NCBI RefSeq assembly: GCF_018977255.1
Contig: NW_024704742.1
Span: 133,426,001 to 133,490,000, forward strand
Origin: Callorhinchus milii
Taxonomy: Eukaryota
Direction: 5' to 3'
Length of the DNA stretch: 64,000 nucleotides
The notes beneath the pieces are model-generated. The model was not told where the DNA came from. It worked only from the letters and a program-made list of their open reading frames with translations, and did no database searches. The stretch's first letter is position 1, and each line of letters begins with the position of its first letter. A program made the position numbers and the translations under genes. Positions 1 to 64,000 of this stretch are shown piece by piece.

Positions 1-3000
1 AGCAGAGAAGGTTAAGAGGAGACTCAATAGAAGTTTTCAAAATGATGACGGATTCGATAGGGTGAACAAGGAGAAACTTTTTCCACTGGCAGGCGGGTCG
101 GTTTAATTCTATGATTATATGATTGGCAAGCTACCGCGCATAGTTATGAGGTGAATGGTCAATTCGTCTAGACATTGGAGAAATACGTGTATTTTGAAGT
201 CATTTAATGTTGGCAACAATAATTTATATACCTATATAGCACCTTTCATGTCAGGAGGATGTCTCAAGGTGCTTCACGCAATAGTCTCACCTGGAGGGAG
301 GGGGTGGGGGTTAAGGCGGCCGAAAACACAGCAAAGAAATATGTCTTAAATTGGGTTTAAGATGTAGAGGGAAGGGTCAAGGCTGACGGATGGAGCTCCA
401 GAAAGCTCAGGGGTTAAAATAGTTGAAAGCAATCAAACGATAATGGGCGGATTGTTCATGGGACATGAAGCAGGCTGGTGTTTGCTTTTATATAAACTGC
501 ACAGGTCAAACCTTCACGAAAGAGCAAGGTTACAATGATAGTCAATTCACTTCACTGTATATTCTGTGAAGCACCTGCAATAATAACAATAATCCTTGCA
601 TTTGATATAGCATTTGATATCAATGATGTGATAGACTGATGTGATAGTCGATAGAGTTTACAATATATCCTATGAAGTGCTTTGAAACATTTATTTATAG
701 CACTTGTTTGGGTGCTGAGTTTCGCACACAAAATATATACAGTCAATACAGTAATATACTCTACAGTATATTTGGGTGAAACGTTTTGAGATGTCTCAAC
801 GATTGTGTCCGCTCTTAAATGTCTCTTTTTTGAAAAAAAGAGCCAAAGCTAGCCATCTATCCTGATAGCAACACAACCACAACAACTTGCATTTATATAG
901 CACCCCTCACGCAGGGTAGAGTCCCAGAACGATTGACGGAGTGGTGGAGCACAACTCCACTGTCAAGCGCTCTGGGATGTCAGCCCTGGTATCATTCAAG
1001 TAAACCTAGAAAAAGGCTGGTTAGAGCCCAGGCCTGGGGAACATTTCATGGCTCGGGAGAGTCTAAAGCAAATAACTAGGCAGATGGGCAGATTCAGAGG
1101 GACACCTGTGGGGGACATTCAGATCCGAATACCAGGATCAAAACATAATCCCTTTCAATACATATAATGAATAAAAGTTAATTAGAAAAAAAATGTAACA
1201 GTCGGGTTCAATTTAACGTCTGCTATTCTCTATGCTTTTCAACTGAGCAGGTGAAATTGAACTGATTTCTGACAGTGTGTGATCTCTAATAAAATCAAGC
1301 AGAGTGTAAAATTATTGCCTGTGGGATTGTTTAAGTTCCTGTTTGCTATTCGCTGGTATGTATTAACTCCTCTTCTGATAATAGGAGTTGACATAAAAAA
1401 AATAATCCTTGCATTTGAGGTTGAGAAGATGACTCAAAACACTTTGTAATAATAATCCTTGCATTTGATGATAGCGCCTTATCATGTCATTGAGATGTCT
1501 CAAGGCGCTTTACAGAATATACTGTATACTGTAGTGGATTGTGGGCGAAACTCGGCAGCGAATAGCATCCCACAAACAATCGTGGATTGAGTGATCACAT
1601 TTTTTTTTGGAGGGATTATTACCCCCGGAAAGCGATCTACCATTCGAATAACAATGGGTTCTTACTTACAACAACAACTTGGATTTATACAGCGCCCTCC
1701 ACACCGGACGATGTCTCAGAGCGCTTCACAATAACGGATCCCGGGGCCGAGCCAGGGGGAGGGGGAAGAAGGTGACCAAAGGCGTGGTCGAAAAGTAAGG
1801 TCTTCAGCCGAGACCTGAAAGTAGGAAGAGAGGGGGCGAGGCGAAGGGAGTGAGGAAGGCAGTTCTAGAGCCTCTGGATGTAATGGCTGAAGGCACGACT
1901 GCCAATGGTGGAGCGGAGGATTCGGGGGACAAGGAGGAGGCCAGACCTACTTACTGCTAGGTGAAGAGAGGCGTGTGGAGTAAGGAAACATGCTTAAGGT
2001 TTCGCCATGCCCAAGAATCCAACCTAAATCCTTTCGCTTGCGAAATGAATGCTCTAACTAATACGCACCAGGACTCCAGTTGACAAGCTGTAAAGTATAA
2101 TGACTGTGTATTTTTCAGGTGAACACAGCAGCCAATTTGTGCACAGCATTGTCCCACAATATTCCACGTGGGTGGGTTGGTAACCCAAAAACACAGATTT
2201 AAAATAGTTGTTAAAAGAAACAGAGTGGGGGGTGAGGAGATTTTTTTACACAGCGAGTTGTTCAGATCTGGAATGCATTGCCTGAAAGGGTGGTGGAAGC
2301 CGATTCAATAACAACTTTTAAGAGAGAAGTAGATAATTATTCTGGAGGACAAGTTTGCAGGGCTATGGGGAGAGTGCGGGGGAGCGGAATTGAATTGGAT
2401 AGCTCTTTTCAAAGAGCCTGTACAGACACAATGGGACAAATGTCCTCCTTCTGTGCTGTATAATTCTACGATTCTATGATTCAAACACCTATGAAATGAA
2501 ATAACAATTTTATCAGGGGGATTATTGGTTAGAATACTGGGAGAAACTTCATTCTCTTTTTGAATGGTACCAAAGGACCAGGTCCACTTGAACAGGCAGC
2601 CAGGACATAGTGTTTTTTTGAGTGAAACTTCTCTGCGCAATTAGCTCCCACATTTTGTTCACAAAATACATGGTCAATCTACTTCACAATATTTTCTGTG
2701 AAATGCTTTGAGAGGTCTCAATGACATGATAAGGCGCTATATCAAATGCAAGGATTATCATTATTGTTGGTTTATGTATTGCTTTTATTAAAATAAGAAT
2801 GAGAATTGAACTAGTCAAATCATTTTAAGAAAGAACAACAAGAACTTGCATTTCTATGGTGCCCATCACACAAGGTACCTTCCGGGCTGTTTAAATCCAG
2901 AGGAAAGGTTATTCTTTATAATTGTAAATTAATCAGAAATTGGATCAGGAACTTAAGTTTAAAATCTCTGTGGAAAATTCGATTTTGCTTAAGCTATTGC

Positions 3001-6000
3001 CTGGAAAATGGGCAGAATTAGCCATTGGGCTCATTGTAACAAGTGATAGTTCTCACTAAGATCAACGAGTTTATCCTCTCAAGGTACGCCAGATAGATTC
3101 ACCCACCATAAAATGCTCAGGAAACAGCATGACTTGTAAGGTCAATTTAAGAATCTAAACCCCCTGAAGGAAACTCGTGTTTCAGTAATAAAGTCAATTT
3201 CGTACTGTCAAATATAAATCACTCCGAAACATTACCTTACATTAGATAATACTAGGGTAAATCTTAGAGGTGTCAGGTCACAGGCAGTTTCAAAGATGTT
3301 CTGGCTGCTAAACACTTCTCTACTATTTGGCAAATTCTTATATTAAGTTTTGAAGCCGTTTTTCCCATAAGTTCCTTCAAGAACTTTAACATTAAGACTG
3401 AAATTGGCAATTTGCCAAATTCAGGACATGCTGAAATGCTAAGGGTTAACCTAGACCCAGGTGAACTTTCTCCCCCCCCAAATATCTTAAATTTTTATCC
3501 TACAAACCAAATGTCTTACAGCTACAATGCAATGTTTCACAACAGATTGACAACACATTCACAGCACAACCTCCTTTATGTATGTATGTACGTGCGCATG
3601 TACGTAATAATAAAATCCTTGCATTTGATATATGCAAGGATGTTTTATTTGATATAGCGCCTTATCACAGCTTTGAGACGTCTCAAACTGCTTCACAGAA
3701 TATACTGTAAAGTGATTTGACCTTATATTTGTGGGCAAAACTCGGCAGCCAATTGCGTATAGCAGTGTCTCACAAACAGCCGTGGGTTGGTTGACCAAAT
3801 TATTATTCTTTATTTATTTATTTTGAAAGAATTATTACCCCCGGAAAAGTGACCCACCAACCAGATGCCTACTTACTGCTAGAGAAGCAGATGCGTGTGG
3901 AGTAAGGAAACTTGCCTTATGTTTCGCCCTGCTCGGGAATCGAACCCAGATCCTCTCACTTGCAAAGCAAGTGCTATATATGCATGTAAGTACGAATGCT
4001 TGTATGTATGTAAGAATATATGTAGTCACCCATGCCAACAACAGCCCAAAATCCATCCAAATTTGAGGCTACAGATCATTTTTTAAGTAAAGTTCTGCTC
4101 GTGCTGGTTTAAAGGACTTACTGAGCCTAATTCTGAGAGTTGATTAAAAGCACTGTTTGGGACTGAGTCATAGCCCTAGAGATGATTGGATTCTATAAAA
4201 CTTTTACAGACTTAGTTGAAAGAAATAGCATTTTTACAGAAACTTGTCTCGTTTGAAAGTCTCAATGCATCTCACAGATAAACTTTTACGTGAGCATTAG
4301 TAAGCTCCCGGCATAACCATAAGATGGTGGTCAATTCATCTGGAAAAACAGTAAGTTTCATTTACAACAAATACTTGCATCGCCCTACACACAGGTGGGG
4401 TGTTGGAACACTTAATGGCAGAGTTTCTGACACTGAATCGGCAAGGGAGAGGAGGTAATTGAAAGCACAGTCGAAGAGGAAAGCCTTCAGGTTGATTTGA
4501 AGATGGGCAAAGAGGTACAAGCCGGAGGGTTTGAGGTAGGGAGTTTAAGAGATTTGGAGTTAGACAACAACAAGGCTGTGCAGTAAAGTTCTTTCCAGTT
4601 ACTTTGGTCGAGGATTATTGTGGTGAACCTCAGACTGACTGTACAGTGATGGGTCTCTCTGGACTCTTGCCTCTGTGATCTGCATATAGTCTTGTAACTT
4701 CTGCCAGGAAGAAATTTGCAAGAGGAATTTGGACAGAGCTTTTTAAATTTTTTTCTACCAACTCAGCAAAGTGGAACATTTTATGGCATCGCGATCAATT
4801 AACCATTTGGGTAGGAATATGATCTAATTTGCAGTACAGTATTTCTGAATGTGATGTCTTACTAAGGAATCCAAGTCATGCAAAGTGGGTTCATTGGGGA
4901 ATTTATTAGTATGTTGCCAAACTGTGAGATCTCCTCTCTGGCATGAGTAGTGTATAGTGTTGTCCGACAGGAGTATTGGTATCCTCTCATTCGTCTATAA
5001 ATCCCTTCAAACCTTAACACCTCCCTATCTTTCTGACCTGCTTTCTCCCCACTCCACTACCCGCTGCCTCTGCTCGGCTGGCTCTGACCTCTTGTTTATC
5101 TCTCGTTCCCTCTGCTCCACTATCGGCGGCCGCACTTTCAGTCACTTTGCCCTCTTTTAGATCATGACTCCCGCTCTCCAGCTTGGCATCAGGCTCTGCC
5201 AATGTCAAGTGCTCCAAGACGCTGGCATGCATGAATGGCACTATATAATAATAATAATAATAATCCTTGTATTTGATATAGCTTCTTATCATATCTTTGA
5301 GATATCTCAAAGCGCTTCACAGAATATACTATAAAATGAATTAACTGTATATTTTGAGAGTGAAATACAGCAGACAATTGCACTCAGTAGTGCCTCACAA
5401 ACAGTCGTGGATTGAGTGACCAATTTATTATTAATTTTTTTGAAGGAATTATTACCCCGGGAAAAGCGATCCACCAATCGACTAACAACTGGGTTCCTAC
5501 ATACTGCTAGGTATTGTGTGGGCCAAACGTGGCAACCAATTGCACATAGCAGTAACCCACAAATAGTCTTGGATTGATTGACCAAATTTTTTTTTAAATT
5601 TTATTTTTGAATAATTATTATCCCTGGAAATTGATCTGTCAATCGACTAACAATCGGGTTCCTACTTACTGCTAGGTAAACAGAGGCGTGTGGAGTAAGG
5701 AGACTTGCCTAGGGTTTCATCCTGCCCGCGAATTGAATCCGGGTCATCTAGTTTGCGAGGCGAGCTCTATAACCACTACGCTACATGACTAACCAATAAG
5801 ATACAGGACTTTTATTTAGTTGCCTTCACATCAAGAATGCTTCAAAACTGTTCAGCTGCATACAATTATGGCTGATCCAGGACTTGATGTGAGACAGTTA
5901 CTCAGTCAGAGCTGGCTGGAATCCCGGGTTGTGGTGGAGAGATAGAGGCAAATGCTTATACAGAAACTGGAGTCTTTGCATTAATTGCGACTTAACGGTT

Positions 6001-6127
6001 TGTGAATCTCGGAAGCCATTTGCATTGTGAGATTTGTAAAATGCTTTAAGGCAAATCTCATTGCAAATCTGAGGAATAAGAAAATAGAGGATAAAACCTG
6101 AGTTACATCAGAGGTGAGTGCGAAGTG

Positions 6128-6298
6128 TCAGAGAAAGAGAGAGAGAGACCATAGAAAGAGAGACAGATAGAGACATAGATAGAAGGAAAGATAGGCAGAG
6201 AGCGTGACAGAAAGAGAAAGAGACACAGATAGAGATATCTATGTTTGCCTAAAGAGAGAGAGACAAATAGACAAACAAAAAACAGAGAGAAAGGAAAG
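6128..6298. repeat. Degenerate GA/GACA-rich microsatellite
   Basis: Runs of gagagagac / agatagag. Confidence 0.85.
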
Positions 6299-9200
6299 GT
6301 TTTTTATAAACTGGTTTTACACACTGGGGCGGGGGGAACTTCAGGCTTGCAGGGGAGCGCATGCAAAACAAAGAATTAAAAGACTTGAACTCACAGACTA
6401 GGCTGACGCTTCAGGCAGGATTGGGGGAGTATTACTTTGCCGGAGGTGCCGTGCTTTGGATGAGACATTAAACCGAGGCTCCAGTTAGGCTCCCATCTGT
6501 GCCTTTTCTGTGAGCATTAAAGATCCCAATGGCAGCACTCAAAACGAGAACAGAACATTAGACATCCTCAACATTCGCCTGAAATAAAAATTGGTCATTC
6601 ACCTCATGGCTGTCTGTGGGACACTATTGTGCACAAAAGTTACTACCACGTGCAACCTACAAAATATGCAATCACTACTACACTTTACAGTAAAATTCTG
6701 TGAAGCATATTGAGACGTCTTGATGACATAATAAGGCATTGTTTGAACTGTACGGATTATTGTTGTGACTTAAGACATTGGTGGGGAGTGCCCACTAATT
6801 GTCTCGGTTCAGTAAGGTTGGGGCATTTGCCTTTGCCCGTTTACAAGGTTAATCTCACACATGGTTTATGATTTCCAAGTTGAAATCGCGATGTAATTTA
6901 CAAGCGCACGGGGACTAATTCACTTCATGAATGGAGCTGGGCTGACGTATTGTCTGGGGCAGAGAATTCACAAGGAGAACAGCCCCCAGCGGTACGTTAA
7001 TCAGTTGTCACTCAGTCAAGTGCAAAAGACTTGTGAGTCCCAAGCCTTGGAAGCTGAACCGTTTCCATTCGTTTTCCTTTCAGTTGCTAACCATTTTCAA
7101 ACACGAGATTCCTTGCTGCTTTCGTGCTCTCTACACTGTACTTTCCACTGCAGAGTAATTTCCACATTGATGTCATGTTGCTGGAAAAGAACAAGTGGTT
7201 CTCGACGGATTGTGAGCTGGAGTTTAACTTGCACCCTTTGACTACTGGCTCCCTGGACACAGACTACCACAGGAAAGTTAAGCCTGGGAAACAACACTCA
7301 AATGCACACACTAGGTCCAATGCCAAATAATATTAATAATAATCCTTGAATTTGATATAGCGCCTTATCACGTCTTCGAGATGTCTCAAAGCGCTGCCTA
7401 AAATGTACTGCAAAGTGAATTGACTTTGTTTTTTGCGTGCAAAACACAGCAGCCAATTGCACACAGCAGTGTCCCACAAACACTTGTGGATTGAGTGACC
7501 ACATTTTATTTTTTTTAAGGAACTATTGCTCCCGGAAAAATGATCCGCCAATTGGCTAACAACTGGGTTCCTACTGACTGCTCGGTAACAACAACAACAA
7601 AATTACATTTGTAAAGCGTCTTTCACGACGGGAGCACGTCCCAAGACACTGGACAGTCGGGGATCAGTACCCGAGCGTGGAGACACAGGGTTGGGATGAG
7701 GGAAGGCAGAGAAGTAGGATGGTGGCTGAAGGCATCGTCGAAAAGGAGGATCTTGAGTCATGCCTTGAAAGAAGCAAGGGAGGAAGCGAAGCGAAAGGAC
7801 TGTGAGATGGAGTTCCAAAGGGTGGGGGCAGAGAGGCTGAAAGTCCGGTCGCCGATGTTACTATGGGTCGGGAGGGAGACATGAAGCATGCCGGAGCCTG
7901 CTGAATGGAGGCGTGTGGAGTAAGGAAATTTGCCTAAGGCTTTGCACTGCTGGGAATCTCTTGCTTGCGAGGCGAGTGCTCTAACCAATATACTACAGGA
8001 CTCCACAAATGCAAGGGGCTTTGAGCCCAACCATCATGAGAAAGTCTGGGAGGCCTTTCACGCATTGAGGGGGCAAAATTTACTACTCTCTGATAATAAA
8101 CACTGTATTTGGTCAACTGGGTGTCTAACATTTGCGCAAACCATTCACCGTGTTTGGAGTCTCCGAACTGAACTGCGGAGAGTTCCACAAGTGCAATGGT
8201 TTCCGTTTGCCCTGTGTAGAGTGCACACTCTCTTCCTGGAGGGATGGACCCTAATCCCAGAGAGTTTAGGTATGGGTTGGCAAGAGCCAAGGTTTCCCAT
8301 GGATGTTCAAAGTAAATAGTAAATAAATACTGGGGAAGAAAGTGCACAATGGAGTTTCGAGTAAAAGTTACAGAAACGGGATCAAAAGATCTGTAGTGAT
8401 GTAATACTGTGCAGAAAAGATTCAATAATGTTCCTCCCACCAGTGACAATTATCACATCATGTGTCGCCGTTTTCGCCACTAAACTTTCCTCCCAGCTTC
8501 CCTCCCCAGTCATCTCTTCTCATTCAAAATGAGACTTATTGAATAGGTCCCTTGGTTGCAGGACTTTGCTCTCTGAATAAGGGGATGTTGCGTTTGTGTC
8601 ACTCCACTTCTTGTGAAGCACTTTAAGATGTCCTCCCTCTGTGAAAAGCACGATGCCAACTGCAAGGACTATTGTCAGTCGAACCGAGCCAGGAGTTCCG
8701 CATTGCCGTCTTACTGACAAGAGGAAATTTTTCTGCCTTTTCAAAGATTTGGCGAGACACATAAGTGATCATTAAATCTCAATGTAATTTCTAGCCACTG
8801 ACAAAAATTGTGCAGTTTAGCTTGACAGCGATGTCTGGCTTCACAATGAGTCATTCCTTGGCAAAGGTCTTAACACCTGCCAACGTGAAATGAACAAGAG
8901 CTTTGTTAAGAACAGCCCACTTCACTCAAAACACACGTGGGGCATATTGGATCAAGTGGCAGCCTCAGTAAAATGTCGGTTTTATTATTTAAATTTTACT
9001 TGAATAAAAAAAGGTTAAATGTTTCAATTTACTCCATTGCAGTGGTGGGGTTGCCCTGCATTGTTGGAAGTGACGTCCTTTGAATGAGATGTGGAACCAA
9101 AGTCCTGTATGTGTCTGTTCAGGTGGACGTTATAGATCCCGTGAGAGAAGTTTGTCCCAGTAACCTGACCAACAAACCCCATCCAGTGGTCATTGACTTC

Positions 9201-9824
9201 ATGGATGTTTGTGGGACATTGCTGTGCGCAAATTGTCAGCTGTGTTCACCTACAAAACACCCACAGTCATTACACTTTATAGTATACCATGTGAAGCGCT
9301 TTGAAACGTCCTCCCGACATGAAAGGAGCTATACCAAATGTGAGGATTATTATTATGATGAAAAAATAATTTCTATCAGGGTTAATGAAAGTTGCAAGTG
9401 TCAGCATATGACTTAGTTGAAAAAAAAGTTTAAGAAAAAGGACTTAAACTTAGCACCTAGACATCTCAGTGTAACTGGATTACCACATGCTTCCACTCTA
9501 GGAAAATTCCACATTAGTCATAGCTTCTCATTTTCAACTCCATTTTTCACACTTGAGCAGAAACAGATCCCCCGATCTGGTCGCAGAGTGAATGAATGCG
9601 CTGGACACAAAGGGGATCTGGGGATTTGGGTGAAATGAATCCATGAAAATCCAATCCATTTATTAGACTGAGGTCCTGTGATCGAAGGAGGAAGCGGGGG
9701 AGAGGTTACACTTCATCTAAGTAAAACAAGCCTCTTTTCTGCAGGAGAGGGGGAAGGGGGTTTGACTTGAACGCAGCTGAGAGATGATATCACTGGGTTA
9801 TCCCAGCGTTTCCTGTGACAACAC

Positions 9825-9830
9825 TATAAA
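9825..9830 (+). promoter_or_regulatory. Candidate TATA box of C1QTNF3
   Basis: TATAAA about 160 bp upstream of the start codon in non-repetitive sequence; position only, no transcript data. Confidence 0.45.
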
Positions 9831-9986
9831 CATATGCTTGGCACGCAATTCCGGCATTAAGCCTTGAATGTTGGCCAAGGTACTTGACAGAGATCACAGT
9901 TTGCCTGAAGTAGCTCAGGACAACAGTAATCCATTGCTGAGGATCTGCTAGCCCCACCATCCCAGCCCATTCTTTCCTGTCCCAAC

Positions 9987-10070
9987 ATGGGACTGAAGAC
10001 TTGTGAGCGTTGGTCCATTCTTGTACTCTTCTTCCTACCGTTCTGCCTGTGTCAGGAGGATTACATGGAG
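9987..10070 (+). CDS. C1QTNF3: C1QTNF3 coding exon 1 (signal peptide): [28 protein letters not shown]
   Basis: ATG in strong Kozak context (aacATGg); hydrophobic signal peptide; donor GAG|gtgagc, phase 0. Confidence 0.93.
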
Positions 10071-13000
10071 GTGAGCACGAGAGATGTTGTAGACTTGTCG
10101 ACTAAAAGTCATCGAGGATAATGTGGGGTAATATGGTTAATGGTAATCCTGGTGTATAACGTGGCAGCAAACTGAGACTACAAAGGAGGCTGCTGTTGAC
10201 AATATTGGATCAGTATGGGAAATAATATAATAATAATAATCCTTACATTAGCACCTTATCAAGTCGTTGAGAAGTCTCAAAGTGCTTCACTGAATATACT
10301 GTAAAGTGAATTGACTGTATATTTTGTGGGCAAATTGCAGCAGCCAATTGCGCACAGCAGTGTCCTACAAACAGTCGTAGATTGAGTGACTAAATTGTTA
10401 TTACTTTTATTTTTTTGGATGGTTTATTAGCCCCGGCAAAGCGATCCGCCAATCAAATAACAATTGGGTTCTTATTTACTGCAAGGGTATATTGCCAACA
10501 TAGAACAGGTTTCTAACTGAGGTAAAAAAAGAGTCAGGTATGCACTGTATAAACTGCAGGCGCTTCGAACTGATTTCATGTGGGTTTACAATAAAACCGT
10601 GGGTTTACAATAAAACCGACTTTCTCTAAGCCTTAATTCAAGATAGTTCAGCTGGTTTCATTTCGCTTGTGCAGTATTTTATTCTGTTTTATTTTTCCTG
10701 TGAACGAGTACTTGTTTCTGGTGAAAGAGAGAGAGAGAGAAATGCCACTTTGCATGTTTCTTATTTGTTGTTTCATATTTTTTCTTAAGAGTAAAATGAA
10801 ACCGGCTGTTGGAACGGAATTGAACTTGCAACAAGTGAGGAATTTATAAAATCAGAACGACTTGTTTTAATAAAACATCAAACCTGATTTTTAAATATTT
10901 CTTTTTCTATCCCATTGTTGAGTGGGGAGTAGAGTTTAATAATAAAAATAATAATAATCCTTGCATTTGATACAGCACCTTATCACAGCTTCCAGACATC
11001 TCAAAGTGCTTTTCAGAATATACTGTAAAGTGAATTGACTGTATATTTTGTGGGCGAAACGTGGCATTCAATTACATACAACAATGTCCCACAAACAGTC
11101 ATGGATTAAATGACCACTATTTTTTTAAGCGATCTGCCAATCGATTAAATTAACTGGAATTTTAAGCTTGGGCCAGCCTGGCTCTGTTGCTAGTACTCTC
11201 ATCTCTGAGTCAGGAAGTTGTGAATTCAAACCCTATGTCAGGACTTTGGACTTGCACAGTCAAGGCTGATGCTCCAGCGTAGTTCTGGGTGGAACGCTGC
11301 CTTGTCATAGGTGGCGGTCTTTCAGATGAGACGTTAAACCGAGATTCTGTCTGCGGGTTTAAGTGGATGTTAATGGTCCCACAATCGTATTGGAAAACAG
11401 ACGGGAGTTTCTCCTGGTGTTATGGCCAACAATCCACCCTGAAATAATTGGTAATTTTAGTTCCTGGCTTCATGAGACGTTGCTGTACACAAAATTGCCT
11501 ACAAATATACAGTCACTCCACCTTACATTAAAATCCTGCTCGTGTACTCTCGGGCACCAATTCCATGACCCCATCACCCCCACCCTTGCCCGACTCCACT
11601 GGCTCCCCATTCCCCAGCATATTGAGTTCATCTTCATCCTCACTTTCAAGGCCATCCATGGCCTTGCCCCCTCCTACCTCTCTGGCCTGCTGAATTCCTA
11701 CCAACTTGCCCGCTCCCTCCGTTCAGCGGGTTCCATGTCTCCTGCCCGAACCGCCCTACCATCAGTAGCCGGGCTTTCAGCCTCTGCCCCTACACTCTGG
11801 AACTCCATCCCACGGTCCCTTTGCCTCGCTTCCTCCCTTGCCTCCTTCGAGGTTGGTCTCAAGACTCTTCTCTTCGATCGTGCCTTTGGTCACCCGCCCA
11901 CCTCTCTGCCTTGCCTCACCCCCTACACCACCCTCCCCCATGCTCGGGCCCCGACACCTGACTGTTCAGTGCATCCTCCCGACGTGAAAGGCGCTCTATA
12001 AATGTAATTTTGTTGTTGTTGCTATGTGAAATGCAAGAATTGTTATTATTATTATTATGTCTAAATGAACAAATTGACAGCAAATGTCTGTGAAGCACTT
12101 TGAGACATTATAGGTGACATATCAGACGTGCGTAATTTTATTTTCCAAAGGCCTAAGTTACACACAAGATGATAAATAATTTAAAGATGTTTAGTGTGTT
12201 GGAACCTTGGGGTCTTGTTCGACCGTCAAATATCCTTTCTATCCCACATTCCCTCCATGACCCTATTACCGCCATCCTCGCCCAACTCCACTGGCTTCCC
12301 ATCACACAGAGGATACAGTTCAAGATTCTGATTCTCACCTTCAAAGCCCTCCATGGTCTTGCTCCCCACTACCTCTCCGACCTCCGCTCAGCGGGCTCTG
12401 GCTTGCTTCACATCCCCCGCTTCGCTTGCCCCACTATCGGCGGGCGGGCCTTCCACCACTCTGCACCCACCATCTGGAACTCCATCCTGCAGTCCCTCTG
12501 TTTCATCCCCTCCCTCACTACCTTTCAGACCCACCACAAGACCCTCCTCTTCGACCATGCTTTTGATCTCCCGGCTTCCCCCCCTGCCCTCGCCCCTTTC
12601 CCACCCCGACCCTCAGCTCTGGTCTATAACTCTATCTGTCCAGCGTCTTGGGACACCCTCCTGACGTGAAAGGCGTTATACAAATGTAATTTTGTTGTTG
12701 CTCTATAACATTTGTGCTCTTTAATCCCTTTAGGTATTATTATTTGGTTCCTCAGATGTTAATGGAACCACCAAAATTGCCTCATTCATTCTTAGTTTGC
12801 TTTCGAGATCCTTTTCAAAGCATCCATATATTTACTCAGCGCTTAAACTTTATTGCTTTAAAAGTGTACAAGATAATTGCATACCTGAACCTTCTGAACA
12901 TTTTTATTGATATGTATGCTTTAGAAGTTTGGTTTTATTATCCTTTTGAAAGTGTTGGTTGTCAGATAGAATGATTGATTGCTCACTCGCTCTCCTTATG

Positions 13001-16000
13001 AATATCATGTAATCATTGTATGTAATAATCCCTTCAAAAATTAAAAAAAATTGGGTCACTCAATCCACGTCTGTTGTGGGACACTGCTGTGTGCAGCTGG
13101 CTGCCTTCGTTTCGCCCACAAAACATAGTCAATTCACTTTACAGTATATTCTGTGAAGCGCTTTGAGACGTTTAGAAGACGTGTTAAGGCGCTATATCAA
13201 ATGCAAGGATTATTGTTATTATGACATTGTACAACTGTTAAAATACTGAGACACTATCATTCACTTCAAGACTGTTTTGTAGCAACCTCAAGTGTACAAA
13301 TTGGCTGACATTATGATAACAGTGATGTAAATGGTGCCTAGACTTAACTTGATATAATGACAAATGGAGAGATAAACTGCAGATGTTCAAGGACCAATGT
13401 GTTGGCAAAAGATCCATACACTCAGTTTAAGTATCTCCTCAGCTGTCTTTGTTATTTTCCCACACACACACACCACCCACACAGCATACTCTGTGCTCCA
13501 GTGAGTAGCTATTAGTAAGATCACAAATAACATTGGATAATGTTAAATACAGTTATATTCTGTGAAGTGCTTTGAGACGTCTCAAAGACATGATAAGGAG
13601 CTGTATCAAATGCAAGGATTATTATCATGATTATTATTATTATTTTCACCATGATTTAGAGTATCCAAACCAGTATGAGAGTTCCACACATAAATGTTAC
13701 CTGCACATGGACATTTCCCTGTGTCTGGAATGGAATCCTACGCCTGCTCACCTGATACCAGAGAGTATTAGGCACAGGTTGGCAAGAGCCAAGGCTTGGG
13801 GACCCTGGAATGGGGGTCGGCGGGGGAGATGGTCGTAAGCACGGTCGAAGAGGAGGATTTGCAGGTGGGACTTGAAAAAGGGGACAGAGGTGGAGGTTAT
13901 TGAGGGAGAATGTTCTAGAGTTTCAGGGTGTAATGGCTGAAAACGCGACCTATGATGGTGGCGCCGAGGGACGAGCAGGAGGCAGGTATCAGTCAAGATC
14001 TAGGTACGGAGTTTAGTCCGGGTAAGTATGCGGGCGGCAGAGTTCTGAATGAGTTGGATCTTTTGATTGGTGGAGTTGGGGAGACTGACAAGGAGTGTGT
14101 TTGAGTAATAGTGAATGTTTTTGTTGCCAAATGCCACAATCTTTTTACATGCAGCAAAGGTCTCTCAAACACACACATGTCCCACAATGTTGTTTAACAC
14201 CCACCTGGAGAATGTCGCATCTGAAAGAAATTGCACTGAAGAAACATCAGAAGAGTTGGAGGCCATTTAGCTCATAAGAGCCTGTACCACCAGATCATTA
14301 GATCAGAGTTGTGTGTTAGCTTGGCTCAGTGTCAGTATCATTCTCACCTAAGTCAGAAGGTTGTGGCTTCAAACCCCGCCTCGGGATCTTAAAATCAATA
14401 ATCTAAGATGACATTCCAGTACAGTGTTGGGGGTATTCAACATTGTCAGAGGTGGCTTCCTTCGGATGAGATGTTAATCCAAGCTCCCATCTGCCTGTTC
14501 CGGGGACATTAAAGATCCCTGGTGTTATTCAAAAAGAAAAGGGAGTTTCTCCTGTTGTCCTGGCTGACAGACAATGCCCCAAATAAAATTGATCATTCAC
14601 CCCAAAGCTGTTTGTAGAACATTGCTGTATGCAATTGGCTGTCGCATTTCATCCACAAAATATACAGTCACTGTAAATCCTGCAAATCACTTTGAGACAA
14701 CTTGACGATGTGATAAGGTGTTATTTCAAATTGCAAGGATTACTATTATTAATATTATTGTTAATAATAATCCCATCCTGACCACCCCATAGCTGCACTA
14801 GCCTATGAGACAAAATCCAGACGTCTGGCTTGAACCCACAACCTTCTGATCTAGAAGCGAGCGTGCTAGCAACCGAACCAGGCTGGTAATGTCATTGGGT
14901 CAACTAAAGTTCTTAGCAATATTGCTTTGCTTCAGATCATGTGTCCTCCTAAAAAAAATTCCAAATAACCGGAAATCAAGTGGGAAATTGATAAGTGACA
15001 CAGTTACAGCGCTGGGGAAATTGCTTCCATTTTTTTTTCAGGGGGGAGGGGGGAATGAAAAGTTTGGGGTTGTTTTTCTCTCATTGTTCTAAACGCAAAG
15101 TCTCAAATGGCTATTCTTCATCTCGAGCCCAGACTGAGTGTCTGTGAGAGTTGGCAGGCTGTTACACCCATCCGTGCCAAATGTAACTTTCCTCACCCAA
15201 AGTCAACACAAGCTTCCTTTCTGTCGGAGATGAAATGCGTTTATCCAAATGTCATAATCCCAAGAAAATCCATAGGAGGTAAAGTGATTCACAGTGTGTC
15301 TGCCTTTGTAGTGCCCATGCAATACTTGCCTCGAGCAACCACACCAAAACTTGTGGAGTCCTGTAGCTCAGTGGTAAGACCACTCGTTTTGCAAGCGAGA
15401 GACCTGAGTTCAATCCCAGGCAGAGGGCGAAACCTTGGGCAAGTTTCCTTACTCCACACAGAGCCTAATAATAATCCCTCCAAAACCAAAAATAATAATA
15501 AATTGGTCATTTTCAATCTACGACTGTTTGTGGGACATTGCTGTGCGCAATTGGCTGCCGCGTTCGCCCACAAATATATAGTCAATTCACTTTACAGTGT
15601 TCTGTGAAGCGCTTTGGGACGTCCTCCCGACGTGAAAAGCGCTATATCAAATGCAAGGATTATTATTATTATTAACTTAGAATTATACATCAAAACAAAA
15701 CCCCTCTTCATTGAAAGCACCGAGAAGGATGATGGTTAATACAGACAGTCTAAGATGACACTCTATTGCATCGCTGGGGATGTGCTGCATTGTCTGACCT
15801 GACCAGACATATAATACCCTATGACTTCATTACATCTGTGTCAGAGTATTGAATAATTAATAATATCTTTGCATTCGATATAGCACATTATCACATTGTC
15901 AAAGAGGTAGGTCTTAAGGTGGGATTTAAAGCTAGATAAAGAGGTGGCAAGGTGGAGGGATTGAGGCAGGGAGTAAAAAGAAAATGGGATCCAAATTTTC

Positions 16001-19000
16001 TCCTTTACTCTTGTTCTTATGTTCCTGTATACTTGATAGACTTGATAGAGTTATCAAGGTAGATAGAGCGAGTCTGGCGAGGTGGAATTGAGTTGTGGAT
16101 CGGCCACGATCTTTGAAAACAGTGGGACAGGCTGGATGGACTGAATGACTTATTAGTATCCTGTTATCCTCAATACCCTTTCATTGACTTTATATTTTCA
16201 TGGACAAAATGCCGCAGCCTATTACACACAGCAGTGTCCCACAAACAGCCCTGTATTGAATGACCAAATTATCCAGCGTATCCAGTGTAAATGAAAGATG
16301 CCCACTGTCTGAGCTTCAAAACACAACCATTCAGCAACACATCAATAATCCTTTGATACACAATACAATTTGTATTTATGTAGTGCCTTTCAGGTCAGGA
16401 GGATGTCTTAGACAGCTTCACACCACTGGATGGGTGAGCGCACAAGCTGGGGACCTTACTTTTTTCCCCCAAGAAATTGTGTCAAAACAATCCAAAAATC
16501 CATAAAATACTACAGTGACTCCACTTTATAATATATAAATATATCTACTGTGCAATATATCCTGTGAAGTGCTTGAGATGTCTTGGCTACGTGATAAGAC
16601 ACTATAACAAATAACAAAGATTATTATTATCATTATAAAATTAACAAGCCAGCTTTGGCAACTAATTTTCAGTAATAATAATTATAAATAACCATATAAA
16701 TGACCTGGACTTGGGATTAGGGAATACAATTTCCAAGTTTGCAGATGATACTAAGCTAGGAAAAGTAGTAAACTGCGAGGAGGTTAGTAGCAGACTTCAA
16801 ATGCACACAGACAGACTGGTAAAATGGGCAGACATGTGGCAGATGAAGTTTAATGTGGAGAAATGTGAAGTGATGCATTTTGATAGGAAGAATGAGGAGA
16901 GGCAATATAAGATGATGGTACAATCTTAAAGGAGGTGAAGGAACAGAGAGACCTGGGGTTCATATAAGGAAATCTTTGAAGGTGTCAGGACAGGTAGATA
17001 AAGCTGTTAAAAAGTACACCCGATACTAGGCTTTATATACAGGCGCATAGAATACAAAAGTCAGGGAGTTATGATGAACCTTTACAAAACACTGGTTAGG
17101 CCTCAGCGAGAGACTGTGGTCAGTTCTAGGCCCCACACTTTAGGAAGGATGTCAAGACATTGGCGAGGGTGCAAAGGAGATTTACCAGGACTGAGGGACT
17201 TCAGCTATGAGGAGAGGCTAGAGACACTAGGATTATTCTCCTTAGAGCAGAGAAAGTTAAGAGGAGACTTATTAGAAGTTTTCAAAATTATGAGGGGATT
17301 CAATAGGGTGAACAAGGAGAAACTATTTCCACTGGCGGGTGGGTCGGTAACCTGAGGACATCGATTTAAAATAGTTGTTAAAAGAAACAGAGGGGAGGTG
17401 AGGAGAAATGTTTTCACACAGCGGATTGTTCGGATCTGGAATGCATTTCCTGAAAGGGTGGTGGAAGCTGATTCGATAAGAGCTTTTAAGAGAGAAGTAG
17501 ATAATTATTTGGGGAGGACAAGTTTGCAGGGCTATGGGGAGAGAGAGCGGGGGAGTGGGATTGATTTGGATAGCTTTTTTCAAAGAGCCGGCACAGACAA
17601 TGGTCTCCTTCTGTTCTGTATAATTCCATGATTCTATGATAATAATGACAACAACACAACTTGCATTTATATAGCGCTCTCCACGCTCCTTGTAAAGTGA
17701 GATATTGTTGGAGATGGGCAATGTGGCTGCTGTGGAGGAACGCGGTCCTGGTCACGGAATGGATGGAGGGAGGAAGGATAACTGGGGATCGAACCTGATG
17801 CCGAAGTTGCACACTGGTTTAGAGAGTCTTAAGGACAGATCTGGTAGGTCGAGGAGGTCTGAATTGTAGAACAAAAGACGGGAGCCAAAGAGTATTGCTT
17901 CCGTCTTGTTGATGTTTAACTGCAAGAAGTTAAACTGCATTTAAGTTTTTTAAGAAGTTATTTAAGCAATTAAATAATAATCCTTGCATTTAGTAAAGCA
18001 TCATATCATGTCTGAAGGACATCGCAAACAACAACAAATTATATTTTTCCACACCTTTCCAGTTATAATTATAATAATAATAATCCTTGCATTTGATATA
18101 GCGCTTTTCACGTCAGGAGGACGTCCCAAAGCGCTTCACAGAACACACTGTAAAGTGAATTGACTGTATATTTGTGGGCGAACGCGGCAGCCAATTGCGC
18201 ACAGCAATGTCCCACAAACAGTCGTGGATTGAAAATGACCAATTTATTATTATTGTTTTTGGTTTTTGGAGGGATTATTATTAGGCTCTGTGTGGAGTAA
18301 GGAAACTTGCCCAAGGTTTCGCCCTGCCTGGAATTGAACTCAGGTCTCTCGCTTGCAAAGCGAGTGCCCTAACCACTGAGCTACAGGACTCCACGTTGGG
18401 TGGACTTCCCAAGGTGTTGGGCAGTCAAGGATTTGACCCGAGCAGGGGTTGGGATCAGGAAGAGTGGAGGGCAGCGATGGTAGGGAAAGGAGGGTGATCG
18501 GAGGCATGGTTGAAGAAGAAGGAAACGGAGAGGGCTAGGTGAAGGGACTATGGAATGGAGTTCGAAAGGGTGGGGCCGGAGAGGCTGAAGACCTGACCAC
18601 CGATGTGAGGTGGGCTTGGTGGGGAATGTGGAGCAGGCCGGAGCCGCAGAGTGGAGGTTGCGGACAGGCAATTAAGTGTTTGCAGGTCAAAGGGCTAGCG
18701 AGGAGAAAGACCATGGAGGAGTTTGCAGGTGAGGATGAGAATTTGGTACTTGATCCTCTGGCTAATGGGGGGCCTAGTGAAGCCGGGCGAGGATGGGTGT
18801 GATGGAAGCCTGGTGCAGGTGAGGATGTGAGCTGCAGAGTTTGAATAATCTGCAGCTTGTGGAGGGAAGAATTGAGAAGACCGACAAGCAAAGAGTTAGC
18901 GTAATCGAGCATGGATGTGATGAACTTGTGGATGAGCGTCTCGGCAGCCTGAGAGGAGAGACAGTGATGGAGCCGGGCGATGTTGTGGAGGTGGGGGAAA

Positions 19001-22000
19001 GGCAGAACTGGTTATGGCACGGACGTGGGGTTTGAAGAACAGTTGAGAGTTAAACAAGTTGCCAAGGTTCTGTACTGGCTCAGTGAGGTGTGAGGTTGCT
19101 GATGGGGACCAAACATGAGGGCTTCGATCTTGCTGGTATTCAACTGGAGAAAGTTAGCTCTCATTCAGGATTTGATGTCTGATAGACAGTTTGTGAAGCA
19201 AAGTCCTTCACAGAGATTACTGTGAAATGGAATGACTGTGTATTTGTGGGCAATCATAGAACGTTACAGACTGAAATGGGTCAATACATCTGCATTGGTG
19301 ATTTTTTTTTCTACGGAAGCCACTGTTGGAGAGAAATCCCACCTGGATTTACTCTGTTTTCTTACCATTTTAGAGAATCTAAAATTTGACAAGTCCTTAC
19401 ATAGTCTCGGATTTAAAACAGGGATCTTTCAAGAGGACTGAAAGCAATTTGCCAAATTCTGCACACACTGAAATATTACACAAACACAGCAAAATCTATA
19501 CCCAGGTTAAATTTCTTTAATCTATCTCCACTCTCTTGCGCACACGAACACGTTGAGTTACTTTACAATATATCCTGTGAAGCGTTTTGAGTTGGCTCAA
19601 CGACAAGATAAGGCTCTATATCAAATGCAAGTATTATTATTGTTATTTATCCCCACCCTCTTTTTTTGGTGAACGTTACCTTTTGAAAAGAATTTGCGGA
19701 CTCTGCCATAATTCTCGCTGTAGCGCTAAAGTGGACATGCATAAAATTGTCGATTCACTTCAAAGCTGTTTATGGGTCATGGTGGGCGTAAATTAACTGC
19801 CATGTTCGCCTACAAATTACACAGTCACTAAAATTTGCAGTGAAAATCTGCTTTGAGACTTTTCGACGATGTGATCAGGTGCTACATCAAATGTAACAAT
19901 CATTATTATTTCAAAATTTTTTTTGTATATCACAGGAACCTTTTGAACCTATGGAGAAGCCACATTCCGAATGCAATCAGTGCTGTCGTCGAGGAGAAGC
20001 AGGTCCCCGCGGCTGGCCAGGAGCCCCGGGTTCACCTGGAATTCCTGGTAACTCATTCAACTGATACATGTGGCCAGGAGCCGAGAGTTCCATGTGTCTA
20101 AGGTGTTGCTGACTGTACAGAGCATGGTTTATTTATTACTCATGCTCACTGGCACTAAAATCCATACTCCCGTCACACCAGTTCTAGCCAGGCTCAACTG
20201 GCTCCATATTACCAAATGGGATTGATTTATTTCAAGATCCTCACACTCGTCTTCAAATCCCTTCATGCCCTGGCACTTCCCTACCTCTCCAAACTGCTTA
20301 CAACAACAACAACAACAACAAGATTCCATTTATAAAGCGCCTTTCACGTCAGGAGGACGTCCCAAGGCGCTGCACAGTTGGGTCATGACCCGAGCAGGGG
20401 GGAAATGGTCAGGGTGAGGGGAGGGAAGGGAGGGAGAGAGGAGGGGGGAAATGGTCAGGGTGAGGGGAGGGAAGGGAGGGAGCAAGGAGGGGGGAAATGG
20501 TCAGGGTGAGGGGAGGGAAGGGAGGGAGCGAGGAGGGGGAAGAGAGTCGAGAGGGGAGCTGAAGGCTCGGTCAAAGAGAAAGGTTTTGAGACCGGCCTTG
20601 AAGGAGGAAAGGGAGGAGGCGGCGAAGGCACTGGGGGATGGAGTTCCAGAGCCTGGGGGCTGAGAGGCTGAAGGCCCGACCACTGATGGTAGGGCGGTTG
20701 GGGCGGGGGACGTGGAGCAGACCGGAGCCAGAGGAACGGAGGGCACGGGCAGGTAGGTAGGGATAGTAGGTTGGAGAGGTAGGAGGGAGCAAGGCCGTGA
20801 ATGGCCTTGTAGGTGAGGATGAGGATCTTGAAATCAATCCTCTGGGGGATGGGGAGCCAGTGGAGGCGAGCGAGGGTGGGAGTGATGTGATCGCGAAGCC
20901 TGGTGCGGGACAGTACACGAGCTGCAGAGTTCTGAATGACCTGCAGCTTGTGGAGGGAGGTGGCGGGAAGGCCGGCGAGGAGAGAGTTCCCGTAGTCCAG
21001 CCTTGAGGTGACAAAGGCGTGAACCAGGGTTTCAGCAGCGTGAGGGGTGAGGTAATGGCGTAGTCTGGCGATGTTCCGGAGGTGATGGAAGGCGGTGCCA
21101 GTTGTGGTGCGGATGTGAGGGAGAAAGGACAGCTCAGGGTCGAACAAAACGCCGAGGTTCCTGACGGCTTTGAGAGGTGGAGAGTGCAGCCTTGGATGCT
21201 GATGGTGTCAGCGCCTGAGGTGCGGAGGCGCTGACGTGAGCCAATCAGGAGGGCCTCGGTTTTTCGCACGTTGAGCTGAAGAAAGTTGTCTCTCGTCCAA
21301 CCCACTATCCGCTTACTCCCCAATCCACTATCCGCTGCCTCCGCTTGACTAGCTCCGGTCTCCTGCTTCTCCCTCGTGCTCTGCGTTCCTCCATTGATGA
21401 ATGTACTTTCAGCCACTATGCCTTGAAACTCTGGAACGCACTCCCTCAATCCCTCCACCTTGCCCTCCCCTTCCCCAGCTTCAAGTTGCACTTAATGACC
21501 TTCTTTTTTGACCCTCCAGCACAGCATCAGGCTCTGCCATTAGTAGGTGCTCTGGGATGCTACTCTGCATGAGGGGCACTATATAAATGCAAGTTGTTAT
21601 AGTTTGTTGGCTTTTTTCGTTGGTCATCCATGTGTCTGAAAACATGTGGAAACCCACCACTATGCTTAAGATTATCCAAACCAAATAGAGTTCTAAACGC
21701 AGGAATTCCCATGTATGGGAATGGACTGCTCGCTCTCTCCCTGAAGGGCCATCTCCTACAAGGCACAGGCCTGCAAGAGCTAAGGCTTGTCTTTGTTGGC
21801 TTATTAGTGTTCACAAAAGCGTGGTGTGAGTTATTTAAATCTGTGATAAACAGCAGTGCATTCTTCATTGAAAGATTGTGGTTCAAGTGCTATTTCGGGA
21901 CTTTGAACTCCTGTAATCTAGGCTGATTCGTGCAGTAATGGAGGTGCTGTGTTTTCAGAGATGTTGTCTGCTTGTTCAGGTGGACATGAAAGATCCTGTG

Positions 22001-23766
22001 ACACTAGTCAAAAAAAGAAGAATTTTTCTCTAATTCTGGAGAGTATTTGTCATAGGTTGGCAAGAACCAAGGTCTGGGATTCCCAGAGTGTGCGTTGGGG
22101 TAACTGCTGGAGACTAACTGGGTAAAACCGAAAATTGAGAGCACTGCCTGGCAGGCTGTCCTGCTGCTTGTCCAGCTGGGACTACAGTACCCATTATGAC
22201 TTTGGCTTCCAGGGTTAACAGGAGCTGAGTGGGAAGAATCCCTGTCTCCAATCTGGGCTGTGCTGTCAATTGCAGTGCCCTGGAATATGGGGGACCTGCC
22301 TGGCTGAGGAACTGGACCTCCGAGACTGCCCAGAGTAGATTATTGGCATTCTGTAGCCAAGCACATCATCCTGGAGCTCAGCTACAAGGAACCCCATTTT
22401 CCTCCCCTAAGGGTCATGAGTTGGTCAACTCACAAGCGCACACTTGGGGGAGGAGAGAAGGGTAGGATGATGCCGCTAAGTGTCCATTCAGTGTATTACG
22501 TCAAGTTTTGTCAGAATTTAGCTTTGTTAGGGAAGTGTTAAGTAACTGTGCTAATTAAGGAACGCTGGAAATTTCCCCCTGTAGATACATAAAAATGTTC
22601 AGCGCCGACCGAGGTCAATTTCCACAATTGGTTGGGTAATGCTTCCTTCAGGAGCATGTAAAGCTTGAAGTGCTTTACATGATGTATTGGAAAGTGGCGT
22701 GACTGATTTGTAGGCGAACGTTATGAAGTGTACTGTCTCTTGATTCAACAGGAAACCACGGAAACAATGGGAACAATGGTCTACCGGGGCACGAGGGGAT
22801 AAAGGGCGACAAGGGCGATAAGGGGCACATAGGTCTACGAGGAGAACGGGGGACACAGGGTATTCAAGGAGAGAAGGGGCAAGCTGGGATTCCAACAGAA
22901 TTCAAGGTATAAGAGATTCTCATCTGATTTCACAATGAATGTGTTGCTTTTTGTCACAGAATATCAAAAAATATAATGGTCGTCCTTCATATCCGAAGAT
23001 GGCTGTTCACACAATGTGATCACCTGGGTGTGTGAATTTGTTTAAAGGGAAGCTGCTCCCCACACAGCAACCACACTGTTAGGTAGTAACAGTGTAACCT
23101 GGTGTCAAGGAATATGTGAGACCAGACCACTTGCTAACTGCAATGGCAGAAACCATTACTACGTAAAGCGATCCCCAATCGACTAACAACTGGGTTCCTA
23201 CTTACTGCTAGTTAAACAGAGGCTTGTGGAGTAACAAAATTACGTAGGGTTTCACTCCGCAAAGAGTATTAGAGCATCAGAGGAAGCTCTTCTGATATGC
23301 TAGGTCCACACTCCTTCAAACACAGCAATGCCATTAGACATCTCTGTTTGGCAATTCATTCATTATTGTAAATAGACTGATACACAGTGTGTGCTGTGTA
23401 CACACAGGGCCAGAGGTTTGAATTCTCTGCACAATTGCACATCAGTTATCTCTGCACAAGAATGTATCCTCACCAGCAGCGGGAAGCTTGCCAGACAGTA
23501 CTCTCAATAGCAAGCTACTGCAGTTTTAACTAGTTAAACTCCAGCTGTATCCCAATACACACTCTGGGCTCCTCAAGTCTTTAGTTTCTCCCAAACTGCG
23601 CCCAATACATTTTTTCCCCCAGTGCCCTGGTCAACAATTTATTTTATTTATCAAATAATTGTTGATTGACTTTGTGGCTGTTTGTGTGATATTATTGTGC
23701 TGCCGTGTTCCCACACAAAATGCACGGTCAATACACTTCACAGTGAATCGAGTGAAGCACATTGAA

Positions 23767-23798
<32 letters not shown>

Positions 23799-26700
23799 AA
23801 AAATACAAAGTTAATCCACTTCGCAATATATTCTATGAAGCACTTTCAGGCATCTCACTTTCAGCGTCTTGAAACGTCCTCCCGATGTGAAAGGCTCTAT
23901 ACAAATGTAATCTTGATATTGTCTCAATGACGTGATAAGGATTATTAATTATTATTCTCCTGACATAACAGTCCCTTCAAACTCTGGCATCGCTCTACCT
24001 CTCCAACCTGCTTCTTCCCCAACCCACGACCCACTGCCTCTGCTTGACTGGCTCCAGCTTCCAGCTTGTCCCCCGTGCTCTCCTTTCGACCAACGGTGGC
24101 CGTACTTTCTGCCAATATGTCCCTAAACTATGGAAAACACTCTGGAATGCTACCTTGGGTGAGGGCTGCCATATTGTTGTTGTTGTTGAAAGACATCATA
24201 TATAATGATTATTATTAGTAAATGAGCTCTAGCCAATTTCCGTTGGAGTTGAAGCCTCATTTCCAATCTTAGGACCATATTCTGGAGTTCCATGTTAGAG
24301 GTCATTGAATGGCTTTCAAAGTGTCAGGCCGCGATTACTGGATTTAATCCCTTTTTCTTTTGTTTATGATCTTCTTTGTGAGTTCCGCAGGTGGCTTTCA
24401 TGGCTTCCATGGCAACTCATTTCACCAACCAAAACAGTGGCATCATTTTCAGCAGTGTAGAGACCAATGTTGGAAACCATTTTGACGTGATGACAGGGAG
24501 GTTCACTGTTCCTGTACCAGGTAGGCTGGCAATATTACAGCTTGTGACACCACACACAGAGCCCAGTCCCCTAGCTAAAGTTGCTAAAACTGCGAAGCTC
24601 TTTGAGAAGTCCTCCCGACGTGAACTGTAAAGATAAACCGTAAAGATGATTGAAGACATTATTACAGATGATTAATAATTAATTATTATAATTGGTTGGT
24701 GTAATTAATAATTAATAAACCTAATTAATTAAACAATCAATTTATTAATTAATCAATGTATTTATTGTCAACTTCTGTTATTCATTTGTTTGCTTGTTTC
24801 TATTTTGTTTATTAATTAAGCATGTTCACTTCTATTGGATGTCGCTGGCTATCCTCAGACCTTGTAACTTTCTCTGAATTAGAAGGCTTGAAGGCTTCTG
24901 TTCCTACACCCCTCACCTCTGGAGCTCCCTCCCTTCATCACAGTCTTGCCTCCTCTCTTTCTATCTTTAAGTCCTGTTTTCCAATCCTGCTGGTTAAACT
25001 TCAGCAGTTACTCCTAACGCACACTCTGGGGTCCTCAAGCCTTGGCTCATCCCAACCTGGGCCTAATACTCTCCAGAGAGTGAGTGTGCATCTCATTGCA
25101 CTTTAAAGTAAATCCTGAGAAGAGCCTTGAGCTGACTTGCAGTCATGATAAAACGTTTGATCAGCTAACACTGTTCTGCTGCACCTGCCTGGGATTTTAA
25201 CCTCTTCAGCCAATCCTATGATCACCCCTACCTCCCCTTTCTCTCTTGATCGGCATCCAGTCCTGCCAGTGTACAATCCTCCAAGACAAAGTCTTGTGAG
25301 AAGGCGCTATATAAATGAAAGTTGTTGATGATCAAATGCAAGGATTCACCGAACGGATCGACTTCTAGATCCTCACACTCGTCTTCAAAGCCCTTCATGC
25401 CCTGGTTTCTCCTTACCTCTCCGACCTGCTTACTCCCCAATCCACAACCTGCTGCCTCGGCTCGACTGGCTCCGGCCTCCTACTTGCCCTTCGTGCCTTC
25501 TGTTCCACCATCAGCGACTACACATTTAGCCACTACGGCCCAAAACCCTGGAACACTCTTCCTCTATCCCTCCTCCTTGCCCCCTCCTTCCTCTTCCTCT
25601 TCAACCGAGCCTACGGTCACTCCCCCTTTCCCCCCCCAGCTGGAAATCATGCTCCACCACTGTTAAGTGCTCTGGGACACCACCTTGCGCCATGTAAATG
25701 CAAGTTGTTGTTGTTGATGATCAAATGGAAGGATTATTAAGAAATGTGTTAAGAAATAGCGCAATATAACAATAACTTGTGTTTTGCCAAGAATACTTTC
25801 CAAAAATAGATGAATTAAGGGCTCGTTGGATTCTACTGTGAATTTAGTTCATACTAAGTGAAACTGTGCGCAGGAGGGTGACATTTTCATTTCTGGATCA
25901 TTTAACTTTATGTCTAGTTGTCTTTTAACAATGATATATTTTGAACATTTAGAAGACTACGTTGAATTATAACTGGCTATAAAAACTAAATTAATTTATG
26001 TTGAAATCCTGGCTATGGGGCGTTAGTTGAAATGATGAACTAATAATTAAATCTCATAAAAACCCATAAATTGCAGCAAATTTATTTTAGGTAAATCGCA
26101 GACATGTGTAAAAAATATGAAGTCTATTAAACTGAAGTAGAATCTGGAGTGATGCCAGGGAGATAGAGGAAGTGGGAAAATATAAAATAACGTGATTTAT
26201 TTTGGGGTATTCGACACATACAGAAACCGATCACCATCCTTAAGTGTATCCAAAGAAAACTGAGAATGCCATGCATCCCACCTAAACAGGACATTTTTCA
26301 TAATTATAGCCTTAACATTGACAGCTTAAAATTTAAGCTGGTGCCCAATTGTGGAAAATTCTTAATTTTATTTCAATTTCAAAGCCAATATTTTTACTGG
26401 ACTATAAAGACTTATTTTTGGTCAGCCAGGTGTCAGAGACATGTGGAAACCATTCCCATACTTAAGAGTATCCAAACCAAATTGAGAGTTCCCTGAAGCC
26501 ACGCACTCTGCTTACCTAATTATGGAGAGTATTAGGCATAGGCTGGAGAGAGGCAAAGCTTAGAGATTCTGAGATATGCATTGTGCAAAACTTCTGGAGT
26601 CTAACCAGCTAAAGCAGCATAACTTGGCATTGAGAATACTTTCTGACAAGCTTCCAAATGCACGTGAAAAGTTTCCTTTGCTCTGGTCTCTGTATCCGCC

Positions 26701-29700
26701 TTTACAGAGCAGAAATCTATCAGGTTTTAGCCTGGAAGACCATTTTGTTTCCAAATGTAAGATACAATACAATACAAAATTACATTTGCATAATGCCTTT
26801 CATGTTGGGAGGATGTTCCAAGGCACTGGACAGTCAGGGATTTGGACCCAAGCTGGGGGACAGGATTGGGGAGGGTGAAGGGCAGGGAAATAGAAAGGTG
26901 GCTGAAGGCTTGGTCAAAGAGGAGGGTTTTGAGATGCGCCTTGAATGAGCCAAGGGAGATCCCCCAGACACCAGGGTAATTCATAAAAGTTTCTTTCTTA
27001 GAACTTCACAAAATCTGCTTCCAAATTAAGGCTGGATTTAAGACAATCTTAATTTTTTACACATATTCCCTTAAAAGCTAAGACTGAGTGGGATTTGGAG
27101 CTTGATGTGGATGCATCTGAATGAATCCAATCAATAATAATAATAATAATCCTTGCATTTGACATGGTATTGACTGTGTATATTATGAACCAAATGCAGG
27201 AAAATTGGCTGGTATTTCCTCATAGCCTGACACTTACTTTGCTTAAGTTCATCAGCCAAAGAAAGTACGTGAATTGATCAGAAGGTTAGGCTGATGGTCG
27301 CATAGGGAGGCTAAATTGGCCCTGATCTTCCCAGGGGTAAGGGAGAGGAAAATCGGCCAGGGTTCCTGCTTCTGATTTCTGATCTCTCCACAACATCCTC
27401 TGCTGGAGGCAGCCAGATCAGGAGTTGTCAAGCTGGGCTGTGACCTATCTACACTTGAGTAACCTGTCGACACTCACTGCCAAGTCTCATACATGAACAA
27501 CGGCCACTTGGGCTTACGCCTATAGAACTGTATCCCAGAGAGAGGAAGCCAGAACATGAGCAGAGAAGGAGAAAAATTAGGAAGATTGAAAAAATAATAA
27601 GTGGGCGCGTAAAATGGCAAAGAGATCAGGAGGCTCATTGTAATAATAATACAACAAGTTGCATTTATATACAGCCTTCCACATCAGGAGGATGTCCCAA
27701 AATGCTGGAAGAGTTTGAGAAGTTTGCACCCGAGCTTGAGAGTTGGAATCAAGAGGAGTGGAGGGCAAAGGGGGTGGAGGTAGAAGGATTATTGGAGACA
27801 AAGTCAAAGAGGAAGGTCTTGAAATCGGCCTTCAAGGAGCCAAGGGAGGGTCGGTGACAAGGCAGAGGGCCTCCTGGTTGAAATTCCAGAGGATGGCAGC
27901 AGAAAGCGATGGTGGAATGGGCGGAGCGGGAACATGGAGCAGGCCAGAGCATGCCGATTGGAGGGAGTGGGCCAGTTCGTAATGGTATGGTAATCATCGC
28001 TGTGTTTGCTTTTTTATTCATTCAGGAGTCTATTTCTTTATTTTCAATATGATGAAGCACGAAGATGTGGCGGATACGTCCGTTTTCCTCATGCACAATG
28101 GCAATGCCGTCATAACTGTGTACAGGTATGAAAAGGCTACATCAAAAATAATCAGAATAATAATCCTTGCTTTTGATATAGTGCCTTATCATGCTGTTTG
28201 AGGTGTCTCAAAGTGCTTCACAGAATATATTGTAAACTGGAGTGTCTGTATTTGGACTGTGGAGTCCTGTAGCTCAGTAGGTAGAGCACTCGCCTAGCAA
28301 ATGAGAGGACCTGTGTTTGATTCCTGGGTGAAATATAGGCAAATTTCCTTACTCCACACCCCTCTGTTTACTTAGCAGTAAATAGGAACGCAGTTGTTAT
28401 TAGATTGTCGGATCGCTTTTCTGGGGCTAATAATCCCTTCAAAAAATAAATAAATAATAATTTGGTCACTCAATCCACGACTGTTTGTGGGACATTGCTA
28501 TGTGCAATTGGCTGCTGAGTTTCGGTCACAAATATACAGTCAATTCACTTTACAGTATGTTCTGTGAAGCACTTTTGAGATGTCTCGAAGACATGATATA
28601 TCAAGTGCAATGATTATTGTCAATATTATTATCTTGTGGAAGAAACAGAAATGGAGTAAGAATTGCGATGTTCATTGTTTAATGCTGGCGTAAACCCTTC
28701 CCCACAAGGTGGCAGCAATTCTAGACCAATGGTTCTCAAACCAATTTTTTTNGGTGGCCTCAATGGGCAGAGTGTCCGCAATGCGACTTTTCGTAATCTG
28801 CTACACCTCCTCCTTTCTTGAAACCAGCCAGCGTGCGGAGGGAGACAGAGAGGAAGGGAGAGACAGAGACCACGCATTGCAGAAACACTGCTCTAGATGA
28901 TTGGTTTTGTACCTTTTCGTTCCCAGCCCACATCATTGTTAAAAAATCTGATCTGAGGCAAACAATTTTTACCTTGTAAATGTTGGACCCTTCACAGAGC
29001 TGTGTGATTGCCCGAGGTGCCGCACTATGGCTGAGATGTTAAACCGAGATCCCGTCTGCCTGTTCAGATGGCTATTAAAGATTCCATCCTCGCTATTTGA
29101 AAATAGAAGGGCGTTTCTCCCAGTGTCCTGGCCAACTATCCTCCCTCGGATAAAAATTCTGTGAGGCGCTTTGAGATGTCCTGCCAAATTGCAAGACTGT
29201 GTATTAAATGCAAGGATTATTCTAATTAGTATTAATGATATTAATAACTGATTAGTATTAATGATATTAATAACTGATAACTGATGTGATAAGGAGCTGT
29301 ATCAAATGCAAGGATTATTATTTTTACAGTAAAGCCTCTGAAGCTGTTTGAGATATACTGCTGAAGAGCAAGACCATGTATCAAATGCATGCACTATTAT
29401 TAATAACTAGCTTAAACTTATCTCACTCCGTGACAATTTGTGGGAAACTGCTGTGCCCAACTGGCTGTCGTGTTTCACCCACAAAATACAGTCAATCCAC
29501 TTTAAAGTATGAAGCGCTTTGAGACGGCTCAACAATACGATAATAATAATCATAATAATCCTTGCATTTGATATAGCGCCTTATCAAGTCTTCAAGACAC
29601 GTCTCAAAGCGCTTCTCAGAATATACCGTAAAGTGTATATTTTGTGGGCGAAACAAGGCGCCAAATGAAATTCAAGGATTATCATTATATTGTTATGATT

Positions 29701-29958
29701 AAATTGGTACATGTGACGGGACATTCTGGTGGTGCAGCTTCCTGCGTAGCATTTGCGACCCGCCAAGATGATTAATGTTCTTTGCTATTCCCTTTCAGCT
29801 CTGAGGCGAAAGGCAAACATGACAGCTCAGGGAACAGTGGAGTGCTTAAGCTTTCCACAGGTGACGAAGTGTGGCTGAGGATGGGAAATGGAGCTCTCTA
29901 CGGGGACCATCAACGTTTCTGTACATTCTCTGGGTTCCTACTCTTCGAGCTCAACTAA
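9987..29958 (+). CDS. C1QTNF3: Complement C1q/TNF-related protein 3 (CTRP3), spliced CDS join(9987..10070,19936..20047,22752..22906,24391..24520,28026..28125,29799..29958), 246 aa
   Basis: Manual splicing gives 84+112+155+130+100+160=741 nt in one frame with GT..AG introns. The product has CTRP3-diagnostic motifs [15 protein letters not shown], Cxx[57 protein letters not shown] and GDHQRF, closely matching human CTRP3 as I recall it. Confidence 0.96.
11530..12700 (+). mobile_element. Two L2 3' fragments (11530-12020 and 12250-12700)
   Basis: [14 protein letters not shown] / FKALHGLAP / APTLWNS motifs, each fragment ending in gacgtgaaaggcg..aaatgtaattttgttgttg. Confidence 0.85.
15353..15673 (+). 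mobile_element. Young tRNA-Ala-derived SINE, short form
   Basis: A box TAGCTCAGTGG, B box GAGTTCAATCC, TGC anticodon loop, Deu-like core GTGGGACATTGCTGTGCGCAATTGGCTGCC, L2-like 3' stem-loop, (TTA)n tail; possible aactt TSD. Confidence 0.9.
16700..17640 (+). mobile_element. CR1-clade LINE 3' fragment
   Basis: [49 protein letters not shown]-type tail. Other CR1 pieces at 1-115, 2180-2480, 32400-32690, 33985-34190, 38200-38450 (-). Confidence 0.9.
18071..18394 (-). mobile_element. Young tRNA-Ala-derived SINE, short form
   Basis: Near-identical reverse complement of the 15353 copy. Confidence 0.9.
18400..19190 (-). mobile_element. L2 LINE 3' fragment
   Basis: Remnant [19 protein letters not shown]; pyrimidine-rich 3' UTR. 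Confidence 0.8.
19936..20047 (+). CDS. C1QTNF3: C1QTNF3 coding exon 2: [37 protein letters not shown](G)
   Basis: T-rich tract plus cacag acceptor; CxxCC motif and start of the collagen repeat; donor G|gtaact, phase 1. Confidence 0.92.
20300..21300 (-). mobile_element. Young 5'-truncated L2 LINE nested in an older + strand L2 fragment (~20150-21600)
   Basis: 230-aa ORF with [39 protein letters not shown]; (CAA)n tail at 20301-20321; host reads ...ctgctta | gcttactcccc... Confidence 0.9.
20395..20530. repeat. G-rich minisatellite, about 3 copies of ~47 bp, in the L2 3' UTR
   Basis: ggggggaaatggtcagggtgaggggagggaagggaggg is repeated three times. Confidence 0.9.
22752..22906 (+). CDS. C1QTNF3: C1QTNF3 coding exon 3 (collagen domain): (G)[51 protein letters not shown]
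   Basis: Acceptor caacag; uninterrupted Gly-X-Y; donor AAG|gtataa, phase 0. Confidence 0.96.
24391..24520 (+). CDS. C1QTNF3: C1QTNF3 coding exon 4 (C1q domain start): [43 protein letters not shown](G)
   Basis: Acceptor ccgcag; corresponds to the start of ORF 24391..24630; donor G|gtaggc, phase 1. Confidence 0.97.
24668..24820. repeat. AT-rich low-complexity (TTAA/ATT) tract in intron 4
   Basis: attaataattaattattata...ctaattaattaaac. Confidence 0.8.
28026..28125 (+). CDS. C1QTNF3: C1QTNF3 coding exon 5: (G)[32 protein letters not shown](S)
   Basis: Acceptor cattcag after a T-tract; C1q motif GVYFF; donor AG|gtatga, phase 2. Confidence 0.96.
28259..28630 (+). mobile_element. tRNA-Ala-derived SINE, long form (other copies ~40260-40625 +, ~55694-56045 +, ~5510-5790 -, ~60018-60335 +)
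   Basis: Same head and tail as the short form, plus an internal ctctgtttacctagcagtaagtaggaac...gatcgctttcc segment. Confidence 0.85.
28727..28890. mobile_element. Putative non-autonomous hAT (Charlie-like) DNA transposon in intron 5
   Basis: Imperfect TIRs caatggttctcaaa / ttgcagaaacactg with 8-bp flanks ttctagac and ctctagat, which fit the NTCTAGAN target preference. Confidence 0.6.
29799..29958 (+). CDS. C1QTNF3: C1QTNF3 last coding exon: [52 protein letters not shown]
   Basis: Acceptor ccctttcag; C1q C-terminal motifs LxLxxGDEVWL and FSGFLL; TAA at 29956-29958. Confidence 0.96.
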
Positions 29959-30163
29959 AAACAACAATAAATCTCCCAAACGGGTTAAATCCAAGGATTA
30001 TTATTATTAGGTACGGTAATGCTTACCGATCCGATTTAACCCTTCACAGCCTTCGTTTGCACGAGTCCGTCCTAGTCCGTTTAAAGTGATGAGGAAATGT
30101 TCGGTAAAGCATAAAAGTTATTCGTCTTCTGTTTGGGTTTGGAATTGCAGTTCCTCTCCCTTC

Positions 30164-30260
30164 ACACATATACACATATGTAAGCACATATAGATAAATA
30201 TACATACATAAACACATACACACACAGATACATACACACACAGATGCATACATATACATA
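30164..30260. repeat. Degenerate (CA)/(TA) microsatellite downstream of the C1QTNF3 stop
   Basis: cacacatatacacatat...catacacacaca. Confidence 0.85.
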
Positions 30261-30489
30261 GGTTTCGCTCACAAAATACACAGTCAATCTACTTTACAAT
30301 ATATCCTGTGAAGCACTTTGAGATGTCTCAATGATGTGATAAGGCGCTATATCAAAAGCAAGGTTCATTATTATCATTATTATACACACAGATGCACTGT
30401 TTGATTTTCCTGCACCAAGGTTCTTTTGTCTTGACCAGTGTGGAATTTATGGCCAGACAAGAACACTATAGCTTTGGCAACAACAACTT

Positions 30490-31096
30490 ACATTTACAGA
30501 GCACCTTTCATCATGTAGGGTAATGTCTCGGAACACTTGGAGAGCTTGCAATGATCGAAAAATTATCTGTGTCAGACCTCTGTGAGGAAGCTTGGTGTGA
30601 CTCTTATCTTTCTTGCCTTCAATTTTTCTCCTGCCCATTGCATAAAGATCCTAGTTACACAGTGCAGTGTCTCAAATCCAGTTTTCTTATTGAGAGAGAA
30701 AAAAATGGCAAAATACTGCAGATGCCGGAAATCTGAAATAAATACAGAAATGGCTGGGAACACAGCAGGTCAGCCACTATCTATGGAGAGAGGAAAATGA
30801 TAAAGGATCATCAAGCTGAAAGGTTAATTCACTTTCCTCTCTCCAGAGATGCTGCCTGTGCTGCTGTGCATTCCCTTCCCAGTGTTTTTTACATTTACTG
30901 AGCACCCTTCATCACATAGGGTAATGCCTCGGAACACTTGGAGAGCTTGCAATGATCGAAAAATTATATGTGTCAGACCTCTGTGAGGAAGCTTGGTGTG
31001 ACTCTCATCTCTCATCTTTCTTGCCTTCAACTTTTGTCCTGCCCATTGCATAAAGATCCTAGTTACACAGTGCAGTGTTTTTTTTCTTATTGAGAG
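30490..31096. repeat. ~206-bp direct duplication (30490-30696, 30891-31096) flanking an inverted pair of Penelope terminal fragments (30697-30890)
   Basis: Directly visible repeated text ggaacacttggagagcttgcaatgatcgaaaaatta...ctagttacacagtgcagtgt; the insert has arms tggagagaggaaa / tttcctctctcca. Confidence 0.9.
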
Positions 31097-32332
31097 CACC
31101 GATGACATTGCCCCAATCAGTCCCTCACACAACCCTCCCAGCCCCACAAAGGGTGGGCGGGTAAAAAAGGAGGGTTGGGGGGGGGGGGGGGGGGAGTCAG
31201 GTCAAAGCTCAAGAACGAGGACACAATCCTTCAGAGTTTACTCTTGGTTATTATCTTATTGAGAAATTCGTCTTTTGATGTTTGGTTACAGAGGTCAGTC
31301 TGATGCAAGAGTTAAACTAAAATTTCCCCTTAGCTCATAGGTCAATTTCTTTGTAAGATTATGGGTCGTAAACCTTCCCTTGCTGGATGGCGAATGATCA
31401 GGGTATAGTAAGCGGGAACTCCTTGGAGCTGAACTGGCTTCAATGTCACATGCCTGGCAATGGAATACAGCAATCGAGCCAACCCTCTGTGGCAGTCTCG
31501 GTAGTCCAGCGCTCTGGGAAACTACCATGTGTGAGGAGCACTATGTAAATGCAAGTTGTTGTTGGTATTATCCAGTTCCTGAGCCAGATGGGTCCACAGT
31601 TTTCCAGGGCACTGCTGATGATGGCACAGCCCGGACTGGATCATCGGCAGGACCTGGAGGTGCAGGCTGGGGGAAAGCATCCATCTCGCTCAATTCTTAT
31701 TAACATTGCAAGCCAGTGCTCTAATGGGTAGGGTGGTTCTAGCTGGACAAGCAACAGAAGTGCTCCCAATGGCAATCTATGTGTTTTTAGCTGAATAAAC
31801 TCCAGCAGTATACTCTGGGATCACCAAGCCTTATCTGACAAATACAAAGTAAAGTTTGAAGGATTCACTCTTTCTGTCTTCAATGACAGCTCATCTCAGT
31901 CTTTCCACTCACCCAACTCACAGTGGATGAGTGGACACTTGTCAAATCTAGCTACGATTTTGCACAAACATTTTTAATTCCTTGTTACTGGGCCTCCGAA
32001 GCAAGGAACAGTGTAAAAGATGTCCCTGCATTAATAATAAGGCATTGTTAATGTATGCTATCAAATAAAATGTACTTTGTGTGAACATTTGGAGTAAAGT
32101 TGAAACTTATTATCAAGTGAAATGTCAGAAGAGTGCTCACATTTTGAAGGTTGGTAATTTCAGAAGTAAACGTAAGGACGTGGGGCCAAAATGTGGTGTG
32201 TGATTTGATAATTATGTGGAACACAACACATGCTAAAAAGCATTATAACACAATTTCATTAATGTATGAAAAACCATGTTGGTAGCAGTTGCAGACTCTG
32301 TACATGTTCTGATGTTGAGTGTTATGACAGCA

Positions 32333-32338
32333 AATAAA
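32333..32338 (+). terminator. Candidate distal polyadenylation signal of C1QTNF3 (alternatives at 29966-29971 and 32064-32069)
   Basis: AATAAA followed by GT/T-rich sequence at the end of a unique AT-rich stretch, just before a CR1 fragment. Confidence 0.4.
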
Positions 32339-34255
32339 ATAATATATAAGACACAATTCATGCTTCATTGCTTATGGCTTGTGTGATTATTTTCACTGGA
32401 ACAGAGGAAGTTCAGGAAAGACATGATAGATGTCTTCATAACAATGAGGGGTTTTGATAGAATCAACAGAGAGAAATTATTTCCATTCAACGGTGAGATA
32501 ATAACTGGGGGGGGGAAGGGGGGGGGAGTGATAATTTAAAATAGTTTGCAAAAGCGTAGTGGAAGGTTACGAGAATTTGTTTTTTTAACACAAAATTGTT
32601 GGATGTGGAATGTTCTGCTCGGTGCATTTGGTTGAGACAGGATCAAATTATTTATATTTTAAGAGGAAACTAGTTAGATATCTAAAAATAAATAATTGAC
32701 GTCAAAATTTCACATTTGAGAGCACATTTCATTTCCTCGTCTATAAGCTCAAAATCCCCAATGTAGGGCCTGAACCCAAAACCTTTTAACTAAGAGGCCA
32801 GAGTGCTACCAAGTGAGCCAGGTTCACAGTAACAGTGAGGCTGAAATCAATCACATGAGCTGACATGATCCAAACTGCAGGGATTTGTCGGAGGGGGAGG
32901 TGTGGTGGGGGATGTGTAGTTTCAATGTAAAAATGCACGAGGAGCTCATGGGGGGTAGGGCATTGTGCTTTCCGATGATAGGGACAAGGTGCAATTGTAA
33001 TCGGAAGTGCAGTGAGAAAATTATACCTATTGTACATTACACAACAGCAACAACTTGCATTTATATAGCACCCTTCACACCGGACAGCGTCTCAGAGCGT
33101 TTTCCACACAGATTGATACAGCATGGAAACACCCCACTTGCTCTGAATAGTCCATTCTGTTGTTTATACTCCACATGAGCCCCCACTTCTCCTATTCTCC
33201 TCTCCTGTACCCCACTATTCCCTTCTCCCTTGTGTACGCATCGTTTTTTTCTAAAATACATTGATTTTTTTNGCTTCAAACACAGCTTCCAGCAGTGAGT
33301 TCTGCACTCTCACCATCTTTTGTATCAATAATTGCCTCCTAAACTCCCTATCAGATCTCCCACTCGCTATTTTATATTTATGTCATGTCCCTCTAGTTAT
33401 GAACTCAACAACAAGTGGATACTGCCTGTCTACGTTATCCCTTTTGAGTCCTTTCCTAGTAGTCTTGAACAAGCCAAGTAACATCAAGAACTAATTAAAA
33501 AAAGCACTTTGCAACTTTCGAAGCTAGTGCGAAAGATTGAAGCTATTCATTGCTGCTGATAGTTGTGCAATATCTCTTGTCGTTAAAGATGATTTGGCAA
33601 CAAGAATATTAAGGAAACCTTTTACAGTGTGTTAATCGCAGTCTATCACTTGATTAATCTGTAAAACTGCTGGTTATCTGGCTCCTTTGCTCCACTGTTC
33701 GATCTATCTTGCTTTCATGGGCTTTTTTATGCTTACTTTTCATTTTTCAGATCCCTGCTCCCCCTCTCCCTCCCCCTCCGCACGCTTCATTAACCTCTAA
33801 TGGCCATCATCAATTAGAGCGCACAGGCTGAATGATATTCCTTGACTTTGATGCAGCACCTAGGATGCTGGAGAGGCTCAAAGCACTTCACTATGTACTT
33901 TGTAGACGAACATAGCAGTTAATATGCCCAGGGCAGCTCCCCACCAACAGCCGTGAAGTGAATAACCAATTTAATTTGAGGATCGTTCACCAGATTTATA
34001 CCAGGGAATGTGGGACTTCAATTATATGGAGAGATAAGAGAGACTGGGATTATTACACTTAAAGCAGGTAAGGCTGAGGGGAAATTTAATAGAAGCATTC
34101 AAAATAATGAGGGGTTTTGAGAGAATAGATAGGGAGAAATTGTTTTCTCTGGCAGGGGGATCGGTAATCAGAGGACACAGACTTAAGATAAATCTTCCCC
34201 ATTTTGAAATTACATGCCTCTCCGAGTCAGATATATAAGCACGTGATCTCTTCAT

Positions 34256-34414
34256 GAGACCCCATCGTGAGCAGCGAGTGTAGTAAACTACATTGGTGGT
34301 AGTACACGCAAATCGTGGCCTCACTTGAAATCTGTGTTTAGGGCCCTGACTCTGGTATGGGAGGAGGTGAAAGGACAGGCATTGTGTCTCCTGCGCTGGC
34401 ATGGGAAGGTGCCG
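34256..34414 (-). mobile_element. Inverted upstream part of the same Penelope-like ORF
   Basis: The minus strand reads GTFPCQRRRHNACPFTSS../GPKHRFQVRPRFACTTTNVVYYTRCSRWGL, i.e. the Cys-rich linker and first half of the GIY-YIG motif. Confidence 0.8.
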
Positions 34415-34529
34415 GCCTTTTATTAGTCCTGTTGACCTATCATCAGTCATTAAAATCAGCCTGATCTGTACTGTTTCTGACAGATTTGCACTTGTCAGTA
34501 TGGGGAGAGTGGGGAGGTGCCGTAGGTTT

Positions 34530-35400
34530 CCTCTACAGTGGGGAGACCAAATGCAGATTCAGTGACCTATTTGTCGAACGTCTCCGTTCATGCACGCAAG
34601 CTCAACCCTGAGCTTCCGGTTTCTTGCCATTTCAACTCTCCCTCCCACTCACATTCTGCCCTTTCCATCCACGGTCTCCTTCGCTGTTCAAATAAGCCAC
34701 AGCGCAAGCTCGAGGAACATCACCTGATTTATCTGCCTTCCTCACTCCCTTCGTCTCGCTCCCTCCCTTCCCATTTTCAGGTCTCTGCTGAAGACCTTTC
34801 TTTTCGACTGCGCCTTTGGTCACCTTCCTCCTCCTCCCCCCGGCTCGGCCCCGGGATCTGTTACTGTAAAGCCCTCTGAGACGCCGTCTGGAGTGGAGGG
34901 CGCTACAAAAATACAAGTTTTTGTTGTTGTTGTTGTAGGGACCTTACAACCCACTGTCCTCAACATTGATTTCAACAATTTCAGACCAAAACAGCTCACT
35001 TTCCTCGTCCTGCTCTTCTGTGGCTATTACCACACCATCTTGGTCCCAGACACACCTTTTCTCTCCTTGATTTGCCTATTTTGTTGTAAGTTCTTCCCCT
35101 GACCCCACCTTTTTGTTCCGCAGTATTAACACCTCTATTTTCCTGCTTTGTTACAATCCCCCTTTTGTTTTGCATCACTAACACCACTTTAACCCATCAT
35201 CCCCTGTGCTCTACCCCATTTTCTCCTTTGTCTTCCTTGCCCTGCCTCTCGCCTCTCTGTCGGCCCTTAAAAGCCACTCCCTCCCAACATGTCCCGGTTC
35301 TGACGAAGGGTCGTGGACCCGAAACCTTGACTCACTTTCCTTTCTCTATAGATGCTGCCTGACCTGCTGAGTGTTCCCGGCGACTTCTGTTTTTGTTTTC
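34530..35400 (+). mobile_element. Penelope-like element 3' part: GIY-YIG endonuclease remnant plus terminal repeat, interrupted by an L2 tail at ~34735-34935
   Basis: Translates to LYSGETK.., PVSCHFNSPSHSH..HGLLRC..RKLEEHHLIY and, after the L2 insert, GTLQPTVLNIDFNNFR; terminus ctgacgaagggtc..gacccgaaac..gatgctgcctgacctgctgag. Confidence 0.85.
35296..35333 (+). ncRNA. Minimal type I hammerhead ribozyme-like motif in a Penelope terminus (probably mutated at helix III)
   Basis: GGTT-CTGACGA-A-GGGTC-GTG-GACCC-GAAAC-CTT-GACT: both conserved core boxes, a perfect 5-bp helix II and a short helix I. Confidence 0.6.
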
Positions 35401-35472
35401 TAATAAAAGGCTGTCAGGTTCCACAACAAAAGCAATTACTATTGTTCGAGAACAAATGAGAGACCTGGGTTT

Positions 35473-35796
35473 GTGGAGTCCTGTAGCTCAGTGGTTAGAG
35501 CACTCACTTTGCAAGCGAGAGACCCGAGTTCAATTCCAGGCAGAGGGCGAAACCTTGGGCAAGTTTCCTTACTCCACACAGAGCCTAATAATAATCCCTC
35601 CAAAAAACTAAAAAACAATAATAAATTGGTCATTTTCAATCTACGACTGTTTGTGGGACATTGCTGTGCGCAATTGGCTGCCGCATTCGCCCACAAATAT
35701 ACAGTCAATTCACTTCACAGTGTGTTCTGTGAAGCGCTTTGGGACGTCCTCCTGACGTGAAAAGCGCTATATCAAATGCAAGGATTATTATTATTA
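35473..35796 (+). mobile_element. Young tRNA-Ala-derived SINE, short form, inserted into an older long-form copy
   Basis: Near-identical to the 15353 copy; the flanks gagagacctgggttt and attcctggcagggcaaa rejoin into an older SINE head. Confidence 0.9.
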
Positions 35797-38700
35797 ATAT
35801 TCCTGGCAGGGCAAAGTGTTGGGCAAATTTCCTAACTCTGTTTCCATAGCAGTAAGTAGGTTGTTAGTCGATTGGTGGATCGCTTTGCTGGGGATAATAA
35901 TTCCTTCAAAAATAATAATAATACTAAATTACTTCAATCCATGACTATTTGTGGCACACTGCTGTGCAGAATTGGCTGCTGCGTTTCACCCACAAAGCAT
36001 ACAGTGAATTCACTTTCCAGTATATTCTGTGAAGCGCTTTGAGACATCTCGAAGACATGAAAAGGCGATTTATCAAATGTAAGGATTATTATTATTAAGT
36101 AATGCCTAAGTTACTCGTGTCCTAGCTGTCCTGGCTCAGTTGGTAACATGCTTGTCTCTGAATCAAATGTTTTTGGGTTCAAGCTCAACACTCAGACTTG
36201 GAACTCATATAGTTCTGACACTGCTGCAGCAGTGATAAAGCTTTGCTGCTTTGTCAACTTGCCTTTTGGATGAGACATTAAACTGAGTCCAGTCTGCCTG
36301 ATCAGGTGGGTGTTAAAGATTACTTGGCACTATGTGAAAAGAGAAGAGAGTTTCACTTAGCGTCCTGGCCAACAATCCACCAAATAAAATTCTTCCCTCA
36401 TTGTTTGTGGGACACAGCTGTGCGCAAATTGGTTGGCAGATAGGCCCACAAAATATACAGTCACGTCACTTTGCAGTATATTCTGTGAAACACTTTGAGA
36501 CATCTCGACTGCATGATGAGCGCTTTATTAAAAGCAAGGATTATTATATTATTATGTAGGGAGAAGAAGGGGCCTAGTGTAATTGCCCAATTACTGCTTA
36601 TTGCTTTAACACCCAGAATCAATTAAAAGAGGGAAGAAACTTAAAGTTAGGAGAAAAACAAGTTGGGACAGAGATACGAGAAAGTGGCTTCTTGCAGAGA
36701 ACGATAAGACAAACAGTCGCCTCCACCTTACAGTATGTCATAGGAAGTGCTTTAGAACGTCCTCCTGACATGAAATCACACAGTCACTACACTTTACAGT
36801 ATATTCTGTGAAGCGCTTTGAGACGTCTTGACAATGTGATAAGGCGCTATAACAAATGTAAGGATTATTATTATGAAAGGTGCTATACCAAGTGTAAAGA
36901 TTATTATTATTGTTATTATAGTAAAAATGTGAAGTCCATGGTCCCAGAAAGCCATAGGTAGGAAATCTGCTGAGGGCTTTAAAAGAAAGATGGGTAGATA
37001 TCATACCAGAGGGAGAAAAAATCCATAGGGAGAAACTTTTACGTAGCATTTAGGTGCAACCACAATTTGGCAAATGTTTGAATTGCCTCTTAACTCTGAA
37101 GACCTGAAGGCAGTTTCCTGAAAGAAGTGTTCTTATTTTCCATTTAAAAATATGCCAAAAAAAAATAATGTTACAACTTACGCCAGAAAAAAAACATGGA
37201 ATCATCTTGCTTGGATCAATCAAATTGACCAGCCTTGGAACCTAATGGCAAGGGTTATGTAGAGGAAGAACTATTTTGGACAATAGCACAAATACACACC
37301 GTGAGTATTAAAGCTGTAGAAACCAGAGTCAGGGACCAATAACTTTGCCATTGATTTTTCTCAAAAGTATTCCACTCAGCTATTTCCAAATTTATGCTCT
37401 GCTAGAAATGTCTCAAGGCACCTTCAACTGCAGAAGGTACCTATTAGATTTCCTTTGCACCATGAAACATATCATTGATCCATAAGGAAACCTCTGGCCA
37501 GCCAAAGGCCACAGGTCGATTTTACTTTTAATTGGGATTACAGGAAACCTGAACTGTCTTCACAAAACAACATTGGTTTAAATATGCATGGGGTAATTTA
37601 ATGACAGATACCAGGAAATTTTGCTTTTCCCAGAGGGCATTTAATGACTGGAATAGGTTACATAATACATGGTTGAGGTCAGGTCACTGAGACTCATTGA
37701 AAAAACAGCTTGATGCTGTGCTGGGAGGATGATAGGATTCATATTCTCATTAGGATGAGATCAGAACGGTCCTTTGATTCTAATATTCACAGGATGACTT
37801 TCCACAAGATCACAAGAATGCTTTGGATGAATTAGAATGATTTAATCTCAAACGTCCAAAATGCCAAACCTACTGCCTTCCAATTATAGAATTTAGCCCG
37901 TTCAACAACAACAACAACAACAACTTGAATTTATACAACGCCTTCCACGCCGGACGGCGTCTCAGAGCTGAGTTGAGTCAGGGGGAGGGGGAGAAAGGTG
38001 ACCAAAGGAGCTGTCGATAAGAAAGGACTTCAGCCGAGACCTGAAAATAGGAAGAGAGGGGGCGAGGCGAAGGGCGTGAGGGAGTTCCAGAACCTCGGGG
38101 AGTAGTGGCTGAAGGCACGGCCCCCGAAGGTGGAGTGGAGGATTTAGGGGACAAGGAGGAGGCCAGACCCAGTGGAGCAAAGGCAACGGGCACTATTTAA
38201 CGCGTCTACGCTGTCCTCTATCTTCCTGCCTGGCGACCTCTTCTCACTGCTCATGAACCTCTGTGTAAAAGAATACTTCCTGGTGTCTGTCCTAAAATTG
38301 CCCTTTGCAACCCTGAACCTGTAGTGTCTTCTTGTCCTGTTTGCTATATCTGAAAGTACAGTTCTGGGTTTAATTTCTCCATTATCCAAAATGAGGCGCC
38401 ATAAATATAAGATAGCCACTAGCAGATCTAATAGAGGGTTTGAGAGGAACTTCACATTGCGCTGAGAGTATTGAGAATGATAATAATCCTTACATCTGAT
38501 ATAATAATAATAATATTCCTTGCACTTGATATAATACCTTATCACGTAGTTGAGAGTCTCAAAGCGTTTGATAGGATATACTGTAAAGTGTAGTGACTGT
38601 GTATTTTGTGGGCGAAACGCAGCAGATAATTTCACACAAGAATGTCCCACAAACAGTCGTGGATTGAGTGATCATTATGATTATTATTATATTTTGAAGG

Positions 38701-40259
38701 GATTATTACTTCCAGAAAGTGATCCGCCAATCAACTAACAAGTGGGTTCCTACTTAGAGTCCCTCTGCCTCACCTCCCCCCTTGCCTCCTTTAAGACCCA
38801 TCTCAAGATCCTCCTCTTCGACCGTGCCTTCAGTCACTCTTCTACCCCTACCTCCACCTCTCCTGATCCCAACCACTAGCTTCGCTGTGGATCCCTGACT
38901 GTCCAGCACCTTGGCATATCCTCTTGACTTGAAAGGCACTCTACAAATGTAATTTGTTGTTGTTTGTCTCACTGCGGGTTACATTGAGAGGTTACATAAG
39001 TTATGGCCTTACAGGCATGGGAGAGGTGAGAAAACCAGCCCAGGTCCTGGTGCCTCTAGAGCACCTTCTACTAGTATGTGTGGCAGCCAGGTGGGGGGAG
39101 GACAGACTCGAGTGTGATACTTTCTACGGTCGAGAGGCCTGCAGATATATTGCTATATTTTCTCTATATATTTGGACATTGTATTTTGTATATTTCAGAT
39201 ATAGCAACGTGTATACATATTTCAAAAAAACGGCATAGGTGCGATGGGCCGAATGGCCTCCTTCTGTGCTTTAAGATTCTATGATTCTATACGTGCAACA
39301 ATAATCACTGGTCACAGAGGAGATTAGAAATACAGGGACATTTGTCAATGGGTTGAAAGTTAGAAAATAATTGAACACATTAATAAATGATTCCTCTCTT
39401 GTTACAGACAACAAGAGTCTGGTTTTGTAGAAAATCAAAACATATTTAATTTGGCAAGCTCATGCTTAAACAGTAGTAGAATTGTCAAGTGAGGCTCACT
39501 CAATTACACAGTTATAGCTACTCTGCAAATATAATGTTATTATTTGCATGGTTACATGATAAATGTAGGAAATGCGTATTTGGTAAGCGAACATGGCAAC
39601 CAATTTGCTCATAGCAATGTCCCACAAACAGCCATGAAGTGAATGACCAATTTTATTTGGGGTTGTTATTACCAGGACACTGGGGGAGAAAATCCCTTCT
39701 CTTCCAAATCGTGCCATGGGATCTTTAACATCCACCTGAAGAGACAGACAGGACTTCAGTTTAACATCTCAGTTTAACAAAGCACGACACCTCTATCAAT
39801 GCAGTGTTCCCTTTCCCCGCTCTGCAGCACTGCACCGGAGTGTCATGTACTCAAAGTCCTGATGTTAATTGTTTTTATTGGGTTAAGTCGTCAATAAAAG
39901 AAATTTGGAAGCAATGTTTGAAAAGACCCACAAATCTTTACATTTTCAATTTGCCTGAACATCAGCTCAGTGAAGAATTCGATACTTAATTAGCGACCTA
40001 TGGACATTAACCCAGACTTTCTTAAACAGCTTCTACCCTAGTGTTCAGTTATTCTATTTGGTGTCACAAAACTCCCCTTTCATGCTTTCAATTGTAATTA
40101 GGGTAATTTAAATAGGTTTGCAATCATTGGGTTGGAGAAGTGTTTCGGGAAGAGTTGAAATTGAGTGCTGCAGTGGGATTTCTATACTCATTCTCACATT
40201 TGATGCAGTGTCTTTAACCTCAGAACTCTTCACATGTAATTTCTGTCAAGTGCTATCAA

Positions 40260-40625
40260 GTGGAGTCCTGTAGCGTATTGGTTAGAGCACTCACTTCACA
40301 AGCGAGAGAACCTGGGTTTGATTCCCAGGCAAAGCAAAACCACAGGCAAGTTCCTTACTCCACACGCCTCTGGTTACCTATCAGTAAGTAGGAACCCCGT
40401 TGTTAGTTGATTGGCGGATCACTTTCCGGGGGCAATAATCCCTTCAAAAAATAATAATAATAATTTGGTCACTCAATTCACAACTCTTTGTGGGACACTG
40501 CTGTGCACAACTGGCTGCTGTGTTTCGCCTACAAAATATATAGTCAATTCACTTCTCAGTGTATTCTGTGATGTTACGTTTTAACAAGGGATTAAAGCGC
40601 TTTGTCAAATGGAAGGATTAATATT
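40260..40625 (+). mobile_element. tRNA-Ala-derived SINE, long form
   Basis: gtggagtcctgtagc head, internal tacctatcagtaagtaggaacc segment, Deu-like core. Confidence 0.85.
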
Positions 40626-40628
40626 TTT

Positions 40629-40700
40629 ATTAAGCAATGTTACTGAGTGTTTTGAAGTCAATGGTTCAGAACTACAAAACACTCAGTAACATTGCTTAAT
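40629..40700. repeat. Perfect 26-bp inverted repeat with 20-nt spacer
   Basis: attaagcaatgttactgagtgttttg (40629-40654) is the exact reverse complement of caaaacactcagtaacattgcttaat (40675-40700). Confidence 0.95.
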
Positions 40701-41409
40701 GGTTAATGAACCAGAATGGTTCCCAATCAATAGATGTCAGTCTGGCTCAGTTAGCAGCACTCTCACCTCACTTCTGAGTCAGAAGGTTGTGGATTCAAGC
40801 TCCCCGTTGGGACTGAACTCCCACAGTCCAGGCTGAAACTGCAATTCAGTGCTGGGAGTCATTGATGCTGTCCTTTGGATGGGATGTGAAACCAAAGTCC
40901 CATCTGGCACTGTTCAAAAATAGAAGGGAGTTTCTTCCAGTGACCTGGTCACCAATCTCATAGATAAAATCGACCATTCACTGCATAGCTGTTTGTGATA
41001 CGTTGCTGAGTGCTAATGACTGCCGCGTTCACCTGCAAAATACAAAGACACTGACACTTTGAGCTGTCTTGATGTGAAAGGTGCGACATCAAATGCAAGG
41101 ATTATTATTCTTTTATCGAATCACACATTCCACCACGGAAATATATTACACAATAAAAATCATTTTGGTTCCTGCTGAGTGGACACTCCAAATCAAATTC
41201 CATATTCTATGTAGCAGTCAGCTATCTTTGCATTGATCCACAATACGAGCTTCTTTGCTTGAAAGAGCTCGATAATTACATTTAGATTTATTTCGGAACA
41301 TATCAGACTGTTATCCTGCCAGAAGTCTGAACAAAGAAGTTAGGAATGAAAAATGTAGAGATTTGTGTCAGGGTGGAAATCATTGCATTTTAGACTTATT
41401 CATATGTTA

Positions 41410-41830
41410 GATGTCAGCTCGGCTCAGTTGGTAGCACTCTCACCTCTGAGTCAGAAGGTTGTGGGTTAAAGCCCCACTTCAGGACTTTGAACTCACGGTC
41501 CAGGTTGGCACTTCAAAACAGTGTTGGGGGTAAACCTGTATTGTCAGAGGTGCCACCCTTCAGGTGAGACGTTAAACCAAGGTTCCATCCACCTGCTTAG
41601 GTTTACGTTAACGTTCCCATGACACTATGAAAAGAAAAGGGAGTTTCTCCCAATGTCCTGGCCAACAATGCTCCAGATAAAATTGATCATTGGCTTGGCT
41701 GTTTGTGGAACGTTGCTGTGCACAAATTCACTGCCAAGTTCTCCAATATTACATTGTCTTTCCAGTTGAGAGTAGAAATCCTGTGAAGCACTTTGAGACA
41801 TTCTCCCGGTGTGAAAGGCATTTTACAGTA
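41410..41830 (+). mobile_element. Older Deu-domain SINE (SacSINE1/AmnSINE1-like); further copies ~11170-11520, 14315-14750, 36120-36550, 40735-41110, 46478-46692 (-), 54290-54530
   Basis: Head ggctcagttggtagcactctcacctctgagtcagaaggttgtggg; body gatgagacgttaaaccgagg...aaagatccc; Deu core gctgtttgtgg..ttgctgtgcacaaatt. Family name is from recollection, not a search. Confidence 0.75.
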
Positions 41831-43489
41831 TATCTTGTGAAGTGCTTTGTGAAGTCCACTTGATACGAAAGGCACAATGCAAAATTTGAAAATTTTACGC
41901 AGTTTTTCCTTTTTTTTTACTCCCTAACCCCAGCTTGGGTCTGGAATGCTGTACGCTGTCCATTGCCTGGGACGTCCTTGTTTTACACAGTTATACCAGC
42001 CAGGGTGAATTATGCAGCACCAATCAATTCCCAACAAGTGACTACTCTACCTTGAAGCCTGTCTTCCTTCCATTTCTCAGCCTTGTGTAAAGCAGAATAT
42101 CTAAGCACATGTTCGAACACAAATTGGAAAATTTCCAGACAAAAGCAGTGTGCATGCGAATGGCTAATTCAATTCTGGGAGATTGCCAAAGCGCTCATCA
42201 AAGGGAGAGGGAAGAAAGGTATCATTTGTTTTAGTGCCAGAAAAAAACCTCTGAAAGGATGGTTTTTGTTTGCCAAGAATGTCTGGAGGAGAACACTAAA
42301 AGCATTTGTCATTCGCATCCCGTTTTTCAATTATCCTGCAGTTGATCCGACTCCATCAAACCCCTTTCTATATTCTCTTACAGAATTGTTGGACCAGAGT
42401 TGTGCCTAGTGACAAATTGCTGTTTAGTCCAAAACAGAGTTTAAGAGGAAATAGGGTAAACACTTGTGAGATTGGATAAACACTTGCGAAAAAAAATATT
42501 AAAGGGCATGGAGGAGTAACAGGTGAATGGGATCAGAGATGATAGTTCCAGTGTGGGAGCCGGAAATCGACTGGCCTTGATTGGTCTGCTGCAAACTTTC
42601 TCTTTATTTAACCTGTCCAAATGTTCCTAGCTTATGAAATCTTCCATTAGATTGCAACAACTTGCACTTGTACAATATGATATAAATTGATATTTATACA
42701 GCACCTTTCACACCACATTGCAAAGCGCTTGACACTGTATGGCTGGGCACCAAAGCTAGGGCTGGAAGCTGAGGGAGGTGACCAAAGCAGCTGTCAAAGT
42801 GATAGGTTTTCAAGCAGGATTTGAAAACAAGGGCTGTATGTGCATAACGGACGGATCGAGGGAGGGAGTTCCAAAAGTTAGGCACATACAGTTGAGAAGC
42901 TAGGCCACAGGTGGTGGCTCGGTGGGAGTCATGCAAGTTCCCCCTCCACCAACTTTGTGCTTGTATTGTGAGTGCAAGGGCCACAAGGTTTGGCCTTGCG
43001 GGTTGTCTGTTGATCAGACTGAGCGGATTTAGATGCTGTGAGCCATCTGCCACAGCATCTAAATCCAAGCTGCACAGCTTGGGAAGGCTGGCATAAATAT
43101 CTTAACAATATTAAAAGGGGCACCTCGGGAATACTTCCCTCAATGAGAAAGTGGAACGTGGTTTGCCCTGTCAAAAAATACAGTCATTCTACTTTTTTAT
43201 ATATGTATATATCTCCTGTGAAGTGCTTTTGGATGTAATGTGAAAGGTACTATATCAAATGCAAGGATTATTATAATACTACAAATATAATATAATAATC
43301 CTTGCATTTGATATAGCATCTTTTCACATCACCGAGTGCTTCACAGGAAGGACAGTGGTTTTGATTACATTTTGTGGGCAAAATGCCTCAGCCAGTTTGC
43401 ATACAGCAATGTCCTGGAAACAGCCATGGAGTGATTGACCAATTTTATTTTGGTGAGATTGTTGGCCAGGACATCAAGGAGAAACTCCC

Positions 43490-46472
43490 TACTCCCTACT
43501 CCCGCCCCCCTCTATGTCTCTTCTCCCACCCCCTTCTATCCGCTACTCCCGCTCTGTCCTTCTCTCCCACTGCCCTCCCTGCCTTCTCTCTCCTCCTCGA
43601 TCCCATCACCACTTCCCTCTGCTCCAGCCTGGGCATCCTCCGCTGGGCCCATCGTGGCTCCCGGCACTGGCTGTCACAGAGCAGCAACCCCACGTGTCCA
43701 ACCATTCACTCCCTCCACTCAAACCGCCTCCTTAAGGCAAACCTAATTCCCCCTTTCCTCATAAGTACCCTTCCCAATTCTACACTCACACCACTCTCCA
43801 CAACCATCTCTCCTGTACAACCCAAAATTCTTTCCGCACCACTCTCTCCTCCCTCCCCTCCCTCCAGCAAACCCACCCACATTTCCCTCCAAAATGTCCT
43901 TTCCCTCCCCAACGAAACCCTCAACATCCACGATCTCATCCTGGTGACATTCTTGGGCTCACCGAAACCTGGCTCTCCCCAATGACCCCGTTCCCCTAGT
44001 GGAAGCCTCCCCTCCAGGCTACACCTTCCACCACACCCCCCGTCCAAACCAACATGGCGGCAGGGTGGCCTTCATTTCCAAAGCTTCCCTTGGTCTCACC
44101 CCCTACTCCTCTGTCTGCTTCCCCTCCTTTGAGCACCTCACCCTCTTCCACCCCTCTCTCCCAATGAAAATCCGCCTTGTCTACTGCGCTGCCTAAGCCC
44201 CCCCGGCTCATTCCACACAGACATCTCTACTCTCCTCTCTTCTCTGTCCCTCTGCTCATAATGGGCGATTTCAACCTCCACCTAAACTCCCCTTGCACTA
44301 CTTCTGCAGGTTTCACTGCCCTCCTCTCCTCCCTAAACCTTACCCTTCATATAAATTCACCTACCCACAACTGTGGTCATGCCCTTGAACTCGTTATCAC
44401 CCGCGGCCTTGACATTTCGGAACTCAGCATAGTTGACAAGGCATCTCGGACCTCTTTTTCATCTCCTTCTCCTCTCACATCCCTCTCTCCTCCACCAAGC
44501 CCTCAACTATCCTCTACCACCCTTGGAAAAGGCTACCCCCTGAGACCCTCATAAAGGCTCTTTCATCATCAAACATCCTGTCCCTCTGGCTTTCCACCCG
44601 CGGAGATCCTAAAACAGCCATCCAGCTGCTCCATGATCGCCTCTCCTCCACCTTCAACTCCCTCATCCCCCTGAAATCCAGGACCATCTCCAAACCCCCA
44701 GTACAACAACTATCTCCGCCGGCAAAAAAAACAAACCCGTCTACTTGAGCACAGATGGCGGAAAACTGGCCTGACAGTTCACCTCCAACTGTGGCTCGAG
44801 CATCTCCACAGCTACCGCCGTTCTTTGACATGCGCAAAAGTGGCCTTCTACTTCAACATCATCTTGGAGGCTAAACACAACCCCAAAATCCTTTTGTCCA
44901 TCACCCACTACCTCCTCCGTGCCCCCCCTCAGGCCTCCTCAATCTTCATATCAAATGTCAAGTGCGAGGAGGTCATGGACTTCTTTTCATCTAAAATACT
45001 TAACATCCGCCAGGCAGCCTCATCCACCTGCACCTTGTCACCCACCACCACACCCTCTCTGTCCCCCTTACCCTCCTCATCATCTGCTCCTACCGCCAGC
45101 CCCATCCTACATTCCTTCATCGCCATCTCTCCCCACTCCCTCTCACCCACCATCACCTCCATGAAATCCACCACCTGCTGCCTCGACCTCCTCCCCACCA
45201 ACTTACTGGTCACCCAGTTCCCCCTCCTCTGCCCACTACTGGTTCACATCATCAACCAGTCCCTGCCTCCCTCAAAACTGCTGTCATCATGCCCCTCCTG
45301 AAAAAAACCCTCCCTAGATCCCTCAAACCCCAGCCACTACCGCCCTATTTCTAACCTGCCCTTCCTCTTAAAAGTTCTAGAACTCGTTCTTGCCAACCAA
45401 CTTCACACACACATTTCCTCCCATTCCCTCTTCGAACCACTCCAGTCTGGTTTCCGCCCTGCCTACAGTACAGAGACTGCACTTGTGAAAGTCACAAACA
45501 ACATCCTCTCTCTCTCTGTGACCAAGGCTCCCTCTGCCTTCTTGTCCTCCTGGAACTCTCCACCGCGTTCGACACAGTCGATCACGCCATCCTCCTCCAC
45601 CACCTTTCCTCCGACATCCACCTCAGTGGGACCGCGCTCGCCTGGTTCGAGTCCTACCAAAAGAACGTTGACAAGACGGAAGCCATACTCTTTGGCTCTC
45701 ATCAACGTCTAAAATCTCACGGCTCTCACCTCCTCCACCTAGCCGACCTCCCACTTACACTCTCTGAACCCATATGCAACCTAGGCACCAGGTTCGACCC
45801 CCAATTATCCTTCCTCCCCCACATCCGGTCCCTCACCAGCACCGCTTTCTTCCACTTACGACGCATCGCCCGTCTCTGCCAATACCTCTCCGCTGAAACC
45901 CTGGTCCATGTTTTTGTCACTTCTCAGCTGGACTACTCCAATGCCCTCCTTGCCGCCCTCGCCTCCACCACCATCCATAAAATCCAAATCATTCAAAACT
46001 CTGCCGCCCGCATTCTCACCCGCACCGAACTCTGCTCCCCGATCACCCCAGTCCCTGCCAGACTGCACTGGCTGCCTATCCGAGAGAGGATCAACTTCAA
46101 GATCCTCACCCTTGTTTTCAAGTCCCTGCACTCCTCTGTACCCCCTACCTCTCTGACCTCCTCTCTCCTCAAAAGTACCCATTGCCTTCGTTCCTCCGGG
46201 TCTGGCCTCCTCCTCATCCCCCGAGTCCTCCATTCCACCCTCGGTGGCCGTGCCTTCAGCCACTATGCCCCGAGGCTCTGGAACTCCCTTCCTCACTCCC
46301 TTTGTCTCGCTCCCTCCCTTCCTATTTTCAGGTCTCTGCTGAAGACCTTTTTTTCAACCGCGCCTTTGGTCAGCTTCCATCCCCTCCCCCTGGATGGTCT
46401 CGGGATCCTGTGAAGCGCTCTGAGATGCAGTCCGGCGTGGAGGGTGCTGTATAAATCCAAGTTGTTGTTGTT
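43490..46472 (+). mobile_element. Degenerate near-full-length L2-clade LINE (APE endonuclease plus partial RT)
   Basis: Frameshifted motifs LQNV, GLTETW, MGDFNLH, SPTHNCGHAL, YRPISNLPFL, QSGFR, AFDTVDH, LHWLP; 3' stem-loop and (TTG)n tail. The central RT part (YADD) appears deleted near 45660-45720. Confidence 0.9.
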
Positions 46473-48692
46473 GTAAATAGTGCCATGGGGTGTTCAGTGT
46501 GCACCCAAACAGGCAGACGGGATCTCGGTTTAACATCTCATCCAAAGGACCGCACCTCGAACAATGCAGCCCATTACCAGATCTGCATTGGAGTGTCATC
46601 TTAGACGAATTGACTCCAAGCCCGATTTGGGGATTGAACCAACAACCTTCTATCTCAGAGGCGAGAGTGCTACCACTGAGCCAGGCTGACATGCATTATA
46701 GCGTAGCAAGGGACCATGACAAGTCACACCAGTGAAAAAACAGAATTTTGAAGTGTTTAATCATATGGCAAGAGGAATATACAAGGGCTAAAATGCCCAC
46801 TGTGACTGTTTTAGCTCCTGTACATTCTCTCATCTGATGACCTGGCTCAGTCTGGCTCAGTTAGTAGCACCCTTGCCTCCGAATCAGAAAGTGGTGGGTT
46901 CAAGTACCATGTTAGGCTGACACTTAGCCTGTTCCTGAACACAACAATAATCTCCAATGATTTGCTTTTATATAGCGCCCTTCACGTAGGGAGGATAACC
47001 CAAGGTGCTGTCCTGGCTTGGGCTCGAGGTGGGAGTGGGAGCCAAATGGTTTGAGGAGGGGAAGGATGACCAGTGCATCAGATAATAGATGCTGTCAAAA
47101 TCCAAAGCACCACCTTAATAGCTACTGAAAGCACGTTGATATTTCTCGGTGGTTTCCGGTCTCACTAGATTCACCTTTCTTGTAGATAGACACATCAGTT
47201 ATACTCTGGAACACTGACGGTGTCAATCAAACAGAATCCCATCGTCCAGCCTTAGCCGGCCAGCTCCTGGGCAGCTTGATGGTTCCTGGCACTGATCTCT
47301 AAGACCTAAGATCCTTAACGGCCACCTGAACAGCTTTAATGCCTCATCCAAAGGCCGGGACCTATGGCAACACAGTGCTCTTCCAGCACCGAACTGAGTG
47401 TCAGCCTAGACTACAACAACAACTTGCGTTATTCATCAACAACAACAACTTCATGCAGGGTAGGGTCCCAGAGCGCTTGACAGTGGCAGAGCACGACGCT
47501 GAGCCGGGGGGAGTGGGAGGTGACCGTAGGCACGGACGAATAGGAAGGTCTTAAGGTACGATTTGAAGATGGGCAAAGAAGGGGCAAGGCAGAGGGATAG
47601 AGGAAGAGTGTTCCAGTGTTTTGGGGTGTAGCAGCTGAAAGCACAACCCTAGACTATTGGTTCAACCCCCACTCCCCAACACGCGGGGGTCTGCATTTTG
47701 CTTTAATTGTGGTATTCTGCTTTCTCAGGGTATCCACCCAGATGCTTGAGCAACTGCCTGCTGTGAATTATAGCTGGCAGCACACCGTGATTGAATGCGC
47801 CGTAACTTACAGGAAAGGATTCTGCTCACATCACCAGGTTGTAAAATGGATGCATTGACTGTGTAAATGTGTGAAACATAGCTCTCAGAACCCAGGATAA
47901 AACAAAAACGAGTCTTATTATGTGAGCGCTGATCCTTGTGTAAATCGGCCATTTCAGGCCGAGGGCATGAGCAATAATCTGCTTCTCTTTCAATCTTTGC
48001 TCACGTACTCCTTCCTGGATTTGCTTCCACTGAAATTCCAATTAAATCTGTTTTCTGGAACATGGGCTGTAACTAAGCACAAGCTGTTATTATGTCAAGG
48101 CACTATTCGCTATTTTAGTGGTAATCTCTTCGGTCCAGTGTCAGGATTAATTAAAGTTTACGAGTCAACAGCATTCAAGCAGAGCGAGGTGAACAATAAT
48201 AAATAAAATCTTTGCACATCATACAGCGCCTTTAATTTGATAAAATTGCAGATTAAATTTGCCATTCACTTCAAGGTTGTTTGTGGAACTCTGCTGTGTG
48301 CAATTTGCCTGCCACACTTCACCCTCAAACATACTGTGAAGCGCTTTGAGATAAATGTCCTCCTGACTTCAAAAGCGCTATATCAAATGTTTAATACATT
48401 TTTCTGATGCACCAAGTGATCATTTGAGTTTATATTAGAGAATTAATGAAATTGTTTCAGTTTACTATTGTAAAAATGAAAACAAGAGCACAATAGTTTG
48501 ATAATAATTGTTATTTTAAGCGCTCTGAGAGGCTACCCTGCATAGAGGGCGCTATATAAGTGCAAGTTGTTGTTATTGTTGTACTTGATGCCAAGTTCAG
48601 TTCTGGGCTCCACACTTCAGGAAGGATGTCAAGAGGGTACAAAGGAGATTTACCAGGATGGTCCCAGGAATGAGGGACTTCAGTTATTAGGA

Positions 48693-50030
48693 GCGGAGGG
48701 ACCAAGCAGGATGGTGGAAGTTAGGAGGTCGCAGAAGTAGGGAAGAGCAAAACTACGGAGGGTTTTGAAGGTGAGGACCAGGACCTTGAACTCTGTTCTC
48801 TGTGTGATGAGAAGACAGTAGAGTCGGGCAAGTATGGGGGTGTTAGGGGCACAGGGCCTGATGCAGCAAAAGACACGGGGTACAGAGTTCTGGATGATCT
48901 GCAGCCTATCGAGGGAGGAGTTGGGGAGGCCAACAAGCAAGAAGTTTGCCTTGATGTAATGAAGCCTTGATGTAATGAAAGCCTTGATGTAATGAAAGCG
49001 TGTATGAGGGTTTCGGCGGCCTGTGGTTTGAGACAGTAACAGAGCCGGGCAATGTTGCGGAGGCGGGGGAAGGCAGAACGGGTCATGGCCCAGATGTGTA
49101 GTAGAAAGGATAGTTGAGGGTCAAACAAAATGCCAAGGTTTGCAAACTGGCTTAGCAAGGTGGAAGGTGCAACCATGGATGGTGATGCTGTTAGGGGCTG
49201 AGGTGTGGAGACACTGACACTGGGAGCCAATTTGGAGAGCCTGGGTCTTGTTGATGTTGAAGAAAGTTAGCTCTCATCCAACGCCTGATGTCTGACAGAT
49301 ATTCTGTCAGGACAGCAGTGATCCTGGATTCAAGAGTGAAGGCAGAGAGGTACAGTTGGGTGTCATCCGCATATATATGGAAGTTGACCCCACGTCTATG
49401 GATAATGTCACTAAGAGAGAGCATATATATATTGAAGAATAGGGGACTAAGGACAGAACCCTGAGGAACGCTGCATGAGATGGTGCAAGGTCTAGAGGAA
49501 AAAACGTTTGTGGAGATGAAGTGGAGGCAGTTTGAGAAGTATGATCTGAACTAGTCAAGGACTGAGCCGTGAAGGTTGAGGTGAGAAGAGAGGCGGTGGA
49601 TGAGGATAGAGTGGTCGACAGTGTCAAAGCAGAGAGGTCAAGGAAGACGAGGAGGCAGAGGGAGCCCTGGTCTCAGATGGACAGAATATCATTTAGTCCC
49701 TTTGACCAGGACTGTTTCTATCATGAAACCTGATTGGAGAGATTCGTGAAGGGAGTGGTGGGAGAGGAAGGAGTAAAGCTGGGAAGGAACAACTCGTTCT
49801 AGGACCTTGGAGAGGAAAGGGAGGTTGGAGATGGGACGGTAGTTTGAAAGTAGAGATGGGTCCAGGGAGGAGTTTTTAGGGATAGGAGTGCTGATGGCCA
49901 TTTTTAATGGGATAGGAGCAGTACCACAGCGAGAGGTTTATGATGTCTGTGAGTAGAGGGGCAAGGAGGTCGAGCTGGGAGGTAAGCAAAGGTTAGGGAT
50001 AGGGTCGAGGGAGAAGGTGGTCTGTTTCAA
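48693..50030 (-). mobile_element. L2 LINE reverse transcriptase fragment
   Basis: ORF remnants NYRPISNLPFLSKVLE, FHIYADDTQLYLS, LRNIARL. Confidence 0.9.
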
Positions 50031-50752
50031 ATAGCCGTGAAGTTTCATTCTTTCCATATCACATTTGCAAACCATCATATATAAATCTATTAGACTGTGC
50101 GAAAACAAAAATAAAACTAGACAGAATTACAATTGAATTACGTTAACCATTTAGACTATCCAGGATCTTTTGTGTGCTACTTGCACACCACGTAGTAATT
50201 AGATGTGTAAAATACACAATCAATCCAATTCACAGTATATTCTGTGAAGCACTTTGAGACGTCTCAATGAAGTGATAAGACGCTATATCAAATGGAAGTA
50301 TTATTTTTATCCTCAAAGCACATCATTAGAAGGATGCAGATCAATTCACTGCCAATCTTGCCTTTGAAGCAATGATGTCCCAAGATGAAAACTCACTCCA
50401 ACTTGGAACCAAAGTTACTTTGATTCCTGCCTCTACCTTGTTTACAATGATCCTCCATGTCTTTTAGTTCAAAGAAAGGAAGAACTTGCAATTAAATCTG
50501 AGCAATAATGTGATGAGGTAATTTTGGGGAGGTTGCATCATTTTCTTGGTTTTGTTATTGATTACAATACTAATGAACTATTTGCCTCAACGAGCAGCAT
50601 CTGTACTGAATAATCTTTGTAACAAAATCTTGCCACGAACCTCATTATTTCAACCAGACTGGCGTGCGTTAAGTAATTCTGTTTGATCTGTCAAAGGTTT
50701 TAATGCTATACATTTTGGCGTGAATCAAACCATTTGCAAACTGCAAACAGTT

Positions 50753-51082
50753 GTGGAGTCCTGTAGCTCAGTGGTTAGAAGACTCGCTTTGCAAGCGAGA
50801 GACCTGAGTTCAATCCCAGGCAGAGGGCGAAACCTTGGGCAAGTTTCCTTACTCCATACGCCTAATAATAATAATAATCCCTCCAAAACCAAAAACAATA
50901 ATAAATTGGTAATTTTCAATCTACGACTGTTTGTGGGACATTGCTGTGCGCAATTGGCTGTCGCGTTCGCCCGCAAATATACAGTCAATTCACTTTACAG
51001 TGTGTTCTGTGAAGCTTTTTGGGACGTTCTCCCGACGTGAAAAGCGCTATATCAAATGCAAGGATTATTATTATTATTATTA
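50753..51082 (+). mobile_element. Young tRNA-Ala-derived SINE, short form
   Basis: Near-identical to the 15353 and 35473 copies. Confidence 0.9.
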
Positions 51083-54000
51083 ACTCTGGTAATAATTTTA
51101 AAAAGTTGGTTTGAAAGTCTTTTCTTACTCTCCCCACCCACCAAGTATCATTAACACTGTCTAAGACGCTATATCAAATGCAAGGTTGATTACTATTATT
51201 ATACATTATCTGCCCCTACTCTCCGGAACTCAATCTTGGAATCCTTTCACCTTGCAGCTTCCTTCACCTCCTTCAAGGTCTGTCTCAAGACTTTGACCTT
51301 TGTACGCACATTTTTCCCCCCTAAATCCCACCCCCTTCGCCCCCACCTCTCCCGAATCCAACCCCTTGTAGGGTGCATACCTTTGACTGTCTAGCCCTTT
51401 GGAATGTCCTCCCAACCTGAAAGACACCAAATAAATGCAGTTTTATTTGTGTTTGTAAAAAAATGAAAGAGTTTTGTTAGACTTCACACTAACACGCAAA
51501 CTGGGAGACAGTTGGGGGCAGTCTAAGAGCATCTACAGAATAAGATACAAGTGAGAGAGAGGGAGAGAATTTACAGCAGCTGTGTGAAGCATTATTTTGA
51601 TGATGTGTTAAAGCGCTACATGAAATGGTCATTATTATTTGCATGAATGAGACCATGGAAAGGATTCCTATTGTATAACGCATTTGCTGAACGTTAGCTC
51701 AGATGCTCTGAAAAAATATTTTACACGCTCTAGCCCCAAGCAGTCAGTTTTGTCTAATTCTTGTTTATGAAAATGGTAGATTGTGCTGCTAGGTGGGAAG
51801 CGAGTATTGGTGCAATAAAGCTTGCAATTGGTTTTTTGTCACTGTCTGTAAAGGTTTTAAAAATTTCATTGTGGGGCTGAGAGTGATACGGATGATGTAG
51901 CAGGAAGCAACATATGGAAGTCAATGCTGTACACACATTTCTGGGTTCGACTGGTAAACCTTGATTCCAGCCTTGCCTCTTGCATTATTACTAAGTGTGG
52001 TTGCCTTGTGCTCCCTAACTACCTTGTTAGGAGACCCTTTGCATTCCAGGCTCACTGGGGTTCAGTATTTGATGCAGGTCAAGGAATTATTATGTTATTG
52101 AACAGTGGCAAAAAAAAGTTATCGTACACTTCTTTTTAGTCTTTAACCACCACCACCAATAATTTGCATTTATATACTTCCCTTCATTTAAGTAGCATTT
52201 CAGATTGCTTAACAGTGGCGTGGCTTGACATCAAGCCGGAAAGGAAGAGTTGGTGATCAAAGCACGGACAAAGAGGAAGGTCTTTAGGTGTGATCTGAAG
52301 ATGGGCAGAGAGGGGATTGAGGCAAAGACTTCCAGAGATTTGGGACCTAGTGGCTGAAAGCAGCCAAATGTGGAGTGGAGGGGACAAGCGATGTGCAGAA
52401 GCAACTGATTGAAGTCGGTGGGTAGAGGAGTGTGGTACAAGCAGAAGAACGGTGGAGAGAGCTCAGCAGCCCATGTCCTCTCCCGCACCAGGCTCCACGA
52501 CCCAATCCTCTCCCTGCTCCACTGGCTCTCCATCACTCAGAGAATACAGTTCAAGATCCTGGTCCTTACCTCCACAGCTCTCCACAGCCTTGCACATCCC
52601 TAACTCTGTGACCTCCTAACTCCTTCCAAACCCTAGCCTCTGTTCAGTGGGCTCCGGCCTCCTTCACATCCCCTGCCTTGCTCACCCTACCATTGGCAGA
52701 CGGGCCTTCAGTCTCTCTGCTCCCATCCTCTAAAACTCCATTCCATAGTCCCTCTACCTCGCCCCCTCCCTTGCCTCCTTCAAAACCTGTTGAAAGACCC
52801 TCCTCTTCGACCGCGCCTTTGCTCACTCTCCTTCCTCTACCCTCCCCACCCTCCACCTCTCCTGATCCCAACCACCAGCTCGGGTGAGGTTCCCTGACTG
52901 TCCAGCACCTTGGGATATCCTCCTGACGTGAAAGATGCCATACAAATGTAATTTTTTATTGAAATCATTTAGCTCCTGTGAATTTCTACCCCATGGAGTC
53001 TTCCTGACATCAACTGGATTTTTATTCCTCACCTAATCTGAATTCACCTCCAAATTGAAATGAATGGGCTGCTCGCATTATTGTTGCTTAATTGGATGTT
53101 GCTGGGACCGATTAGCTGCCACGTTTAGTTTAATTTCTAATCAATTGAATTTCGAAAAGCATTTGCAAAACGTTTATTATTTGATATGAAAAGCACTACA
53201 TCCATACAAGATATTCTTATCATATTTTAAGATGTGGTTGTCTATTTTATTATTGTTGTGCCTATTCCTGGAGGGAAAAATAAATTCTAATGGAGTTACT
53301 TTACCTTTTGATACCCAGAGTAATATCTTTGGCTTCTCTCAATGCTTCATGCAATAATTAAGGTCAAATTCATAACATTTGTGACCTTTTTAAAATTGCT
53401 TTTGGACCCTTGCTGTTTCTGCTCCACTTAATGAAAGCATACAATGTTTCCTGCTATAAACTCAAATTAGTACATTTACTGGCCAGATGGGGTTTAAGAC
53501 CCACTGCTTAAATTTAAGTGTTGCTAATTTTATAAAAATCCTTGCATTTGATATAATGCCTTATCAAGTCTTTGAGACGTCTGAAAGTGCTTCACAGAAT
53601 ATACTTAAAGTGAATTGACTGTATATTTTGTAGGTGAAAGCGAAAGCAATTTTGAAGGCAATTGAAAGCAGGCAAATCCCCACCCCCCCCCAGCCTGTAA
53701 TTTTCCCCAAAAAAGAAGGGGCTTCATGCGATCAGGTTTGAAACCTGACTGGGAGGAATTCTGCAAAATTCCTTAATGGAATTGACAATCACAAAGTTTG
53801 GAAGCCCATGATACAAACTCACGAAGTGCTTTGCCAATTATATATTGGCCAGAGTTGGGTTCCAGGAAATGGGGAAAGGGAAAAGTCCCTCAGTAGATGG
53901 GCAGCTTTTGTTGGAAGGTAGGGTTCAAATTAGTCCAGCAGTTTCAAATGCAGTCAGCAAATACTGTATCTAAGACGGTGTGAGGACTTGAAAGAGAATT

Positions 54001-54772
54001 TTGAGCACAAAGCATGCTGTTCACACAAATTAGACAGAGATTTTGATCAAGATTGGAGCCCTCATTTTCTATGTTATCAGCACCTTTCAGACCTCTGCTG
54101 GAGCAACTATAGGTATCAGTCAGTAGTATGTCACAAATAGGTAATTTGGGACATATGTGCATGCGAATCCCAGGAAGGTGGAAGGCGAACTAGATGGATC
54201 TTGGTCTTTTTTCGTCCAGCATTTCTTGTGTTCTTATGTTAAGCTATGTCTCTGGTCTTCACTGCTGGGCCAGTTATTGATGCTTGTAGTGCCAGTTTGG
54301 TTCAGTTGATATCACTCTTGCCTCTCAATCAGAAAGCTGTATGTTCAAGCCCCATGTTGAGCTCACTATTTAAATTGCAGGAGCGTTGCTACATTCTCGG
54401 AAGTGCTATTTCTTGAATAAAATGTTAAACTGAGGTCCCGTCTGTTTGTTCAGGTGGACTTTAAAGATCACATGACACTATTTGTAAAGAGAAAACTGCT
54501 TGTCCTGGTGTCTCAGCGAACAATCCTCCATACAAGCTCTATATTTAGGGACTTTAACTTAAGACTTACTTTAGACTGACCATCCAATACAGTGCTGGGG
54601 GATTTTGCAATGTCAGAGGTGGCATCCTTCGAATGAAATGTTAAACCAAGGCCCTGTCTGCCTGTTCAAGTAGATGTTAAAGATCCCATGGAACTACTTG
54701 AAAATAGAAGGGTGCTTTGCTGGGTGTTCTAGCCAACAATCTCCCAAATAATAAGTTGGAAGAATGGATTCA

Positions 54773-54900
54773 GAGTCAACGTTTCGGGTCCATGACCCTG
54801 ACGAAGAGTCATGGACCCGAAATGTTGACTCACTTTCCTTTCTCCATAGATGCTGCCTGACCTGCTGAGTTTTCCCAGCTCTCTCTGTTTTGTTTGTAGT
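54773..54900 (+). mobile_element. Penelope terminal fragment with a fold-back duplication and hammerhead-like core
   Basis: 24-bp inverted arms at 54773-54796 and 54808-54831, followed by gatgctgcctgacctgctgag as at 35350. Confidence 0.75.
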
Positions 54901-55693
54901 CTCAGATGAAGGTGTGCTGCATTGTCGGAGATGCCGCCCTTCAGATGAGACATTAAGCTGCTCACTGTTTTGATGTGAACGTTAAAGATCCCGTGGCACT
55001 AATTGAAAAGAGAAGGATTTCACCTGGTATTCTGGACAACAATCCACTAAATAAAATTGATCATTCACTCCATGACTGCTTGTGAGACATTTCTGTGCAT
55101 AAATGGGCTGATGCAACTGTCTACAAATACACAGAAACTACTGTGAAACATTTTAGTGCTGTACCAAACGTACCAAACATGAGAGCATTGCCATCATTTT
55201 CCTGCCACAAATAAGGGGCAGGGTTGTTACAGAGATATTAATGCCAAATAAGGAGAAAGTAGGGGCCGGACATGGTAAGATATGAGGAGAGGCAGGTGGA
55301 GAACACTTGAAGCTTGGAGTCTCAGATCCATTATTGATTAAAGATGAAAATCCCAGCCTTTAATCTGAACATAGCCAGGATTACATTACATCGCATGATC
55401 CCAAGATGGATATATATTCCTATTATTCTTTGTATCAATCCATCCTTGTATGCTAACTCTAAATAATTTAACCATTGATTCTGCCAATGTGTATTCTGTG
55501 AACTGCTTTGTACAAAGTGTCAGATGGGAGGGGAGGGGATGGCAAGAGAAATTCCAACTGGATCTAAATTGAATTAATTTCTCAGCATTTCAGAATATGG
55601 TAAGTCATTGAATTCAGTCTAACTTTGAAGCCAAGGTTAACCTGTTGAAAATAAAACCAAGAAAATCAACTCCAGAATAAAGATTTATGTTAC

Positions 55694-56045
55694 GGAGTCC
55701 CATAGCGTGGTGGTTAACACACTCGCCTTGCAAGTGAGAGATTCTCGGTTCAATTCCTGGGTCCTTACTCCCTACGCCTCTGTTTACCCAGCAGTAAGTA
55801 AGAACCTTTTGTTAGTTGATTGGCGGATCGCTTTCCGGGGGTAATAAACCCTCCAAAATTAATTAATTAATTAAAATTTGGTCACTCAATCCATGACTGT
55901 TTGTGGGTCATTGCTGTGTGCAACTGGCTGCCGCATTTTGTCAACAAAATACAGTCATTACACTTTACAGTATATTCTGTGAAGCACCTTGAGAATTCTT
56001 AACAAAGGGATAAGGCATTATATCAAATGCAAGGGTTATTATTTA
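55694..56045 (+). mobile_element. tRNA-derived SINE, long form
   Basis: Diverged head, internal segment, core and tail all present. Confidence 0.8.
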
Positions 56046-56717
56046 TTTGCGACTTTGTGAAATTCTACACTTTCTGATATATTAAGAAAATAATGAAAAT
56101 CAGATGCCATTTCAACTTCACGTACACATCTGCTGGCTACTAGGATGAGATTTGGAGTTTCTATGCAAATTGAGATGAGATGCAAGGCGAGCGTTGGCAA
56201 GAGTTGAATAGAACTTATAAAATATCTGTGAAGTCCGTTTGGACTCAGCTGAATTTTCATTCCTTTGGTACATTTCAATAGCGGAACCCAGTCAGATTTG
56301 GAAGCTCTTGATGAGAATGATGCAGTCTCTAGGATAGCCTAAGTACAAAGATGACATTTCATTTGAATTCAAGGTTTTCTGTTTGATGCTGAGACTTCTA
56401 AAAAAANCAGAAGAGAATAAAAGCAACGTGCTTTTTAATCACAAGATAGAGATGTCCAAACTCGGTTTAGTACAGACACAGCTTTGATCAACCAAAAGTA
56501 GCTTAACAGATAGAAAGGAATCAGAGACTGATATAAATAACACTTTTTGTTACTAGAAATGAATGCAAACTGCAATCATCAGGAGACAAAAGTATTAATG
56601 TTTTTGCCCACACAATACCCAGTCAATCCACTTTACAGTATAGATCGAATCTCACCAACAACAAATTTACTATTATCTGTACTCAGGAGGATGTTGGGAG
56701 GACATCACAAGGTGCTG

Positions 56718-57029
56718 GAATAATAATCCTTATATTTGATATTGTGCTTTTCACGTTTTCTAGACATCTCAAAGCGCTTCACAAAATATACTGTAAAGTG
56801 AATTGATTCTATATTTGTGGGCGAAACACGGCAGCCAATTGCGCACAGCAGTGTCCCACAAACAGTCATGGATTGAAGTGCGCAATTTATTATTGGGTTT
56901 CTTTTTTGAGGGATTATTATCAGGCTGTGTGGAGTAAAGAAACTTGCCCAAGGTTTCACCCTGCCAGGAATCAAACCCAGGTCTCTCGGTTGCGAGGTGA
57001 GTGTTCTAACCACTGAGTTACAGGACTCA
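56718..57029 (-). mobile_element. tRNA-Ala-derived SINE, short/intermediate form
   Basis: Reverse-complement head (aaccactgagttacaggactc), core and tail. Confidence 0.85.
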
Positions 57030-57379
57030 AAGATGTGATAAGGTGCTATATCAAATGCAAGGATTATTTTATTATATTATTGATTTTTTTTATATATGTG
57101 GTCATTTGGGTGTTTGATATACACAGAAATTCCTCGGCATGCTTAAGAAGTCTCCAAACTACTGAAAGTGCCACATACGCATGGGAAATTCACATTGGTC
57201 TGAAACGGAGTGCGTACGCTCTCATAGAGGGATGCACCCTGCTCATATGAACAGTTCCATACCTCACCTCTTCCCTGACCTCCTCCTCCACCACTCCGTC
57301 CACCATCCCCCTCCCTCTCTGGCTTTGGTCCAAACATAGTTATTAGTGCCACCCCCTCTCTCTCCCCTCTGTGCTGTCT

Positions 57380-58130
57380 CCGCTAGTCCCCGTCATGCCT
57401 GTGGGTTGATGATGCCCCGCTTATTGCTCTGCTCACAGTCTTGGCGTGCATGTTTGGTTGCTGCCCCTGACCCAAGCCATCCTGACCCAAAATGCTCCCG
57501 ATCCCACTCCCCACTCTTCATTACTACCATTCAGTCCTTGTCTCATATCGCCCTCCCTATCCTCTCTCCCTCCTGGACCCTCCCACAGCCACCCTCTGCT
57601 CCAGCCTGGGTTCCTCTGCCAGGCTCACCTTGGCACTCGGTAATGGTTGTCCCAGAGCAGCCACCCCGACTGCCCCATCACCCACCTACTCCGCAAGACC
57701 CGCCTCCATGAGGTAAACCCCCACCTCACCCTTCTCTCAGCCACATCCTTCTTAACTCTCCCCCTCATACTCCACAGTCATTCCCCTCCAATATCCACAA
57801 CCACTCCAAACGCTTCCCTGACACTGCCTCCAAAATGTCCGCTCCCTCTTAAATAAAGCTATTGCAATCCACAACCTCATCCTGGAAGAGCAAATCGACT
57901 TTCTCAGACTCACAGAGACCTGGCTCTTCCCCGGTGACCCTATCCCCCTCATCAAAGCCTCTCCAGCTGGTTACACTTCACATTACACTCCCTGCCCCAA
58001 CCAACGTGGTGGAGGAGTGGCCCTCATCTCCCAAACCTCCCTTGGTCTATCCCCCTATTCCTTTGACTGTTTCCCCTCTTTTGAGCATCTCACCCTCTAC
58101 CATTCCTCTTCTCTCCTTCAAAACCTAGCA
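57380..58130 (+). mobile_element. L2 LINE 5' portion with start of the APE endonuclease
   Basis: Translates to CLQNVRSLLNKAIAIHNLILEEQIDFLRLTETWL; similar to 43490-44160. Confidence 0.8.
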
Positions 58131-59157
58131 GCCAGTTGTGCACAGCAATGTCCCACGAACGTGGTGGATTGAGTTACCCAATCGTAATTTTTTTTGAAGG
58201 ATTATTACCCCCAGAGAGCAATCCGCCAATCTACCAACAACCAGAATCCTACTTACAACATCACTTAAATGAACATTTACCTATGGAGAGCAATAAAGGA
58301 AGTGATGAGTACAACTCGATGATCCTAAGAGGTGCAGCTAATAGTAAAAGATGGCTGAAAACATTTTAACAGGCTCCAAAACACTTAAAATGCTCAGATA
58401 TGATATAACCCAGGATTGTAGCCCATCTGATTCGCAGAACTATACAATCAATTGTCTTTTTCCACTAAACAAAGTGATGCCATGGAAACTTAATTTATTC
58501 TGTGCAACGCTCCACACACCAAGAAATTTTCCTCCTATGTATTGCTGCCGTGCACAATTAAACTCTGTCAATCACAATTCCCTGGAATAAAACTCATTGC
58601 ACCAGCTGCTACGGAGGAAGAATCCAAAATCGGGAGCATTCCCTTGAAGCAGCAAGAATGAAGCTCTGAAACAAGAAATTATTTAAATGTTGTCTGGATT
58701 TTGGTGGTCAGAGTTAAAGAAATGTGCCTTGAGATGATTTGAAAAGCGAAGCAAGTTTCTCCCAGTGTCTTGGCCTAAAAATCTCTCAGATAAATTGGTC
58801 ATTCACTTCACGGCTGTTTGTTTGACATTGCTGCGTACAAATTGTCATCCTCATTCGCCTACAAAATACTTTACAATATATTCCATGAAGTGCTTTGAAA
58901 TACCCTCCCCATGTGGCCAGGACACCAGGAGAAACTACCTTCCCTTTTTGCCACAGGATCTTTAATGTCCACCTGGTCCATTGACTAGGCAGAACAGACC
59001 ACAGTTTAACATCTCATCTGAAAGGTGTCACTTCCAACATTTCAGCGCTCCCCCAGCACTGCGATGGAGGGTCAGCCTAGATTGTATGAGATCCGAGTCC
59101 TGAAGTAACGCTTGTGCCCGCAACCTGCTGACTCAGAGGTGAGAGTGCTACCAACTG

Positions 59158-59475
59158 TAGCTCTAGATCTCAGTGGTTAGAGCACTCGCATCACAAGCGA
59201 GAGAGCTGGGTTTGATTCCCGGCAGGGTGAAACCTTGGGTAAGTTTGCTTACTCCACACGCCTGATAATAATCCCTCAAGAAAAAAAACAATAATAATTT
59301 GGTCACTTAATCCACGACTGTTTTTGGGACACTGCTGTGGGGAAAATTGGCTGCCGCATTTCGCTGAAAAATATACAGTCTATTCACTTTACAGTATATT
59401 CTGTGAAGCGCTTTGAGACGTCTAGAAGATATGAAAAGCGCTATATCAAATGCAAGGATTATTATTATTATTATT
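59158..59475 (+). mobile_element. tRNA-derived SINE nested in the head of a minus-strand SacSINE1-like element (~58915-59493)
   Basis: Host sequence gagagtgctaccaactg...actgagccatgctgaca is split by the insert, with a possible actg duplication. Confidence 0.8.
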
Positions 59476-60749
59476 GACTGAGCCATGCTGACAAATAAAT
59501 GTTAACAGTTATTTCTGCTCTTAGGACTCATGGAGCCACAATATGCCTCAGAGCCATAAATATAAATGAGCTGCATCACGAGTTATTAAATCATATCGCT
59601 ACAATTGTTCCAGTATTGATCCCACATGCTTAATTTTCATGTAATTGCGATGTATGTCATGGGTTTGGTACTCACATGCAATGTTGCCTTTGGAAGGGAA
59701 AATCACTTTCCGAAACCAATGCTAACTCACATTTTCCAAGTCTAACTATAATGGATTTGTCCTCAATGATTTATAGACTAATTGAGGCAATTATTAAGAA
59801 TTGTGTCTGGCTAAGCCAAACTTGTACTTCGGGGATTTTGGTTTATGCTTCTAAGGATCCAATGTAATGTGCTTTAAAGGACTGAAACTTATCAGTGGGC
59901 TAAATGGCATTTCCTCATTTTAATTGTTTTATGCTTGTTTAAAGAAAGAACTTTGGAAAAACTTGGAAGCACTTTCTTTTCGTAGAACCTTAACAAGTTG
60001 AAATATCTTAATGTACTTGGTTAGAGCACTCGCCTTGCATGCGAGAGAACATGAGTTCGATTCCCGGGCGGTGCGAAACCTTAGGCAAGTTCCTGTATCC
60101 ACATGCCTTGTTTACCTAGCAGTAAGTAGGAACAGTTAGTTAATTGGTGGACCAATAATAAATTGGTCATTCAATCTACGACTGTTTGTGAGACACTGCA
60201 ATGTGCAATTGGCTGCCCTGTTTCACCAATAAAACATACAGACAATTCATTTTATAGTATATTCTGTGAAGCACTTTGAGACATCTCAACAACGTGATAA
60301 GGCGCTAAATCAAATGCAAGGATTATTATTATTATTTCACACAAGTTGTTATGGTCAAGTGCAGCATTTGCTTTTGTCAGCAGACGTAGCAGCCATTTGC
60401 TCCAGCAATGTGTCACAAAGCTTCAGTGAGGCATAAGGATAAGTAAAGTCTCAGGATTATATGTGAATCACAAGATCACAAGAGAGTTTCAGAGAAAAAG
60501 ACGCTTTGGATCATTTGCTCATCCTTCCAAAATACATAATCTGTATTTACTGACTTGTGTGAAATAATAATGATAAACCCATTTTAAATCCTATATACCT
60601 TCATGTAGAGCCATGAGGTCAAGTAAAGTCTCAAGATTATACTTGAAGCCTGGCTCATTGGCAGGACCTGGAAGGGCAGACCAGTCATCCCACTCAGCTA
60701 CTGTTAACCCTGCAAGCTAAAGCTCTAATGGATGAGTGGTCCTTGACAA

Positions 60750-61060
60750 GCAGCGGGAAAGCTTTGCCAGCTATCAATGGCAAACTATGCCATTTTAGTT
60801 GGTTAAACTCCAACCATACCCCAAAGCTCTAGGGTCCCCAAACCTTGGCTATTGTGAACCGCCGCCTAATATTTTCCAGAATTTGGAAAGCAGGATGCAT
60901 CCCTCCAGGGAGAGTGCACATTCCATTCCAACAATCTATCTCTGGGTTTTCCATGTGTAGGTGGGATGCATGGAAATCTCTGCTTGGTTTGGATACTCTT
61001 AAGCACGGTGATGGGTTTCCGCATGTGTCATACACCCGCCTGACCAAACAAAAATGGTAG
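60750..61060 (-). repeat. Most complete copy of an unclassified interspersed repeat present about 10 or more times
   Basis: Shared motifs cttaagagtatccaaacca, ctggagggatgca, ggttggcaagagccaaggcttgggg and ctggagtttaacc recur across the window. Confidence 0.7.
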
Positions 61061-61419
61061 TGACCAATTAAGACAAGGTCAAATTATCAGGAGTTTACTG
61101 TAATAACATAATCTAACATTGAATGTACATACAACATTCTTAAACTGTGTATTATCTGCGTATTGTATAATATGCATAAAATATATCATAAGTCTAACAT
61201 AGAATATATGCTAAATGTTTTGGGATGTCCTCCTGATGTCAAAGGCATAATATAAATATATTATACAGCAGTGTTGTACAGCTATCTAACACCTTTTCAA
61301 AAGGCACATCTACCTCATGCTCTAATAATGTTGAATCCTTTTAATTTCCAGGGATTTGTCTCATCTTTTTTTGAAATCCTTTGTCATCCGCGCCGGTAAT
61401 TTGCTCCACATGCCTCTTA

Positions 61420-62035
61420 TCCTTTCTCCCCTCGTGCATGCATTCATAACATCCAGGCTTGACTATGCAAACCCCTGCTTGTCGGCCTCCCAAACTCCTC
61501 CCTGCATAGGCTGCATATCATCCAGAACTCTGCAGCCTGTGTCCTCTCCCGCACCAGGCTCTGTGATCCTATCACCCCCATCCTCGCCCAACTCCACTGG
61601 CTTCCCATCAAACCAGGATATAGTTCAAGATCCTGATCCTCACCTTCAAAGTTCTCTATGGCCTTACTCCCCCCTATCTCAGAGACTTCCAAACCCCCTA
61701 CCAACCTGCCCGCTCCATCCACTCAGCATGCTTCGGCTTGCTTTACGTCCCCTGCCTCGAGCGCCCCACCATTGGCGGATGGGCCTTCAGCCACTCTGTC
61801 CCGACCCTCTAGAACTCCATCCCGCAGTCCCTCCGCCTCACCCCCTCCCATGCCTCCTTTAAGACCAGTTTCAAGCCTCTCCACTTCGACCGTGCCTTCG
61901 ATTATCCTCCTTCCCACCCCTGCCCTCCACCCTTCCCAATCATAACCCACAGTTCAGGTCCAAAACACTGATTGTCCAGCGCTTTGGGACGTCCTCCTGA
62001 TGTGAAAGGCACTCTACAAATATAATTTTGTTGTT
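61420..62035 (+). mobile_element. L2 3' fragment (similar copies at 52460-52955 +, 7585-7900 -, 17700-17940 -)
   Basis: LVHAFITSRLDYAN motif and L2 tail. Confidence 0.85.
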
Positions 62036-64000
62036 TATCACTATTTATTATTATTAGGTCTGTCTAGAGTATTGGTGCACTATCATTTTCTTTGCTCACA
62101 TACCTGTAAATAAATACCATAAATGAAAGATAAAGTGCCTCGCGGAGCCACAGACACCAGTGACTTATCTTTTCTTCAGGGAGACTGTGTTGTGGGGGAA
62201 CAGCCAGAAAGAGTTATCTTGCTAAGCAGCTGTTTAGTTCCCAGAACAGCACGACCAAAGTGTGACCTGTCAAACGACAGTCATACCATTGGGTCAATCT
62301 GCAATCAGCTCACCACTGACTAGCAGAGACTGGCCTTTACATCACTTTACATCACGTAGTAGTCAGTTAGAATAAATAGCCTGTTTCAACTAGTTGGTCA
62401 AGTCTGTCACAATATAATCATATGTAGATCTAAAGGGAAGTTTAAAAGAAACTTCTTTACACAGAGGGTAGTGAGAAAGCATCAAGGCATTTCAAGTGAA
62501 AATTAACAATTGCATGACATTCAAGGGAATACAAAATAGAGTAATGCAATTTGCATTTATATAGCTCCTTTCATGTCTGTAAATATATCTCAAAGTGCTT
62601 TACACAGCTGGCCCGGCAAGGGAGCCGATGATTGGGAGGGCGAGTGTTAGAGGAAAGAGAGGGATATGGGCAGGGAATTCAGAAGGATGGAAGCTGACGT
62701 GGAGTATAAACACCAGCACGGACTAGTTGGGAACAATCTAATTGGGTGCTGTACATGAATGGAACAGGTTAATCAAATAAGAAATACTGCTGAAAGGAGG
62801 GGAGTTGGAGGCGGAAATTTTATGCGACAATTACAATCAGCCTGTCAAGTCTCTACTGCATTTATCTGACTCCCTTTTAACATAGTTTATGGATTCTGCT
62901 TTAACCTCAGTTTAAGGCCGAGAATTCAACTTTCCAACCACCCTCTGCATGAAGCTCTTTTTTCTTTATCCTCCCCTTTAATTCTTCCTCAGATTGTCTG
63001 TGAAGCTTGGCAGACAGTGCTCACGATGGCAAGCTACGCTGGTTTAAACTCCAGCAGTTATCCTACCCCACTTTGTGGTCCTCAAGCCTCGACTCCAGCC
63101 AAGCTATGCCTCATGCTTTCCTACAATCAGTACTTCTGAGGAGAGAGATAGAGAGACTGCCCACTCTATTCTAAACACAGGGAAATTTCCATGTGTAGCT
63201 GGTGAACCTATGTGGAACTCTCAGTCTGGTTTGGATCCTCTTAGTAATAATAATAATCCTTGCAATTGATATAGCACCTTATCATGTCTTTGAAGTTTGC
63301 TTTATCACATCTTTGACATCTCAAAAGTGCTTCACAGAATATACTGTAAAGTGAATTGACTGTATATTTTGTGGGCAACACTTTGCAATGTGTTTCCACA
63401 CGTGTCAGATAATCATTGACCAAAAGAGATTTATTTTTTAAACAACTCAACCAATGTTGCATCTACGACCATCAAGGTCAGTGCTTTTATATATATTTTT
63501 TTCTACATCCACAGAAAAGCTCTGTGTGAAGAATTGTTTTCCAGATTAAATATTAGTTTCAGCTTTGAAAGCCAGAGACAAAAAAGCTCTCTCACTCACT
63601 CAGACACTTTCACAATCCTTCCTGGTGCACTCAAGTGCATTGTAATTTATTAAACAAAAATGCAAAAGGGAAAAAAAAATGTGCGAGATACGGTGTCTTT
63701 GTTCCCTGGAAGTATTTATAAAATGAATGGACCGAATATTTGCACTATAAAATATACTATAAAATATATAAAATAAGCCCGCTCCTAATCACGTTTGATC
63801 CAATTATATCCCACCATGCCTGCGATCGAAGGAAAACTGTGCTTGTTTAGGTCACTGAAAGGATGAAATCCGGACTTGCTGAAGGTTTTCAAGTGCTCAG
63901 GTACTGCTGAAATGAAAGGAGAACAGGGGGAGAAGCCTTAACAAGCAAACAGTGATAAAGCCAAAGGAAGCGTGGAACTAATTTGAGGAACTAATCTTTC

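Follow-up and report, generated by a model that had tools for sequence, protein, structure and literature searches.

A probable decayed minimal type I hammerhead carried by the 3' pseudo-LTR of a Penelope-like element copy, now dead, from a cartilaginous-fish genome

A minimal hammerhead motif is genuinely present at 35296-35332 of the window (by which the whole stretch of DNA analysed, 64 kb long, is meant). With a probability of about 0.9, it is considered here as a decayed minimal type I hammerhead; the copy that carries it in its 3' pseudo-LTR would be a Penelope-like retroelement of Neptune-like type, dead and truncated at its 5' end, in a cartilaginous-fish genome. Judged from its sequence, the motif would both work like the minimal hammerheads of Penelope-like elements and descend from them. 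In active members of the family, the 37-nt motif would combine a 4-bp helix I and a 5-bp helix II with no helix III of its own, and when two such motifs follow each other in one tandem transcript, their ACGU palindromes would pair, giving a helix III common to both, and the RNA would be cut after GUU; as in the published relatives, this cleavage would be weak and probably assisted by a protein. The copy in the window would have landed with a 12-bp target duplication, then have received a LINE insertion, undergone a small inversion and drifted by ~5% from its family, so as to end with CUU for GUU, a non-palindromic ACCU and no intact partner within the window.

Structure and statistical support of the motif

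The minimal type I hammerhead motif (35296..35332, plus strand) was delimited from the sequence and with a structured descriptor, and its positions are named according to the standard hammerhead numbering scheme. Helix I (4 bp) is formed by GGTT at 35296-35299 and GACT at 35329-35332, and two of its four pairs are G.U in this copy, a number that the family A at 35296 would bring down to one. The CUGACGA box (CTGACGA, 35300-35306) is followed by an unpaired extra A (35307) and by helix II (GGGTC at 35308-35312 with GACCC at 35316-35320), which has five Watson-Crick pairs and a 3-nt loop, and in which G35308-C35320 is the G10.1-C11.1 pair. Next come the GAAA box (G12-A14 at 35321-35323 and A15.1 at 35324), C15.2 (35325), position 16.2 (35326, which is C in this copy and G in the family), U16.1 (35327) and U17 (H17, 35328), the would-be cut being at 35328/35329. 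All of these features are on the plus strand, and the core boxes CUGANGA, GAAA and UH (35300-35306, 35321-35324 and 35327-35328) are in type I order. The boxes, the extra A, helix II, the GAAAC and the short helix I that the original prediction had described were all located at 35296-35332; the end that it gave, 35333, falls outside the motif, which stops at 35332.

The structured descriptor (helix II of at least 4 bp, NUH core, helix I of at least 3 bp) had one match only in the 64-kb window, namely the motif at 35296, and was matched by 4 of 300 dinucleotide shuffles in its relaxed form and by 0 of 300 when strict geometry was imposed. The bare two-box pattern CTGANGA-N8-30-GAAA is at background and has no significance (7 matches for a shuffle mean of 5.5, with 28 of 100 shuffles reaching 7). 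The comparison with Rfam by Infernal, which had been proposed as a check of the prediction, fails on this motif: none of the 17 matches with E<=5 is a hammerhead. The probability of a hammerhead-like fold of the monomer was 0.024, with a fold z-score of -0.55, i.e. a stability no better than that of shuffles; such a poor monomer fold is expected for a motif without a helix III of its own.

Family consensus and decay of the copy

Contigs of four coded public runs (X1, X6, X7 and X8, with 9,832, 3,295, 17,264 and 18,433 pieces, respectively, X6 possibly being an RNA run) were aligned to positions 35120-35430 at 80% likeness, and family base shares were computed as depth-weighted contig shares, which are different from copy counts. 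At 35326, G represents 79.7, 85.5, 74.1 and 73.7% of the depth in X1, X6, X7 and X8, A represents 13-23%, which matches the expected CpG decay, and C or T together represent 1.2-3.3%. Given this majority of G, the family core is GAAACGUU, and the palindromic 15.2-16.2 is held by the family in all four runs; the 74-86% of depth that carry G thus confirm both the core GAAACGTT assigned to the family and the change from G to C in this copy, as originally proposed. At 35296 the family has A in 98-99% of the depth, so that the family helix I is AGUU/GACU and opens with an A-U pair.

The copy of the window is without the 15.2-16.2 palindrome, having ACCU in place of ACGU. A helix III made of two ACCU copies would contain two C.C mismatches, and a heterodimer with ACGU one. 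The same G>C change turns the cleavage triplet from GUU to CUU, and the consulted portion of PMC8879150 ranks CUU with the lowest NUH triplets, one class below GUU. On the basis of the ACCU mismatches and of this triplet rank, the copy is predicted to be most likely inactive, in line with the probable impairment that had been anticipated; since CUGANGA, GAAA, NUH and both helices are intact, a residual activity in trans is possible.

In X1, the copy differs from the majority at 15 or more of 279 positions overall and at 2 of 37 in the motif, that is 5.4% in each case (among the 40 of 81 variant rows listed, with up to six more differing sites beyond these), which suggests that the motif has been kept no better than its flanks. 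Changes of the CpG type were found in the family at the catalytic G12 (G>A, 7.8-15.7%), at the free N7 (C>T, 8.8-15.3%) and at C11.1 (10.6-15.3%). As G12 changes as often as the free N7, the bulk of the family copies appear to decay neutrally, without selection on catalysis, as dead copies do. A covariation score calculated on five pieces of the window, which had little power, did not exceed that of shuffles (0.078 against 0.077 for shuffled pieces, with 326 of 500 shuffles as high).

The host element and its insertion

A GIY-YIG remnant had been predicted about 300 bp upstream of the motif; the remnant found there ends at 34985, and the motif starts 311 nt later. Its largest plus-strand piece (34525..34732), which starts at the YIG-like motif, continues across the C-terminal half and contains a single frameshift, was obtained by tblastn with P0002, P0004 and P0012 (E 1e-12 to 1e-14, 48-64% identity), these homologues being Leucoraja and Heptranchias proteins. 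The last 16 codons of the endonuclease domain are at 34938..34985 on the same strand (tblastn with P0028, 69% over 16 aa, E 0.006). The 5' part, consisting of the Cys-rich linker and the first half of the GIY-YIG domain, is inverted at 34253..34416 (minus strand; tblastn with P0004, P0012 and P0018, and translation) and joins the plus-strand endonuclease piece without gap in protein coordinates. The remnant aligns in pieces along the whole of a C-terminal GIY-YIG domain with CCHH, two of the four CCHH-like positions being changed in this copy by our own reading of the alignment, and the CX2-5CxxC linker before the endonuclease is present with one C>H change (C-x4-[C>H]-xxC here, C-x4-CxxC in the homologues). 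The endonuclease alignment breaks at 34732 and restarts at 34938, on either side of the 3' end of a LINE, tailed by (TTG)n (34733..34936, plus strand), a later insertion that matches copies of the window at 1668-1862, 46284-46474 and 37905-38084 with 76-87% identity, and that is presumably L2-like.

Searches by phmmer with the 55-aa frame at 34565-34729 led to 28 proteins. Six of the seven that were looked up belong to Leucoraja (2), Rhincodon, Heptranchias, Hypanus and Rhinoraja, the seventh being an oyster repeat protein that was rejected as unrelated, and P0005, P0006, P0016 and P0021 were set aside as apparently unrelated repeat proteins (Pfam, 13 of the 28 phmmer proteins examined). The shark and ray sources of the six proteins indicate a cartilaginous fish as the likely host. 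P0004 and P0012 have Pfam GIY-YIG matches under the curated cut-off, and seven long relatives of the P0004 domain (46-51% identity) include proteins with both RT and GIY-YIG. Pfam on the raw endonuclease remnant gave 0 families in four proteins, and a direct word search that used the 55-aa remnant led to 0 of six candidates; in the Atlas, unnamed eukaryote clusters came up at 0.91-0.92, together with a GIY-YIG cluster at 0.88, considered as a lead only, and a protein-led locus search gave 0 matches in viral contigs and two weak 31% matches in prokaryote bins. As the RT has been lost from this truncated copy, the Neptune label is drawn solely from the linker, and a Cys-rich linker is common to Neptune and Nematis in the accessible sections of PMC8557442.

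The shark and ray protein models P0002, P0003, P0004, P0007, P0012 and P0028 end in the endonuclease piece of the element, as exemplified by models of a neuromedin-U receptor and of a receptor-transporting protein. The endonuclease ends of these models are probably gene-model artefacts or exonised repeats.

The 3' pseudo-LTR (34986..35399, plus strand) comprises the 3' UTR, the hammerhead and a short end, and linkage between the motif and the upstream pseudo-LTR is seen in contigs of other family copies. The motif had been proposed to lie at the terminus of a Penelope-like element; the context is indeed Penelope-like, and the position is inside the 3' pseudo-LTR, ~65 nt from its end and from the target duplication. 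The family extends past 35398 by a shared stretch of ~30 nt, with loose ends there that agree in all four runs, and other family ends are found at 35394, 35397 and 35399 with lower agreement. By analogy, this extension fits an optional tail missing from the present copy, such a tail being described for elements of this kind in the parts consulted of PMC8557442 and PMC11167929.

The right copy of the target-site duplication (12 bp) is at 35400..35411 on the plus strand, and the left copy (12 bp, now inverted) is at 34415..34426 on the minus strand, where it adjoins the 5' edge of the minus-strand piece. Positions 35400-35411 are the exact reverse complement of 34426-34415. In either orientation the 12-mer has a single occurrence in the window, and ~0.001 chance matches would be expected for a 12-bp duplication in the ranges searched, assuming equal base frequencies. 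We infer an insertion of ~840 nt, 5'-truncated and flanked by a 12-bp target duplication, into which the LINE later jumped; the segment ~34253-34520 (the 5' piece, the left duplication and ~90 bp of flank) would have been flipped after or during the insertion.

The pseudo-LTR also carries a donor at 35086-35091 and, at 35333-35354, a branch-like CTCAC, a pyrimidine tract, an AG and an ATG. Taken together, the donor at 35086 and an acceptor at 35351 would place the hammerhead in a 5' intron, a reading at motif level only, which is weakened by A35350>G.

Related pieces and other sequences of the window

The three related termini that had been announced in the 64 kb were all found, at 35296 (site A), 54773-54895 (site B) and ~30700-30890 (site C). 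They amount to five pieces with zero complete intact ribozymes, and all three plus-strand cores are changed at the central CG. Site A is a single plus-strand unit whose nearest relatives, 4.5 kb and 19.5 kb off, are both broken. Site B (54773..54895, both strands) is a fold-back stub: its minus piece (54799-54773, 27 nt) has helix II and GAAACGTT at 54785-54778 without CUGANGA, and its plus copy starts at 54798, with a G>A mismatch in helix II and the core GAAATGTT. The whole folds as a single hairpin (-45.7 kcal/mol) in which the core is buried, and the intact minus-strand core formerly reported at 54777-54784 is in reality a half-motif at 54785-54778 within this fold-back. Site C (~30700..30890, both strands) is an older head-to-head pair: its minus copy bears the long tail of the family, and the core of its plus copy is destroyed (ATGATAA, GAAAGGTT). 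No exact target duplication of at least 6 bp was found at sites B and C in the ranges searched.

Site C is flanked by a direct duplication of ~210 bp (30488-30696 / 30888-31096, 88% by BLAST, with mostly indels at the ends), situated 0.5-1.1 kb past the stop of a collagen/C1q gene. Two readings are possible, a target duplication of unusual length or a tandem duplication that arose locally.

Beyond the window, a 21-mer of the tail was matched at 3 loci in prokaryote genomes, at 7 in metagenomes and at 0 in viral sequences, and a pattern combining core and tail was matched at 15 genome loci and 0 viral ones; all 25 are pattern-only matches that were judged to be due to chance.

The plus-strand exons of the collagen/C1q gene, at ~22727-22909, 24382-24520, 28025-28125 and 29800-29958, match the Pfam families Collagen (E 5.6e-11) and C1q (E 1.7e-9, 1.6e-4 and 7e-11); the gene has an AATAAA at 29966, and we take it to be C1QTNF3-like. 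Pfam searches of 150 of the 166 non-repeat frames of at least 55 aa found only pieces of LINE RT and this gene, besides four weak matches below the cut-off. Among the repeats, a tRNA-derived SINE with an (ATT)n tail is very abundant (35476-35801, 18319-18390, 50751-51081, 56719-57028, 59144-59475 and others), and several of its heads exceed the Rfam tRNA gathering score. Long degenerate LINE remnants, presumably L2-like, occupy 43500-46474, 20300-21500 and 48680-49670, with an RT match at 49194-49550; a further RT piece lies at 16666-16926. A near-perfect hairpin of ~80 nt (40626-40706), which lies beside a SINE tail and has sub-threshold miRNA matches, is probably a small inverted-repeat element.

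A possible start of the element RNA at helix I

The family ribozyme may form the first 37 nt of the element RNA, with transcription starting from the A that opens helix I, a proposal that we regard as tentative and rather unlikely. Reverse transcription primed internally on monomer RNA would then give the abundant hammerhead-plus-tail stubs and fold-backs directly. Initiators follow the pattern YYANWYY, and the family CCAGTTC at the start of helix I presumably fits it. The commonest 5' loose end among the 24 of 1132 rows listed is 35297 in all four runs (178, 70, 290 and 403 contigs), with heterogeneous, AT-rich flanks, bearing in mind that the copy's own mismatch at 35296 pulls nearby loose ends to 35297, and that subfamilies with a different upstream pseudo-LTR yield the same pile-up of ends. 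Among the 15 of 100 joints listed, those of inversions concentrate at 35297-35305, and the loose-end rows listed include none at the cut site 35329. Contig depth climbs gradually across the motif, and contigs cannot reveal RNA starts. For Penelope itself, an internal promoter and a 5' intron are reported in the portion available of PMC2377424. If the proposal is true, the stubs would map the 5' end of the RNA and would speak against cleavage making the end of the template.

Alternative interpretations and activity

A resemblance to hammerheads arising by chance is extremely improbable. The lack of an Rfam hammerhead match, the bare pattern at background and a fold stability no better than that of shuffles would be compatible with it, but the strict descriptor was matched by none of 300 shuffles, the motif is placed where such motifs have been described, in a pseudo-LTR behind a GIY-YIG domain, and the family majority has the palindrome and the A-U pair that are missing in this copy. 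Very unlikely too is the idea that the copy is a weak working ribozyme that cuts read-through RNA of the upstream collagen/C1q gene, for instance as a termination aid, with a second copy of the family as its partner in trans. The motif is in sense to this C1q/TNF-family gene (stop at 29956-29958), its core nucleotides are complete with both helices present, and the AGGU of site C is complementary to its ACCU; however, it stands 5.3 kb past the stop and behind eight AATAAA/ATTAAA hexamers (the first at 29966), the core of site C is lost, the motif is as divergent as the sequence around it, and even intact relatives cleave poorly in the sections consulted of PMC4209133. Nothing in the data analysed points to a co-option or transcription of the motif.

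That the family motif is non-catalytic even in active elements, and persists as a structural, promoter or splicing element or as a passenger, is conceivable and yet doubtful; such a reading is compatible with this copy being dead. In the text available of PMC11167929, cleavage by the anole element needs the element protein and is dispensable for insertion in vitro, where hammerhead mutants insert unaffected, and no anole RNA-seq reads end at the cut site, while Naiad elements proliferate without a hammerhead according to the part seen of PMC8557442. The 5' loose ends at 35297, 35298 and 35336, with none at 35329 (among the 24 of 1132 rows listed), point in the same direction, as do the sole GTRAG donor of the pseudo-LTR (GTAAGT at 35086) and the pyrimidine tract, AG and ATG that stand behind the motif at 35335-35354. 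Against it, the full core, both helices and the palindromic ACGU are retained in the family consensus, G replaces the acceptor A at 35350 in 31-32% of the depth in X7 and X8, and GT..AG joints are absent among the 15 of 100 joints listed, the donor at 35086 being outside the aligned 35120-35430.

A decayed minimal hammerhead of a dead Penelope-like copy is the reading preferred here. For such hammerheads, the available parts of PMC4209133 report monomers to be inactive and dimers weak, with ~4,000-9,000 copies in coelacanth and Xenopus, and one of nine Xenopus retrozyme dimers was found to cleave in the excerpts of bioRxiv 10.64898/2026.07.22.740005.

Comparison with known elements

With the minimal hammerheads of Penelope-like elements, as presented in the consulted part of PMC4209133, the motif shares the type I topology and the 4-bp helix I, the single unpaired nucleotide ahead of helix II and the G10.1-C11.1 pair, the absence of loop 3 and, at the family level, the palindromic 15.2-16.2; lone truncated copies predominate in both cases, with opposite-strand pairs nearby. 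It differs by its helix II, which has 5 bp and a 3-nt loop whereas that of Schistosoma has 7-8 bp, and by the loss of the palindrome in this copy. The hosts named in that portion of the article are bony fish, coelacanth, Xenopus and reptiles, and cartilaginous fish are unnamed there.

The Neptune and Nematis elements with an endonuclease (EN+; PMC8557442 and PMC3846280, both in part) have in common with the present element the C-terminal GIY-YIG, the CX2-5CxxC linker, a strong 5' truncation and head-to-head copies with a one-sided tail (here at sites B and C). The target duplication is of similar size, 12 bp here and 8-10 bp in the rotifer elements described in the part seen of PMC3846280. In contrast to these elements, the RT is gone in this copy, one linker Cys and parts of the CCHH are mutated, and the inversion at site A takes in the target duplication and flank, unlike the usual inverted pseudo-LTR. 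The anole Poseidon element PAc, in the sections available of PMC11167929, likewise has a pseudo-LTR hammerhead, two alternative 3' ends and an AT-rich target, but belongs to the Penelope/Poseidon clade without the Cys linker; its ORF starts at stem II, whereas the first ATG past the motif is here at 35352, with a putative use.

Non-LTR retrozymes (PMC7229834 and bioRxiv 10.64898/2026.07.22.740005, in the parts consulted) also possess a type I hammerhead related to Penelope pseudo-LTRs. They are built of two or more tandem units, mostly with canonical loop-loop hammerheads, whereas the minimal motif of site A stands alone and is joined to endonuclease sequence. The identity of a non-LTR retrozyme was rejected for site A, a lone plus-strand unit at which a tandem array is absent. 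Retrozymes are reported in one chondrichthyan genome in the portion seen of the same bioRxiv preprint.

Significance for the family

As early as 2014, vertebrate Penelope-like elements were described as carrying minimal hammerheads, which number in the thousands in a genome (PMC4209133, consulted in part). A cartilaginous-fish family of Penelope minimal hammerheads was not found named in the literature covered, which was chiefly open-access and included parts of PMC7229834 and PMC6765202. The very abundant ribozyme-bearing repeat that had been suggested for this genome is upheld as regards its high abundance, which refers mostly to decayed copies. The single locus matters little, being one decayed copy among very many. 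At the family level, the association between minimal hammerheads and Penelope pseudo-LTRs is extended to a cartilaginous-fish family, and the high copy number of this family allows insertion ends to be mapped against the ribozyme at whole-genome scale.
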